Assembly (NCBI GenBank): GCA_902553005.1
Contig: CACDIK010000004.1
Span: 5,379 to 69,378, forward strand
Direction of reading: 5' to 3'
From: an uncultured Alphaproteobacteria bacterium
GTDB taxonomy: Bacteria > Pseudomonadota > Alphaproteobacteria > HIMB59 > GCA-002718135
DNA length: 64,000 nucleotides
Below the pieces are notes generated by a model. That model did no database searches and was not told the origin of the DNA. It saw nothing but the letters and a program-made list of their open reading frames with translations. This document shows positions 1 through 64,000 of this stretch, piece by piece; the first letter of the stretch is position 1, and every line of letters begins with the position of its first letter. The position numbers and the translations under genes are program-made.

Positions 1-261
1 GATGTGGGAATAATTATTAGCCAAAGATACAACGATGGGCTCAATATTTTCAGCAATTGGATTTTTAAGTTTTTCATTATTGGCTAAATATACTTTTGAA
101 ACTTTTTCACATTTAGAAATATTTTTAGCCAGCTCTTCGCATTCATAACCTGTTACCAAAACATGGATATCTTGGTCTATTTGCGATGCTGCAGATATAG
201 TATTTAAGGTTGATGACTTAATATCTGTATTATTATGTTCTGCTAATACTAATATTGTCAT
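1..261 (-). CDS. etfA: Electron transfer flavoprotein alpha subunit, N-terminal fragment (truncated by window edge)
   Basis: My reverse-strand translation from the ATG at 259-261 reads [39 protein letters not shown]..., typical of an EtfA N-terminus. The start overlaps the etfB stop (ATGA), giving the usual etfB-etfA order. Confidence 0.8.
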
Positions 262-1007
262 ATTACTTTTGCCTCATGTTTAAGTTTTTGAACTAATTCA
301 GCAACATCATTTACCATGATTCCTTTTTGTCTAACAGGTGGTTCTTCTACTTTTATCTGTTCAATCCTAGGTTCTATATTTATACCAAGTGAAGATGCTT
401 CTTTTGTATCAATTGGCTTTTTCTTTGCTTTCATTATATTTGGCAAAGAAGCATACCTTGGTTCATTAAGTCGAAGATCACATGATGCTACAAATGGTAT
501 AGAAACTTTTATCCTTTCCAAACCTTCATCAATTTCTCTTGTAACTATTGCATTTTGCCCCTCAATTTCAATTTTAGACGCAAATGTAGCCTGAGGCCAA
601 TTAAGTAAAGCAGATGTCATTTGACCGGTTTGATTAGAGTCATCATCAATTGCTTGTTTTCCCATTAAAATAATTGATGGTTTTTCTTCTTCAGCAACTT
701 TAGAAATTATTTTAGAAATAGCTAGAGGTTCTAAATCATTTTCCGTTTTAACATGTATACCCCTATCAGCTCCCATTGCTAATGCAGTTCGGATAGTTTC
801 TTGAGCCTTATCATTACCTACGGAGAGAATTATAATCTCATCTGCTTTACCAGCTTCTTTTATTCGTAGAGCTTCTTCTACCGCATTTTCATCAGGAGGA
901 TTCATGGACATTTTTACATTATCTTTTTCAACTCCTGAACCATCAGCTTTAACCCTGATTTGAACATTATAATCTATGACTCTTTTTACAGTAACAAGTA
1001 ACTTCAT
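258..1007 (-). CDS. etfB: Electron transfer flavoprotein beta subunit
   Basis: 249 aa. [19 protein letters not shown]...[16 protein letters not shown]...[18 protein letters not shown] is the canonical EtfB pattern. It lies between a flavoprotein dehydrogenase gene and etfA. Confidence 0.9.
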
Positions 1008-1008
1008 A

Positions 1009-3444
1009 CTATTGCTTTAGTTTTTCATTTTTAGGATCATAAGGACTATCCTCTATAACTGTTACATTGTATTTTTTATCTAAAATATCCATTTCTAATT
1101 TTTGACCAACGGCTGTAAATTGAGGTTCTACCATACCAATTGCTAATGATTTTTTCACTCTAAAACCATAGTTACCTCCTGTCGCACGACCTATAACTTT
1201 TCCATTATTATAAATAGGATTATTACCCAAAGCATCCGCATCTTCAACATCATGAACCTCTAAAGTTACCATTTTGTTTTTAAAACCATTTTGCTGCCAT
1301 TTAACAAGAGAATCTCTTCCAATAAAATTCCCTTTATTTAAATGTACAAATCTTTCTAATCCAGACTCAAAAGCTGCATATTCTATAGACATTTCGGTAC
1401 CAACCAATTTATAGGTTTTTTCAACACGTAAGCTTTCCATCGCTCTAATACCAAATGGTTTAAGCCCATGATCTTTTCCTGCTTCCATCAATTTATCAAA
1501 AATATGGTTTTGATATTCAATTGGATGATGTAATTCCCATCCGAGTTCTCCAACAAAATTCATTCGCATAGCAATACTAGGGGCTAAACCAACGTTGATT
1601 TTTTTTGAGGATAACCATGGGAAATTTTCATTAGATAAATTAGTCTTTGTAATTTTGGAAAGTATATCTCTTGATTTAGGTCCTGCTAAAACAAGAACAC
1701 CCATACTGTTAGTTAGATTTTCATAAATTACTGTTCCATCTTTGGGCATCCATTTATGAATCCAATCATGATCTAATCTTTGAAATGCTCCTGCTGAAAC
1801 TAAATAAAACGAATTTTCTTTTTCTTTCGCAATTGTAAATTCTGAGTGAACTCCTCCAGCAGTATTTAGTGCATGACAAAGATTAACTCTTCCAATTTTT
1901 TTAGGGATTTTGTTTGCAACCAAGTAGTCTAGAAATTCTTCTGCACCAGGTCCTGAAATCCGACATTTAGCAAAGGCAGTCATATCTAGAAGGCCAGCAT
2001 TATTCTGAACATTCAAGCACTCGTTGCCAACATGTTCAAACCATTTTGATCTTCTAAATGACCAATCATCTTTTTGTAATTCTTTTGAAGGTGCAAACCA
2101 GTTAGCACGCTCCCAACCAAACTTTTGACCAAAAACTGCACCAAGATTTTTTAATCTATCATAACAAGGAGCTTGTCTTAATGGACGTCCCTCTTCTCTT
2201 TCTTCATCAGGATAGTGTACTGTAAAGACATTCGCGTAAGCTTCTTCATTCTTTTTAATCAAATATGCCTCTGTTGCATAATCACCAAATCTTCTAGGAT
2301 CTACACCTAACATATCAATTGTAGGTTCACCGTCTACTATCCACTCGGCAATTTGCCATCCTGCTCCACCAGCTGCAGTAATTCCAAAACTATGTCCTTC
2401 ATTTAACCAGAAATTTTTAAGTCCCCATGCCGGCCCAACAATTGGACTTCCATCTGGTGTATAACAAATAGCACCATTGTAAACTTTCTTAACTCCAACT
2501 TCTCCAAAAATAGGAACACGGTGCATTGCTGATTCAATGTGAGGCTCTAAGCGCTCCAGGTCTTCTTGAAATAATTCAAATTCAGATTCTTTGTCAGGTC
2601 CATTTACATAACAAACGGGAGCTCCTTTTTCATAAGGCCCTAATATCAATCCTCCTCTTTCTTCACGCATATACCAAGAACTATCAGAATCTCGTAAGAC
2701 TCCCATTTCGGGAAGTCCTTGTTCTTTTCTTTTTAATATTTCAGGATGATCGTCAGTCACTATGTATTGGTGTTCAACAGGTATAACTGGAATATCAAGT
2801 CCGACCATCTTTCCAGTTTGTCTTGCAAAATTACCACTACATGACACTACATGCTCACATTCAATAGAACCTTTATCAGTTTCTACAATCCATAAATCAT
2901 CTTTATTTTTTTTAATACCAGTTACAGAAGTATTTCTATAAATTTCAGCACCTTTATCTCTTGCTCCTTTTGCTAGAGCTTGAGTTAGATCGGCTGGTTG
3001 AATGTATCCATCTTCAGGATGTTGAATTGCACCTATCAATCCATCTGTATTACAAAGGGGCCAAATTTCTTTTACTTGTTCAGGTGTTAAAAATTTAACA
3101 TCTACACCTATTGTTTTTGCAACTCCTGAATATTGATAATACTCATCCATTCTATCTTGAGTAGTTGCTAAACGGATATTTGAAACCACACTAAAACCAA
3201 CTTTTTGTCCTGTTTCTTCTTCAAGAGTTTTGTAAAGTTTGACTGCGTATTTATGCAATTGACCTACTGAATAACTCATATTGAATAATGGAAGTAAACC
3301 TGCTGCATGCCATGTTGATCCTGAAGTTAATTCTTTTCTTTCAACCAGGACTACATCTGACCAACCCTTTTTGGCTAAATGATAGAGAGTGCTAACGCCT
3401 ACAGCACCTCCACCGATGACAACTACTTTTGACTTTGATTTCAT
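1009..3444 (-). CDS. Dimethylglycine/sarcosine dehydrogenase family flavoenzyme (DAO FAD domain fused to a GcvT folate-binding domain)
   Basis: 811 aa. N-terminal Rossmann motif [22 protein letters not shown] resembles the covalent-FAD histidine context of DMGDH/SARDH. Long C-terminal aminomethyltransferase-like domain. EtfBA lies immediately downstream as the expected electron acceptor. Confidence 0.85.
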
Positions 3445-3498
3445 TATTACTATTTAATATGGTACTTCATTAATCATATTAAATAAGGTGGGTCAATC

Positions 3499-4119
3499 AT
3501 GAGATACTTTAAAAAAATAATTTTGGTGGTTATAATGAGTGCGTTTATTTGTCTTCCTATAAAGGCTGAAATGACTCTTAAAGAATTGTTTTTTGATGAG
3601 TCTAAGCCTTTTCATTTAAAAATTTTAGATGTTATTCCTGAAGAGGGAATTGTTCAAATTGGTGATGAAAATGCAAACAATACCATTATTGAATTTATGG
3701 ATTATTTTTGTGGATATTGTAAAAAAGTCCATCCTGAATTACTTCAGATTGCAAGTGAAAGAAAAGATACACGAATAGTATTCTTACAACATCCAATTTT
3801 AAGTGAGTCTTCTAAATTACTAGCAAATATGGTTATAGCTGCAAACATGCAGAACAAAGGTATCGATTTTCATAATGCATTGTTTGAAGTCGAAGGAAAT
3901 TTAAATAATGCAAAACTAAAACAAATAATTGAAAATCTTGAGTTAAATGATGCTAAATTAAATATCGATATGACAAAAGAAAGTGTTAATAATATCGTAA
4001 GACTGAGTTCTTTTTTAGCTAATGGATCAGGTGCTCGAGGTACTCCTACTTTTTTTGTTAATGAAGAACTTGTTGTTGGTTATATCTCTATTGATAGAAT
4101 AAAAGCTTTATTAAAATAA
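3499..4119 (+). CDS. DsbA-family thiol:disulfide oxidoreductase (secreted)
   Basis: 206 aa. Has a signal peptide, a thioredoxin-fold CxxC motif (FCGYCKK) and the C-terminal ...GTPTFFVN... typical of DsbA-like proteins. Confidence 0.75.
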   Translation: MRYFKKIILVVIMSAFICLPIKAEMTLKELFFDESKPFHLKILDVIPEEGIVQIGDENANNTIIEFMDYFCGYCKKVHPELLQIASERKDTRIVFLQHPILSESSKLLANMVIAANMQNKGIDFHNALFEVEGNLNNAKLKQIIENLELNDAKLNIDMTKESVNNIVRLSSFLANGSGARGTPTFFVNEELVVGYISIDRIKALLK

Positions 4120-4150
4120 AGAAGCTCTGTTTCATTAAATAGAGCTTCTT
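4119..4150. terminator. Perfect 10-bp inverted repeat between convergent genes (possible bidirectional terminator)
   Basis: aagaagctct (4119-4128), a 12-nt loop, then agagcttctt (4141-4150). It sits between the stops of the DsbA-like gene (+) and the GcvT-like gene (-). The flanking U-tracts are weak. Confidence 0.4.
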
Positions 4151-4158
4151 AAAATATT

Positions 4159-5493
4159 TTATTTATCTACTACTTCTCTAGTATTAGCGTTGTGTGATTC
4201 AGTAAAAGGAATTGGCACAACTTCTGCATCTACTGGTACACCAGGTGTATCTGCATATTGATCAGGTAGATGAACCTTGAATTTGCGACCAAAATTTCCA
4301 ATAGGAAAACCATTTTTATTTAGAGTTCCATCAAATGGTACATAGCCCATAGCAATATTCCTTCCTTGCTCAGGATGATACCAAGGAGATGTTATGAATC
4401 CACAGGGTTCATTTCCATCTTCAGAAACAAGCCAAAAATCAGGAGCATATTCCTCGATGGGTTTTCCTCCTAAGCTTAATCCAACTAACTGAAGCTTATA
4501 TGGTTTTTTTCCTTCTTTTAATTCAGCCTTCATCTTTTCAAGAACAGCCTTACCAACATAGTCAGAAGTTTTATTCCACTCACCCTTACCAGATAAAGAT
4601 ACTTGATAACCTAGATTACATTGAAAAGGATTGTGTTGATTATCCATATCTTGACCCCAAGATAGAATGCCGGCTTGAATTCTACGGTGATGAGCTGGGG
4701 CTATGACCATAAGATTATGTTTTTTTCCTGCTTCTAAGACAGCATTCCACATATCATCAGCATATTTCGTTGATTCATATAAGTATATTTCAAATCCTGC
4801 TTCTCCAGAAAAACCAGTTTGTGAAATTATACAATCTCTTCCACCAACTTTAGCAGCAGCAAGTCCATAAAATGGCATTTCATCAACTTTAACTTGATCG
4901 CCTATTAAATCATTCATCAAAGCGTGCGCTTTTGGACCTTGGATTTGAACTGGGCTTACATCAATTTCATCAATATGGACATTAAATCTATTATCATGAT
5001 TTACACCTTGCAAATACAAACCAATATCTGAGTCAGATAAAGAAAACCAAAACTCATCCTTTGAAATTCTTAAAAGAATAGGATCATTTAAAACACCGCC
5101 GTACTGATTACAAAGAATTACATATCTTCCTCTCATTGGAGATATTTTCGTAGCATCTCTTGTTATAACATAATCGACAAAAGCCTCAGCATCAGGTCCT
5201 TTAACTTGAATTTGTCTTTCAACTGCAACATTCCACATGGTAACATGATTTTTAATTGCCTCATACTCAACCATTGCTCCACCATCTTCTGGTTTTACAT
5301 AACCCCTCGGATGATAAATCCTATTATAAACTGTTGCTCTCCAACATCCCGCCTCCATTGACAAATGCCAATAAGGTGATTTTCTCACTCTTGTTGAAAT
5401 AAGCATTTGAACTGGTGTAGGACCACTTTGTCTTAAATTGTAGGGAACCTTTCTGTCCGATTGATCCACTGACGTAGAATGTTTAATCATCAT
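4159..5493 (-). CDS. GcvT-family (DmdA-like) tetrahydrofolate-dependent aminomethyltransferase/demethylase, substrate unknown
   Basis: 444 aa. The N-terminus ...RKSPYWHLSMEAGCWRATVYNRIYHP... follows the R-x-(S/T)-P...TVYN pattern of the DmdA/GcvT clade. It is longer than canonical GcvT or DmdA. A good SD (AAGGAG) lies upstream. Confidence 0.8.
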   Translation of the reverse strand: MMIKHSTSVDQSDRKVPYNLRQSGPTPVQMLISTRVRKSPYWHLSMEAGCWRATVYNRIYHPRGYVKPEDGGAMVEYEAIKNHVTMWNVAVERQIQVKGPDAEAFVDYVITRDATKISPMRGRYVILCNQYGGVLNDPILLRISKDEFWFSLSDSDIGLYLQGVNHDNRFNVHIDEIDVSPVQIQGPKAHALMNDLIGDQVKVDEMPFYGLAAAKVGGRDCIISQTGFSGEAGFEIYLYESTKYADDMWNAVLEAGKKHNLMVIAPAHHRRIQAGILSWGQDMDNQHNPFQCNLGYQVSLSGKGEWNKTSDYVGKAVLEKMKAELKEGKKPYKLQLVGLSLGGKPIEEYAPDFWLVSEDGNEPCGFITSPWYHPEQGRNIAMGYVPFDGTLNKNGFPIGNFGRKFKVHLPDQYADTPGVPVDAEVVPIPFTESHNANTREVVDK

Positions 5494-5641
5494 AAACTCC
5501 TTAAATAAATATGATAATTCTGTATTTAATCTTTAAATACTCCGCAATAATAAAATGTGTGTGATACAAAGAAAATGGTGGACCTTAATTCGGTCAAAAT
5601 TTAGTCTTAGTTTTGACAGCAAAATTTGATAATGGAAATCT

Positions 5642-6547
5642 ATGAAATTTAAATATTTAATATCAATTATCTCTATTCTAATTTTTTTAACGGGTTGCTC
5701 TGCTAGCTATAAAGAACTATCTACTATGGAAACTAATAAACCAAGAAACTTTCAAGAACACTTATTGTCCGAATACAAAAAAAGAGCTACTTTCGAAGCG
5801 GAAGAGATGCATGATTGGAATTCAGCAAAATTATATTCTGAAAAAGCTCTCAAGAGTTTAGGAACTGATGAAATATATCCTGAAGAAATTTCATATTGGA
5901 AGTTGCCAGAGGAAAATATTAACGAAATAAGAATTGCATATGATAACCTTATGACAATTTATAAAGATGCTAAAAAAATTGATCCTTTTAATTTAGCAAA
6001 AGCAATCTCATCATTAGACTGCTGGTCAGAGCAACAGGAGGAAAATTGGCAAACATGGGATATTAATAGTTGCAAGAATGATTTCTTGAACGCTATGCAT
6101 AATATTTATGAAAAAATATCTACTCAAGAAAATGAACAGGAAAATACAAATAAAAATAATAATTTAGAAAATGAAACGAAAGATGAAGTAACAATTGTTA
6201 CTAAAAATGAAAATAAAGAATTAATGCAAATAATATATTTTGATTTTGATAAATTCAATTTATCTGAAGTAAGTAAAGATAAAATAAAAAAATTTTTAAA
6301 TAATTATGGAAGTGTTATTAATGAGTATCTAATCGTTGGACATACTGATACTAAAGGAACAAATAAATATAATTTATCATTATCTATTAAAAGAGCTGAA
6401 GTTGTAAAAGAAATTTTAATTAATTATGGAATTAATCAAAATAGTATAAAAATTTTAGGCAAAGGTGAAGAAACCTTAGCTGTAAATACTCCCGATGATA
6501 CCAAACAACCAGCAAATAGAAGAGTAGAAATAAAAAAAACAAATTAA
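5642..6547 (+). CDS. OmpA-domain lipoprotein
   Basis: 301 aa. Lipobox LTGC. C-terminal OmpA-like peptidoglycan-binding domain (GHTDTKGTNKYNLSLSIKRAEVVKEIL...NRRVEI). Confidence 0.75.
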   Translation: MKFKYLISIISILIFLTGCSASYKELSTMETNKPRNFQEHLLSEYKKRATFEAEEMHDWNSAKLYSEKALKSLGTDEIYPEEISYWKLPEENINEIRIAYDNLMTIYKDAKKIDPFNLAKAISSLDCWSEQQEENWQTWDINSCKNDFLNAMHNIYEKISTQENEQENTNKNNNLENETKDEVTIVTKNENKELMQIIYFDFDKFNLSEVSKDKIKKFLNNYGSVINEYLIVGHTDTKGTNKYNLSLSIKRAEVVKEILINYGINQNSIKILGKGEETLAVNTPDDTKQPANRRVEIKKTN

Positions 6548-6587
6548 CTTTTGTTTATAATAATTTTGGTATATTGAGCTTTCTTCA

Positions 6588-6980
6588 ATGTATTCTAAAA
6601 CAACAAAAAAAATAAACATTACTGTAAAACCATATTATCTTGAGGATCAATCTGAACCAGAAGATCAGCATTATGTATGGGCATATAAGGTAACAATTGA
6701 TAATCAAGGCAAAGAAAAAGTGCAACTTGTAAACAGACACTGGAAAATTATTGATGCTAATGGCACATTACAAGAAGTACGCGGAAAAGGTGTTGTTGGA
6801 GAACAGCCTGTACTTAATCCTGGTGAAAAATTTGAATACACAAGTGGAACTCCTTTAACTACTTCATCTGGTTTTATGGAAGGAACTTACGAGATGCAAA
6901 ATGATAATGGGAATACTTTTGATGTTCAAATTCCTCAATTTTCATTAGATACGCCATTTGAAAATAACAAATTAAATTAA
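6588..6980 (+). CDS. apaG: ApaG (DUF525) protein
   Basis: 130 aa. ITVKPYYLEDQSEP..YVWAYKVTIDNQG...RHWKIIDANG...VRGKGVVGEQPVLNPGEKFEYTSG is the conserved ApaG pattern. Confidence 0.85.
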   Translation: MYSKTTKKINITVKPYYLEDQSEPEDQHYVWAYKVTIDNQGKEKVQLVNRHWKIIDANGTLQEVRGKGVVGEQPVLNPGEKFEYTSGTPLTTSSGFMEGTYEMQNDNGNTFDVQIPQFSLDTPFENNKLN

Positions 6981-6993
6981 TTTATAAAAAAGA

Positions 6994-8442
6994 ATGAGAG
7001 ACTTTAGGTCGATATTAAACATAATCGGTTTACTAATATGTATTGAAGCATTGGCAATGCTAATACCAATGTGCTTTGATCTTTATTATGGCAATTATGA
7101 ATGGTTACAGTTTTTTTATTCTAGTTTAATCACATTTTTTATAGGTATAATTTTATATTTTTCATTTAGAAAAAAAAATATTAAGCTTGGAATTAGACAG
7201 GCGTTTTTGTTAACAATTTCATCTTGGTTAGTAATATCTCTTTTTGGTGCAATTCCTTTTGTCTATTCATCGTCTTCACTCTCATATACGGATGCTTTTT
7301 TTGAATCTGTGAGTGGAATTACTACAACTGGCGCAACGGTTATTAATAATTTAGAAAACTTATCAGAAGGTATATTAATTTGGAGATCTCTTCTTCAATG
7401 GTTTGGAGGAATAGGAATTATTGTTCTTGCAATGGCTATATTGCCAACTTTACAAATTGGTGGAATGCAGCTGTTACACATGGAACATGATGATCCTTAT
7501 GAAAAAACTATCCCTAAAGTTAATCGATTTGTAATTGAATTATTTCTACTTTACGTATTTTTATCAGTTATTTGTGCCTTTTTATATTTTGTAAATGGAA
7601 TGAAAGGCTTTGATTCCATTATTCATGCAATGACTACAATTTCAACTGGTGGATTTTCCAATTACAATGAATCTTTTTTATATTTTAATTCTTTTCAAAT
7701 TGAGATTATAAGTGTTATTTTTATGTTGATTGGCAGTTTGCCATTTGTCTTATATTTACAATTTCTACACAATCAAAAAAAGTTAATATTTAAAGACGAT
7801 CAAATAAAATTATTCTTTCTAATTCTGTTTATAATTATTTTATTAACGACAATTTGGTTAATTACTAATCAATCTATAGACACAATATCTGCTTTTAGGA
7901 TTGCTTTATTCAATATTACATCAATTTTAACTGGTACTGGCTATACTAGTAGTAATTTTTCTAATTGGGGAAGTTTTGGAATTGTAATAATGATGATTAT
8001 TATGTTTGTTGGTGGATGTGCTGGATCTACCACCGGTGGAATTAAGATATTTAGATTGCAAATTTTGTTTAGAGGAGCAATTACACAAATTAGAAAGTTA
8101 ACTCAACCTCATGCAGTCTTGGTTATGCGGTTTAATGGCAAGACAGTTAATGAAAATACTTATAACTCAATTATGGGTTTTTTCTTTATGTATATATTTT
8201 TATTTATTTTATCTGCAGTAAGTTTAAGCTTATTCAATTTGGATTTTCTTACTGCCTTTTCAGCAGCAGCTTCTGCAATATCAAATGTTGGACCTGGTTT
8301 AGGTGAAATTATTGGACCTAGTGGAAATTATTTTTTTCTAGATAATGGAGCTAAATGGATATTAGCAATTACGATGATTATTGGAAGATTAGAAATTTTT
8401 ACAGTATTAGTTTTATTGTCTATAAACTTTTGGAGGAGTTAA
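6994..8442 (+). CDS. trkH: TrkH-family potassium uptake membrane protein
   Basis: 482 aa polytopic membrane protein. It carries the repeated pore-loop motifs SGITTTGAT, TISTGGFSN, LTGTGYTS and ISNVGPGLG. Confidence 0.85.
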   Translation: MRDFRSILNIIGLLICIEALAMLIPMCFDLYYGNYEWLQFFYSSLITFFIGIILYFSFRKKNIKLGIRQAFLLTISSWLVISLFGAIPFVYSSSSLSYTDAFFESVSGITTTGATVINNLENLSEGILIWRSLLQWFGGIGIIVLAMAILPTLQIGGMQLLHMEHDDPYEKTIPKVNRFVIELFLLYVFLSVICAFLYFVNGMKGFDSIIHAMTTISTGGFSNYNESFLYFNSFQIEIISVIFMLIGSLPFVLYLQFLHNQKKLIFKDDQIKLFFLILFIIILLTTIWLITNQSIDTISAFRIALFNITSILTGTGYTSSNFSNWGSFGIVIMMIIMFVGGCAGSTTGGIKIFRLQILFRGAITQIRKLTQPHAVLVMRFNGKTVNENTYNSIMGFFFMYIFLFILSAVSLSLFNLDFLTAFSAAASAISNVGPGLGEIIGPSGNYFFLDNGAKWILAITMIIGRLEIFTVLVLLSINFWRS

Positions 8443-9011
8443 AAACTTAAATAATCTCCCATATAAATAGATAATTGGTTTATCGTTTCATTTATATAAT
8501 CTCCCATTGCTAAAATTAATAATTCGTTAATAATTATTTCAGTTTCATTTAAAGAAATATATTTTTGAGAAGTTGTAGATCTTGAAGACTCTACTGTTGT
8601 ATTAGCTATTAAGAAACCACTACTATCATAAAGTTCATATTCAACTAAATAAAATAGTTCGTAATTGAATATTGTTCTTTCCTCATATTTTTTAGCACCA
8701 ACATTCATTATTTCAGTTTTTTTAATAGATGCATCTAAAATGTTTATAACTAACTTGTTTTCGTTTCCAAGTTTAAGAATGTTTTGACTATTCCATTCAA
8801 CCATTAAATTAATTGGAGATTTTTGTATTTGATCTTCAATATTAGATTTAGAAAATACTGAATTATATTTCTTATTAACTTCAATTTGTGTTGCATTTAT
8901 TGATATTTTTTCAAATCTAGATGTATCAATTTCAACTGGTTTTAATATTTCAACTGGTTGACAAGATAGAATAACAAAAAAAGTTAAGATGAAACTATTT
9001 TTTAAGTACAT
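8439..9011 (-). CDS. Hypothetical lipoprotein
   Basis: 190 aa. Signal peptide with lipobox (VILSCQP). I recognise no family. It overlaps the argF stop by 17 nt, so it is probably co-transcribed. Confidence 0.5.
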   Translation of the reverse strand: MYLKNSFILTFFVILSCQPVEILKPVEIDTSRFEKISINATQIEVNKKYNSVFSKSNIEDQIQKSPINLMVEWNSQNILKLGNENKLVINILDASIKKTEIMNVGAKKYEERTIFNYELFYLVEYELYDSSGFLIANTTVESSRSTTSQKYISLNETEIIINELLILAMGDYINETINQLSIYMGDYLSF

Positions 9012-9888
9012 AAATTAATATCGCTTGTTGAATATACATTCTATTTTTAGCTTGCTTTAATACAACAGAGTTTTTACCGTCTAGAACTTCTGATGTTACT
9101 TCTTTTCCTCTTTTTGCTGGTAAACAATGCATAAAAATTGCATTATTTAATGCATTAGTCATAATTTTTTTATTCACAGTAAAATTTTTAAAATATCTTA
9201 TTTTATTATTTTTTTCACCCATGGAAACCCAAACATCAGTCATTATGCAATTTGATTTTTTTACACCCTCAATCGGATCTGCAAAATATTTTAAATTTTT
9301 ATTCTTTAATTTTAGAAATTCATTTTTATAATGTTTAAAAATTTGATTTGGTACAACTACATTAAGTTTAAAATTATAAATATTTTGTAAATGAATAAGT
9401 GAACGTAAAACATTATTATAATCGCCTATCCAAACAATACCTAAATTCTTATAATTTTTAAAATTCTCTTGCAAGGTTAAAAAATCTCCAAGTATTTGAC
9501 ATGGATGACTATATTCAGTTAAGCCATTTATAATTGGAAGAACATTTTCTTTACTTAAATTTACTATTTGTTTGTGATTATTATTTCTTATCATTACACA
9601 ATCAATATATTGACTTAATACATTAAGAACATCTTCTGCTTTTTCTCTTTTATTATCAAAGCCAATATCTTTACTTTGTAGTTCTAAAACAGAACCCCCT
9701 AATTTTTGCATTCCTACACTAAAGCTAAGTCTAGTTCTTAATGATTGCTTTTCAAAAATTAGACCCAGAGTTTTATCTTTACAAAATGAAGAATATTTTT
9801 TTGGATTTTTTTTAATTTTTTTAGCAAGTGAAATTATTTCATCAATTTCATTTTTTTTAAAATTATTTATATCAATAAAATGTTTCAT
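8995..9888 (-). CDS. argF: Ornithine carbamoyltransferase
   Basis: 297 aa. Carbamoyl-phosphate motif S-x-RTR (SLRTRLSF), plus HPCQ and HCLP motifs. It lies directly downstream of argD. Confidence 0.8.
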   Translation of the reverse strand: MKHFIDINNFKKNEIDEIISLAKKIKKNPKKYSSFCKDKTLGLIFEKQSLRTRLSFSVGMQKLGGSVLELQSKDIGFDNKREKAEDVLNVLSQYIDCVMIRNNNHKQIVNLSKENVLPIINGLTEYSHPCQILGDFLTLQENFKNYKNLGIVWIGDYNNVLRSLIHLQNIYNFKLNVVVPNQIFKHYKNEFLKLKNKNLKYFADPIEGVKKSNCIMTDVWVSMGEKNNKIRYFKNFTVNKKIMTNALNNAIFMHCLPAKRGKEVTSEVLDGKNSVVLKQAKNRMYIQQAILIYVLKK

Positions 9889-11063
9889 CTTGACAATTCC
9901 TTCAAGCTTTTTTTAATTATAGAAATTGATTTATCAATCTCTTTATAAGATACAATAAGTGGTGGTGCTAGTCTTACTGTATTATCTGCAGCAGGTACAT
10001 TTAGTAATTTATTTTTTTTAAGTTGTTCAGAAAAATCTATATTGCTAATATTTGTTTTAATTCCCAATAAAAATCCTGCACCTCTAACCTCTGAAATAAT
10101 ATTTGATGAATTCTCTAATATTTTTAAATTTTGCCAGAAATATCTTGCCCTTTTATCAACTTTTGAGAGAAATTTTTTATTAGAGATAATTTTTAAAACT
10201 TCTAATCCTACACTCATGGCTAGCGGATTACCACCATAGGTTGATCCATGACTACCTTTAGTCATTGCAACACATGCTTTGTCTGTTGACATACAAGCTC
10301 CAAGTGGAAAACCCGATCCAATACCTTTTGCTACAGATATAATATCTGGTTTTATTTTAGCCCATTCATGTGAAAATAATTTACCTGATCTTCCAAATCC
10401 ACACTGAACCTCATCAAAAAAAAGTAAGATTTTCTTTTCGTTACAGATTTTTCTTAGTAATTTTAAAAAACTTAGATTGGCGGGGCGAATACCTCCTTCT
10501 CCCTGAATTGGTTCAATCATAATACCAGCTGTTTTTTTATTTATTGCCGAAATTAATTTTTTTTCATTATTAAATTCAATTTGTTTAAAGCCTGTAAGCA
10601 TAGGGCCAAAACCTTTAGAGTATTTATTGTTTTTTTGTGCTGAAAGAGCTCCATAAGTTCTTCCGTGGAAGGCACCATCAAAAGTAATAATCTCTGTTTT
10701 ATTAGTATTGTGATATGAATGATATCCTCTTATTATTTTAATTCCGCATTCAATAGATTCAGCTCCTGAATTAGTAAAAAAGACTTTGTCTGCAAAAGAA
10801 TTTTTACAAAGTAATTTTGCAAATTGTTCTTGTTTTTTAATTTTATATAAGTTTGAAACATGCCAGAGCTGTTTCGATTGCTTATTGAGCACCTCTATAA
10901 GTTTGGGATGACAATGACCAAGAGAATTTACAGCTATTCCACTTGCAAAATCTAAATATTTTTTATTTTGACTAGTGTATAAATAACACCCCTTACCTTT
11001 TATGAATTCAAGATTTTTATTGCCATAAGTTGGCATAACATGTGATAAAAGATTGCTCACCAT
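9885..11063 (-). CDS. argD: Acetylornithine aminotransferase (class III PLP aminotransferase)
   Basis: 392 aa. Carries ...FTNSGAESIE..., DEVQCGFGRSGK and a PLP-lysine context (ISVAKGIGSGFP). Adjacent to argF. Confidence 0.85.
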   Translation of the reverse strand: MVSNLLSHVMPTYGNKNLEFIKGKGCYLYTSQNKKYLDFASGIAVNSLGHCHPKLIEVLNKQSKQLWHVSNLYKIKKQEQFAKLLCKNSFADKVFFTNSGAESIECGIKIIRGYHSYHNTNKTEIITFDGAFHGRTYGALSAQKNNKYSKGFGPMLTGFKQIEFNNEKKLISAINKKTAGIMIEPIQGEGGIRPANLSFLKLLRKICNEKKILLFFDEVQCGFGRSGKLFSHEWAKIKPDIISVAKGIGSGFPLGACMSTDKACVAMTKGSHGSTYGGNPLAMSVGLEVLKIISNKKFLSKVDKRARYFWQNLKILENSSNIISEVRGAGFLLGIKTNISNIDFSEQLKKNKLLNVPAADNTVRLAPPLIVSYKEIDKSISIIKKSLKELSR

Positions 11064-11064
11064 A

Positions 11065-11835
11065 TTAAAATTTAATTTTATATCCTTTACGAAACATAAA
11101 ATAGCATAATAAAATTAATATAATATTAATAATTATTAAGAAGATTGATCCTTGGATTAAAGAACTGTCAGAAGTACCTGTAAAAGCATATCTAAAACCA
11201 TCAATGTTATAGAAGAATGGATTAAATGAGGAAATTTTCTGCCAAAACTCAGGAAGTCTAGAAATTGAATAGAATGTTCCTGATAAAAAAGTAAGAGGCA
11301 GGACAATAAAGTTAGTTATACCTTGTTGTTGATCCCATTTATCTGCCCAAATACCAACGATTGTTCCTAAAGTACCCATCATAGTGCATCCCATTAATGT
11401 GAAAAATAACAACGCCATATAAGAGTGTATATAAAGAGGTACAAATATCATAACTCCTAAAGTTGTTACTATACCGCATACAACACCCCTACAAACTGAA
11501 CCTATAATAAATCCAAACGCTAATTCAACATTGTTTAATGGGGCCATTAATATATCTACGATATTTCCTTGAAATTTTGATTGACCAATACTTGATGCTG
11601 AATTAGCAAAAGAGTTTTGTAACATAGTCATCATTATTAGACCAGGAGCAATAAAATAAGGAAGATCAATACCATTTATAGAATTTACAGATCTTCCTAG
11701 GGCTAAGCTAAAAACAGCTAAGAATAATAAAGAGCTTATAGCTGGTCCAATAACAGTTTGAATCCCAACTTTTAAGAACCTAAATACTTCTTTTTTAACT
11801 AATGTAAGAAAACAAAGAAAATTATAATTAAGCAT
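11065..11835 (-). CDS. ABC-2 type transporter permease
   Basis: 256 aa six-TM protein with the ABC-2 (YadH/NodJ-like) layout. No cognate ATPase gene is adjacent. Confidence 0.7.
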   Translation of the reverse strand: MLNYNFLCFLTLVKKEVFRFLKVGIQTVIGPAISSLLFLAVFSLALGRSVNSINGIDLPYFIAPGLIMMTMLQNSFANSASSIGQSKFQGNIVDILMAPLNNVELAFGFIIGSVCRGVVCGIVTTLGVMIFVPLYIHSYMALLFFTLMGCTMMGTLGTIVGIWADKWDQQQGITNFIVLPLTFLSGTFYSISRLPEFWQKISSFNPFFYNIDGFRYAFTGTSDSSLIQGSIFLIIINIILILLCYFMFRKGYKIKF

Positions 11836-11868
11836 ATTAGGAGTTTTCTTTTAATATATTTAAATAAT

Positions 11869-12354
11869 TTGTATATTAGTTTAGTGGACGAAAAAAAACT
11901 CTTAAAATATGCGGTTGATTACTTAAGTAAATACGATTCCTCAAAAAATAATTTAGTTAGTGTACTTAAAAGAAAAATTTTAAGATTAAATGTAACAAAT
12001 TTTGAGAAAAAAAAACTAATAGACATTATCGAAAATATAATTTTACAATTAGAAAAAAATAAATTTATTGATGATGATAGATATAGCTCAACGAAAATTA
12101 TTTCTTTATCAAATTCTGGAAGATCTAAGAATTTTATTTTTAATTACTTGATAAAAAAAGGAGTGAGTAAATCTCAAATTCAAAATAATTTCAATTTAAT
12201 GCAACAAGATAACGATAATTGGGAATTAGAGTCAGCAAAAATATTTACTAAGAAAAAGAAATTGTTAGAAAAAAACGAAAGCTATGAAAAAAAATTAGCA
12301 AAAATGGCAAGAGCTGGGTTTAGCTACGATATATGTAAGAAAATATTAGGCTAA
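11869..12354 (+). CDS. recX: RecX-like regulatory protein (TTG start)
   Basis: 161 aa, helical and basic, with the repeated three-helix pattern of RecX (..LKYAVDYLSKYDSSKNNL...LAKMARAGFSYDICKKIL). The assignment is by eye. Confidence 0.5.
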   Translation: MYISLVDEKKLLKYAVDYLSKYDSSKNNLVSVLKRKILRLNVTNFEKKKLIDIIENIILQLEKNKFIDDDRYSSTKIISLSNSGRSKNFIFNYLIKKGVSKSQIQNNFNLMQQDNDNWELESAKIFTKKKKLLEKNESYEKKLAKMARAGFSYDICKKILG

Positions 12355-13355
12355 CTTTCCTTAATATGAATCTTACCTTCTAATAATCTAGCAATCTGCT
12401 TAGTTGTTTCAAATCTTTCAAATGAAATTCTGATGATTGCAGTCAAAGGTGCTGCAAGAAGAACTCCAATAAACCCCCAAATCATTCCCCAGAAAATTAA
12501 GGATAAAATAATCGTAATTGGATGTAATCCAAAACTCTCACCAAAAATTTTAGGTTCTACAAAATTTCCTATAATTTGATGTATAATTGTAGGTAAAACA
12601 ATGATTAATACAACAAGTGTAGGATCATTGTATTGAAGAAAAGCTATTGGTAGTGGTAGTAAAACAGCAATTACAGATCCAATAACTGGGATAAAGTTTA
12701 AAATGAATGTTAAGCTACCAAAAATAAAGGCTAATTCTAAACCCAAAAACCAATAAATTAATCCGGCAGCAATACCCGTAAAAGCTGATGTTAAAAATTT
12801 TGTAAAAATATATTTTTTTACTAATCTAATAATGTCATTCCACTCATCAGAGGTATTCTTAGGAGGAGTGCCAAGTAATAAAAAAAGAGTAATTATTATA
12901 ACTAAGAGAAACTTTGAAATAAAATTCGCGCTATTACTTAATATAGTTGCAGCCCAATTAGTAATGGGCAAGTCTGCAATTGTTTTTCTAATTGTTTCTC
13001 TATCAATATCAATTTCAAATTCTTGAAGCTGTATTATGACTGCCTCTATTAGAATAATTACCTTTTGATTATAATCATCGGCTGACTCTAAAAATGTTGC
13101 AACTGAAGAAACAATAAAAGGCACAATAATTGAAAATAATAGTACAATTAAACAAATACTTATAAAAACTGCAATAAATCTATGAACGCGAAGATTAATA
13201 GTCTGAAAATCAATTATTGGATCAATTAAAATTCTTAAAAGAAGTGCTAATACAAACGGGACCATTATAGGTTGAGAGAAATTTAAAATAAATGCAACAG
13301 CAATACTAGCTAAAATAAAAAGAGAGCCAGAAATTACACGATTACTTTCGTTCAT
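12351..13355 (-). CDS. AI-2E (PerM/UPF0118) family transporter
   Basis: 334 aa polytopic protein. The conserved C-terminal region ...FVEPKIFGESFGLHPITIILSLIFWGMIWGFIGVLLAAPLTA... matches this family. Confidence 0.75.
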   Translation of the reverse strand: MNESNRVISGSLFILASIAVAFILNFSQPIMVPFVLALLLRILIDPIIDFQTINLRVHRFIAVFISICLIVLLFSIIVPFIVSSVATFLESADDYNQKVIILIEAVIIQLQEFEIDIDRETIRKTIADLPITNWAATILSNSANFISKFLLVIIITLFLLLGTPPKNTSDEWNDIIRLVKKYIFTKFLTSAFTGIAAGLIYWFLGLELAFIFGSLTFILNFIPVIGSVIAVLLPLPIAFLQYNDPTLVVLIIVLPTIIHQIIGNFVEPKIFGESFGLHPITIILSLIFWGMIWGFIGVLLAAPLTAIIRISFERFETTKQIARLLEGKIHIKES

Positions 13356-14491
13356 TATTTTTTAGTAGATTGAGGATTAAAAATCTCAGTTTTTTCGTCA
13401 GATAATTTTTCAACATAAAGTGATTGGCTTGGAAACGCAAAACCTGCTTCGTTATTTTCAACAATTTCAATTATTTTTACGGCAAGAGTTTCTTTAATTT
13501 TTAAAAATTCAGCCCAATCATTCGTAACAGTAAATGTTTGTACTAACATATCTATAGAGCTATCAGAAAAACTATCTATTCTAACATAGAAGCTGGCATT
13601 TTGATTTTTTGCAAATTTGTCATCTTTCTCAATTAATGTATTTATCTCATCTCTAATTTTTTTTAATTGATCAATTGTTGTTCTGTACTCTAATCCAATT
13701 AACCATCTTATACGTCTATGATGTCTTCTTGTATAATTAGTAACGGACTGCTCAGCAAATTTATAATTTGGTACCATAACTGGTGTTGAATCAAATCTTC
13801 TAACAAGTGTAGATCTAAAACCAATTTGCTCAACAACTCCTTCAACTTCTCCAGAAACTAATATTACATCGCCTACAGTAAACCTTTTTTCCATTAGAAT
13901 CATAATACCGCTAATTAAATTTTTAAATAAATCTTGAGCACCAAGTGCCACTGCTACACCAAACAAACCTAATCCAGCAATCACGGGACCTACTCGTATT
14001 CCCCACAATTCTAATATTGCAACAGCCCCAAGAACAATTACAAGGATTTTTAATCCTTTTAGAGTCCAATCGACTAATGGTTTAGAAATTTTTGACTCAA
14101 AGTTTTTTATTACAAATGAAAATGGTATAATTAATTGATGTAGTAACCAGAATATAAAAATTGTAATTAGAGATCTGTTTAGTAAATCTAAAAAATCTTG
14201 ATTATTTTCAGAAATATCTAAATATGAAGAAGCTATAAAAAAACCAATAACAACAGGTAAAAATTTTAATGGTCCATCAAGTACTTCAATAACAGCGTCA
14301 TCAATTTGATTAGAAGTTCTTGAAACAATTCTTGATAATCGATTAAGAATAAATCTAGCAATAAGTCTTCTGAGTAAATAAAAAAGTAAAAAAATTACAA
14401 GACTTACTATGATATCTGTAGCATTTATGCCAAAAACACCATTATTCCAAACATCTAAAAAAAGGTTGGTAAAGCTATTGAATGATTCCAT
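13355..14491 (-). CDS. Small-conductance mechanosensitive channel (MscS family)
   Basis: 378 aa. TM3/beta-domain pattern ...GLGLFGVAVALGAQDLFKNLISGIMILMEKRFTVGDVI... Confidence 0.8.
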   Translation of the reverse strand: MESFNSFTNLFLDVWNNGVFGINATDIIVSLVIFLLFYLLRRLIARFILNRLSRIVSRTSNQIDDAVIEVLDGPLKFLPVVIGFFIASSYLDISENNQDFLDLLNRSLITIFIFWLLHQLIIPFSFVIKNFESKISKPLVDWTLKGLKILVIVLGAVAILELWGIRVGPVIAGLGLFGVAVALGAQDLFKNLISGIMILMEKRFTVGDVILVSGEVEGVVEQIGFRSTLVRRFDSTPVMVPNYKFAEQSVTNYTRRHHRRIRWLIGLEYRTTIDQLKKIRDEINTLIEKDDKFAKNQNASFYVRIDSFSDSSIDMLVQTFTVTNDWAEFLKIKETLAVKIIEIVENNEAGFAFPSQSLYVEKLSDEKTEIFNPQSTKK

Positions 14492-14517
14492 AAGCGATAT
14501 ATTTAATACTCACTAAC

Positions 14518-15054
14518 ATGAAAATTAAATTTTTACTTGTTTTTTTGATTATGCTTAACTTAATGAATACACTATTAGCTAATGAAACAGTGAATTTATA
14601 CGATTTTTCATTTGAAGATATAGATGGCAAACAGGTAAATTTAGAGAAATTTAATGGTAAGCCAATTTTAATTGTGAATACAGCTTCAAGATGTGGTTTT
14701 ACTCCACAGTATGCTGACCTTCAAAATTTATTTTTGAACTATAAAAATAGCGATTTAACAATAATAGCTACAACAAGCAATTCCTTCAATCAAGAGTATT
14801 TGGACACCGAAGAAATTAAGCAAATATGTTTAGTAAATTATGGTGTAGGTTTTGTTACTTCATCACCAATGGATGTCAAAGGAAGTAATGCTCATCCGAT
14901 CTATGCATGGATTGAGGAAAAGTATAACGAAAAACCAAAGTGGAATTTTTACAAATTTTTATTTGATAGAAATGGTCATCTTATTAAATCTTGGTCTTCT
15001 ATGACTAAACCAGATAGTTCAAAAATTACCAATCAAATTGATCTTTTAATCTAA
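14518..15054 (+). CDS. Glutathione peroxidase (Cys type)
   Basis: 178 aa. Carries NTASRCGFTPQY and WNFYKFL, both signature GPx motifs. Has an N-terminal signal-like segment. Confidence 0.85.
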   Translation: MKIKFLLVFLIMLNLMNTLLANETVNLYDFSFEDIDGKQVNLEKFNGKPILIVNTASRCGFTPQYADLQNLFLNYKNSDLTIIATTSNSFNQEYLDTEEIKQICLVNYGVGFVTSSPMDVKGSNAHPIYAWIEEKYNEKPKWNFYKFLFDRNGHLIKSWSSMTKPDSSKITNQIDLLI

Positions 15055-15078
15055 AAAAAAGGGCAAATAAATTTGCCC
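15053..15078 (-). terminator. Rho-independent terminator downstream of groEL
   Basis: GC hairpin gggcaa-N6-ttgccc at 15061-15078. On the minus strand it is followed by a run of 8 U. It lies between convergent gpx and groEL. Confidence 0.6.
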
Positions 15079-15105
15079 CTTTCTTAAAAAATATTTACTA
15101 ATTAA

Positions 15106-16803
<1,698 letters not shown>

Positions 16804-17109
16804 TTATTTCTTTTTCTTACCTGAAGTTATAATTCCCATGATGTCAGATTCTTTCATTATCAAAAAATCATCACCATTCATTTTTACTTCAGTACCAGAC
16901 CATTTTCCAAAAAGTATTTTATCTCCTTTTTTGACATCCAAAGGTACTAGTTTTCCTGTTTCATCTCTTGCCCCAGAACCAATTTCTAATACTTCACCTT
17001 CCATTGGTTTTTCTTGAGCAGTATCGGGGATAATTATGCCCCCTGCTGTTTTTTGATCAGAGTCCACTCTTTTAACTAAGACTCTATCATGTAAAGGTCT
17101 AAAATTCAT
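16804..17109 (-). CDS. groS: Co-chaperonin GroES
   Basis: 101 aa. Reads [14 protein letters not shown]....[19 protein letters not shown] and lies directly upstream of groEL. Confidence 0.95.
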
Positions 17110-17151
17110 ATTTCCTCTTTTGTTAACTAATTGAAATTAAAACATTTTTTA

Positions 17152-17178
17152 TTAGCACTCTCTTTATGAGAGTGCTAG
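17152..17178 (-). promoter_or_regulatory. CIRCE operator (HrcA binding site) upstream of groES
   Basis: TTAGCACTC-N9-GAGTGCTAG matches the consensus TTAGCACTC-N9-GAGTGCTAA at 17 of 18 positions. It sits 43 nt upstream of the groES start. Confidence 0.8.
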
Positions 17179-17260
17179 TTATTTAAGCATTATTAAAGTC
17201 TATTCAAGAAGAAAACAAAAAAAAATTTGAATTAATCAAAGTTATGATATTTTAAAAAAA

Positions 17261-18283
17261 ATGGTATTTTTTAATGTTTTTTTAAGAACTCTAGGTTTTT
17301 TATGTGCAGTATTAATTTTTTTAATCATAGTTAATATTTTTCTACATTTTTCTAATGATTTGCAAAAAAAACATTTTGTAATGACCGATGGCATCGAAAG
17401 TTCCAATAATATAATCGCAAAAATCAATTTGAATGGACCAATTTTTAATAATAACAGTAATGTTTTTGGAAACAATCTTTATGATTATATAGACCCTGCT
17501 CAAGTAAAATCTTATTTGGAAGAATTAAAACAGCTTAAAATTAATACGCTAATTATAAATATTAATACACCTGGAGGAACTGTTAGTGCTACGGCTGAGT
17601 TAGAGCAAATAATTTACGAATTTAAGGAAGGCACTAATACTAAAGTATATTTTTTTACAAAAGAAATTTTAGCATCTGGTGGATATTGGGTTGCTACTAC
17701 AGGTGACAAGATATTTGCATCATATGGATCCATTATAGGTAGTATAGGGGTAAGTGGACCAAGTTGGTTTTATTATAATACGCCATTAAGTTTATCTTCT
17801 GGAATCTTTGGTGGATCTATTGAAACTAAAGATGGGATAGAAGTATTTAACCACAATGCTGGAGAAGGTAAGGATTTGTTTAATCCATATAGGCGACCTA
17901 AAAGTAATGAAATTGAACACTTACAAAATATTGTTAATGATGTTTATAATGACTTTGCTGATAAAGTTTCTAAAAGTAGAAAAATTGAAATTTCCAATAT
18001 AAAAAATGATATTGGGGCTTTAATCTATAACAGCAATCAAGCAAAAAATAATTTTTTGGTTGATGATATTTTGAGCTATGAAACACTTCTTGAATTAATC
18101 ATTAAAGAAAACGAATTTGATGATTATAAAATTTACGAAAATAAAATTGTTAATTCCTTTCTAGGAAACTTATTAGCTAAATACAAAGGTCAACCTAGAA
18201 ATAAATATTCTTTCGAAAAAATTTGTAGAAGTTTAAAAACCAATATCAGCGTTGTAATTCCAGTTTATTTGAAAAATTGTTGA
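17261..18283 (+). CDS. sppA: Signal peptide peptidase SppA (36K type, S49)
   Basis: 340 aa. N-terminal TM segment, plus NTPGGTV...ASGGYWVATTGDKIFA...GSIGV serine-protease motifs of family S49. Confidence 0.8.
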   Translation: MVFFNVFLRTLGFLCAVLIFLIIVNIFLHFSNDLQKKHFVMTDGIESSNNIIAKINLNGPIFNNNSNVFGNNLYDYIDPAQVKSYLEELKQLKINTLIININTPGGTVSATAELEQIIYEFKEGTNTKVYFFTKEILASGGYWVATTGDKIFASYGSIIGSIGVSGPSWFYYNTPLSLSSGIFGGSIETKDGIEVFNHNAGEGKDLFNPYRRPKSNEIEHLQNIVNDVYNDFADKVSKSRKIEISNIKNDIGALIYNSNQAKNNFLVDDILSYETLLELIIKENEFDDYKIYENKIVNSFLGNLLAKYKGQPRNKYSFEKICRSLKTNISVVIPVYLKNC

Positions 18284-18284
18284 A

Positions 18285-19307
18285 TTAAATTACTTTACTG
18301 AGATTCTGAATTTTAACAATTAGATTTTTATAGTAATTATTTTGAGATAAAACATTAGTGTGAATATATTTTTTTGCTATAGGTGAATGATTTTTAACAT
18401 CAACTGTATCAGCGATTATTTTATTATGCTTAAGATTATTCATTAGTGCTAAGTTTAAATATCTGTCTTCAAGTGTTTTCTCGTTTTCGTTAAAAGAAGG
18501 AGTTATTTCAAATATTTCTGTTCCGGGTTTACAAAAAATAATATTTGCTAAATTGGAACCATGAGGAGCAATTATCTTTTCAGCGTTTGAAAAAATTTCT
18601 ATCTGCTCTTCTATTTCATATAATTGAGGGTTAATAACTCTGTAACCTCTTTGGATTAAAAGTGTTACAACGTCACCTTCATTGATAATTTTTCTATAAT
18701 TAGAATCTTCTCTGGTAACATATATTTTCTTACTTAACTCTACATTGGTTTTTGGATTTAAAAAATTTTTTAGTATTTCAATAGAATCATTAATATTTAA
18801 AAACTGTGGGAACTCCGATTCTATAAAGTAATAAAAATTATCATCTAGAAAAACAAAAGTGAATTCAATGTTTAGAGATTTTAGAATACTTCCAATGAAA
18901 TTTCTATATTTATTTGATGAGTTTCTATGAATTGCTATTTTCAGATTTGTTTTTTTATTAAAGAAAATTCTTGGAAGAAATTGTATTAAATTTGAGTAAT
19001 AATTATTACCTGCATTTGATCCAAGAATATAAAGGTCTTTAAATCTTTTTAATGATTTTTTATTTTCTTTAAAACTATCAAAAAATTCTTGCGAATAAAA
19101 ATGAGAAGTATTGTTAATATCTCTAGTAAATAATGATGAAAATGTTTTATTATTCTCAGTAATTGGAAAATAATAAAATGAATCAGAATAAAAATTACCT
19201 TTAAGTATATTGCAGTTTATTGATAAATTATTAAAATTTGCATTAGCAAATAAATTTGATAAATTTTTATCACTTTTTATTTTTGTGGAGTTTATATCAA
19301 CTATCAT
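18285..19307 (-). CDS. DUF563/GT61-like glycosyltransferase
   Basis: 340 aa. The C-terminal ...IIAPHGSNLANIIFCKPGTEIFEI... is the characteristic GT61/DUF563 motif. It is not embedded in a polysaccharide cluster. Confidence 0.6.
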   Translation of the reverse strand: MIVDINSTKIKSDKNLSNLFANANFNNLSINCNILKGNFYSDSFYYFPITENNKTFSSLFTRDINNTSHFYSQEFFDSFKENKKSLKRFKDLYILGSNAGNNYYSNLIQFLPRIFFNKKTNLKIAIHRNSSNKYRNFIGSILKSLNIEFTFVFLDDNFYYFIESEFPQFLNINDSIEILKNFLNPKTNVELSKKIYVTREDSNYRKIINEGDVVTLLIQRGYRVINPQLYEIEEQIEIFSNAEKIIAPHGSNLANIIFCKPGTEIFEITPSFNENEKTLEDRYLNLALMNNLKHNKIIADTVDVKNHSPIAKKYIHTNVLSQNNYYKNLIVKIQNLSKVI

Positions 19308-19364
19308 TTTATTATTTTATTAATACAGATTTTGACCAATTTATATAATAACATTTTTTATTTT

Positions 19365-19441
19365 TGGCGCGCCTGAGAAGAGTCGAACTCCTAACCTTAT
19401 GATCCGTAGTCATACGCTCTATCCAATTGAGCTACAGGCGC
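19365..19441 (-). tRNA. tRNA-Arg (anticodon ACG), CCA encoded
   Basis: The reverse complement folds as a cloverleaf: acceptor GCGCCUG/CAGGCGC, D-arm GCUC..GAGC, anticodon arm UAUGA-CUACGGA-UCAUA, T-arm AGGAG-UUCGACU-CUUCU. Confidence 0.9.
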
Positions 19442-19471
19442 TAATAATATTATACACTTTATATAAATCGT

Positions 19472-20059
19472 ATGCTACTTTATAAAAATATTTGCATGCA
19501 GTTTACATTAGTATTCATTTTAATTATAATTTATTGCCAAGTAAGCATTGCAAATATTGGTAAGGAAACTGGCCTAGAAATTCCTAGGTACGTATCTTTA
19601 AAATCTGATGATGCAAATATCCGAGTTGGTCCTAGTAAGAATTATCCTATAGAAATTAAATACATAAAAAAAAATTACCCATTAAAAGTATTAGAAGAGT
19701 ATGAAGAATGGAGAAAAGTAGAAGACTTTAATAGAAATATTGGATGGATTCATAAAAGTTTGATATCCGGTATTAGAACAGGAATTGTCTTATCGAATGA
19801 TAATAAAAATATAAAATTATTAAACACTTTAGACGGTAATGTTATTGGAGAAATAGGAAATGGAAATATTGTTCTTTTGGAAAAATGCAAAATTAATTGG
19901 TGTTTAGTTTCATTAGGAGATTTCGAAGGATGGATGGATAAAAAATATATTTGGGGTGTTAAAGAAAAAGAAATAATTAAAATTAGCATTTTCCAAAGAT
20001 TTGAAGATTTATATTGGAAGAGTATTAATTATCTAAATAAAATTCAAAAAGGAACTTAA
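19472..20059 (+). CDS. Secreted bacterial SH3-domain protein (alphaproteobacterial DUF1058-like)
   Basis: 195 aa. Signal peptide, then two SH3b-like segments (RYVSLKSDDANIRVGPSKNYPI...EWRKVEDFNRNIGWIHKSLISG). Confidence 0.65.
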   Translation: MLLYKNICMQFTLVFILIIIYCQVSIANIGKETGLEIPRYVSLKSDDANIRVGPSKNYPIEIKYIKKNYPLKVLEEYEEWRKVEDFNRNIGWIHKSLISGIRTGIVLSNDNKNIKLLNTLDGNVIGEIGNGNIVLLEKCKINWCLVSLGDFEGWMDKKYIWGVKEKEIIKISIFQRFEDLYWKSINYLNKIQKGT

Positions 20060-20062
20060 AGT

Positions 20063-20137
20063 TGGCTGGGGCGGTAGGATTCGAACCTACGAATGCCGAC
20101 TCCAAAAACCGGTGCCTTACCGCTTGGCGACGCCCCA
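20063..20137 (-). tRNA. tRNA-Gln (anticodon UUG), CCA encoded
   Basis: The reverse complement UGGGGCGUCGCCAAGCGGUAAGGCACCGGUUUUUGGAGUCGG...GUAGGUUCGAAUCCUACCGCCCCAGCCA folds as a cloverleaf. The anticodon loop is UUUUGGA. Confidence 0.9.
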
Positions 20138-20193
20138 TCATTTTATTGATTTCATTTAGTGCATATATATACTTTATGCAAGAATGTTAAATA

Positions 20194-21315
20194 TCACTTG
20201 CCATCAAACATTTTGTAATTAGCTTTTTCTAGCCAATTTTTATTTGGTTCAATCCCCCATCCTGGCTTATCATCAATTGTAATATATCCGTCTTCAACTT
20301 TTGGATAATCATAATATATATTATTCTGCCATGGATAAAAATCTTCACCCTCAATAGAATATTCCAAATATGGTCCAGCATTTTCTATAGCTGCTAATAA
20401 ATGTAAGGTAAAGATTGTAACTAAAGACATATTAGCTGCATGAGGTGTGCAAATCATATTTTTATTAGATGCATATTTTGCAACTCTTAAGGTTCTTTCG
20501 ATCCCACCTAAATATAAAATATCTGGTTGTATTATATTTACAATATTTTCATCTATATATTTTTTAAATATTGTCATACTATTATCTTGTTCGCCACCAG
20601 TTACATTTAATTCTAAACTTTCAGTTACTTTTTTAGTCCATTCGTGCTCCCAATAAGGGCATGGTTCCTCGTAATGAATTATGCCATTACTCTCTAAAAT
20701 TTTCCCAATTTCAATTGCTTTATCAGGAGTATAACAACTGTTAGCATCAACTAACAAGTCAATATTTGCAAAATTTTTTCCCATTAATGAAATAATTTCC
20801 TCTGTACGCCCTTCCCACTCATCTAGATTTCTTCCAACTTCAGAGCCAATTCTAAATTTAAAAGCATTAAAACCACAGTCATCTATCAATTTCTTAAATC
20901 TATCAACTTCATCTGCTGGTGTAATTTGTCTTTTCATGCTTGAACCATAAACTCTTATTTTTTTTGTTTTACAATTACCAATTAAATCACAAACAGGTTT
21001 ATTTATTAATCTCCCATGTAAATCCCAGATAGCAGTATCCAAACCTCCTAATGCTCTACACATATAGGTACCAGGAAACTTGTGTTGCTTATCATAAACA
21101 AGGTCTATTAAATTACCTAAGTCATTTAAATTTGATATGTCAGCTCCAATAACAAAAGGAGCAACTTGACGATATAGTACCTCGGTACTTATATCTGAAT
21201 TATAAGGAGATATTTGTCCCCAGCCAAAGTTATTTGTATTAGTTGTAACTTTTACTAAAGTAACACCCTTAATAAATTTACTATCTGTAAATGTCTCAAT
21301 CTTTGTAATTTTCAT
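20194..21315 (-). CDS. Enolase-superfamily enzyme, mandelate-racemase-subgroup-like (acid-sugar dehydratase or racemase type)
   Basis: 373 aa. Putative metal ligands are LVDAN / YEEP / GGEQD. A strand-6/7 Asp-His dyad context (IIQPD ... CTPHAAN) is typical of the MR subgroup. The alignment is by eye. Confidence 0.75.
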   Translation of the reverse strand: MKITKIETFTDSKFIKGVTLVKVTTNTNNFGWGQISPYNSDISTEVLYRQVAPFVIGADISNLNDLGNLIDLVYDKQHKFPGTYMCRALGGLDTAIWDLHGRLINKPVCDLIGNCKTKKIRVYGSSMKRQITPADEVDRFKKLIDDCGFNAFKFRIGSEVGRNLDEWEGRTEEIISLMGKNFANIDLLVDANSCYTPDKAIEIGKILESNGIIHYEEPCPYWEHEWTKKVTESLELNVTGGEQDNSMTIFKKYIDENIVNIIQPDILYLGGIERTLRVAKYASNKNMICTPHAANMSLVTIFTLHLLAAIENAGPYLEYSIEGEDFYPWQNNIYYDYPKVEDGYITIDDKPGWGIEPNKNWLEKANYKMFDGK

Positions 21316-22922
21316 TTATGATCCCTTACTATATCAGCACATTTTTCACCAATCATCATACATGCTGCATTTGTGTTACCTGAAATAAGATTTGGCATTA
21401 CCGAAGCATCAGCTACTCTTAAATTTTGGAATCCATGAACTTTTAGTGAACTATCTACAACAGAATCTTTATCACTAAATCCCATCTTACATGTTCCCAC
21501 TGGATGATAAGTAGTTTTAGAATTTTGTCTTATAAAATCAATTTTTTCATCTTCAGAGTTTATATATTGGTGTGGACCAACTTTTTTTTCAACAAAATTT
21601 TTTAAGGGTTTTGTCTGCGAAATTTTATTTGATAAATTATATGCCTTTAACATTGTAAATAAATCATCATCGTGATCAAAGTAATTAGGGTTTATAGACG
21701 GATGCTCTAGAGGATTAGTTGATTTGATTTTTACAAAACCTTTGCTTTTTGGTCTTAATACACATGGAGCAATTGTGAAACCAGAAAAAGGATCAGGTTC
21801 AATAGAAGCATTCTTTGAATTACTCAAATTAGAAGCTGTTAACGGTAGAAAATAGATTTGTAAATCAGGGGTGTTTATAGATTGTTCAGACTTAACAAAG
21901 GCTCCTGCTTGGTTAATACTTAGTGTTAACGGTCCATTTTTAAATAAAAGCCACTTTAGGAAGTAAAATATTTTATTTGTGATTGGTCGTAAATCGTCAT
22001 TTAGAGATTTAATATTTGTTTTATAATGTAATGCTACGTTAAGATGATCTTGTAGGTTTTGTCCAACGTATCTAAGATGTTTCACTTTATCGATATTGTA
22101 ATTCCTTAAATCATCCTGATTCCCAACACCAGATAATTGTAAAATTTGTGGAGAAGAAATAGAGCCTGCACTTAAAATTATCTCATCGTTACAATTTGCT
22201 ACAAATTTTTTATTATCTTTTAAGAACTCAATACCAGTAGCAATATCATCTTTAAATATGATTTTTGATACGTGTGAAGAAGTTATTAGTTTAAAATTTT
22301 TATTTTTGATTTTTCTCAAATATTCTTTTGAAACATTACTTCTGACACCTTTGTTTGTATTAAGTTGATATAAACCTACTCCTTCTTGATCTTGACCATT
22401 AAAATCATCATTTTTTTTAATTCCTAAATTTATACAAGATTTTATAAATTCATCTGTCAATTGATGCTTTTCTTTTTGAATATTAGAAATTTTAATTTTT
22501 CCATCATCATTATGATAAGATGTTTTTCCTAAATAATGATTCTCAAGTTTTATAAAATAAGGTAATAAATCCTTCCAACTCCAATCATTTATTTCCCAAT
22601 TATCATAATCTTCTTTTTGGCCTCTGATATAAACCATTGCATTAATTGAACTTGATCCTCCAAGAATTTTTCCTTTTGGCCAATAATCTCTTCTATTATT
22701 TAAGCCTCTAATTTCTTCTGTATAGTATTTCCAATTAACTTTATTATTATTAAAAAGATAACCATAACCAGCAGGTATTTTAACCGTAATATTATTGTCA
22801 TTATTTCCTGCCTCTACAAGTAATATTTTTTTATTAGGGAAATACTCACTCAATCGATAAGCTATTATTGAACCTGCAGAACCAGACCCAATAATAATAT
22901 AATCATATTTTTCAACAACCAT
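21312..22922 (-). CDS. GMC-family FAD oxidoreductase (choline/alcohol dehydrogenase-like)
   Basis: 536 aa. N-terminal YDYIIIGSGSAGS, plus GGSSSINAM. The C-terminus TYHPVGTCKMG...VADASVMPNLISGNTNA is a GMC signature. Confidence 0.85.
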   Translation of the reverse strand: MVVEKYDYIIIGSGSAGSIIAYRLSEYFPNKKILLVEAGNNDNNITVKIPAGYGYLFNNNKVNWKYYTEEIRGLNNRRDYWPKGKILGGSSSINAMVYIRGQKEDYDNWEINDWSWKDLLPYFIKLENHYLGKTSYHNDDGKIKISNIQKEKHQLTDEFIKSCINLGIKKNDDFNGQDQEGVGLYQLNTNKGVRSNVSKEYLRKIKNKNFKLITSSHVSKIIFKDDIATGIEFLKDNKKFVANCNDEIILSAGSISSPQILQLSGVGNQDDLRNYNIDKVKHLRYVGQNLQDHLNVALHYKTNIKSLNDDLRPITNKIFYFLKWLLFKNGPLTLSINQAGAFVKSEQSINTPDLQIYFLPLTASNLSNSKNASIEPDPFSGFTIAPCVLRPKSKGFVKIKSTNPLEHPSINPNYFDHDDDLFTMLKAYNLSNKISQTKPLKNFVEKKVGPHQYINSEDEKIDFIRQNSKTTYHPVGTCKMGFSDKDSVVDSSLKVHGFQNLRVADASVMPNLISGNTNAACMMIGEKCADIVRDHK

Positions 22923-22925
22923 AAT

Positions 22926-23906
22926 CTATTTCCAATTTTTTTTTGCTATCCTTAAAAAATTTTCTCCCAGTATACCTTTGATATCTTTTGTTGAATAATT
23001 TTTCTTTATTAAAATATTTGTTACATCTAATATTTTTTCTGGTTGAAAATATATAAATCCGTTCATGTTATTTAAGTATTCTTTTGGTAAACCAAACTTA
23101 TTTGACTTAACTTGTCTTAGAAATTGTTTTTGATAATACACGTAGTCTAGTCCCAACCCGATATGTTTTGGACCAACTAAATCAGTTATATATTGAATAT
23201 TGTTTACAAAATTTTCAGGAGATATGTCATTATTTTTTAGAAAATGCCCAAAACCAACTATCCCAATTAATCCGCCTGTTTTTGCACATTTTTTTATTTG
23301 TTCATCAGATATATTTCTATTTGTTTTTTTTAATTTATTTGGATTAGAATGAGAAAAAATTACAGGTTTAGTTGATAATTCTATTGCCTCAATTGAACTC
23401 TTATATCCTGTATGTGTTAAGTCTACTATCATGCCAACATTGTTCATTTCTTTAATCAGAGCTTTTCCATAGATACTAAGACCTGCATTAGCTGGTTCAA
23501 AACATCCGTCTGCAGCTTTAGATCTATAATCTTTTGCTAAGAGCATGTGTCTGATTCCCAAATCATAAAAAACTTTTACGTTACTCACTTTTCCACCAAG
23601 CATCTCAGAACCTTGAAAATGAAAACCTAAAGAAAGTTTGTTTGAGTTTTTAGCATTTCTAATTGTTGCTATATTGTCTGCAAATACATAATTTTTATTT
23701 TTTTTTATATATTTTTTAACTTGTTTTATGTATTCAATTGTTTGTTTGGTATTCATTCTTTCAACACCCACACTTAGACTAACAAACCCAAATTTTGATT
23801 CATAATATCTTTCTAAAATATTATCTTTATTTTGAGCTTCAGGAACCCAGGGTAGAGTTAAGTCACAAATAATTGATTGGTTATATAAACTTGATTTATT
23901 TTTCAT
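22926..23906 (-). CDS. M19 (renal/membrane dipeptidase) family protein, divergent metal site
   Basis: 326 aa. VDLTHTG, VIFSHSNP and HIGLGLDY match M19 motifs. The N-terminal GHNDLPW motif reads CDLTLPW here, and the VEGGH glutamate context reads FQGSE. Confidence 0.65.
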   Translation of the reverse strand: MKNKSSLYNQSIICDLTLPWVPEAQNKDNILERYYESKFGFVSLSVGVERMNTKQTIEYIKQVKKYIKKNKNYVFADNIATIRNAKNSNKLSLGFHFQGSEMLGGKVSNVKVFYDLGIRHMLLAKDYRSKAADGCFEPANAGLSIYGKALIKEMNNVGMIVDLTHTGYKSSIEAIELSTKPVIFSHSNPNKLKKTNRNISDEQIKKCAKTGGLIGIVGFGHFLKNNDISPENFVNNIQYITDLVGPKHIGLGLDYVYYQKQFLRQVKSNKFGLPKEYLNNMNGFIYFQPEKILDVTNILIKKNYSTKDIKGILGENFLRIAKKNWK

Positions 23907-23908
23907 TT

Positions 23909-25555
23909 TTAATTTTCAGTATAAAGTGTTGATTTATAATTTATATTTCTTTCTTTTATATTTGGTAAATTTGATAAGAGTGCTTTTGTGTAAGTGTGAG
24001 ATGGTTTTGAAAATACTTTCTTTGAGTTTCCTAGTTCAACAATCTCTCCAAAATACATAACCGCTACTCTATTACTTACATAATTTACAACACTTAAATC
24101 ATGACTAATAAATACAATTGTTAAATTATTTAGTTTATTTAATTTTAAAATTAGATTTAAAATTTGTGCTTGTATTGAAACATCTAAAGCTGAAACAATT
24201 TCATCACAAATCAAAACCGATGGATTTACAGCAAGAGAGCGAGCGATAGCAATTCTTTGTCTTTGGCCACCAGAAAATTGATGAGGATATCTAAACATTA
24301 GATTAGGGCTTATTCCACAATCATTCATTAATTTTGCAACGTATTCTTTAGATTGTTTTTTTTTAATAATATTATGAACAATCGGTGCTTCTGCAATTAT
24401 GTCTATAATTTTTTTTCTTGGATTTAATGAACTATAAGGATCTTGAAAAACCATCTGGATATCTAAAGATGTTTTTTTTGTGTAAGATATTTCTTCTTGA
24501 TTATAGAATATGTTACCTGAATTCTTATCTAATATACCTGATATAATTTTGCCAAGAGTTGATTTACCACAACCTGACTCTCCAACTACTCCAAGTATTT
24601 CACCTCTTTTAATATTTAATGATAAATTTTTTATAGCTTGATTAGTTTCTAAATTATTTTTATTTTGTTTAAAAAGTGAAATAAAATTTGAAACTAAATT
24701 TTTTCTCTTTTCATATATTTTAGAGAGATTTTGAACACTAATAACATTATCATCTATTACTCTTTCTTCATTAACATTATCTTTCGGAATAGAGTTAATT
24801 AATTTTTTTGTATAAGGGTGCTGTGGATGATCTAAAATGCTATCGACCCCTCCAGTTTCAACTATTTTACCATTATACATAATGGAGATTTTATCTACTA
24901 ATCCAGATAATACTGATAAATCATGTGTAATCCATATTAAAGCAGTATTATTTTCCTTACAAAGTTTCTGTGTTAAATATAGTATCTGAGCTTGAGTTGT
25001 TACATCAAGTGCCGTTGTTGGTTCATCTGCAATAATAAGTTTAGGTTTATTAATTAACGCTATTGCTATTGCAACTCTCTGTCGCATTCCTCCAGAAAAT
25101 TCATGAGGATAATATTTTATTTTTTTTTCAGCATCTTTGATACCTACTTCAATAAGCGCTTGTACTGCAATATTTCTAGCTTTCTTATAATCAATTTTTT
25201 TGTGGGCTAAAATTGCCTCTATCATTTGAGTTTCTATATTTATGATTGGATTTAACGACATTGTTGCATCTTGAAATATCATTGAAATTTCTCTTCCTCT
25301 AATTGACTGCATTTCTTTTTCATTAAGTTTTGTAATTTCTTTTCCATTGAAGTGAATTTTTCCCCCTACAATTTTTCCAGGTTCTTGTAACAGATTAATA
25401 ATTGATAATCCCATTACAGATTTTCCTGATCCTGATTCACCCGCAATGCCATGTATCTCACCAGATGGTATCTCTAAACTAATATCGTCTACAGCCTTAA
25501 CTATATTATCTCTTGTAAAAAAATGAGTTTTCAAATTTTTAATTTGTAAGATCAT
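23909..25555 (-). CDS. Peptide/opine-type ABC transporter, fused double ATP-binding protein (DppD/DppF-like)
   Basis: 548 aa with two NBDs. Walker A appears twice (GESGSGKS, GESGCGKS) and the signature motif twice (FSGGMRQR, FSGGQRQR). Confidence 0.9.
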   Translation of the reverse strand: MILQIKNLKTHFFTRDNIVKAVDDISLEIPSGEIHGIAGESGSGKSVMGLSIINLLQEPGKIVGGKIHFNGKEITKLNEKEMQSIRGREISMIFQDATMSLNPIINIETQMIEAILAHKKIDYKKARNIAVQALIEVGIKDAEKKIKYYPHEFSGGMRQRVAIAIALINKPKLIIADEPTTALDVTTQAQILYLTQKLCKENNTALIWITHDLSVLSGLVDKISIMYNGKIVETGGVDSILDHPQHPYTKKLINSIPKDNVNEERVIDDNVISVQNLSKIYEKRKNLVSNFISLFKQNKNNLETNQAIKNLSLNIKRGEILGVVGESGCGKSTLGKIISGILDKNSGNIFYNQEEISYTKKTSLDIQMVFQDPYSSLNPRKKIIDIIAEAPIVHNIIKKKQSKEYVAKLMNDCGISPNLMFRYPHQFSGGQRQRIAIARSLAVNPSVLICDEIVSALDVSIQAQILNLILKLNKLNNLTIVFISHDLSVVNYVSNRVAVMYFGEIVELGNSKKVFSKPSHTYTKALLSNLPNIKERNINYKSTLYTEN

Positions 25556-26424
25556 ATATTTAGCCTCGGATTTAGTAAAATTCTTAATCTGTCTGAGAAT
25601 ATGTTTATGCTAACAACTGTAATTAACAAAAATAAACCTGGATAAAGACTCATCCAATATTTACCAACAATAATATATTCATACCCATTTGAAATTATTA
25701 AACCAATTGAAGGTTCGGTTATTGGCAGACCTACTCCAAGAAATGAAAGTGAAGCTTCAAGGGTTATTGCAAATGCTAAATTAATAGTACTTAATACAAT
25801 GATTGGAGGAAGACAATTTGGTAATAAATGTCCAAATATAATTCTAGACTGAGGTAAACACAAACATCTAGCAGAATAGAAATAATCTTTTTCTTTTTCT
25901 GATAATGCAGAGCTTCTTATTACTCTTGCAAAAGTAGCCCATTGACTCATAACTAATGCAAAAACAACGTTTTCTAATCCACGTCCAAGAATAGACAATA
26001 GGACAAGTGCAATTAAAAAACTTGGCATTGCAAGAACCATATCAGCTACTCTCATAATAAAATTATCAACAAAACCTCCAAAATAAGCACTTACAACTCC
26101 TAAAATTATTCCAACTATCAAGGAAATAATTACACTTAAACTTCCAACATAAAGGCTTATACGTAATCCATAAATAATAGCACTTAATAAATCTCTTCCC
26201 TGATCATCAGTTCCAAGAAGAAAATAATTATTTTCATAAGCTTGTGACAATGGTGGTAACAATGAATCTAAAATATTTAATTGAGATAAATCATATGGAT
26301 TTTGTAAAGTAATAAGTGGGCCAAAAATTACTAATCCTAAAATAATAATCAAATTAATAAAAAAAAATAATGCCAATTTATCTTCTGAATAAATTTTTAA
26401 AAAGTTGATAATATTAAATTTCAT
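25552..26424 (-). CDS. ABC transporter permease (DppC/OppC-like)
   Basis: 290 aa, six TM segments, BPD_transp_1-type EAA loop region. Its stop/start overlaps with neighbouring genes. Confidence 0.85.
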   Translation of the reverse strand: MKFNIINFLKIYSEDKLALFFFINLIIILGLVIFGPLITLQNPYDLSQLNILDSLLPPLSQAYENNYFLLGTDDQGRDLLSAIIYGLRISLYVGSLSVIISLIVGIILGVVSAYFGGFVDNFIMRVADMVLAMPSFLIALVLLSILGRGLENVVFALVMSQWATFARVIRSSALSEKEKDYFYSARCLCLPQSRIIFGHLLPNCLPPIIVLSTINLAFAITLEASLSFLGVGLPITEPSIGLIISNGYEYIIVGKYWMSLYPGLFLLITVVSINIFSDRLRILLNPRLNI

Positions 26425-27395
26425 TATTTATCTGATATCCTTATTCTAGGATCCAAAAAAGAGTATAAAATATCTACAATTAGATTAACTAACATAAAAA
26501 TAAAAACTATTACTAAAAGATAAGCAACAATAACTGGACGATCCAAAAGAGTGATAGATTCAATAATTAATCTGCCCATACCTGGCCAAGCAAAAATACT
26601 TTCTGTTATTACTGCAAAAGCAATTAAAACCGAAAATTGTAATCCAATAACTGTAACAATAGGGATCAATATATATTTTAATAAATGGAATGTGATTATT
26701 CTAAACCTACTTAAACCTTTTGCCTTCGCAAATTTGATAAAATCTAAAGGAAGAGTTTCTTGAATTCCAGCAAATGTTAATCTTATAATTAGCGCAAGAG
26801 GATAAAGAGCTAAATTGATTGATGGAAGGACAAGATGCTTCAGTCCGTCAAATGTCAAAAAACTGAAATAAAATCCAAATATTTCTATTGTATCTCCTCT
26901 TCCTGTTGAGGGAAAAAAATTATAGCTTACAGCAAAAAGCATAATTAAAATTAAGCCGACCCAAAAAGTTGGTAAACTAAAGAAGAAAATTGACGTTGCT
27001 AGAATTGACTTACTAACAAGATTATTAGGGTTTAAACCTGCAATCACTCCTAATGGTATTCCAAAAATGATAGCAATCAACAAAGCCGAAATCGTCAACT
27101 CTAATGTTGCTGGTAAACGTTCAAGTATAAGAGTGATAGCTGGTCGATTATGAACAAATGAGTAACCTAATTCACCTTTAAAAGCATTTTTTAAAAATAT
27201 AAAATATTGCTCAAATAGAGACTTATCTAATCCCAAATTTTTAATTGTTTTTAATTTTTCTTCCTCTGATGCCTCTGGATTAATCAAAACATCAATTGGG
27301 TTACCAATTGCATAAACTGCTGCAAAAACTAATAGCGACATAGCAAGTAAAACTATAAAACTTTGAATTATTCTATTTGTTAAGAAAATAAGCAT
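26424..27395 (-). CDS. ABC transporter permease (DppB/OppB-like)
   Basis: 323 aa. Typical DppB N-terminus (MLIFLTNRIIQSFIVLL...) and EAA loop (FIKFAKAKGLSRFRI). Confidence 0.85.
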   Translation of the reverse strand: MLIFLTNRIIQSFIVLLAMSLLVFAAVYAIGNPIDVLINPEASEEEKLKTIKNLGLDKSLFEQYFIFLKNAFKGELGYSFVHNRPAITLILERLPATLELTISALLIAIIFGIPLGVIAGLNPNNLVSKSILATSIFFFSLPTFWVGLILIMLFAVSYNFFPSTGRGDTIEIFGFYFSFLTFDGLKHLVLPSINLALYPLALIIRLTFAGIQETLPLDFIKFAKAKGLSRFRIITFHLLKYILIPIVTVIGLQFSVLIAFAVITESIFAWPGMGRLIIESITLLDRPVIVAYLLVIVFIFMLVNLIVDILYSFLDPRIRISDK

Positions 27396-27420
27396 TGAAA
27401 AAAAATTCTTTAATATTTTA

Positions 27421-27445
27421 GAAGAGCATAGAAATTATGCTCTTC
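27421..27445 (-). other. Perfect 10-bp stem / 5-nt loop hairpin between the SBP gene and the first permease gene
   Basis: gaagagcata-gaaat-tatgctcttc. No U-tract follows on the minus strand. This position is typical of intra-operon stem-loops that raise SBP:permease expression ratios. Confidence 0.5.
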
Positions 27446-27458
27446 ATATTATTTTATT

Positions 27459-29030
27459 TTAGTTAGCTTTTTTTACTAACATTACCTCAAAAGCTTCATC
27501 TGCTCTTGGGGTATAATCAACTTTATCAGTTGTTCCTACTGTCACAAACTGTGAATGAAGTGGAATTGCACCTTGATCTTCAGCAATGAGAATTTCCATT
27601 GCTCTCTTAAGGTGGCCTTCATATTCTTGCATATCAAAAGCTGCAGATGCTTTTTCTACTTCAGCATCAAATGCAGTATTTGAGTAACCTCCAGCATTCC
27701 AACTACCATAACCTTCCTCTTTAGTATGGAAAGCAGCACTTAATGACATTAGTGAAGAACCAGTAAAAGCATTGTCCCATCCAATCATAGACAAGCTAAA
27801 TTCCTGTTTATTTAATCTTCCAAAATAAACTGCCTTTGGCATTGTCTCAACTTGCATTTTCAAACCAATTTTTGAGAGCATTTGAGCAATAGCTTGAGCT
27901 ATCTTATCATCATTTACATAACGATCGTTAGGGGCATGGACTGTTAAACCAAAACCATCGGCATACCCAGCTTCAGCCATTAACTCTTTAGCTTTATTTA
28001 TATTGAATTCGTTTTCAGGAATATTTTCACTATAACTAAAAAATCCTTTAGGAACAACTTGATTTGCCTCTTCAGCCAATCCATCCATAACTTTAGAAAC
28101 AATTGCATCTCTATCAATTGCTAAAGAGAGTGCTTTTCTTACTCTTTTATCTTTTAATGGGTTAACTGACATCGCATTCCCATCATTATCAGTAACAAAT
28201 GGTGAGTTGTCATTTTGTGTATCTACGTACAACCACAAAGTCCTTGCGCTTGCTCTTTTGGCAACTTTAAATCCATCTTTAGACTCAACAGCTGGAACAG
28301 ATGAAGGTGATAATCCCTCAAGAATGTCAACGTCACCAGCTAAGAGAGCGGCTACTCTAGAAGCTCCATCAGGCATTATTTTAAAAGTTACATCATTAAA
28401 ATCAGGTTTCACACCCCAATAATTATTATTGACTGTAATTTGATAATTGTCTCCAGGTGTATAGCTTTTAAATTTGTATGGACCTGTTCCAATAGCTACT
28501 TTTCCAGAAGCAAAATCCTCAGTTGTTGATCCCTCAACGTTACTTTTTGAAACTATTGCAACACCAGAAAGTCTCCTTAAAAGTAATGGATAAGGATTTT
28601 TAGTCTTAACAACTAAAGTATGACTATCAGTTGCTTCAACTGACTCAATCATACTAACATTTGATTCATAACTTGCAGGGTTATTAGGGATGTTTGGTAT
28701 TCTGTCTATAGAAAAAATAACATCATCGGCGGTAAAATCACTTCCATCGTGAAACTTAACTCCTTTTCTTAAATTAAATTTCCAAGTTAGATCATCTAAA
28801 TTTTCCCATGACTCTGCTAGACGAGCAACTATGTTTGCATTTTCATCTCTGTCAATTAATCTTTCAAAAATATATCTTGAGTAAGCAGCATTTGGTCCAA
28901 GATACAACCAATGTGGATCAACGGAAGGATCATGCGGTGTCGCGACCGTCAAATTCTCACTTAGTACTGATTTACTTAAAAAAATAATTGAAGCAAAAAT
29001 GATTAAAGTTTTAAAAAAATTTTTTATCAT
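27459..29030 (-). CDS. ABC transporter substrate-binding protein, family 5 (peptide/nickel/opine type)
   Basis: 523 aa. Signal peptide, plus family-5 SBP patterns (...WKFNLRKGVKFHDGSDFTADDV...). Confidence 0.85.
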   Translation of the reverse strand: MIKNFFKTLIIFASIIFLSKSVLSENLTVATPHDPSVDPHWLYLGPNAAYSRYIFERLIDRDENANIVARLAESWENLDDLTWKFNLRKGVKFHDGSDFTADDVIFSIDRIPNIPNNPASYESNVSMIESVEATDSHTLVVKTKNPYPLLLRRLSGVAIVSKSNVEGSTTEDFASGKVAIGTGPYKFKSYTPGDNYQITVNNNYWGVKPDFNDVTFKIMPDGASRVAALLAGDVDILEGLSPSSVPAVESKDGFKVAKRASARTLWLYVDTQNDNSPFVTDNDGNAMSVNPLKDKRVRKALSLAIDRDAIVSKVMDGLAEEANQVVPKGFFSYSENIPENEFNINKAKELMAEAGYADGFGLTVHAPNDRYVNDDKIAQAIAQMLSKIGLKMQVETMPKAVYFGRLNKQEFSLSMIGWDNAFTGSSLMSLSAAFHTKEEGYGSWNAGGYSNTAFDAEVEKASAAFDMQEYEGHLKRAMEILIAEDQGAIPLHSQFVTVGTTDKVDYTPRADEAFEVMLVKKAN

Positions 29031-29098
29031 ATATCCTCCATAAATATATCTTAATTAAGCATTCAAATTTTATTATGTCAAATTTTATTAATTAAATT

Positions 29099-30445
29099 TC
29101 AAAGTTTGAAATAATCTTTAATTTGATATGCAAAATAAACAAATTTTAAGTATATTTTACGAAGACCAGAAACTGGGATTTTTTTTGGCAAACCTTTATA
29201 AACTTTGGAAATATTCATATTTCCAAAATTAGAACCGTAGATTATTTTTGAAAGTTGCATTCCAGACCATGGTGCTGAACTGACGCCATTTGCATGGTAT
29301 CCAAAACTATAGAAGATATTTTCATCTTTAATTTTTCCAATGGAGGGCGCCAGTTTTGATGTAAATGCAACAAGTCCTCGCCAAGTAAAATCAATATTAA
29401 TATTACCCCATTCAGGAAAAACATATTTAAAATCTCTTTCGATAATTTTAGAAATATTTTTGTGAGATTTATCACTGCCGTCAGTATCACCTCTTGCGCC
29501 AAATAAAATTCTATTGTCTGGTAACTTTCGATAATAATATAAAAGATTACGTGTATTAACTATTGGCGAAAATGTTTTAAAATTATGTAATGAAAGTTCT
29601 TTATTCGATAATGGTTTAGTTACAATAATATTTGAAATAATTGGAAGTATTCTAGAGTCTATTTGTTTGATTAAACCGTCTTGATAGAAACCATTTGTAG
29701 CAATTACAATTTTTTTTGTCTTAATTTTTTTATTATTTGCTTTAGCAATATAGAAATTTGATTTTTTTATCACAGATGTTATTTTTGTTTTATGAAAAAT
29801 ATTAACTTTATTTTTTAAAGCAGCTTTTAAAAGACCTAAATAAAATTTTAATGGGTTCAATGCAAATCCAGGCTTATAAGATAACGCTCCAAATTGTTCC
29901 TTACCAGAGTGTCCAATATTATTAAATTGCTCTTTATTAAAAATTTCAGATTCTATTTCAAATAATTTATTATAAATTTCGCTCTCCTTTATTAATTTGT
30001 CAAACTTAGATTCAGTATGTGCTAAAACGTAATTTTGGTTGCCCGAAATATCACAATTAATATTATATTTATCAATTAGACTTTTAGTGTAGTTTGTTCC
30101 TTCAATACAATTCTTAAAAAAAGATATTGTTTCTTCTTTACCATATTTTTTCATTAATTGATTTATTGTGAGTTTGGTTGGAGGTATACAACAAAAACCA
30201 GCATTTCTTGTTGAGGCACCCCAGCCTATGATACCTGCATCAACTATACATATTTTTAGATTATATTTATCAGATAAATTTATTGCACATGATAATCCAG
30301 TGTAACCTGCGCCAACAATTAAAATATCAAATTCCTCATTTTGACTGATAGTTTCTAAATTTGAAAATTCACCATGATTATTATCCTGTGCAAACCAATA
30401 TGACTTAGGCAAATCATTAAAATTATATATGTCATTATGATACAT
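29099..30445 (-). CDS. FAD-dependent oxidoreductase (DAO family)
   Basis: 448 aa. Dinucleotide-binding motif ILIVGAGYTGLSCA about 40 aa from the N-terminus. Length and layout match gamma-glutamylputrescine/amine/opine-oxidase-like DAO enzymes. Confidence 0.8.
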   Translation of the reverse strand: MYHNDIYNFNDLPKSYWFAQDNNHGEFSNLETISQNEEFDILIVGAGYTGLSCAINLSDKYNLKICIVDAGIIGWGASTRNAGFCCIPPTKLTINQLMKKYGKEETISFFKNCIEGTNYTKSLIDKYNINCDISGNQNYVLAHTESKFDKLIKESEIYNKLFEIESEIFNKEQFNNIGHSGKEQFGALSYKPGFALNPLKFYLGLLKAALKNKVNIFHKTKITSVIKKSNFYIAKANNKKIKTKKIVIATNGFYQDGLIKQIDSRILPIISNIIVTKPLSNKELSLHNFKTFSPIVNTRNLLYYYRKLPDNRILFGARGDTDGSDKSHKNISKIIERDFKYVFPEWGNINIDFTWRGLVAFTSKLAPSIGKIKDENIFYSFGYHANGVSSAPWSGMQLSKIIYGSNFGNMNISKVYKGLPKKIPVSGLRKIYLKFVYFAYQIKDYFKL

Positions 30446-30534
30446 GATAATATTATTACTATTCTATTAAAAAAAATTAAACATAAATTTAAAAAAACTA
30501 TTTAAATTATAAATTGTAAGACTATTTGGATTAA

Positions 30535-31239
30535 GTGCTTACTAGTTATATAATAAAAAAAATTACCATTTGTTTTTTCTCAATATTCTTATTTTTTTCT
30601 TCTCAAAGTAGTGCCAATAATCAAATGATTTATGAAAAGCTTGCGCAAGATTGGACTAAAATATTTCCTGATGGTAATAGGAATGCAGCAGGGCCAAGAT
30701 TTTTTAAATATATTTTAGACCAAAACTTAGAATATGAAGAGTTCATGCAATTTAATAAGTTATATTGTGCAGTTTCAGGATCTCTTATCCCTCCAGATTC
30801 TCAACCAGATGAAATCTTCCTTACAAACTTAGAAAATGATGAAAAAATTTGTGGCCAATATTATAAATGTTGTTGGCCGTGTTTATGTGATGTAATGAAA
30901 TATTCTGAAACAAAAAAAATTAATATAGATTTTAAAGATCAATCAAAAGATATTTATGCAATTGTTATAGATAATCCTTGCAATAAAAATGATTTTCCCG
31001 AACTTGTAAATAGAAAATATTTTTGTGAGGGTAATGAATTAAATAAAGACTATACTTACTCAATAGATAATAAGCTTGTTATTGGGGTACTGCATAATGG
31101 AAAAAAATGTGATGCCTACGATTTAGATTATATAAAAAATGATCAAATAACTGGACCTATGTGTGAAGCTCGAAATAGCATGCCTCTTGAAGAGCTAAAT
31201 TTTGGTATGGGTGACATTTTTATTAGATTGGCAAATTGA
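30535..31239 (+). CDS. Secreted Cys-rich hypothetical protein (YHS-like motif; GTG start)
   Basis: 234 aa. Signal peptide. The segment YCAVSGSLIPP...ICGQYYKCCWPCLCDVMKY resembles the metal-binding YHS/TRASH pattern (C-x-V-x-G ... YYxC..C). The resemblance is only by eye. Confidence 0.5.
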   Translation: MLTSYIIKKITICFFSIFLFFSSQSSANNQMIYEKLAQDWTKIFPDGNRNAAGPRFFKYILDQNLEYEEFMQFNKLYCAVSGSLIPPDSQPDEIFLTNLENDEKICGQYYKCCWPCLCDVMKYSETKKINIDFKDQSKDIYAIVIDNPCNKNDFPELVNRKYFCEGNELNKDYTYSIDNKLVIGVLHNGKKCDAYDLDYIKNDQITGPMCEARNSMPLEELNFGMGDIFIRLAN

Positions 31240-32666
31240 TAATACTTGAAATGAGTAAGTTAGTTTTTATTTTTATAATATTAATATCGAGTATGGCTAA
31301 GGCAGAATTTTTCTCTAATATTTCAGAAATAATTGAAAATAATAATGATAGATTAAGTTATGGAGTATCAGTAACTGACTTTGATAAAGATGGAAACTTT
31401 GAATTTATTGTTGCTGGCTTTGGATACTCTAATTTAGCTCTTAGTTATAAAAATGGAAAACTAATAAATACAATTCAAGATCCTTTATTCATTGATGAAG
31501 ATAGAAATACTATTGGTGTATCAGCTTGCGATATAGATCAGGATGGTTTTGAAGAAATTTACTTCTTAAATACTGATACTTATAGTGGGGAAAAAAAATA
31601 CTCTGATAGATTACTGGATAACGATAACAACATATTTGATTATTTTGAGTTAGAAAAAAATTTAGAAAATTTAAATTTAACCGCAGGCAGATCTGTTGTT
31701 TGCGTAGATAGAAATGGATCAGGAAAGTACGGCATATATGTTGCTAATTATGGAGGCCCTACTAGATTTTATGAAATTGAAGAAAATGAAGTTAAAGATT
31801 TAGCTCCAATGCTTGGAATTGATCAAATAACTGGAGGCAGAGCTGTTATCTCAGGACATATAGTTTCTGATAATATGGATATATTTGCAGCTAATGAGAG
31901 AGGTCCAAATTTTTTATATAAAAATTCTAACGGTAGTTTTAATGACATTGCGATTGAAAGAAATGTCCAAGATACTTTTCAAAATGGTCGAGGAACAGCA
32001 TTAACTGACTTTTTATACAGAGGAGAACTTGATATTGTAACAAGTAACTGGGAAGGTTTTCATCGAATTTTTGTAAAACAAAAAGAATCTTTTCTCGATA
32101 TGTCTTCATTGGAATTTAGATCACCAAGTAGAATACGAACAGTTATATCAGCTGATTTTGATAATGATGGTTATGATGAAATTTTTTTAAATAATATAGG
32201 ACAACCAAATAAACTCTTTCGTATTATTGATGAAGGAAACCTAGAAGAAATTAAATTGGATGCAGCACTTGAAGCACAAGGTCTAGGAACAGGTGCTGCG
32301 GTTGCTGATATTGATGGAGATGGAATATTAGAATTACTTATATCTCATGGTGAATCAGGAGCTCAACCATTGAGCTTATTTAAGTCAAATGTTTCAAATA
32401 CTAATTATATTAGAATCAAACCTCTCAACACCTTTGGTGCTCCAGCAAGAGGTGCAACAGTTACCTTACATACAAATTTAAGAAATCATGCCAAGACAAT
32501 TGATGCTGGTTCAGGATATTTATGTCAAATGGAACCAGTAGCACATTACGGTTTACGTGAAGGTGAAATCATTAAAAATATAACAATCAAATGGACGAAT
32601 GGTACAATTGAAAGCTATGAAATTAGTGATATAAATAATACATTTGAATTTAAACAAGGAATATAA
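31236..32666 (+). CDS. CRTAC1-like secreted protein (FG-GAP/VCBS repeats plus ASPIC/UnbV C-terminal domain)
   Basis: 476 aa. Repeated D-x-D-x-DG-x-x-E/D calcium-loop motifs (TDFDKDGNFEF, CDIDQDGFEEIY, ADFDNDGYDEIF, ADIDGDGILELL). The C-terminus GATVTL...DAGSGYLCQMEPVAHYGL...ITIKWTNG is typical of ASPIC/UnbV. Confidence 0.75.
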   Translation: MIILEMSKLVFIFIILISSMAKAEFFSNISEIIENNNDRLSYGVSVTDFDKDGNFEFIVAGFGYSNLALSYKNGKLINTIQDPLFIDEDRNTIGVSACDIDQDGFEEIYFLNTDTYSGEKKYSDRLLDNDNNIFDYFELEKNLENLNLTAGRSVVCVDRNGSGKYGIYVANYGGPTRFYEIEENEVKDLAPMLGIDQITGGRAVISGHIVSDNMDIFAANERGPNFLYKNSNGSFNDIAIERNVQDTFQNGRGTALTDFLYRGELDIVTSNWEGFHRIFVKQKESFLDMSSLEFRSPSRIRTVISADFDNDGYDEIFLNNIGQPNKLFRIIDEGNLEEIKLDAALEAQGLGTGAAVADIDGDGILELLISHGESGAQPLSLFKSNVSNTNYIRIKPLNTFGAPARGATVTLHTNLRNHAKTIDAGSGYLCQMEPVAHYGLREGEIIKNITIKWTNGTIESYEISDINNTFEFKQGI

Positions 32667-32671
32667 TTTAA

Positions 32672-33130
32672 ATGTCTATTGCCGAAACACTAAAAAAACC
32701 AGCTCCTCGTTTTCATTGGAAATGTAAACATACATGGAGAACAAGTGCTAAAAATACTGCTTGGTGTTTGCTAGGATGTAGTATTGGTGATTTTGGAACT
32801 ATACTCTATTTTCAATTAACTGGAATTCCTTGGCCTACTCTTTATATTATGATCCTAGCAATCATTAATGGTATTATTACCAGCATCATTTTAGAGACTG
32901 TCGTTTTATCAAGACAAATGATTATCAGCAAAGCTTTTAAAACAGCCATAGGAATGAGTTTAATTTCAATGGTGTCTATGGAAATAGCCATGAATGCAGT
33001 TGACTGGATCATTATGGGTGGCGCTAAACTTGTATGGTGGGTAATACCTATAATGCTTCTTGCAGGCTTTCTAACACCGTGGCCATATAATTATTACAGA
33101 TTAAAAAAATATAATATTGCCTGCCATTAA
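32672..33130 (+). CDS. DUF4396-like small membrane protein
   Basis: 152 aa, about four TM segments. The N-terminal ...CLLGCSIGDFG... motif is as in DUF4396 proteins. Confidence 0.55.
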   Translation: MSIAETLKKPAPRFHWKCKHTWRTSAKNTAWCLLGCSIGDFGTILYFQLTGIPWPTLYIMILAIINGIITSIILETVVLSRQMIISKAFKTAIGMSLISMVSMEIAMNAVDWIIMGGAKLVWWVIPIMLLAGFLTPWPYNYYRLKKYNIACH

Positions 33131-33187
33131 TTAAATTAATTCATAAATGAATATTGAAATTGATTTAATTGCACATATTTCCATCCC

Positions 33188-33655
33188 ATGATTAGAATAT
33201 TACTTACATTACTATTTATAAGTTCCACTTCATTTGCCGCTGGCACTAGCTACGATGATAGTGAAACAAGCATTTCAGCTAGTGAACAAGTTACAAAGTT
33301 ATACGATAAAGCTTACGAATTAGTTTATTACAAGAAATTTGATAAATCTATTAAATTGCTTGAAAAAATTGCTAAGCGTAAAGATCTTGGTGAAAAAAAA
33401 GCTGATGTATATAACCTACTAGGTTTTAGTTATAGAAAACACAGTGAGCCAAATCTAGATAAGGCCTTTGAAGCATATAGAATTGCTTTAGATGCAAATC
33501 CAGAACATTTAGGTGCACACGAATATCTTGGAGAACTATACATCACTCTTGGTAATATGAATAAAGCTAACGAAATGTTATTAAAATTAGAAACAATAGC
33601 TGGAACTAATTCTATGGAATATAGAAAATTAAAAACAGCAATTGATAATTCATAA
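33188..33655 (+). CDS. Secreted TPR-repeat protein
   Basis: 155 aa. Signal peptide and about three TPR-like helical repeats (..YNLLGFSYRKHSEPNLDKAFEAYRIALDANPEH..). Confidence 0.6.
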   Translation: MIRILLTLLFISSTSFAAGTSYDDSETSISASEQVTKLYDKAYELVYYKKFDKSIKLLEKIAKRKDLGEKKADVYNLLGFSYRKHSEPNLDKAFEAYRIALDANPEHLGAHEYLGELYITLGNMNKANEMLLKLETIAGTNSMEYRKLKTAIDNS

Positions 33656-33662
33656 ATATAAC

Positions 33663-33688
33663 AATTGCTCTTTATAAAAGAGCAATTT
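33663..33688 (+). terminator. Palindromic hairpin after the TPR gene (weak terminator candidate)
   Basis: aattgctctttTATAaaagagcaatt, followed by only tt. It is AT-rich. Confidence 0.35.
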
Positions 33689-33694
33689 TAACTA

Positions 33695-34123
33695 ATGATA
33701 ATTTATACTCTTAATTTTTTTGTAACAATCCTTTTAGGGTCTATGATTTTCTTTATGGCTGTTGTCTCGCCCTCAGTCTTTGCCACATTAAGTACTAATG
33801 CCAGCAGTAAATTGTTAAGAATAATTTTTCCTCGAATGTTTTTATTTGGGTTTATAATAGCTTTTTTATCTTTAATCCTAAGTTATATTTCAGGAAATAT
33901 TTTAAATACTATTTTATTAATAGTAGTGGCTGTAAGTTTTATTATTAATAGAAATTATTTAACACCGAAAATTAATAATTTTAGAGATAAAGAATTAGAA
34001 GGCGATAAAAAAGCATCTTCAAGTTTTAAATATATGCATTTGCTTTCAGTTTTATTATTTGTATTGAATTTTGTAATTCTAATTGGAATCGTAATTAATA
34101 ACTACCTTAATTATAATTTATAA
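33695..34123 (+). CDS. DUF4149/TMEM205-like four-TM membrane protein
   Basis: 142 aa, four hydrophobic segments. Carries the N-terminal ...MIFFMAVVSPSVF... pattern. Confidence 0.5.
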   Translation: MIIYTLNFFVTILLGSMIFFMAVVSPSVFATLSTNASSKLLRIIFPRMFLFGFIIAFLSLILSYISGNILNTILLIVVAVSFIINRNYLTPKINNFRDKELEGDKKASSSFKYMHLLSVLLFVLNFVILIGIVINNYLNYNL

Positions 34124-34764
34124 ACTTTATCCAGTCCCACAGGATAAATACTCAAATTATTCTTACCTAATACATCACTTATTTGTTTAGAATGGATATC
34201 CAATCCACCCGTTAAAATTCCAAAACTGGGTAAAATAAATATTTTTTCATTATGTATAAAACATGTTTTAAAAATAGTTTTTCCTCTGTGTGAAATTTTT
34301 ACTTTAGGATGATAGTGACCACAAATTTGAAATAAAGATGTTTCGATAGGTATGTGTGTAAATAATAATTTATCAATTTTGTAATTTGTAAAATTTTTAA
34401 AACCTTCAATTTGTATATTTTTATCATGATTACCCTTGATCCATATGAAATCAGTATTTTTCATATATTGACTAAGATTTTTATGATCTTGATCTTTTAA
34501 ACTCAATATTGAAAAAACATCATGTAATAAATCACCAACTATAATTAAATTACTTGGTTTAATCTTATCTAAACTAACAAAAATTTTATTTAATATTTCT
34601 TTTGTATCATACGGAGGTAAGAATTGTTTATTCTTTGCATAACTAATAGATTTTCCTATATGTAAATCTGATACGATCAAAGTATTTAGTCTTTTCCAAT
34701 AAAGAGATTTATCTGGGTAAGCATGAAATTCTTCATTACCAAAATTAATTAATTGATAGTACAT
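34111..34764 (-). CDS. pdeM: Ligase-associated DNA damage response metallophosphoesterase PdeM
   Basis: 217 aa. Calcineurin-like motifs SDLHIGK, VGDLLHD, GNHD and GHYHP. It lies immediately downstream of the Lhr-type helicase. Confidence 0.8.
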   Translation of the reverse strand: MYYQLINFGNEEFHAYPDKSLYWKRLNTLIVSDLHIGKSISYAKNKQFLPPYDTKEILNKIFVSLDKIKPSNLIIVGDLLHDVFSILSLKDQDHKNLSQYMKNTDFIWIKGNHDKNIQIEGFKNFTNYKIDKLLFTHIPIETSLFQICGHYHPKVKISHRGKTIFKTCFIHNEKIFILPSFGILTGGLDIHSKQISDVLGKNNLSIYPVGLDKVYKL

Positions 34765-37195
34765 TAGCCTCTTTTAATATTTCATTTTCTAAATCCTCTA
34801 AAATATATTCATCAGTTTCCTTTTTTGATAAATTTTCTCTATTTATTTCAAGAATAATTGGAACAGCCAATGGTGAGATACTTGTGAGTTTTTTTAATAT
34901 AATTTTTTTATCAATTTTTTTTAAGATTTCTCTAAGTCTATCATAATCAATCATATTCTTTTTTGCGTCTTCATATGATGATTTTAGAAGAATATGATCA
35001 GGTTCATTTTTTTTGAGAACTGTATAAATTAGATCAGAACTAAATAAAACTTGCTTTCCAGTTTTTTCCATCCCTGGTAACCTTCTTTCTATTAAACAGG
35101 ATATAATTGCATTATCTCTAAACAATCTTTTGACTATTGAAGTTTCTTCAAGATAATTATCTAAATGTTCATCTAACAAACCTAAATTTAGAATTGTTTT
35201 AATTTCTTTAACTTCTTTTAAAGACCATAAAACAATAGCATAATCATTTGCGACAAAACCTAGAGGTTTATAGTTTAATTCCTTAAAGCCTCTAAGCAAT
35301 AAAAATCCTAGTGTTTGATTGGCATGCCATCCTGCAAAAGTATAGATAACAGTATAAAAATTTTTTTTTCGGGGGAATTGTTCTACTAGATATTCATCTT
35401 TTTTAGGAATTTTAGATATATTTTTTTGTCTTTTTAACCATTCAGTAATTTGCTCTGGATAAAAATCCCACATATTACTTTTTGCCAATAAAGCTCTAAC
35501 TGAGTTAGCCAAATTTGTTGATAATGGCATTCTGCCTCCAGAGTATGATGGAATTTTTGAAATTAATGATTTACTTCTTTTAACTTGTACTAAATTATTT
35601 TTCATTGATTGAAATTCTAGTATTTGACCAGCAAATATGAATGAATCACCTTGAGAAAGATTTTGAATAAAAACTTCTTCTACATTCCCTAACGTTCTTG
35701 TTCCAAGTTTTATTTTTAACATCGGATTTTCAATTATTGTTCCAACATTCATGCGGTATTTTCGTGTTTCTCTTCTATTTACTAGCTTATAAATATTTTT
35801 ATTTTCTCTCAATTGGAAAATTCTCTTAAATTGATCATAATTTTTTAAAACATATCCGCCATCTTGTATGAGATTAATCAATTGTTTAAAGTCATTAAGT
35901 TTTAATTTTTTGTAAGGATATGCTTTGATAATTTCTTTGTAGAGATCATTAATTTCAAATTGCCCTGCACAAGCCGTTGCAAAAATATGTTGTGCTACAA
36001 CATCAAAACTTCCTTCTTTTAAATCTATTTTATCTAAGTTATTTTTTTTTATTTCTTCAATAGCTGCTTTTGCTTCGATAAATTCAAAACGATTAGTGGG
36101 TACTAAAATTGCTTTTGAAGGTGTATTTAAATTATGATTTGATCTTCCTACACGCTGTAATAATCTATTAATACCTTTAGGCGCTCCTACTTGAATAATT
36201 TTTTCTACATCTCCATAATCTAATCCGAGTTCTAAAGAAGAAGTCGCAACAACACAGTCAACTAATCCTTTGCTTAGATTATTTTCTACTTTTAAACGTA
36301 GGTTTTTTTCTAATGAACCATGGTGAACAGCAATTTTTAATTTTTTCTTATTAATTAGCCATAAGTTTTTAAACATATATTCTGCTTGCGCCCTCGTATT
36401 AACAAAAATAATAGTTAATTTTGATTGCATTATTTCTTTATAGATTTCATTAATAGAATACGTAGCCATATGACCAGACCAAGGAATACGTTCTTTTGAT
36501 TCTAGAATTTTAATCTTAGGTAAAACTGAATTTTCATAAGAAACTATTTTTGGTTTTTTGCGGCAAAGCCATTTTTTAGCATCTTGTTTGTTTTTGAGAG
36601 TTGCAGACAACCCTATTCGTTGTAAATTTGGAGAGAAAGTTTGCAGTCTTTCAATATTTAAACTTAGAAGATCCGCTCTCTTATTATCCAAAAAAGTGTG
36701 TATCTCGTCGATAATTATATATTTTAGATTGTGAAAAAATTCTTTAGCATTCTCATACGAATTTAATAATGCAAGTGACTCTGGAGTTGTAATAAGGATA
36801 TTGGGAGGTTTTTGTTTTTGTTTTTGTTTTTTATATGGTGTTGTGTCGCCTGTTCTTACTTGAAATGAAATATTTAAATCAAGATCTTTAATAGGTTTCT
36901 CTAAATTTCTCACAATATCGTTTGCAAGAGATTTTAAAGGAGAAATATAGAGCGTATGAAGACCTTTATATTTTTTAGATTTAATTAAATCATCTATTGG
37001 ATTAATAAATCCTGTTAAAGTTTTGCCAGCACCAGTTGGAGCAAATACAACAACATCAGATCCGCTTCGAACATGCTGGAATGTTTCAATTTGATGTTGA
37101 AACCAAGACCATTTTTTTTTCTTCATCCACTTAGTTAGGGGGTGTAATGTTAAGGGATTCGATTTATTTATATTCATATGGATTTTATTAATCAT
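34745..37195 (-). CDS. Ligase-associated DEXH-box helicase (Lhr-core type)
   Basis: 816 aa. Motif I APTGAGKT, motif II IIDEIH, motif VI QRVGRSNH. It has the long C-terminal domain typical of the lig-associated Lhr family. The true start may be Met7 at 37177. Confidence 0.85.
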   Translation of the reverse strand: MINKIHMNINKSNPLTLHPLTKWMKKKKWSWFQHQIETFQHVRSGSDVVVFAPTGAGKTLTGFINPIDDLIKSKKYKGLHTLYISPLKSLANDIVRNLEKPIKDLDLNISFQVRTGDTTPYKKQKQKQKPPNILITTPESLALLNSYENAKEFFHNLKYIIIDEIHTFLDNKRADLLSLNIERLQTFSPNLQRIGLSATLKNKQDAKKWLCRKKPKIVSYENSVLPKIKILESKERIPWSGHMATYSINEIYKEIMQSKLTIIFVNTRAQAEYMFKNLWLINKKKLKIAVHHGSLEKNLRLKVENNLSKGLVDCVVATSSLELGLDYGDVEKIIQVGAPKGINRLLQRVGRSNHNLNTPSKAILVPTNRFEFIEAKAAIEEIKKNNLDKIDLKEGSFDVVAQHIFATACAGQFEINDLYKEIIKAYPYKKLKLNDFKQLINLIQDGGYVLKNYDQFKRIFQLRENKNIYKLVNRRETRKYRMNVGTIIENPMLKIKLGTRTLGNVEEVFIQNLSQGDSFIFAGQILEFQSMKNNLVQVKRSKSLISKIPSYSGGRMPLSTNLANSVRALLAKSNMWDFYPEQITEWLKRQKNISKIPKKDEYLVEQFPRKKNFYTVIYTFAGWHANQTLGFLLLRGFKELNYKPLGFVANDYAIVLWSLKEVKEIKTILNLGLLDEHLDNYLEETSIVKRLFRDNAIISCLIERRLPGMEKTGKQVLFSSDLIYTVLKKNEPDHILLKSSYEDAKKNMIDYDRLREILKKIDKKIILKKLTSISPLAVPIILEINRENLSKKETDEYILEDLENEILKEANVLSIN

Positions 37196-38167
37196 CAGTT
37201 ATTTATCAAAGATATAAATGTACATATAGATCCAATATTTCCCAAAAAAACAGCAATTATTACGCATGGCCACGCAGATCATGCCAGATTTGGACATGAT
37301 CATGTTATTGCTACTAGGCAAACAATAGACATAATGAAAATTCGCTACGGAGATAAATGTGCGAAGAAATTTACTCCTCTTAAATACGGGCAAAAATATT
37401 CAATAAAAAACTATGATTTTACTCTTTACCCTGCAGGACATATTTTGGGGAGTGCTCAAGTTTTAATTGAAAAAAATAATCATCGTTTAGTCATCACAGG
37501 TGATTATAAAGTAGGAAAAGACGAAACATGTAAAAATTTCAAACTGATTAAATGTGATACTTTAATTACCGAAGCAACATTTGGATTACCCATATTTCAA
37601 CATCCAGATCCCAAAGATGAAATTAAAAAACTCATACGATCCGTAAAAATAAATAAATATAATTGTCATATTGTTGGTGCGTATGCACTTGGCAAAGCAC
37701 AAAGAGTAATGAATCTTTTACGACAGCAGAAATATAATGAGACAATTTATATTCATGGATCTCTAGAAAAGTTATGCCAATATTATTCAAAAGAAAAAAT
37801 TAATATTGGAAAGTTTGAAAAAGTTTCTTCAAAGGATAAAAGCTTTTATGAGGGTAAAATAATTATCGCACCTCCATCAGCTTTAAAGGACCGTTGGTCA
37901 AGACGATTTCCTAATCCTATTATTTGCATGGCTAGTGGATGGATGACAGTTAAACAAAGAGCAAAACAACAAGGTATTGAATTACCTCTAGTTATTAGTG
38001 ATCATAGCGATTGGAATGAATTACTAGATACAATTAAAAAATCAAATGCGAAAAATATTCTTATTACGCATGGTCAGGAAGATGCATTAGTTTATTATTG
38101 TAAGAAACAAAACCTTGTTTCAAAGCCCCTTTCCATCCAAGGAAGAAGTGATGAGGAAATAGAATGA
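37178..38167 (+). CDS. Ligase-associated DNA damage response exonuclease (metallo-beta-lactamase/beta-CASP fold)
   Basis: 329 aa. Carries an HxHxDH motif (THGHADH). Its stop overlaps the ligase start (ATGA). Confidence 0.8.
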   Translation: MDFINHQLFIKDINVHIDPIFPKKTAIITHGHADHARFGHDHVIATRQTIDIMKIRYGDKCAKKFTPLKYGQKYSIKNYDFTLYPAGHILGSAQVLIEKNNHRLVITGDYKVGKDETCKNFKLIKCDTLITEATFGLPIFQHPDPKDEIKKLIRSVKINKYNCHIVGAYALGKAQRVMNLLRQQKYNETIYIHGSLEKLCQYYSKEKINIGKFEKVSSKDKSFYEGKIIIAPPSALKDRWSRRFPNPIICMASGWMTVKQRAKQQGIELPLVISDHSDWNELLDTIKKSNAKNILITHGQEDALVYYCKKQNLVSKPLSIQGRSDEEIE

Positions 38168-39732
38168 AAAAATTTTCTTCCTTACTTCACAATTTGATTT
38201 TAACACCAAGTAGAAATACTAAAATTAAATTACTTCAAGATTATTTTAAAATACTTGATATCAACCGTGCATATGCACTTGCAATTTTATCTGACCAACT
38301 TTCATTTCAATTTATTAAAGCATCTAAACTCAAAGAACTTGTCTATGAACAAGTAGATCAACATTTATTTGATTACTCATATGACTATGTTGGGGATTTA
38401 GCAGAAACAATATCATTAATTTGGCCAACAAATAAAGAAGGTAAATCACAAAATTTATCTACCTTAATAGAAAATATAAAAAAAATTAAAAAGTCTGAAA
38501 TTAATATAGAGTTTAGTAAAGTTTTGAGCGAACTATCTAATAACGAAAGATGGACTTTAATTAAAATTTGCACAGGTGGATTGCGAATAGGAGTCTCTGA
38601 AAGATTAGTAAAAAATGCTCTAGCGGATCTGTATAACAAATCTGTAAATGAGATTGAAGAAATTTGGCATGGTCTAGAATTTCCATACGAAAATTTATTT
38701 CAATGGTTAAGAAATGAAACTTCAAAACCAAAAATAGATTTTAAAAAATTATTTCACCCCATGATGCTTGCTAATCCTATTGATGAGGAAAAAGATTTTA
38801 AAAGACTGAATGCTAGTGAATTTCAAGCGGAATATAAATGGGATGGAATTAGGGTTCAATTAATGGTTTCATCAAAAACTGTATCACTATACTCAAGAAC
38901 AGGTGATAATATATCATCTGCATTCCCAGAAATAATTGAAAATACTAAAGGTGATGCGGTCATTGACGGAGAATTACTTGTGGGAAGAAACTTTAAACCC
39001 TCCGGCTTTAATGATCTACAACAAAGGTTAAACAGAAAAAAGGCATCAAAAGATCTTCAAGAAAAGTTTCCTGTCTTCATTCGAGCTTATGATATTCTTT
39101 TTTATAAAGGAAAAGATCTAAGAAAATTATTTCTTTACGAAAGAAGAAAATATTTAGAAAAATTTCAAAAAGAAAATAAAACTAATCAAATTGATTTGTC
39201 ATTAACTATAAAATTCAAAACTTGGAAAGAATTAACAAAATATAAAAATAATGTTCATGATGATTTAAATGAAGGTGTAATGATTAAACTTAAAAATAGT
39301 GAATATCTGCCAGGAAGAAAAAAGGGATATTGGTACAAATGGAAAAAAAATCCAAAACTAGTTGATGCTATTTTAATGTATGCTCAACGAGGACATGGTA
39401 AAAGATCATCATATTATTCAGATTTTACGTTTGGTGTTTGGAAAGAAAATGAATTAGTTCCTATAGGAAAAGCCTATTCCGGTTACACGGATAAAGAACT
39501 ATTAATTTTAGATAAATTTATTAGAAATAATACTACCAATAAATTTGGTCCTGTAAGAGAAGTAAAAAAAGAAATTATTTTAGAAGTAGCCTTTGATGAT
39601 GTCTTCCCCAGCAGTAGACATAAATCAGGTGTCGCCATGCGTTTTCCCAGAATTCATCGTATTAGATGGGATAAATTGGTTAATGACGTTATAAATATAG
39701 ATCAATTTAAAAAAGAATTTAAAATAGAATGA
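38164..39732 (+). CDS. ATP-dependent DNA ligase (bacterial ligase-associated-response type)
   Basis: 522 aa. Adenylation motif I KxDG (EYKWDGIR), motifs III-V (IDGELLV, ...MIKLKNSEY...WYKWKK) and a C-terminal OB domain. Confidence 0.85.
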   Translation: MKKFSSLLHNLILTPSRNTKIKLLQDYFKILDINRAYALAILSDQLSFQFIKASKLKELVYEQVDQHLFDYSYDYVGDLAETISLIWPTNKEGKSQNLSTLIENIKKIKKSEINIEFSKVLSELSNNERWTLIKICTGGLRIGVSERLVKNALADLYNKSVNEIEEIWHGLEFPYENLFQWLRNETSKPKIDFKKLFHPMMLANPIDEEKDFKRLNASEFQAEYKWDGIRVQLMVSSKTVSLYSRTGDNISSAFPEIIENTKGDAVIDGELLVGRNFKPSGFNDLQQRLNRKKASKDLQEKFPVFIRAYDILFYKGKDLRKLFLYERRKYLEKFQKENKTNQIDLSLTIKFKTWKELTKYKNNVHDDLNEGVMIKLKNSEYLPGRKKGYWYKWKKNPKLVDAILMYAQRGHGKRSSYYSDFTFGVWKENELVPIGKAYSGYTDKELLILDKFIRNNTTNKFGPVREVKKEIILEVAFDDVFPSSRHKSGVAMRFPRIHRIRWDKLVNDVINIDQFKKEFKIE

Positions 39733-41501
39733 ACAAAGAGCTGTATAAAAAAATAATTTATGAATTTAATAATTCAAGTTTTAAAGAGTGTTACAATCTC
39801 GCAATAAAATTGAACAAGAATCAATATGATGAGAAAATTTTAAAAATATTAACAATATCAAGTTATAAAACACAACATTATATAGATGCAATTAAATACG
39901 GTCTTAAACTTTATACTTCAAAAAAAATAGAAAATAATCAACAAATACTTAATATTTTAGGTGTATCATATTCTATTAACAAAGATTATGAAAATGGTAA
40001 TATTTTTTTTGAAAAACTTCTTTTGATTAATCCAAAAAATAATTCAGTAAAATATAATTTAGCATTAAATTATTTTGAACAAAAAAAATATATAGATGCA
40101 GAAAAGATTTTAAGTGAATTTATTTCTAAAGAAATTGAATTTGAAAATGTAGAACTTATTTATGGAATGATTCATTCTGAATTAAAGAATTATGATAAAG
40201 CAATAGAAGTTTTTGAAAATCTAATCAATAGAAAAAAAAAATTAGCAGATGTATTTTATAATTTAGGAATAATTTATCAAAAAATAAATAATTATACTTT
40301 ATCCATCAAATATCTGGAAAAAGCTATTGAACAAAATGATACTAATCACTTCTTCTTTAACTCATTAGGAGTAAGTCAGCAAAAAATGTTTAATTACAAA
40401 GAAGCAGAAAAAAATTATAATTTAGCAATTAGTTTAAATAAAAATTATAGTAACGCATTTAGCAACCTTGGTTTACTAAAAAAAAGACAAGGTTTTTTTG
40501 ATGATGCAATAAAATATTTTGACCAGGCATTAAATATTGAACCTAAAAATTCACAAATTCTATATAATAAGTCTATTTGTTTATTAGAAACAGGAAATTA
40601 CAAAGAAGGTTTAAATTTATATAAATGGAGACAAAATGGAAAATATGCAAAAAATAATTATCTAGATTTAGATATTAAAACTATCAGAGATAAGAAAATA
40701 CTTATCACTTGTGACCAGGGTCTTGGAGACACTATACTATTAAGTAGATACGTTTTATTACTTTTAAATTATAATGCTCAAGTAGTTTTCCAAATACCAA
40801 AATCCCTTAAAGTATTGTTTAAAAATTTTAATAAAGAAATTCATTTAACTAGTGAACCAGTTTTAAAGGAAAATTTTAATTATATATATTCACTAGGTGA
40901 TTTATTAAAAATTTTTAAAGTAAATGAATTAAATATTCAAAAGAAAGATTCATACATAAATATTGATCATCAATGGATTGAAAAATGGGAAAATAGGATT
41001 GATAAAAGTAAATTTAATATTGGCATTGCCTGGCAAGGAAAAGAGGGGACTAGTCTTGATGAAGGAAGGTCATTCAGGTTAAATAATTTTCAAAAAATAT
41101 CAAAAATGAGGAATATACAACTCATTAGTTTACAAAAAAATGATGGTTTAGATCAAATTAAAAATTTTTCAAAAAAAAATAAAATTATTAATTTTGATAA
41201 TAACTTAGACATAGATGCAAAGTTTATGGACACAGCTGGAATAATGAAAAACTTAGATTTAGTTATAACTTCAGATACTTCCATTGTGCATTTAGCAGGA
41301 GCATTGGGTGTTTCTACTTGGCTATTAGTTCAAAAATATCCACATTGGTATTGGAGAAATATAAATGAAAAATCACTATGGTATGAATCTGTTAAAATTT
41401 TAAGACAAACGGAAAATCATAATTGGAAAAAACTATTTTTAGAAGTCGAATTGAAATTATCTGATATCTTAAAAAAAAATGTTAATTTTAAAAATATTTA
41501 A
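39729..41501 (+). CDS. TPR-repeat protein with C-terminal GT9-like glycosyltransferase domain
   Basis: 590 aa. About 8 TPR repeats are followed by QGLGDTILLSRYV... and ...ITSDTSIVHLAGALGVSTWLL, which are heptosyltransferase (GT9)-type motifs. The ATGA start overlaps the ligase stop. Confidence 0.7.
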   Translation: MNKELYKKIIYEFNNSSFKECYNLAIKLNKNQYDEKILKILTISSYKTQHYIDAIKYGLKLYTSKKIENNQQILNILGVSYSINKDYENGNIFFEKLLLINPKNNSVKYNLALNYFEQKKYIDAEKILSEFISKEIEFENVELIYGMIHSELKNYDKAIEVFENLINRKKKLADVFYNLGIIYQKINNYTLSIKYLEKAIEQNDTNHFFFNSLGVSQQKMFNYKEAEKNYNLAISLNKNYSNAFSNLGLLKKRQGFFDDAIKYFDQALNIEPKNSQILYNKSICLLETGNYKEGLNLYKWRQNGKYAKNNYLDLDIKTIRDKKILITCDQGLGDTILLSRYVLLLLNYNAQVVFQIPKSLKVLFKNFNKEIHLTSEPVLKENFNYIYSLGDLLKIFKVNELNIQKKDSYINIDHQWIEKWENRIDKSKFNIGIAWQGKEGTSLDEGRSFRLNNFQKISKMRNIQLISLQKNDGLDQIKNFSKKNKIINFDNNLDIDAKFMDTAGIMKNLDLVITSDTSIVHLAGALGVSTWLLVQKYPHWYWRNINEKSLWYESVKILRQTENHNWKKLFLEVELKLSDILKKNVNFKNI

Positions 41502-42334
41502 AATAAATTAAGCTTGTTATTCTCAGCTAAATGCGACCATAATTTAGGAAAATCCCTCTTAAATTGTATTTGGGCTTTTTCAGCCTCAGTTTTATTTTGA
41601 AATACACTAAAAATGCAAGATCCACTTCCTGTAAGTCTAGAAAATATTACATCTTCTAAATTATTTAAATAATTCATGATTTTTGAAAATTGAGGTTCTG
41701 TTTTTTTAAGTAATTTTTCAAAATCATTACCTGAATCTTGATCATTAATTTCTTCTAAATCAAAATCTTCATTAAAATCATAATCAGATTGCTTAAATGA
41801 ATTGTACATTAATTTAGTTGAGCACGTAAAGGTTGGCTTAATAATTAAAAAATAATATTTTGGATATACCATATTTGAGATTAATTCTCCTTTGCCTCGT
41901 ATTAAAGCATCTTTTTGATGCAAGAAAACTGGAATATCAGCACCAAGATTAACATATTCAAATATATTTTTTTTTACTATTAATTCTAAATTTTCTAAAA
42001 TTTTAATTACAGTTGCAGCATTTGACGAAGCAGAACCTAATCCAGCTTGATAAGGAAAATTCTTCGATATAGTAAAAAGAAGTTTTGGCGCGTCTATGTT
42101 TAAGTAAGAGAAAAGTTTCTTTATAATACAGTCATCAAATATTTTTTTGTTAGGTGCAAAAGGACCTACATATTCCACTTCAAATTTATAATGAGGCTTA
42201 ACTATTATTTCATCATAGAGATCAATAAAAGTGACACCAGTTCGAATATTATGAAACCCATCCTTTCGTTTATTGATAATTTTTAAAAATAAATTTATTT
42301 TTGCAGGTGATTTTTCAATTATTTTATCCAGCAT
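41498..42334 (-). CDS. ispE: 4-diphosphocytidyl-2-C-methyl-D-erythritol kinase
   Basis: 278 aa. N-terminus PAKINLFLKI..KR.DGFH, plus the GHMP kinase motif PYQAGLGSASSNAA. Confidence 0.85.
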   Translation of the reverse strand: MLDKIIEKSPAKINLFLKIINKRKDGFHNIRTGVTFIDLYDEIIVKPHYKFEVEYVGPFAPNKKIFDDCIIKKLFSYLNIDAPKLLFTISKNFPYQAGLGSASSNAATVIKILENLELIVKKNIFEYVNLGADIPVFLHQKDALIRGKGELISNMVYPKYYFLIIKPTFTCSTKLMYNSFKQSDYDFNEDFDLEEINDQDSGNDFEKLLKKTEPQFSKIMNYLNNLEDVIFSRLTGSGSCIFSVFQNKTEAEKAQIQFKRDFPKLWSHLAENNKLNLF

Positions 42335-43634
42335 TAATATTATCTAATTTGCTTTGAACATCTTCAGTTATTTCATCTTCTGGTTCAGCCAATTCTAGTG
42401 CTTGTTGCCAAAAATGAATTGCTTCTCTTTTTCTATTCATAGCATAATAAATATCACCAAGATGGTCTAGAGATATTGCTTCACCAGGGGCAATATCTAT
42501 TACCTTTTCCATTAACCTTGCAGCTTCTGAAAGATTATTTTTTTTAAAATGAGCCCACGCTAAACTATCTATAATATAAAAACTATCAGGGTTAGCTTTG
42601 TATGCTTTCTCTAACATTTTTAACGAACGATCTAGTTTGATATCTCTTTCAACCCAGCCATATGCAAGATAATTTAATACATTTGGAGTACCTGGCTGTA
42701 GTTCTAATGATTTTAAAAAATCTTTTTCTGCAAGTTCCCAGTTATCTTTTCTTTCATAACAAATACCCCTCATGTAATATATGTTCCAAAGATCATCTTG
42801 ATTTTCTTTAACCATTTCATCATAAATTTTTAATGCTAAGTCAAACTTTTTATTGTAACGATAAAAATCAGCAAGGACTCGTTTAAGTGAATAATTATTA
42901 TTATTATTTTCAACTATAGATTTTATTTGTATTTCAGCTTCTTCGTAAGGACTATTAAACAAGTAATGACGAGCAAGATTATTCTGTGCATCAAGATAAA
43001 AAAAATTATTTTTATTAACTTGTTTGTATATATCTACTGCAACTTGATGCTGACCAACCTGATCAAATAACTCAGCTTTTATTATGATTGCTCTATCATT
43101 TTCAGGATCAATAATTTTTGCGAGAGATATATAAAATAACAAAAAATTATAATTTAAACGTCTTTGTTCATTATTCGAATAAGAAGAAGATACAATCTCA
43201 ACAAGTGCCCTACTTATAGTATCAATATCTTTAAGTGTATTATTTGAAAAAAAAATAAATTCTAGTACTTCACTGGGTTGTTCTAAATTTTTTCTGAGCT
43301 CGATAATTTTATTAAATTTTTCTTCTTTATAAAATGATGCAGCTGAAATTATGAGAGCTTCAGCATTATTTTTGTCCTTGGTTAATATATTTTTGGCAAT
43401 TTTTGATGCTAAATCTATATCTTCGGTAATTATAGCTGCGATAGCTTTATCCAAAAGACTATCTTCTGATAGATTTACTTTGTCTATATCAAAATTAAGA
43501 AGAGACGAGCTATAATCATAATTTTCATAAGCAGATTGAGAAATTAGAAAAGATGAACTAGTTAATGCAAAAGCACTAGAGTTAATTACTAAAATAATTG
43601 AGATAATTTGTAGTTTTTTAATTAAATTAATCAT
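42324..43634 (-). CDS. Secreted TPR-repeat protein
   Basis: 436 aa. Signal peptide and multiple TPR repeats. It lies upstream of, and overlaps, ispE, an arrangement common in alphaproteobacteria. Confidence 0.65.
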   Translation of the reverse strand: MINLIKKLQIISIILVINSSAFALTSSSFLISQSAYENYDYSSSLLNFDIDKVNLSEDSLLDKAIAAIITEDIDLASKIAKNILTKDKNNAEALIISAASFYKEEKFNKIIELRKNLEQPSEVLEFIFFSNNTLKDIDTISRALVEIVSSSYSNNEQRRLNYNFLLFYISLAKIIDPENDRAIIIKAELFDQVGQHQVAVDIYKQVNKNNFFYLDAQNNLARHYLFNSPYEEAEIQIKSIVENNNNNYSLKRVLADFYRYNKKFDLALKIYDEMVKENQDDLWNIYYMRGICYERKDNWELAEKDFLKSLELQPGTPNVLNYLAYGWVERDIKLDRSLKMLEKAYKANPDSFYIIDSLAWAHFKKNNLSEAARLMEKVIDIAPGEAISLDHLGDIYYAMNRKREAIHFWQQALELAEPEDEITEDVQSKLDNINAG

Positions 43635-43681
43635 TTCAAAAATAGTAGAGTTACACTATGAATAGATAATTGTAATTTTCC

Positions 43682-44386
43682 ATGAATCAATCAAATAAAA
43701 AAAATTTAGAATTTATAATTAATTCTGGGTTAAACTACTTCCTTCAGGATTCTCCTAGAAAATGGTTTGAAAATGAGAAAAAATTAGTGCAGTCTGATTT
43801 TAACAAAAATACTGGGGATAAAAAAACTCAAATTGATGAAGTTATAAAAGATTTAAAAAATCATAAATCTTCTCTTCAAAAATCAGCGACAAAGTTAGTA
43901 GTTTATGATGGTAACTTAAACGCAAAGGTAATGTTAATTGGTGAAGCGCCAGGTAGAGATGAGGATCAACAAGGAATTCCATTTGTTGGAAGAGCCGGAC
44001 AACTTTTAAATAAAATGCTTTTGGCCATTAATTTAGAAAGAGAAGACGTTTATATTACTAATGTAGTTAATTGGAGACCACCTGATAATAGAACGCCTAA
44101 TGATAATGAAATTCTAGAATTTTTACCCTTTTTGCAAAGACAAATTGATATTATTAAACCTAAATTTATCTTCCTATTAGGTGGAGTTGCAGCAAAAGCT
44201 ATTTTATCAACACCTCTTGCGCTTGGAAAACTCAGGGGTAAATGGCATGAATACAAATCACTTAACTTAGAACAAGGTATTCCTACAATAGCTTCCTATC
44301 ATCCTGCTTTTTTACTTCGATCTCCTCAGTATAAAAAACATTCTTGGGAAGATTTACAAATGTTACAAGAAAAAATTGAAAAATGA
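43682..44386 (+). CDS. Uracil-DNA glycosylase, family 4
   Basis: 234 aa. Family-4 motifs GEAPGRDEDQQGIPFVGRAGQLL and HPAFLLR. Confidence 0.85.
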   Translation: MNQSNKKNLEFIINSGLNYFLQDSPRKWFENEKKLVQSDFNKNTGDKKTQIDEVIKDLKNHKSSLQKSATKLVVYDGNLNAKVMLIGEAPGRDEDQQGIPFVGRAGQLLNKMLLAINLEREDVYITNVVNWRPPDNRTPNDNEILEFLPFLQRQIDIIKPKFIFLLGGVAAKAILSTPLALGKLRGKWHEYKSLNLEQGIPTIASYHPAFLLRSPQYKKHSWEDLQMLQEKIEK

Positions 44387-46128
44387 GTTATAAAAAATTT
44401 TCAATTTTTTGTTTTTTTATTTTTTTTGTAATTCTTTCGAAACAAATACATGCATATCAAAAAGATATAGTTATCAAATACGATAATATATTTTCATCAA
44501 AGGTTCTAAGCGATGAAGACGTTTATAATTATCAACAAGCTTACAAGTTTCAAGAAATATGCAAATGGAAAAGTGCAAATAATTTTATTTTAAAAATTAA
44601 AAATAAATCTTTGCTTGGACATATATATGCTCAGAAATTTTTGCATCCTAATTGTTATCGATCGAAGTATTTAGAGTTATATTATTGGCTCAAAAAATAT
44701 AACGATCATCCTCAAGCTAAACAAATTTATAAATTAGCTATTAGACGAATGCCCGCTGGTTATAAAAGTCCAACAAAACCTTCTAATCCTATTGGTATAG
44801 AATCAGAACAGGTAACAAGTAAAAAAAATAGTAAATATAAAAGCTCCAAAAAACTATCGAATAGTCAGAAAGCTGAAAAAAGAAAATTAATTAATGGTAT
44901 AAAATCAAGAGTTAATAAAGGATGGCCAACAGGAGCAGTACAACTATTAAACCAAAGAGATGTAGATTTATTATTAGATCAAGTTGAAATAGATCAACAA
45001 AAGGAATTAATTGCCAAAGGATATTTCTTAGCAAATAAAAATGACTTGGCAATTCAATATGCTTCTGAAGCTCTTGTTAATTCAGCAAAATATGTCCCAT
45101 ATGCAGCTTGGACCGCTGGTCTATGCTCTTGGAGATTAGAAAAGTATGAAAATGCTGCAAAATATTTTTCTCTTTTTTCGATAAGTTTAAAAGATGATGC
45201 GTGGCATCAAACATCAGGTAGTTTTTGGACAGCTAGATCATATGCAAAACTTGGTCGCTATGATGATATTAATTTTTGGTTAAAAAGAGCATCAAATAAT
45301 CCAAATAGTTTTTATGGAATGCTTGCACTTGAAATCTTGGGCGTCGATAAAAAAATAGAATGGGTAGAGCATACTGATCTTAATAAAAATAATAGCACTA
45401 TTTTAAATATACCAGCAGGAAAAAGAATACAGACATTGATACAAGTTGGATTTGCCGACGAATTAGAGAAAGAAATTGTTCATATTAATTCCATTTTAAA
45501 TAGAGAAATAGCAAAGGAGTCTATTCAAATTGCTGAAAATTTCGATCTTGCCTATACACAATTAAAAATTGTTAATAAGCTAGAAAATTTTGGTATGGAT
45601 GTTTCAACCTACCTATATTACCCAACAAGTATTTGGAAACCAAGAGATGGTTTCAAATTAGAAAAAGAATTACTCCATGCCTTTATGCATCAAGAATCTA
45701 TGTTTAATATAAAAGCAAAAAGTAAAGACGGTGCCATAGGTTTAATGCAGGTCTTACCTTCGACGGCAAAATTTATTACCAAAAGTAAAGATGTAAAAAG
45801 AAGCAATAGTAATATTCTTAAAAATCCAGAAATAAATCTAGAGGTTGGGCAAGAATACCTTACGTATCTTCTGGATCTAGAGCAAGTTTCAAGAAATCTT
45901 ATATTTCTAGCAGCAGCTTATAATGGTGGTCCAGGAAATTTACAAAAATGGAAAAATGAAACAAACTATATGGAAGACTCACTCTTTTTTATGGAAAGTA
46001 TTCCTTCAAGAGAAACAAGGTGGTTTATTGAAAAGATTTTAACAAAATATTGGATTTACCAAAATAAAAATAATAAGGAAATGCGTTCCTTAAAAATGCT
46101 GGCAAATGGAAATGATCCACTCTATTAA
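44383..46128 (+). CDS. Soluble lytic murein transglycosylase (Slt-like)
   Basis: 581 aa. Signal peptide, a superhelical N-terminal region and a C-terminal SLT domain (HQESMFN...GAIGLMQV...AAAYNGGPGN). Confidence 0.8.
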   Translation: MSYKKFSIFCFFIFFVILSKQIHAYQKDIVIKYDNIFSSKVLSDEDVYNYQQAYKFQEICKWKSANNFILKIKNKSLLGHIYAQKFLHPNCYRSKYLELYYWLKKYNDHPQAKQIYKLAIRRMPAGYKSPTKPSNPIGIESEQVTSKKNSKYKSSKKLSNSQKAEKRKLINGIKSRVNKGWPTGAVQLLNQRDVDLLLDQVEIDQQKELIAKGYFLANKNDLAIQYASEALVNSAKYVPYAAWTAGLCSWRLEKYENAAKYFSLFSISLKDDAWHQTSGSFWTARSYAKLGRYDDINFWLKRASNNPNSFYGMLALEILGVDKKIEWVEHTDLNKNNSTILNIPAGKRIQTLIQVGFADELEKEIVHINSILNREIAKESIQIAENFDLAYTQLKIVNKLENFGMDVSTYLYYPTSIWKPRDGFKLEKELLHAFMHQESMFNIKAKSKDGAIGLMQVLPSTAKFITKSKDVKRSNSNILKNPEINLEVGQEYLTYLLDLEQVSRNLIFLAAAYNGGPGNLQKWKNETNYMEDSLFFMESIPSRETRWFIEKILTKYWIYQNKNNKEMRSLKMLANGNDPLY

Positions 46129-46134
46129 TAGGTT

Positions 46135-46662
46135 ATGCCAATTGATACTTCTTTAAATTTTGTTCCCATAAACATAGCTGTTATTACAATTTCAGATTCA
46201 AGGACTAAAGAGAATGATACATCTGGAGATACATTAGAAAAGCGCATTACTGATGCTGGTCATAATATGATTAAACGAACAATTATTCCAGATGATGTTT
46301 CTCAAATAAAAGATACGTTAGATGCAATGTCAAAAGAAGAAGAAATTGATTGCATCATTACAACTGGTGGTACTGGGTTAACAGGAAGAGATACAACACC
46401 AGAAGCTGTTAATGAAATTGCTAGTAAACATATAGATGGGTTTGGGGAATTATTTCGACAATTGAGTTATGAAAAAATTGGCACATCGGCTATTCAATCA
46501 CGTGCTGTTGCAGCTTTAATAAATAGTACCTATGTTTTTTGCTTACCTGGGTCAACCGGTGCATGCAAGGACGGCTGGGATGAAATTTTACAATATCAAT
46601 TAGACATTAGGCATAAGCCCTGTAATTTTGTTGAAATCATGCCAAGATTAAATGAAAAATAG
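46135..46662 (+). CDS. moaB: MoaB/MogA-family molybdenum cofactor biosynthesis protein
   Basis: 175 aa. Motifs ...ITISDSR..., ITTGGTGLTGRD.TPEA and PGSTGA. Confidence 0.75.
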   Translation: MPIDTSLNFVPINIAVITISDSRTKENDTSGDTLEKRITDAGHNMIKRTIIPDDVSQIKDTLDAMSKEEEIDCIITTGGTGLTGRDTTPEAVNEIASKHIDGFGELFRQLSYEKIGTSAIQSRAVAALINSTYVFCLPGSTGACKDGWDEILQYQLDIRHKPCNFVEIMPRLNEK

Positions 46663-47276
46663 TGACTGATTTTTCTATAGAGAAATCAATTGACGGACCT
46701 GTAGTTGGTTTAGATGAAGTTGGCAGAGGTCCATTGGCGGGCCCTGTGGTGAGTTGTGGATGTTATTTTTCTAATTATGATGATTTAGAATCAGAAATAC
46801 CCATAACTGATTCAAAAAAACATACGGCAAAACAGAGAGAAAAATTATTTATATTTTTTAAAAAATTACAAAAAGAAAGAAAACTCCAATATTACTTAGG
46901 TTATGCAAGTGTAGAAGAAATAGATAGAATTAATATTTTGGAAGCAACAAAATTATCGATGAAAAGAGTAATAAATAAATTTAATTTTGAGAATCCCCAT
47001 CTTATTATAGATGGAAACTTTTCATTACATTATCAAAATGAAAAATCTATTATAGGTGGTGATAAAAAATCTTTATCTATTGCAAGTGCATCTATTATTG
47101 CAAAAGTTCACCGTGATCGACTAATGAGTATACTTGATGCTAAATTTAAAGTTTATGATTGGAAAAAAAATGCGGGATACGGAACTCAAAAACATATTGA
47201 TGCAATACATAAACATGGCATAACTAATTTTCACCGAAAATCTTTTGAACCGATTAAATCCCTGTTAAAAAAATAA
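46662..47276 (+). CDS. rnhB: Ribonuclease HII (GTG start)
   Basis: 204 aa. Active-site motif GLDEVGRGPLAGPVV, then ...DSKK......ASIIAKV.RD. Confidence 0.9.
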   Translation: MTDFSIEKSIDGPVVGLDEVGRGPLAGPVVSCGCYFSNYDDLESEIPITDSKKHTAKQREKLFIFFKKLQKERKLQYYLGYASVEEIDRINILEATKLSMKRVINKFNFENPHLIIDGNFSLHYQNEKSIIGGDKKSLSIASASIIAKVHRDRLMSILDAKFKVYDWKKNAGYGTQKHIDAIHKHGITNFHRKSFEPIKSLLKK

Positions 47277-47401
47277 ATTAATTAAATTTGTCCATGCAAA
47301 TATTGCATAACAAATATTATTTTATTATGCTTCAAAAAGATGCGACAAAAACTAAATATAAATTAGATTTCATCATTCCTCCCATTTGATGAACTATTCT
47401 A

Positions 47402-47424
47402 GGGGTCTACGGACCCCTTTTTTT
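47402..47424 (+). terminator. Rho-independent terminator
   Basis: ggggtc-tacg-gacccc followed by 7 T. It is 125 nt downstream of the rnhB stop and 105 nt upstream of ccrM. Confidence 0.75.
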
Positions 47425-47462
47425 ATGTATTAGGGCAAAATTTAAGGTTATCCCTACCTAAA

Positions 47463-47516
47463 GATTCCCCCTGTTGATAACTCAATTGACCTGATTCCAT
47501 ATCTGCTTAAAGATTC
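47463..47516 (+). promoter_or_regulatory. Cluster of three GANTC (GATTC) methylation sites in the ccrM upstream region
   Basis: GATTC occurs at 47463-47467, 47493-47497 and 47512-47516. All three fall within the 70 nt preceding the ccrM start at 47529. Confidence 0.4.
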
Positions 47517-47528
47517 TTTTTATCAATT

Positions 47529-48599
47529 ATGAAGAAAAATCAGATCATTTTAGGCGATTCCATTAAGGAAATGAAAAAACTAAAAGATCATTCTGTTGAT
47601 CTTATTTTTGCTGACCCACCTTACAATCTTCAATTAAAAGATACATTATACAGACCTGATCAAACAACCGTCGAAGCTGTTACACAAGATTGGGATAAAT
47701 TTAGTACGTATAAAGAATATGATCAATTTACCAATGCGTGGCTTAGTGAATGCAAAAGAGTGTTAAAAAAAGGTGGAGCTCTTTGGGTGATAGGTAGTTA
47801 TCATAATATTTTACGAGTTGGTTCTACGATCCAAGATGAAGGCTTATGGATTTTAAATGATATTATTTGGCATAAAACAAATCCCATGCCAAACTTTCGC
47901 GGTACACGTTTCACAAATGCGCATGAAACGCTGTTATGGTGCACAACATCAAGAGAAGCAAAATACACATTTAACTATCAAAATCTCAAAGAACTAAATG
48001 AAGGAAAACAAATGCGCAGTGACTGGTATATTCCTATTTGTTCAGGCAAAGAAAGATTACGTAAAGATAACAATCAACGATCGCATCCAACACAAAAACC
48101 AGAAGCGCTACTCTACCGAATTCTCTTAGCCTCAACAAACAAAGGTGATCTTGTTCTTGATCCATTTTCAGGAAGTGGAACAACTGCTGTTGTTGCAAAA
48201 AAATTACAGCGTAACTTTATTGGCATAGAAAAAGATAAAGATTACGTTAAACTTTCAAAAGAAAGATTAAAGAAAACCAAAGTATTAAAAGAAGATGTTG
48301 TCACTATTGCAAAAAGTAGAAAAGAATTACCAAAAGTTCCTTTTGGTGAATTAGTCGAACAAGGAATTATTCCACCCGGTGCCGTATTAACAGATAAAAA
48401 AGAACGCTTTAAAGCAACAGTTAGTATTGATGGAACTCTTAAAATAAAAGATTTAACAGGTTCTATTCATCAAATGGGAGCAAAAATACAAGGACTACCA
48501 AGTTGCAATGGATGGGATTTTTGGCATATGAAAAACAAATCCAAATCTATCCTTCTAGATGAAATACGATCTAACTACCGTAAAGATAAACTAAATTAA
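47529..48599 (+). CDS. ccrM: CcrM-type N6-adenine DNA methyltransferase (beta class, GANTC-type by homology)
   Basis: 356 aa. Motif IV DPPY near the N-terminus (IFADPPYNL). Motif I follows (DPFSGSGTT). It has the about 80-aa C-terminal extension characteristic of alphaproteobacterial CcrM. No cognate restriction gene is present. Confidence 0.85.
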
Positions 48600-49915
48600 T
48601 CTATAATAATTCTAGGCTCAAAAGGGTGAAGTTTTTCTAAACGCTCAACTGACCAAAGATTATCTTCCGTGACTTGGTTTAAAGAATACATTCCCTCCAC
48701 ATCGCCGTTAATATCAAAATCTAGCGATCCAGAAACACCTTCATAATTAATTTCAACACCGCGAAGTAGTAAAGCTCTTGCAGCTTCCCAACTACCAGGC
48801 CCCATTTTAATTCCTGGTGGATTAGCAACACTTACTAAACTTTTAGATAAATCTTCCTTAGAAATATTATTATGTGCCTGATGCTGTAGTGCCAAAGCTG
48901 CTAACATCATTGTATCAAAACTAATAGCGGAATAAGGAGAATTAGGATTAACGCCTGCGTTCAACATTATATTTGCGTATGTTTGAAATTCTTCTGAACT
49001 TTGCGAAGTTGCTTGGGCAACAATAGTTGTATTTTTATTTAATTGAATAGGAATATAGGAATAGATTAAATCTTTCACTTCATTCGTCAGCATACTATCA
49101 GAACCGTAATGATGTTTAAAAATGCCTGAAGTTTCTAGTTCTTGTAATCTACTTAAAACAGTATTGGTAAATTGTTCAAGTAAATTAACTGTTCGTTCAT
49201 TTCCGTGAAGGAACATGACTAAACCTGGTTGATTATTGTCTATAGCAATATCAACAAATGTATTTATGAAGTTTTGATTGATCAGTGTCTTATCTGTCAG
49301 TAAAGTATTGAATAACACTATACCTTCTTGTTCGGTATAAACTTTTAAAAAATTTTGAGCCAGTGTAGAGTTATAATTATCATCACCGTAAAGAAGAATT
49401 ATTTCTCTAATATTTTTAGATAGAAGATAATTAGCAATAGATGTTGATTGTTGAATATCAGATGGAATAGTTCTAAAAAATAAATCATTATCTTCAATTG
49501 TTGAAAGTAACGGGTAACTAGCAGAAGATGAGATTGTTAAAATATTGTCTGGAATAGTTGCTTGTTCAATAACTTTAACAGCACTTGTTGAACACGTCGG
49601 ACCTAAAAGGATTTCTGGATCATTATTTTTTAAATAGGCATTTAAACTATCTTCTGTTTTAATAGGATCACATCCTGTATCAATAGAATCTACGGATATA
49701 AGACCTCGTCCTACTATACCAATCCCATCCGCATTAATGGTTTCTACAGCAACTCTTTTTGCTTCAGCAATTGCTTCAGCAATTTCACTAACAGGACCAC
49801 TTTCTGCATAAAGAGCAGCAATTTTTACTTCTGCACTCACAAAGGTTGAGTAAAAAAATATGATCTTCAAGATAATTATCGTAAATATTTTCATTATGTG
49901 AGATGTTTTTATCAT
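48596..49915 (-). CDS. Type-I periplasmic binding protein (LivK/ANF-receptor-like), orphan
   Basis: 439 aa. Signal peptide, then [12 protein letters not shown]..., DTGCDP, LGPTCS and FFRTIPSD, motifs of the branched-chain amino acid/amide-binding PBP fold. It begins 6 nt after tpsB. No ABC permease or ATPase gene is nearby. Confidence 0.75.
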
Positions 49916-49921
49916 AAATTT

Positions 49922-51604
49922 TTAAAATGAAAATGTGGCATTGAGTAAATAGACTGGTCTGGAAGTAGTTCCCTCAACACTTTTATCAGCTTCTGCTACT
50001 TCAAAACTAATATCAAGACTATTAGAGTTAAGAGGAATTTTTAATTTAACACCGTATCCTCCACTCACCACTTCTGTTCGGCTAAACTCACCTGAGGCTG
50101 GTCGTTTATAGTAGGTAGCACCAACACCAAGATGGATATATGGTTCAATACGTATAGACTCTTCCCTTTTATCTTCTTCTCCTTCTAAAAAAGGATAAAA
50201 AGGTCTGCTCAATTCTGTTCGCAGAAAAAAACCTTGATCACCAGACATATTACCTGATTCATAACCAGACATTTGTCCTGGTCCTGTTATATTCATTTGT
50301 TCTGAGATAATTAAACCTCTATCGCTAACAAGTTTTTGAAAAACAAAACGTGTGTTCAATAAATAATCTCTAAATATTTGCCTATTCAAATTAATATCAC
50401 TATTCCATTTTATAAAATTTAAAGTGGAGCCAACACGGGATAATGTTTTTGTATCTGATGTTTTATTTGTATACATAGGAGTACCAAACTTTAAAGCTGA
50501 GCTAGCTTTAAGCGAGAAAGAATCTAAAAAAGATAAGTTAGTAGTTGTATATTTTAACTCTAGAGCATTGTACTCATCGTAAAAGTTATCTTCTGTGATG
50601 TTAGGTAGTATTGAATAATCTCTTCCTTTAATCCATTGCCAATCTAATGAAAGATTATTTTTTATAAGCCTTGTATTTTTTATTTGATATTCAAGACCAA
50701 AGTTGATTTGTTTGGATTCCCCTTTTTTTTCTAGTCCGTTAGGTTCTGAATAAGATTCATTAACAGCACCAAAAAAGGAAAAGTCTGAGGCAAAAATTGG
50801 AAGTTTACCACCAACAAGATAAGCTTCTCGAAAATCTGTTCGTTTAATTATTTCTGTATCATCAATTGGTACATTAACACTATTTTCAGGATCTAAGACG
50901 TAGGCTGCATAAATATTTTCACCGTAACCAAAAGGACTGTTAAAACTTAAATAAGAAGTAAACTGATCTTTTCCTGCTGTTTCTGATAATCCATTTGAGT
51001 AAGTAAAATAACCATTTACTAATTTATGTTCAGCATTTAGTTTTAGTGAAGAAGTCCCAGGCTCCTCTCCTGCCTTAATTGTTGTTTCTAATTCAACACC
51101 TGGTAATTCTCGTGATTTAATGATCGATTTTTCAATGACGGGATATTCTAATCCTTTAATACCAATAAGTTTTTCAAAATATTTTTTAATTGGTTTAGAA
51201 ATACGTTTATCTAGTTGTGAGTAATCAATTGTTTCAATTTTACCAGGGAAAACAATGGCTTTTACCTTAGTATTTTGTTCAATCGTTTGAGGCGGAACAA
51301 TAAAACGTGTTAAAAAATATCCATTTAAAACATACAGTTGTTCTAATGCAATCAATAAATTATAAAAATCTTTTAATGTTATTGTTTTAAAAATTTTTGA
51401 TTTAAATAAATTTTTACGAAGCTCAATCATTTCTTCGATTTCATTTTCAATTTCAATACCAACAAAATTAAATGAAATATTTTCTGCACCAGGTGGAATA
51501 ACTAAACCTGTTTCATAAACAATATAATTACCAGTATTAGTAAAAACAGGATATGTCATAAATGAAGTAGAGATAAAAAAGATAAAAGATAAAAAATATC
51601 TCAT
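49922..51604 (-). CDS. Two-partner secretion outer-membrane transporter (TpsB; ShlB/FhaC/HecB family)
   Basis: 560 aa. Signal peptide, a POTRA-like N-terminal region and a beta-barrel with alternating hydrophobic pattern ending in a C-terminal Phe (...LLNATFSF). Its start codon directly abuts the stop of the upstream TpsA gene. Confidence 0.85.
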   Translation of the reverse strand: MRYFLSFIFFISTSFMTYPVFTNTGNYIVYETGLVIPPGAENISFNFVGIEIENEIEEMIELRKNLFKSKIFKTITLKDFYNLLIALEQLYVLNGYFLTRFIVPPQTIEQNTKVKAIVFPGKIETIDYSQLDKRISKPIKKYFEKLIGIKGLEYPVIEKSIIKSRELPGVELETTIKAGEEPGTSSLKLNAEHKLVNGYFTYSNGLSETAGKDQFTSYLSFNSPFGYGENIYAAYVLDPENSVNVPIDDTEIIKRTDFREAYLVGGKLPIFASDFSFFGAVNESYSEPNGLEKKGESKQINFGLEYQIKNTRLIKNNLSLDWQWIKGRDYSILPNITEDNFYDEYNALELKYTTTNLSFLDSFSLKASSALKFGTPMYTNKTSDTKTLSRVGSTLNFIKWNSDINLNRQIFRDYLLNTRFVFQKLVSDRGLIISEQMNITGPGQMSGYESGNMSGDQGFFLRTELSRPFYPFLEGEEDKREESIRIEPYIHLGVGATYYKRPASGEFSRTEVVSGGYGVKLKIPLNSNSLDISFEVAEADKSVEGTTSRPVYLLNATFSF

Positions 51605-54600
51605 TTATAACCTTTGGATACTAATTGCGTCTACCTGAGGAAAAGACGTAATGAATTCATTTTGAATTAAAGCAGCGTTAGACGCACCATCAACGGAGAT
51701 AAAAGAAATTATTCGAGATACATCATCGAAAACATCTTTATTGATTTTTTCCCGTACTACAATTTTTTCTTTTTCTTCATCTGGTGCTACGCCTGGAAGA
51801 GGTGGTGTCGAAGCCCCAGCTAAAATATTTGCTGTTGGTATTGTTTCTAATGCACCAGAATTTTCATTTATTGTAATTGGACTTGATGTAAAACCAGATA
51901 ATTCATAATTTATTGTAACATCTTTATCATTGCCAACATCTGCATCTGCAAAACTGCCAGAAGAACTAATAGAAAGATCAGAACCTGATAAGTTTAAACC
52001 CGATATAGTGCCACCACTTGTAGTGGCCGTCGTAGTTCCATCATATGTTTTATCATTTGCCGAAGCACCTGACACTGTAAAGTTAGCTGACATTAAAGAT
52101 CCAGTTGTAGCCGTAACAGTTGAAAGATCAATATTTCCCATGCTAGCATTTGTTAATGTGCCTCCATCTAAAAGTTGTATATTGAGATCTTCAGCCGTCA
52201 AACTTACTGAACTAGCTACTACATCACCTGCTCCCGCATCTCTATCGCTATCAGAGACACTATTATCATTTGAATCACTTGCAATAATTTCTAAATTAGA
52301 TGCGGTGTTAATATTGCTATTAATGTTTACATCTCTTCCTGCATGAAGGTTAAGACTACCCGTGCCAGTGACAGTAATGGCAGAACTAATAGTGATGTCA
52401 GTATTAGCTTGAAGAGTAACATCAACACCGTTATTCAGAAATTCTTCTAATTCTGTTTTATTAATTACGATATCATCACTTGCATAATCTGTATAAGATG
52501 TATTACCTCGGATAATTGTATCTGACCATAAAGATATATCGCCAGTATTATCACCCGCATCGCTTGCACCATCACCTTTAGCACTTCCTGCAACCATTAA
52601 GGTACCAGTATCATCTAGAGCAATATAATTTGGAAATGTGTCAGCATCTGCTAAAGTTGCTGTAGAAGTATCAAGTTCATTCGTACCTGTTTTACCAAAA
52701 CCAATCGTATATTGTAAACTTGCACCAGTTAGAGAAGTATCTTCAAAACCAAATAAATAAATATCATCTTCAGCAAAATCTCCTATTGCTATTCTATTAC
52801 CATCACCATCAACAGCAACTTGAGCCGCCCCCCAACCAGATATTCCTGAAGTATCATAATTTTTACCTCCAGTGTAATTATTCCCCATGGAAGCTTCATA
52901 TGTGGCACCAGTGAAATTTGAGTCACTAAAAGTAAACAAGTGTACTGCTCCATAATCATCATTGGTATCATTTGTTGTATTATATCCATCATCTTTAGTT
53001 GAGCTTACCGCTAAGATCTTCCCATCTGCTGTTAAACCAAGGGAGTTTCCAAATTGATCATTATTGCTTAATATATCAAGTCCGTTATCACCTAAGTCCA
53101 AACTCTTTGTTAAAGTATTTGTAGGGGCATAATCTATTCCTATTGTTCCAACATGAGTTGGGTTGTTAAAATCAGTTGATGGGTTTCCATCACTATTTGT
53201 TGTTTGATCAAATGTGATTAAGTAAACTGCTCCAGCATTACTATGACCTCCATTTGCTCCATCATCTTTCATTGCTCCAACTGCAAGACGTGATCCATCA
53301 TCAGTCAAAGATAATGAAGTAAAACTATCACCAGAACCAAGAGTACCAATTGATAAATCATAACTAGATGAATTATAAGTATGTCCGATTGTTCCTACGT
53401 GTGTTGGATTAGTAAAATTTGTATCATCAAATTTTATTGTGAACACTGAGCCACTATCAACCCCGCCTGATGTTGCATCAAGTTGTGATAAAACTAATCT
53501 ATCCCCATCACCATCTAAGGCAGTTCTCCAAATATAGTCACCAGAAGTTAAATCATCTAAATCTAAACTATAAGTTCCTGTGTAACCTTTTCCAATTGTT
53601 CCTACGTGTGTTGGATTTTGAAATGCAGAATCATCATCAAAGGTAAATAAAAAAACAGCACCAGAATCTGATGAATTATTACCTGCACCATCAACTCTAG
53701 AAGCAACTATAGCCATTCTATTACCATCACTGTCTAAGGCTGTTCCTTGACCAAACCTATCATCATCATCAAGATCAATATCAAGAGAACTACCACCTGT
53801 ACTTCCATAACCAAATCCAACTTTTCCGTACAAACTTCCACCAGTAAAGTCATTATCATTAAATTTAATGAGCATAACTTCACCACTATTAGATTTTGAA
53901 TTATTATTTCCATCTGCCATCATTCCTGACATTACAAGTCGATTACCTGTTTCATTCAAATCTATACCTTCACCAAATTTATCACCATTATTTAATGAAC
54001 TTCCAAGATCCAAATCTTTTGATCCTGTATAACCATTACCAATTGTTCCAATGTAGGTTGCGGATGCAAGATTATCAGTTAGAGTATATAAATTTACGGC
54101 TCCTGTTCTAACTTTGCTTTCACCAGATACAGATTGATCCCAGTAGCCAACAGCTAATCGATCTGCATCTTTATCAAACGCAACAGAGTTTCCAAATCGA
54201 TCTCCATTAGACAGGGTTACAGCATGAACACTTGAGTCACTTGTATCAAGATAATCATAATCTTGTCCGATAGAGCCAACATAGGTTGGCGTACCTGTAG
54301 CAGCAGAAACAACGCTTCCACTATTCATGAACTTAAATAATCTTACAACACCCGAATTATTTTTATTATTATTTTTACCGTTATCTCCTGTAGATCCAAT
54401 AGCAAGAAGAGAGCCATCATGATTAAAAGAAACCGCTGAACCTAATTCATCATCTTTTTTTGGAGTTAAATCAGTATGACTATTTGTGTCAAAATCATTT
54501 GAAATTACAGCACACTTATTGGTTTTCGCACAATTACTATTAGTGCTTAAATTTTGATAACCATTGCCAATTCGTGATACAACTTCACCGTTAGAAAAAT

Positions 54601-56920
54601 CTGTATCATCAAAAGCAATTATAAATACTCCACCAACCTTAGATATGTCATAACTATTCCTATATTGCTTAAATCCATCATCACCTCTCAGACCAACAGC
54701 CAAAACATTTGCATCACCATCTAATGCTACGCTCGAACCAAATAAATCATAAGATTTTACAGTTACACCTTTTTTAGTAACTCCCTGTCTAAACAAATTT
54801 ACATTCTTGGAGCCGGTATAACCACCTCCTATTCTTCCAACAATTTCACCACCTGAGTAAGAAGTATCATCAAAAGTTATTAAATAAACTGCACCAGTTT
54901 CATCTGAACCATTGTTTGCTGCATCATCACCAGTTGCTCCAACCGCTAATCTAGTACCGGTACTATTAAAAGATAAGGAGCGACCAAACTTGTCATTTTT
55001 TTGAAGATATGAATTGTCTATATCCTTTGCTCCAACGTATCCTTTTCCTATACGCCCTATAAGTGTTGCATTAGTAAAATTGCCGTCATCAAATTGGTAC
55101 AAATATACCACTCCTGTTTTTGTATTATTTTGTGCTCCACCTTCTCTAGCACCCACAGCCATTAAAGTTGCATCATCACTGATTGCTATATCAGATCCAA
55201 AATTTCCACCTCTAGTTAGTTTAGGTTCCCCGACATTGGTTGATGATACAACGGCATAATCCTTTCCAATTAAGCCTTTATGAACCCAGTTTTGAGACGT
55301 TACACTAGTTCCAACAGTAATATTTTTTGGATCAAGTAATAATTGGCCACCCTCTGATATATTGACTTTTGATAATCCAACATGTCGTAATGTGTCTTTG
55401 GAGGAAATTTCAACAGCACCACCTATTATACCTGTTGCATCAATATTACCAAGCATAGTCGTTTCTAGATCACTCCAAATGATTGCTGTACCTGCATCGC
55501 CATTAGAAGAGGAAATATCAATATTCGATCCATCTGATATTAAAATAGTTTTTGCGTTAACAAGTGATCTTCTTTTACCCCACCTATCAATAAAAAGATC
55601 TTGTTGTTGGGTAGATCTGGTTAAATTATTATTACCTTGAAATTCTCCCCCAATACGAACTAACCCTCCATGGGTATTACCTGCTACATTAATATCAGTA
55701 GATAATAAACGAATGTAACCTTCAGACTCAATATCAATGAAACCACCTTGTTGACTGCCATTTGAAGACATAGAACCTGAAGACATAATGTTTGGTGCTG
55801 ATACTAGAATATTACCACCCTTAGTATGTCCTAATGTATTAATTTCACTGCCATGACTTTGAATAATTTTATAATCAGATTGAATATTAATTTTACCACC
55901 AGCATTAGTAGAGGAAGAAGCATTTAGAGTTCCACCTAAAGATATTTCACCTGTACTATTAAAATTTATTGTTCCTGCATTTGCACCTGACACATCAACT
56001 TTACCACCAAAAGATAAAAAATTACCTTCTGCGTTAATTTTACCATTTTCTTTGGCTGTTAAATTTCCTGCAACGACAATATCACCTGCACCCCCAAGGG
56101 TAATGACGCCATTTTTTTGTGAGGCAGTTGTTGCAACAAGATTACCTGGAATATTGACAGCGCGCTGAACAACATTTTTAGCAGCGCCAACATCAATATC
56201 TATTCTATTTGCCGTTGATGTTCCTGCATGATTAATAATGGTATTTAATTCTTCTGCATTTTGATCAAGTAACGTTATCGCTTCACTAAATGGAACGCTT
56301 ACTTGTAAAAATTTATCACCACTCAAGTCTAACGTAATTTCTTTTCCAGCCCCTATTCCAATTTTACCAAGGTTCGCATTAACCGTACCTTCATTATCAA
56401 TGGCACCACCTAAAAGAGCAGTAAAACCTCCATCCAAAGTAGTAATAGAACCTTTATGAATAATAGAAGAAAAAATATTATTTACATTATCTGCTTTAAA
56501 TAAAAATTTATTATTGAGAAAATCATCATTGGATAAAGCCAACGTCGATGCAGCAAAGGAATGCGCATTGATTGTTGCTGTTGACGTAAAGTAAACACCG
56601 TTTTCATTCACCACAAAAACTTTACCGTTGGCATTTAATGCACCAGCTAGTGTTGTAGGATTTCCAGAGACAACTCTATTTAGAGCACTTGCATTAATAG
56701 AAGGTTGATTGAAGGTTACACTATTTTGCGCGCCAATATCAAAACTCGTCCACTCAATAATTGATTGTTCGGAAGACTGGGTAATCGTCATGGAGTTTTG
56801 TGATGAAGTGATCGAAATATCACCGGAGATAACATTTTCCCCACTTGGAAGAGAGGCAGCGTAAACAAATTGTGTTTCTAAAAAGAGAAAAGTGAGAAGA
56901 AAAATAAAAGCATTTTTCAT
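51605..56920 (-). CDS. Giant TpsA exoprotein 1 (filamentous-haemagglutinin-type TPS domain, FG-GAP-like repeat core, YDG-type C-terminal module)
   Basis: 1771 aa. Signal peptide MKNAFIFLLTFLFLETQFVYA. The TPS domain carries ...FNQPSINASALNRVVSGNPTTLAGALNANGKVFVVNENGVYFT..., matching the NPNL/NPNGI-type motifs. Beta-helix-like G/N/S-rich repeats run to about aa 545 (..LLLDPKNITV). About 13-14 FG-GAP-like units follow. The C-terminus contains KTYDGTTTA. Confidence 0.85.
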   Translation of the reverse strand: MKNAFIFLLTFLFLETQFVYAASLPSGENVISGDISITSSQNSMTITQSSEQSIIEWTSFDIGAQNSVTFNQPSINASALNRVVSGNPTTLAGALNANGKVFVVNENGVYFTSTATINAHSFAASTLALSNDDFLNNKFLFKADNVNNIFSSIIHKGSITTLDGGFTALLGGAIDNEGTVNANLGKIGIGAGKEITLDLSGDKFLQVSVPFSEAITLLDQNAEELNTIINHAGTSTANRIDIDVGAAKNVVQRAVNIPGNLVATTASQKNGVITLGGAGDIVVAGNLTAKENGKINAEGNFLSFGGKVDVSGANAGTINFNSTGEISLGGTLNASSSTNAGGKINIQSDYKIIQSHGSEINTLGHTKGGNILVSAPNIMSSGSMSSNGSQQGGFIDIESEGYIRLLSTDINVAGNTHGGLVRIGGEFQGNNNLTRSTQQQDLFIDRWGKRRSLVNAKTILISDGSNIDISSSNGDAGTAIIWSDLETTMLGNIDATGIIGGAVEISSKDTLRHVGLSKVNISEGGQLLLDPKNITVGTSVTSQNWVHKGLIGKDYAVVSSTNVGEPKLTRGGNFGSDIAISDDATLMAVGAREGGAQNNTKTGVVYLYQFDDGNFTNATLIGRIGKGYVGAKDIDNSYLQKNDKFGRSLSFNSTGTRLAVGATGDDAANNGSDETGAVYLITFDDTSYSGGEIVGRIGGGYTGSKNVNLFRQGVTKKGVTVKSYDLFGSSVALDGDANVLAVGLRGDDGFKQYRNSYDISKVGGVFIIAFDDTDFSNGEVVSRIGNGYQNLSTNSNCAKTNKCAVISNDFDTNSHTDLTPKKDDELGSAVSFNHDGSLLAIGSTGDNGKNNNKNNSGVVRLFKFMNSGSVVSAATGTPTYVGSIGQDYDYLDTSDSSVHAVTLSNGDRFGNSVAFDKDADRLAVGYWDQSVSGESKVRTGAVNLYTLTDNLASATYIGTIGNGYTGSKDLDLGSSLNNGDKFGEGIDLNETGNRLVMSGMMADGNNNSKSNSGEVMLIKFNDNDFTGGSLYGKVGFGYGSTGGSSLDIDLDDDDRFGQGTALDSDGNRMAIVASRVDGAGNNSSDSGAVFLFTFDDDSAFQNPTHVGTIGKGYTGTYSLDLDDLTSGDYIWRTALDGDGDRLVLSQLDATSGGVDSGSVFTIKFDDTNFTNPTHVGTIGHTYNSSSYDLSIGTLGSGDSFTSLSLTDDGSRLAVGAMKDDGANGGHSNAGAVYLITFDQTTNSDGNPSTDFNNPTHVGTIGIDYAPTNTLTKSLDLGDNGLDILSNNDQFGNSLGLTADGKILAVSSTKDDGYNTTNDTNDDYGAVHLFTFSDSNFTGATYEASMGNNYTGGKNYDTSGISGWGAAQVAVDGDGNRIAIGDFAEDDIYLFGFEDTSLTGASLQYTIGFGKTGTNELDTSTATLADADTFPNYIALDDTGTLMVAGSAKGDGASDAGDNTGDISLWSDTIIRGNTSYTDYASDDIVINKTELEEFLNNGVDVTLQANTDITISSAITVTGTGSLNLHAGRDVNINSNINTASNLEIIASDSNDNSVSDSDRDAGAGDVVASSVSLTAEDLNIQLLDGGTLTNASMGNIDLSTVTATTGSLMSANFTVSGASANDKTYDGTTTATTSGGTISGLNLSGSDLSISSSGSFADADVGNDKDVTINYELSGFTSSPITINENSGALETIPTANILAGASTPPLPGVAPDEEKEKIVVREKINKDVFDDVSRIISFISVDGASNAALIQNEFITSFPQVDAISIQRL
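52541..55213 (-). repeat. Array of about 13-14 degenerate 60-90-aa FG-GAP-like repeats inside TpsA-1 (coding repeats)
   Basis: Recurrent unit: ..D.FG.S(V/L)A(L/F)..DG..LAVGA..DDG.....(S/T)GAVYL(F/I)TFDD..F(T/S)N(P/A)T.VG(T/R)IG.GYTG... It spans about aa 570-1460. The repeats are protein-level, not exact DNA tandem repeats. Confidence 0.6.
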
Positions 56921-56926
56921 AAATGC

Positions 56927-59900
56927 TTATAGACTTTGAATACCTAAACCTTCAGTATTTGGAGCAGATTGTATGTTGGCTTCTCTTGCTAATTGAAGGG
57001 ACATAGTGGAGCCAACTATAGCGTCTACAGATACGAAAGGAACAATTTTATTAATATCTCCAATCATATTTTCCACAGTGTCTCTTTGATCTCTACTAGT
57101 CACTGCGGCAATATTATTACCTTCTGAAGAATTATTTGAATTGCTACTTGATGAACTGCTAGAACTAGCTTCAGTGATTGCAGCGGTGACACTCTCGTTA
57201 ATAGCAGTGCTACTTGTATCTGTTACATCCATAGCACTACTTAAATAGCCACTAAGATCATAATCCACTGTTGCATCTTTTGCAGATCCAGCAGTTGACG
57301 ATGTAAAACTTGCTGTATTCACCACTGATAGATCACTACCAACTAACGTTAATCCTGAAACAGAACCAGTAGTGGAAACAGTCGCCGAGGTATTACCATC
57401 ATAGGTTTTATCACTAACGCCAGCTCCTGACGCACTAAAGTTGGCTGATTGTAGTGTTCCTGTTGTAGCCGTAATAGTAGCAAGTTCAATATCCCCCATA
57501 CTAGCATTTGTAATACCGCTTCCATTATTAAGTGTAATATCCAAATCACTCGCCGTTAAACTAATCGCTGTCGTCCCATCACTTTCGTAGGCTGCTAAAA
57601 TATCACCGGTTCCGCTATCACGCTGGGCACTCACTACATTATTACTTGATGTGTCACTCGCAATAATAGCTAAATTACCAGAAGTACTAATCGACTTATT
57701 AATATCAACATCACGTCCAGCATGCAGACTTAATGTTCCTGTACCAGTTGTTGTAATGGCTGAGTTAACAGTAATATCACTATTTGCTTGCAACGTCACA
57801 TTCACATTTGCATCAAGAAGATTTTTTAATTCTGTTGTATTAATAATCACATCATCGCTTGACGAGTCCGTATACGAATACCCCCCTGATAAAATATTTT
57901 CTTTCAGTAAAAGTGCACCACCAAGACCATAACCAGTGTTGCTATTATTGTAACCCAAATCCATTGGTGTACCTATAACTAACATTTTACCTGTATCGTC
58001 CATGGACATTGCCCCTCCTGCGTATTGGGTTTGATAATAATCAGTATTACCACTAATTCTTGATTTAAAAGTACCATTTGGAGTTATTGTTTGCTTTATT
58101 TCAGGGTTCCCAAAACTAGAATCTGAAAAACCAATTAGATGCAGTCTACTATCATCAGATCCACGACCACCTACAGCTAAACGGGTACCGTCCCCACTTA
58201 ATGCTATGGTGACATGATGCACTTTTTCTGTCCAATAATTAGTATATGAAGATGCACTGTTATATCCACCAGATACTACATGACCCCAATCAAAAGTTTC
58301 TGGGAGTATTTTACTATTATTATATAGATATCCTGAATTGCCCGAATAACAACTTTGTGTTGCCTGACAAGTAATACTGCTATCATTTTCTGATGTAATT
58401 GCCCCTACATAAGTTGGTGTAAGAAAATTACTATCAGCAAAGGTGAAAAGATGAATGGCATTCTGCGACTTGCTTGCGGTATTTACCACAGATCCCGATG
58501 TCGTAACTACAGAATTACATACACTTCCAGCGTTAGCATAAGAATTTGAACAATTAGCATAATTATGGAGAACGACCAACTTTGTTGCATCATTTGATAA
58601 TTCTATATCCCAACCAAAATAAGATCCACTAGCTCGCCACATTATTCGATTATTTTCAATTGGTGCATCATAGCCAATATCTAAACTATGGGAGCCAGTG
58701 AGATCTATACCTTGCATATAACCAGTATTACCCTTACCAATTCTTCCCGTAAATGATGGCGAAGAGAAGTTTGTATCACTGAACGAAATTAAGTTTATTC
58801 CTTCACGTTGTTGAGCATTTGTTTCCATAGTAAAATCTTGGTAAGTTAGCGCCAAGCGTGAACCATCTGCATTAAGTGCAACGTCTACGTGATGACCCCA
58901 TGAACTAGTAAATTCAGATTCTCCAGCGTACATATCAAGATCATTCGAAGTAAGTGGGATATCAAAACTAGAAAATCTAGTTCCTATTATGCCAACATGT
59001 TGGGGGTTAGAAAAATTGGTATCATCAAATTTTACTGTTCTTACACCGGGTATAGAGAGAGCGGTGCCTACCGTGTAGTCATTAATAACTGAATTTCTTC
59101 TTATCGCGTCAAAAGAATAAACTAAACGGTCGCCGTCTTGATCAAGTGCAACGTTACGCATATACATACCTGACGTATCAAGATCATTACTACCGCTTGC
59201 CCCATTATATAACTGTCCTCTTAATGTTGCATTACTAAAATCCGTATCATCAAAGGTAAAAAGTAAAATTCTACCTGTTTGACGTGGACAACCCCAACCA
59301 CAATGAGTGGGTATCTGTACTGATGCTATAGCTAAATTTTTTCCATTACCACTTAATGCAACACTAGATCCAATTCTTGTGGTTGTATCAGAATAAACAA
59401 TAGTACCACCTAAACTACCCTCACTACTATTTAAATCATAGTCCTTACTGCCGGTATAATCAAAACCAATCACGCCTTGTAAAGACCAACTTTGAGATCC
59501 AGCAGTATCACTGATGGTAATATTTTTGGGATCAAGAAGAAGATGACCACCCTCTACCATCTTGATATTTTGTAAACCTAAATAACGAAGAGTATCTTTT
59601 GATGAAATTTCTACTGAACCTCCTTGAAGTCCCATTGCATTAATATGCCCTAACATGGTTGTCTCTTGATCACTCCACAAAATTAGTGTGCCAGGTGTAT
59701 GATCTGATTCAATATTGAGGGTTGATCCATCATTAATAAAAAGTGTGTTAACATTTTCCATTGTTGGTACATTTCCCCACCTTGTTACAAATGTTTCTTC
59801 TTGCTCATTTGTTCTAGTGAGATCATATCCTCCTTGAAAGGCACCCCCTATGCGCACAAGCCCTCCTTGTTGTGATCCTGAGGCAGTAATATCCGATGAT

Positions 59901-61144
59901 AGAAGTCGAATAGAATTTGTTCCTTCTATATCAATGCGACCACCCTTAGCCGTACTCCCATTTGATGACAGTGTACCTGAGGAAATAATCCTATTACCTG
60001 ATAATTCTATTGATCCTCCATTTGTGCCATTAGCGGAAATAAGACTTTTATCCATTTGCATGATAGAGGGTGATGTAAGTTCTATTACACCACCAGTATT
60101 GTTTTGAGAGTCAGCTAGAATAGATCCAGAAACAATAAGTTCTCCTTTACTCGTAATTGTAATGCTCCCAGGTAAATCATCTGATACATCTATTGTTCCA
60201 CCAAGAGAAAGAGTATCACTGGTAATATTAATGTCCCCTGTTGACGTTGCTTTGAGAGATCCATCAATTTTAATAGTTCCACTTCCTGATAAAATAATTT
60301 TCCCATTTTGTTGTTCAGCTTTATTTGCAATCAAAGAGCCAGGAATATTAATTGCATTCGATAAAATATTTTTAGCTGTTCCAACATCTAACTCTATAGT
60401 GTTTCCCTTTGTTGAGCCACTATGACTGATTAAGGAGTCAAGTGTATTGCCTTCATTATCAACAACTGTTGATGCTGTATCAAGGGGAACTGCTACTTGT
60501 AAAAATTTGTCTCCACTTAAGTCTAGTGCGATTTCTTTTCCAGCGCCAAGACCAACTTTTCCAAGGTTTGCATTAATGGTACCTTCGTTATTGATCGCAC
60601 CACCTAGTAGTGCAGTGAAACCTCCATCCAAAGTTGTTATCGATCCTTTATTGATAACAGATTTCAATGACGATTGATTTGAAGAACTAAAAGAAAAAAT
60701 ATTATTGAGAAAATTATCATTGGAGAGAGCAAGCGTGGAGGCAGCAAAAGAATGCGCATTAATTGTAGATGTTGGTGTAAAATAGACACCGTTTTCATTG
60801 ACAACATATACCTTACCATTCGCATTCAAAGATCCTGCCAGTGTGGTAGGATTGCCGGAGATAACTCTATTAAGTGCACTAGAACTTGATGATGGTTGAT
60901 TAAAGGTAACGGTATTATTTTCTCCGATATTAAAACTATTCCATTCAATAATGGCTTGATCCGATTGTTGCTGTATCGTCATCGACTGATCATTGGAAGT
61001 AATAGTAATATCACCTGCAATAGTTGCATTACCACTTGGCAGCTCAGCCAATACAAAGCAGGAATAAAAAATGGTTATAATTAAAGTAATAAAGACTCTC
61101 ATAATATTTTTACGAGGCCTTTTTTTTATAAGGGTTTTGACCAA
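56927..61144 (-). CDS. Giant TpsA exoprotein 2 (paralogue of TpsA-1)
   Basis: 1405 aa. The called TTG start is at 61144; an ATG at 61102 (MRVFITLIITIFYSCFVLA..) gives a more conventional signal peptide. The TPS domain (FNQPSSSSSALNRVISGNPTTLAGSLNANGKVYVVNENGVYFT) and the first about 540 aa are colinear with TpsA-1. The repeat core is more degenerate and Cys-containing. The C-terminal module is homologous to TpsA-1 (KTYDGNTSA). Confidence 0.85.
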   Translation of the reverse strand: MVKTLIKKRPRKNIMRVFITLIITIFYSCFVLAELPSGNATIAGDITITSNDQSMTIQQQSDQAIIEWNSFNIGENNTVTFNQPSSSSSALNRVISGNPTTLAGSLNANGKVYVVNENGVYFTPTSTINAHSFAASTLALSNDNFLNNIFSFSSSNQSSLKSVINKGSITTLDGGFTALLGGAINNEGTINANLGKVGLGAGKEIALDLSGDKFLQVAVPLDTASTVVDNEGNTLDSLISHSGSTKGNTIELDVGTAKNILSNAINIPGSLIANKAEQQNGKIILSGSGTIKIDGSLKATSTGDINITSDTLSLGGTIDVSDDLPGSITITSKGELIVSGSILADSQNNTGGVIELTSPSIMQMDKSLISANGTNGGSIELSGNRIISSGTLSSNGSTAKGGRIDIEGTNSIRLLSSDITASGSQQGGLVRIGGAFQGGYDLTRTNEQEETFVTRWGNVPTMENVNTLFINDGSTLNIESDHTPGTLILWSDQETTMLGHINAMGLQGGSVEISSKDTLRYLGLQNIKMVEGGHLLLDPKNITISDTAGSQSWSLQGVIGFDYTGSKDYDLNSSEGSLGGTIVYSDTTTRIGSSVALSGNGKNLAIASVQIPTHCGWGCPRQTGRILLFTFDDTDFSNATLRGQLYNGASGSNDLDTSGMYMRNVALDQDGDRLVYSFDAIRRNSVINDYTVGTALSIPGVRTVKFDDTNFSNPQHVGIIGTRFSSFDIPLTSNDLDMYAGESEFTSSWGHHVDVALNADGSRLALTYQDFTMETNAQQREGINLISFSDTNFSSPSFTGRIGKGNTGYMQGIDLTGSHSLDIGYDAPIENNRIMWRASGSYFGWDIELSNDATKLVVLHNYANCSNSYANAGSVCNSVVTTSGSVVNTASKSQNAIHLFTFADSNFLTPTYVGAITSENDSSITCQATQSCYSGNSGYLYNNSKILPETFDWGHVVSGGYNSASSYTNYWTEKVHHVTIALSGDGTRLAVGGRGSDDSRLHLIGFSDSSFGNPEIKQTITPNGTFKSRISGNTDYYQTQYAGGAMSMDDTGKMLVIGTPMDLGYNNSNTGYGLGGALLLKENILSGGYSYTDSSSDDVIINTTELKNLLDANVNVTLQANSDITVNSAITTTGTGTLSLHAGRDVDINKSISTSGNLAIIASDTSSNNVVSAQRDSGTGDILAAYESDGTTAISLTASDLDITLNNGSGITNASMGDIELATITATTGTLQSANFSASGAGVSDKTYDGNTSATVSTTGSVSGLTLVGSDLSVVNTASFTSSTAGSAKDATVDYDLSGYLSSAMDVTDTSSTAINESVTAAITEASSSSSSSSNSNNSSEGNNIAAVTSRDQRDTVENMIGDINKIVPFVSVDAIVGSTMSLQLAREANIQSAPNTEGLGIQSL
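57904..59467 (-). repeat. Degenerate FG-GAP-like repeat core of TpsA-2
   Basis: Units such as ..RIGSSVALSGNGKNLAIASV...GRILLFTFDDTDFSNATLRGQL.., ..RNVALDQDGDRLVYS...VKFDDTNFSNPQHVGIIG.. and ..HVDVALNADGSRLALT...INLISFSDTNFSSPSFTGRIGKG... They are fewer and more divergent than in TpsA-1. Confidence 0.45.
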
Positions 61145-61248
61145 CCTTAATTAAGATTTATTGTAGATCAAATTTAGTAAATATTTACAATTAAATTATA
61201 ACAGTATTTAAAGAAAAATAAAAATTATTGCATTATGTAGCTCTAGTC

Positions 61249-62562
61249 TTAGCTTATTCGTTGATAAATCCTACCCATATAAGAGAAAAGGGTCAACGCT
61301 CTTGCAATAAAGAAAATGCAAAGTGATAGCCATAAGCCTGTATTCCCAAAACTTGCTATTAAAAAGAAAGAGACAACAATATAGATGGCGACAGAGACGA
61401 TCATCGCATTACGCAGTTCAGTTGTTTGCGAGGCTCCAACAAAGATACCATCAAATTGAAAACAAAAAGAAGCCGCAAAAGGAATAATAATAATCCAGTA
61501 AGAATAAGAAAAGCTGATCTCTCGTATATTTGGTAAGTCTGTCATTGTAATAATGTAATAATTTTTGCTCAAGAAAAAGATGGCACAAATTATTAATCCT
61601 GTTGCCGTGCTTAAGATAAAGGAATTTTTTATCACATCATTTAATAACTGTCGGTTTTTTGATCCAATAGAGTATCCAACGATACCTTCGGTAGAAAAGG
61701 CATAGGCATCAAGAACATAAGCGGATAACATAATAAAATTAAGCAAAATGGTATTTGCCGCTACTGTTTCTTCGCTGATAGAATTACTAAGATAGGTAAA
61801 ATATAAAAAGGCAAAAGCAAGAAGAAGAGATCGGATAAATATATTAAGATTAATATTAAAAATATTTTTTACTTTACTAAGATTAAAAATTTTTTTTGAA
61901 TTAAATTCTAATTTGGTCATCTTGCTTAAAGCATAGAATGTATAAAATAAAAAGATTATTGTTGTCAGCGTTGAAGCGACGAGCGTTCCTAAGGCAACAC
62001 CTAAAACATTTAAATTAAAATATAAAACAAAGACTAAGCTTAAAATTATATTTGCAATAGAATAAAACCCGACAATAAGACTGGATGTTTTTGTTTTTTG
62101 TAAACCAATAAATAATCCTGTAATTACAAAAATTGTAAGCTCACCAAAAGAGGAGTAAATACGAAAGGTAAAATAATCTTTAAAATAAAGTTTTGTTTCC
62201 TGTGATAACTCAAAAATAGATAAGGAAATATTATATATGTATGTTTGAAGAATAATTAATAAGAGGGAAATAATAATAACAAGAGCAATATTACGTAAAA
62301 AAATATTTATGATTTCTTCATAATCTTTTGATCCATCTGCTTGAGCGATCATTCCAACGGTACCTGATCGTAAAAAACCAAAACTTCCAAAAAGAATGGA
62401 AAAGACACTTGCCGCAATACTTGTAGCAACCAAGTAACTTGCATTATCAAGATTACCCATTAAACCCGTATCAACAATAGCCACAAAAGGAATGACTAAA
62501 TTTGCAAAGAAAATAGGGATAGATAATTTAAAAATATTTTGAATGGATGACTTTGATGACAT
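61249..62562 (-). CDS. MATE-family multidrug/compound efflux transporter
   Basis: 437 aa, 12 predicted TM segments, with the N-terminal ...SIPIFFANLVIPFVAIVDTGLMG.. MatE pattern. It is co-oriented with, and 104 nt upstream of, tpsA-2. Confidence 0.85.
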   Translation of the reverse strand: MSSKSSIQNIFKLSIPIFFANLVIPFVAIVDTGLMGNLDNASYLVATSIAASVFSILFGSFGFLRSGTVGMIAQADGSKDYEEIINIFLRNIALVIIISLLLIILQTYIYNISLSIFELSQETKLYFKDYFTFRIYSSFGELTIFVITGLFIGLQKTKTSSLIVGFYSIANIILSLVFVLYFNLNVLGVALGTLVASTLTTIIFLFYTFYALSKMTKLEFNSKKIFNLSKVKNIFNINLNIFIRSLLLAFAFLYFTYLSNSISEETVAANTILLNFIMLSAYVLDAYAFSTEGIVGYSIGSKNRQLLNDVIKNSFILSTATGLIICAIFFLSKNYYIITMTDLPNIREISFSYSYWIIIIPFAASFCFQFDGIFVGASQTTELRNAMIVSVAIYIVVSFFLIASFGNTGLWLSLCIFFIARALTLFSYMGRIYQRIS

Positions 62563-62631
62563 TTTAAGAATTTAAATTTTTATTAGTTAGTCTTTTTGAG
62601 GTTTTTTGTAATTTGTTCAAGTAGTAAGGAT

Positions 62632-62655
62632 AAAAAAAACCCCCGGATGTGGGGG
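62632..62655 (-). terminator. Rho-independent terminator inside the MATE upstream region
   Basis: On the minus strand this reads CCCCC-acatcc-GGGGG followed by 8 U. It lies 70 nt upstream of the MATE start codon, in a divergent intergenic region. Confidence 0.65.
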
Positions 62656-62940
62656 TTTTATAAATTCGGCTCATCACCTAATGCGAGGCCTTTTAAAAAA
62701 AGGTCTGCTTAAATTGCTTGTTTGGCTTTGGTTGTGGACACCACCCTTATTGTGTTGGCGGACTCATTTTTTTAACTCCTTTATATGGGAGCACGACAAT
62801 AATAACTTTATGAGATTCTAATTTTTTTTTCAAATAGAATATTGGTAAAAATTGATACTAAAGTATTTGGCAAATGAATTAAAAAGAATATAATTCACTA
62901 TCTTTATTTCTGAAATCTTATAAAGCTCTCACTAGTTAAA

Positions 62941-63420
62941 ATGAAAATTGGCAGATACAAATACGAATTTGATTTCTTCAGTTGGATAAAAAAAACAGAA
63001 CTAGTAGAACTAGATAGAGTAAATCCATCTGATGATCCCGTTCGCCCAGAACTTGATAATGATTTCCGTACAGCAAAGGGAAGAAAAATTTTTGGTCTAA
63101 AGTATAAAGACGATATTGAGGGTGTTGCTTGTTTTGCTTTTACCAATGAAATACCAACAACTATTAAAGAAATGGATTTGATGAGTATGGAAGAAGATGA
63201 AGCAACTATTCCTATTGCATACACAGTTTGGTCTTTTAAAAAAGGAGCAGGAAAAAAAATTATGAAAGAATTGCAAAAATATATTAAGGAAAAAAAACAA
63301 TTTGAAAGTATTGTTACTCTTTCTCCTTTGACACCAGTAGCAACACACTATCATATAAGAAATGGTGCAAGATTAATTAAGATTAATCCTACTACTCAGA
63401 ATTTTGAATATAAAATTTAA
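62941..63420 (+). CDS. Hypothetical protein, possibly GNAT-fold acyltransferase-like
   Basis: 159 aa. WSFKKGAGKKIMKEL resembles the GNAT acyl-CoA P-loop (Q/R-x-x-G-x-G/A). ..TLSPLTPVATHYHIRNGA.. resembles the malonyl-CoA-decarboxylase-type GNAT C-terminus. This is a weak, by-eye call. Confidence 0.35.
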   Translation: MKIGRYKYEFDFFSWIKKTELVELDRVNPSDDPVRPELDNDFRTAKGRKIFGLKYKDDIEGVACFAFTNEIPTTIKEMDLMSMEEDEATIPIAYTVWSFKKGAGKKIMKELQKYIKEKKQFESIVTLSPLTPVATHYHIRNGARLIKINPTTQNFEYKI

Positions 63421-63437
63421 AATTTATTTTAATTTAT

Positions 63438-64000
63438 TTATTTTTTCCACTTTTTAAACCACATAGGATCAGCAAATTCATCTAATTTATAGGTACACCA
63501 ATAAGAGTTCTTTCGTATTTTTTTAAATTTTTTATGATCGTATCTTGCTGGCCACTGATCTTCAAATCCGTAGGTGCCCCCGTGTGCTCTTCCTGATCTC
63601 TCTGCTAAATGACAGACCATTGGAAGTGGATCAAAAGGATCAGCTGATGTTGGTGTCATATAAATTGAGTCTTTTAAATCAGGACAACTTTCATCACCGT
63701 GCTCATAAATCATCTTACCTAAAATATATTGATTGTTTTGATTACTTAAAACACTTGGACCAGATACGTGGCCATTCGTATTACCTTTTGTACATTTCCA
63801 GGAAAATCCTTGACCGTGTAGAAGTTCATGAATTGTAATTTTAATTATTTCTTCTCTGGATCCCGCTCTTTTCATAAAAGTATAACCAGAATGGGTTCCC
63901 ATTTGACCACTATCCCTATGCGTGAAACTATCAACAAAGGAAAAATATAATTTTTTGGGATTATTAAATCCAAGATTTTGAATGAAGAAATCCGGATAGT
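63438..64000 (-). CDS. HExxH zinc-metallopeptidase-like protein, C-terminal part (open to the window edge)
   Basis: The ORF track starts at Met 63902. The frame stays open upstream to position 64000 (...YPDFFIQNLGFNNPKKLYFSFVDSFTHRDSGQMGTHSG...). It contains ITIHELLHGQG (HExxH) and several Cys. Confidence 0.5.
   Translation of the reverse strand, partial: YPDFFIQNLGFNNPKKLYFSFVDSFTHRDSGQMGTHSGYTFMKRAGSREEIIKITIHELLHGQGFSWKCTKGNTNGHVSGPSVLSNQNNQYILGKMIYEHGDESCPDLKDSIYMTPTSADPFDPLPMVCHLAERSGRAHGGTYGFEDQWPARYDHKKFKKIRKNSYWCTYKLDEFADPMWFKKWKK

Follow-up and report, generated by a model that had tools for sequence, protein, structure and literature searches.

Two large genes for two-partner secretion (TPS) exoproteins, followed by genes for a transporter and a periplasmic binding protein (PBP), are found in the 64,000-nt stretch of DNA analysed here (the window). 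This arrangement raises the question of what kind of system these genes encode, and whether the PBP is part of it.

Organization and genomic setting of the locus

The four genes lie on the minus strand in the same orientation, in the order tpsA1-tpsA2-tpsB-PBP with gaps of 6, 0 and 6 nt (Table 1). This layout and the ORF sizes were as described in the initial annotation, and its estimate that the operon takes about a fifth of the window was confirmed (12.5 kb, 19.6%). The host had been affiliated with the Pelagibacterales, which was not correct; it is a member of order HIMB59 (AEGEAN-169), genus AG-337-I02, formerly SAR11 subclade V. The host is an abundant marine oligotroph with a small streamlined genome.

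The tpsA genes have a higher overall GC content (0.36-0.38) than their surroundings because of amino-acid composition, while their GC3 (0.17-0.22) equals that of the neighbouring genes. The locus was located at one chromosomal site, between MatE and CcrM, in approximately 30 GTDB species representatives. Every ORF was intact in these representatives, including the two large ones, whose disruption or absence in relatives had been put forward as something to check, and dN/dS was below 0.4 throughout the locus comparisons. Neither integrase nor transposase genes were detected among the flanking genes scanned, in agreement with the initial annotation. As GC3 matches the genome, the site is fixed and the ORFs are intact, the locus is native to this genome. 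We consider it fairly probable that it represents a chromosomal, vertically inherited TPS (type Vb) module of the HIMB59/AEGEAN-169 group with the conserved core tpsA-tpsB-PBP.

Table 1. Genes and protein segments of the locus, with positions in the window
Feature	Residues	Position	Strand	Description
tpsA1	1405 aa (maximal ORF)	56927..61144	-	shorter TPS exoprotein; TTG start
TpsA1 TPS secretion domain	36-298	60251..61039	-	Pfam and NCBIfam
TpsA1 variable centre	~546-1085	57890..59509	-	~7 degenerate FG-GAP-like blades; 7 Cys
TpsA1 conserved C-terminal tail	~55 aa	56930..57094	-	after poly-Ser/Asn linker; ends QSL
tpsA2	1771 aa	51605..56920	-	longer TPS exoprotein
TpsA2 TPS secretion domain	24-282	56075..56851	-	Pfam TPS; PDB sequence matches
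TpsA2 beta-helix extension to LLLDPKNIT motif	283-537	55310..56074	-	conservation 0.78-0.94 among orthologues
TpsA2 hypervariable FG-GAP repeat array	548-1458	52547..55279	-	FG-GAP_2 and custom blade HMM; ~13 blades of ~70 aa
TpsA2 YDG (Ig-like) domain	1613-1676	51893..52084	-	PF18657, E = 7e-11; inside conserved C-terminal module, aa ~1471-1700
TpsA2 ultra-conserved C-terminal tail	1717-1771	51608..51772	-	after Pro-rich linker; ends QRL
tpsB	560 aa	49922..51604	-	Omp85-family transporter, ShlB/FhaC-type
PBP gene	439 aa (maximal ORF)	48596..49915	-	LivK/LivJ-like type I periplasmic binding protein

The TpsA exoproteins

Each TpsA has a Sec signal, a TPS domain resembling those of EtpA, HMW1 and HxuA, and a beta-helix, with the motif NENG in place of the usual NPNG. 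The TPS domains proposed for both large ORFs were recovered in TpsA1 (PF05860, E = 2e-27; TIGR01901, E = 2.9e-20) and in TpsA2 (5e-25), the latter also containing FG-GAP_2 (5.5e-19) and YDG matches in Pfam. In a PDB sequence search, the closest solved structures to the TPS domain of TpsA2 were EtpA (2.4e-41), HxuA (1.5e-26) and HMW1 (9e-25). The beta-helix extension of TpsA2 aligns to EtpA as well, and its LLLDPKNIT motif is common to outgroup TpsAs. TpsA1 probably starts at the ATG at 61102 and has 1391 aa, in line with the start annotated for its database homologues (P0095 and P0099 begin MRVFITL).

The initial annotation regarded the two proteins as paralogous over about 540 aa, up to LLLDPKNIT. 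Paralogy through this motif was borne out, with 46% identity over aa 33-805 (66% over the TPS domain alone). In addition, a C-terminal module of approximately 300 aa is common to both proteins (55% identity). A hypervariable TpsA centre, a variable tpsA copy number and an ultra-conserved tail were absent from that annotation.

The FG-GAP propeller centre is the sole hypervariable part of the TpsAs, while the N-terminus, the C-terminal beta-helix/YDG module and the tail are conserved. Column identity in the TpsA2 centre was 0.52-0.75 in the orthologue alignment. When divergent alleles were compared, dS was about 1.1 in the centre versus 0.13-0.6 in the flanks and flanking genes, with a central dN/dS of 0.22-0.37. 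The TpsA centres thus look to have been exchanged by recombination, old divergent alleles being swapped between close strains and the copies staying intact under purifying selection. In marine bacteria, replacement flexible genomic islands likewise keep a fixed position and the same function in differing versions, and homologous recombination at conserved borders seems to be the means of exchange (PMC4033161). Here, in contrast, the replaced unit would be the middle of a gene, and the 5' and 3' ends of that gene would act as the conserved borders. The TpsA2 array probably forms two propellers, and a clear D-x-D/N-G loop was seen in only 5 of its blades. The TpsA1 blades gave only weak matches to the custom blade HMM, the region being under the Pfam threshold.

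One or two tpsA genes are present, depending on the strain. The tpsA2 type was found in every typable locus examined except L039, L054 and L061, in which an A1-type tpsA lies next to tpsB; TpsA2 orthologues were 65-97% identical and intact in the approximately 30 species representatives. An upstream tpsA1-type gene occurred in 13 distinct SAG loci, with alleles just 47-72% identical to that of the window; this copy is accessory and highly variable.

Conservation within the TpsAs is highest in the tail of about 55 residues, which ends in Q-x-L and is always C-terminal. In TpsA2 it is nearly invariant among alleles just 65-72% identical overall. A search of 1.84 billion representatives with the tail returned only 27 matches at E <= 1e-10, one of which (P0271) was spurious. 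All other tail matches inspected were C-termini of TpsAs from the HIMB59/AEGEAN-169 clade, to which the tail appears to be confined.

TpsB and the periplasmic binding protein

The single tpsB encodes a protein that matched ShlB (2e-18) and POTRA_2 (2e-5) in Pfam and has a terminal Phe (...TFSF), upholding its earlier assignment to the ShlB/FhaC transporters. Its L6 motif is MSGY instead of the canonical VRG(Y/F), the conserved Arg being absent; TpsB matched CdiB 6wim weakly, in an alignment that includes L6. With this Arg missing and NENG in the TpsAs, mechanistic details of canonical TPS systems may not transfer.

Translation of the PBP probably begins at the ATG at 49894, the start annotated for its database homologues, and yields a product of 432 aa with a Sec signal peptide. 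Pfam matches were ANF_receptor (6e-26) and Peripla_BP_6 (7e-16), and the AF2 model has a Venus-flytrap fold (pLDDT 90), for which the top Foldseek matches were LivJ/LivK (TM to the target up to 0.82), GABA-B and mGluR domains. The N-lobe has sequence similarity to LivJ/LivK (E = 4.8e-15), a disulphide Cys pair is shared with them, and the LivK ligand residues S79, A101, T102 and Y150 align with conserved S109, A132, S133 and Y181 of the PBP. These features suggest that the PBP binds a ligand, and its structural neighbours bind amino acids. In length, however, it exceeds LivJ/K by about 70-90 aa, and it scored 60 bits against an NCBIfam LivJ cut-off of 477; in contrast to LivJ/LivK, it lies inside a secretion operon, with no adjacent LivHMGF genes.

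The PBP gene directly follows tpsB in all SAG loci with the one exception of L039, where the PBP match is partial and fragmented because a frameshifted MAG contig ends inside the gene. It also follows tpsB in 11 of the 11 metagenome loci reaching past tpsB (TpsB identity 49-98%). Altogether, the adjacency is kept over 49-99% TpsB identity and at least 4 different downstream contexts, with gaps of 6-27 nt. The earlier inclusion of the PBP in the operon was therefore justified, and its linkage to the TPS genes is strongly supported by synteny.

Comparison with known systems and alternative explanations

By TPS domain and N-terminal beta-helix, the closest characterized systems are EtpBAC of enterotoxigenic E. 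coli and HMW1ABC of Haemophilus influenzae, which are likewise three-gene loci that combine a non-toxin exoprotein, its dedicated TpsB and an accessory gene. The accessory gene in those systems encodes a cytoplasmic glycosyltransferase, whereas here it encodes a PBP; their passengers are without FG-GAP propellers, and their hosts are host-associated pathogens rather than free-living plankton. The architecture of TpsA2 recurs in four uncharacterised exoproteins of other bacteria (P0106, P0108, P0109 and P0110), 30-34% identical over 75-91% of TpsA2. Like TpsA2, they have a TPS domain, a beta-helix ending in LLDPKNIT, approximately 12-19 FG-GAP blades, a beta-helix module and YDG/MBG domains, but they are longer (2300-2550 aa), with many MBG repeats, and lack the clade-specific tail. 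The loci of P0106 and P0109, the two that were inspected, have the order tpsB-tpsA and then an IalB-like gene, lie beside two-component regulators and contain no PBP gene. Bordetella FhaB/FhaC offers a single TpsB able to serve paralogous TpsAs. The proline-rich region and the highly conserved extreme C-terminus of FhaB remain periplasmic and govern maturation and release, and the Pro/Ser-rich linker and invariant tail of the TpsAs sit in the corresponding place. However, the FhaB prodomain has about 1200 aa, compared with about 55 aa for the tail, similarity was detected in the TPS fold only, and FhaC differs from the present TpsB in the L6 Arg. No characterised family with the tpsA-tpsA-tpsB-PBP architecture, the existence of which had been raised as a point to check, was found in literature searches.

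It is possible, although we think it rather less than even, that the TPS part is an ordinary surface adhesin and the PBP is unrelated, feeding an ABC importer encoded elsewhere. The adjacency could then be passive, since there is no room for a separate promoter, so that the gene may depend on the operon promoter in a genome nearly free of intergenic DNA. The PBP retains family-wide conserved and amino-acid-binding residues, its nearest outside relatives are genuine ABC binding proteins heading canonical ABC operons, and its dN/dS of 0.03-0.07 is like that of a housekeeping gene. In addition, a PBP gene is missing from the outgroup FG-GAP TpsA loci, so TpsAs of this type do not inherently come with a PBP. 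This explanation has to contend with an adjacency that is exceptionless in loci long enough and survives rearrangement of the context, with the lack of any ABC permease or ATPase gene within 10 kb of the PBP in the loci examined, and with the extra length and low LivJ score of the protein.

Nutrient capture in the manner of HxuCBA haem-haemopexin uptake, with a dissolved macromolecule or ligand captured at the surface by TpsA and a small-molecule product passed on by the PBP from the periplasm to an importer, seems unlikely. The HxuA-like TPS domain, a third, transport-related component of the high-affinity binding type and an oligotrophic host with a streamlined genome would all fit. Yet the third gene of HxuCBA is a TonB-dependent receptor, the present locus encodes neither an outer-membrane receptor nor a permease, TpsA is devoid of hydrolase and release domains, and one would expect a head that binds nutrients to be conserved, as HxuA is, rather than hypervariable. 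Contact-dependent inhibition (CDI) of the CdiA type or a cytolysin of the ShlA/ExlA type is highly improbable: the TPS architecture in general, the pair of tpsA genes and the variability among strains resemble CDI only superficially, the C-terminus is the most conserved region instead of the most variable, tpsA is followed by tpsB and not by a small immunity gene, and the order is A-B instead of B-A-I. The Pfam search revealed no toxin or haemolysin domains, and CdiA, ShlA and HpmA were absent from the PDB sequence matches at E <= 0.01. The absence of VENN or related motifs, the conserved C-terminus and the closeness of the TPS domains to EtpA, HxuA and HMW1 led us to exclude both systems, as the initial annotation had done for CDI and ShlA/HpmA.

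Proposed model

For the preferred TPS module with an integral PBP, the cluster is expected to export large surface proteins, one or two in number, that vary between strains. Because the TPS domains of the two TpsAs are 66% identical, we infer that TpsB exports both. The propellers would fold outside the cell, probably with Ca2+, as a distal ligand-binding head, which may be under frequency-dependent selection, for example by phage, grazers or different targets; the adhesin or ligand-capture role initially inferred for the TpsAs is a putative one. The Pro/Ser-rich linker and the invariant tail would leave the periplasm last, and both would probably be retained there, tethering TpsA or controlling its release like the end of the FhaB prodomain.

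Variable TPS surface proteins always beside an amino-acid-type PBP are a combination that we did not find described in literature searches. In the periplasm, the PBP would act with the TPS system by binding a small amino-acid-like ligand, and it may either couple uptake to the activity of the surface protein or control TpsA display.

Operon organization and domain assignment

The four-gene operon very probably encodes a functional, native two-partner secretion (TPS) module, predicted from its sequence not to be a CDI system or a cytolysin. Its four minus-strand ORFs were recovered at exactly the coordinates of the initial annotation and with the same intergenic gaps of 6, 0 and 6 nt, that between tpsA2 and tpsB being 0 nt. 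The TPS-domain and ShlB/POTRA identities proposed there were borne out by Pfam and NCBIfam matches (table below), and both TpsA proteins also matched the NCBIfam filamentous-haemagglutinin N-terminal domain (TIGR01901, E = 3e-20 and 4e-19). The proposed paralogy of tpsA1 and tpsA2 likewise held, with 46% identity across aa 33-805, LLLDPKNIT motif included. By segment, the TPS domains were 66% identical, the beta-helix extensions up to LLLDPKNIT 51% and the centres, the FG-GAP blade regions, 32%, while a C-terminal module of about 250 aa common to both proteins was 55% identical. A TpsA with an N-terminal signal peptide and a TPS domain, encoded beside an Omp85-family TpsB with POTRA domains and a beta-barrel, is the composition of type Vb secretion. 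Database homologues begin at positions matching the ATG at 61102 in TpsA1 and that at 49894 in the periplasmic binding protein (PBP), and these are probably the true starts. Promoter and terminator sites in a scan of 48300-61400 were no commoner than in shuffled sequence. An Rfam scan of the window found no riboswitch or leader near the operon; its only matches were two tRNA genes.

Features of the operon and of the remaining window (E-values from Pfam)
Feature	Position	Strand	Description
tpsA1	56927-61144	-	1405 aa ORF; TPS domain (PF05860) 2e-27
tpsA2	51605-56920	-	1771 aa; TPS (PF05860) 5e-25, FG-GAP_2 (PF14312) 5.5e-19, YDG 7e-11
tpsB	49922-51604	-	560 aa; ShlB 2e-18, POTRA_2 2e-5; C-terminus ...TFSF (terminal Phe)
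PBP gene	48596-49915	-	439 aa; ANF_receptor 6e-26, Peripla_BP_6 7e-16
ORF inside tpsA2	51930-52346	+	138 aa, antisense, TTG start; presumed spurious
CcrM-type DNA methyltransferase	47529-48599	+	N6_N4_Mtase and RAMA domains; converges on the operon
Transporter cluster	20194-30445	-	Dpp/Opp-type ABC transporter (SBP_bac_5, two permeases, fused ATPase), M19 membrane dipeptidase, GMC oxidoreductase, mandelate-racemase-family enzyme, DAO-family oxidoreductase
tRNA gene	19368-19441	-
tRNA gene	20066-20137	-

Host lineage and base composition

Near-identical PBP copies turned up in many metagenomes of marine origin as well as in GORG-Tropics single-cell genomes. Table S1 of PMC10734472 places six of the latter in order HIMB59, family GCA-002718135, genus AG-337-I02; their GC content is about 29%; five of the six are placed in genomospecies GCA002718135-1.A, with estimated genome sizes of 1.6-1.75 Mb (PMC10734472). 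The host therefore belongs to the AEGEAN-169/HIMB59 lineage, formerly SAR11 subclade V, and not to Pelagibacterales proper. According to the abstract of PMC11366302, this lineage is abundant in oligotrophic surface oceans and makes up as much as 6% of South Pacific Gyre cells.

The raised GC of the tpsA genes suggested recent horizontal transfer. However, it is confined to the first two codon positions and stems from the abundance of Gly, Ser, Thr and Ala in the proteins, and the GC3 of the locus (0.17-0.22) is that of the neighbouring genes. On this ground and on that of the conserved synteny, recent transfer was rejected; the locus is compositionally native.

Conservation of the locus and probable exchange of tpsA alleles

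A synteny survey of relatives supported the annotated locus as well: about 30 GTDB species representatives carry it at the same site, between a MatE gene and genes for a CcrM-like methylase, RNase HII and SLT, and every ORF was intact across the compared loci. Two tpsA genes, as in the window, were present in 13 distinct SAG loci (L010-L019, L035-L037), and a single tpsA in at least 17 loci, in many of them directly after MatE. TpsA1-type C-termini also occur on the tpsB-proximal tpsA of other lineages (L039, L054, L061), and the two TpsA classes are therefore old.

Compared with the window, the closest relatives were 91-99% identical in flanking genes, 90-99% in TpsB and 95-99% in PBP, but only 65-97% in TpsA2 and only 47-72% in TpsA1. 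Column identity along TpsA2 was 0.78-0.94 at aa 51-550, fell to 0.52-0.75 in the FG-GAP region (aa 551-1450) and returned to 0.83-0.90 over most of aa 1500-1771. Purifying selection acts on all segments, but constraint is weaker in the TpsA centre. Housekeeping neighbours had a dN/dS of 0.02-0.07 and the TpsA ends one of 0.09-0.18, and the more divergent comparisons gave 0.22-0.37 for the centre. Where paired strains have divergent tpsA2 alleles, dS was about 1.1 in the centre versus 0.13-0.6 in flanking genes. Such a difference indicates that old alleles of the centre have probably been swapped by recombination rather than having diverged in place. One site, divergent versions and recombination at conserved borders are the marks of a replacement flexible genomic island, and the pattern of tpsA variation matches that concept (PMC4033161). 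For AG-891-K05, this genomospecies' reference genome, one metagenomic island 'with no determined function' has been described (PMC10734472, section 6, Fig. S1); the hypervariable tpsA centre may be a candidate for this island, for which the paper gives no coordinates.

Architecture of the TpsA proteins

Tandem FG-GAP blades were identified in TpsA2 by Pfam. A custom HMM made from an outgroup protein's regular repeats located about 13 blades, each about 70 aa long, at aa 548-1458 of TpsA2, and about seven blades in TpsA1, all degenerate and under the Pfam threshold. These counts would fit a pair of propellers in TpsA2 and a single one in TpsA1. Clear D-x-D/N-G loops, candidate Ca2+-binding sites, were present in only five TpsA2 blades. 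The blades form an insertion: ahead of them the N-terminal beta-helix ends in LLLDPKNIT, and behind them lies a second beta-helix-like module (…VTLQANTDIT…LHAGRDVNIN…), with the YDG domain next.

A search of PDB sequences gave EtpA (2.4e-41), HxuA (1.5e-26) and HMW1 (9e-25) as the closest solved TPS domains, and no match to aa 561-1771 of TpsA2. The module layout of the TpsAs was also found in uncharacterised outgroup proteins of 2300-2550 aa from other bacteria at 30-34% identity. In the two outgroup loci looked up (L047:6256-16197 and L048:6280-16012) tpsB precedes tpsA, after which comes an IalB-like gene (PF06776); two-component sensor and regulator genes lie upstream and there is no PBP. 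These loci may represent another three-component TPS arrangement.

Altered secretion motifs and a conserved C-terminal tail

Aligned to the ...SVRGF of CdiB, the L6 segment of TpsB (aa ~441-449) reads ...QMSGY and thus departs from (V/I)RG(Y/F). Every clade member has Ser in place of the Arg (xSG(Y/F)), whereas outgroup TpsBs retain an Arg. In the same way, the NPNG motif of TpsA (aa ~115-118) reads NENG in the clade and is kept as NPNG in outgroup relatives. With MSGY in TpsB and NENG in TpsA, the secretion pair is thus divergent; the L6 departure is a deviation inside the TPS family and no ground for exclusion from it.

The last 55 or so residues are the most conserved part of TpsA, preceded by a Pro-rich linker in TpsA2 and by a poly-Ser/Asn linker in TpsA1. 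This tail, which always ends in Q-x-L, was nearly invariant among TpsA2 alleles only 65-72% identical overall, and clearly more similar than the remaining protein in lineages about 52% identical overall. A tail profile searched against 1.84 billion representative proteins gave 27 matches at E <= 1e-10. The only match below 1e-10 from outside the clade, the 5975-aa repeat protein P0271, was rejected as a low-complexity coincidence. All others lie at the very C-terminus; among them, the two longer ones that were inspected proved to be fragments of this clade's TpsAs. Export of TpsA proteins starts with the N-terminus, and the end of the FhaB prodomain offers an analogue for a retained C-terminal module. 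Given this direction of export and the strong constraint behind a flexible linker, the simplest reading would make the tail a stopper or interaction module in the periplasm.

An orphan periplasmic binding protein linked to tpsB

An AF2 model of the PBP made with a 71-sequence alignment (pLDDT 90) had the type I periplasmic-binding (Venus-flytrap) fold; an earlier one from 13 sequences (pLDDT 52.7) was unusable. The best Foldseek matches were 1z15, 2lbp and 3hut (probability 1.00), the neighbours being LivJ/LivK and the Venus-flytrap domains of GABA-B/glutamate receptors. In a HMMER alignment the LivK ligand contacts S79, A101, T102 and Y150 correspond to S109, A132, S133 and Y181 of the PBP, which vary little or not at all within the clade; the disulphide Cys pair is also conserved. 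From the fold model and these contact residues, the PBP probably does bind an amino-acid-like molecule.

Liv-type binding proteins share this fold and a signal peptide, which could be read directly from the PBP sequence. The PBP differs from them in its score against NCBIfam PRK15404 (60.4 bits, cut-off 477) and in its surroundings, since no permease (BPD_transp_2) or ATPase gene was found within 10 kb of it in any locus examined. Its nearest outside relatives (23-27% identical, from Rhodobacterales) head canonical operons of a binding protein, two ATPases and two permeases. The PBP gene followed tpsB in all SAG loci and in 11 of the 11 metagenome loci that reach past tpsB (TpsB identity 49-98%); in L039, a frameshifted MAG contig, the match was partial and fragmented because the contig ends inside the gene. 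At least four downstream contexts were seen (CcrM, ThuA/GFO, PdxA/TctCBA and an unannotated gene).

Because the adjacency survives across such varied loci and contexts without nearby ABC genes, it argues for selection on the tpsB-PBP linkage. It may instead be passive, the PBP gene depending on the operon promoter. If the linkage is selected, the PBP could serve uptake tied to the surface protein, or control over the display or release of that protein. A bolder proposal, which we regard as unlikely, is that the PBP is not a transport component but a periplasmic receptor of the Leu-ended TpsA tail, or a small-molecule sensor acting on the tail or TpsB, that gates tethering or release of the exoprotein. 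If true, this would make a three-component TPS class, with surface display governed by a binding protein, in an abundant, streamlined ocean bacterium.

Genes adjoining the operon and elsewhere in the window

In 19 loci the PBP stop codon is overlapped by a fifth co-oriented gene, whose product is an exported protein of 182 aa from the histidine-phosphatase family (His_Phos_1, E = 1.9e-7); ahead of ccrM, some strains also have an ORF of 138 aa, a rhodanese gene or both (e.g. L014:11313-12697; L010:11313-11861). None of these is present in the window, where the PBP gene shares 4 nt with the CcrM gene (48596-48599). The operon thus has a small hotspot of indels at its 3' end. Conservation of the CcrM-type methyltransferase is 93-99% inside the genus and about 80% for lineages further away. 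The transporter cluster looks like a unit for uptake and catabolism of peptides or amino compounds.

Comparison with known two-partner systems

CdiBAI systems have a VENN or equivalent motif, a variable C-terminal toxin and an immunity gene, none of which is found here: the TpsAs contain no VENN-type motif, their C-terminus is the most conserved segment and the gene after tpsA2 is tpsB. A cytolysin of the ShlA/HpmA/ExlA kind was also rejected, as Pfam found no haemolysin-type or Fil_haemagg repeats and neither ShlA nor HpmA was among the PDB matches at E <= 0.01. Both exclusions had been made in the initial annotation and stand. The EtpBAC/HMW1ABC loci, which encode glycosylated adhesins, include an HMW1C/EtpC-type glycosyltransferase, whereas the operon has no glycosyltransferase gene and its third kind of gene encodes a Peripla_BP_6/ANF_receptor protein. 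HxuCBA operons carry a TonB-dependent receptor gene; none is present in the locus or its flanks. With moderate confidence, we favour a reading in which the TpsAs are surface-displayed binding proteins with an exposed, diversifying propeller head, one TpsB would serve both and the PBP is functionally coupled to them.

The system type and its individual domains are already known. As far as the searchable literature shows, the FG-GAP-inserted TpsA subfamily, the clade-specific tail and the invariant coupling to an orphan PBP in an abundant, streamlined plankton lineage are new. Searches on FG-GAP with two-partner secretion, on TpsA/TpsB with binding proteins and on YDG/MBG domains returned nothing relevant, and the locus goes unmentioned in the HIMB59/AEGEAN-169 genomics and South Pacific Gyre papers. 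The strict coupling of the system to an orphan PBP, of which we found no description, offers a testable handle on a link between surface and periplasmic ligand binding. Swapped exposed centres fit a surface under phage or grazer pressure. One or two TpsAs, predicted to be exported, take up about 0.75% of a streamlined, free-living genome and are intact in every strain, which points to an important function at the cell surface.
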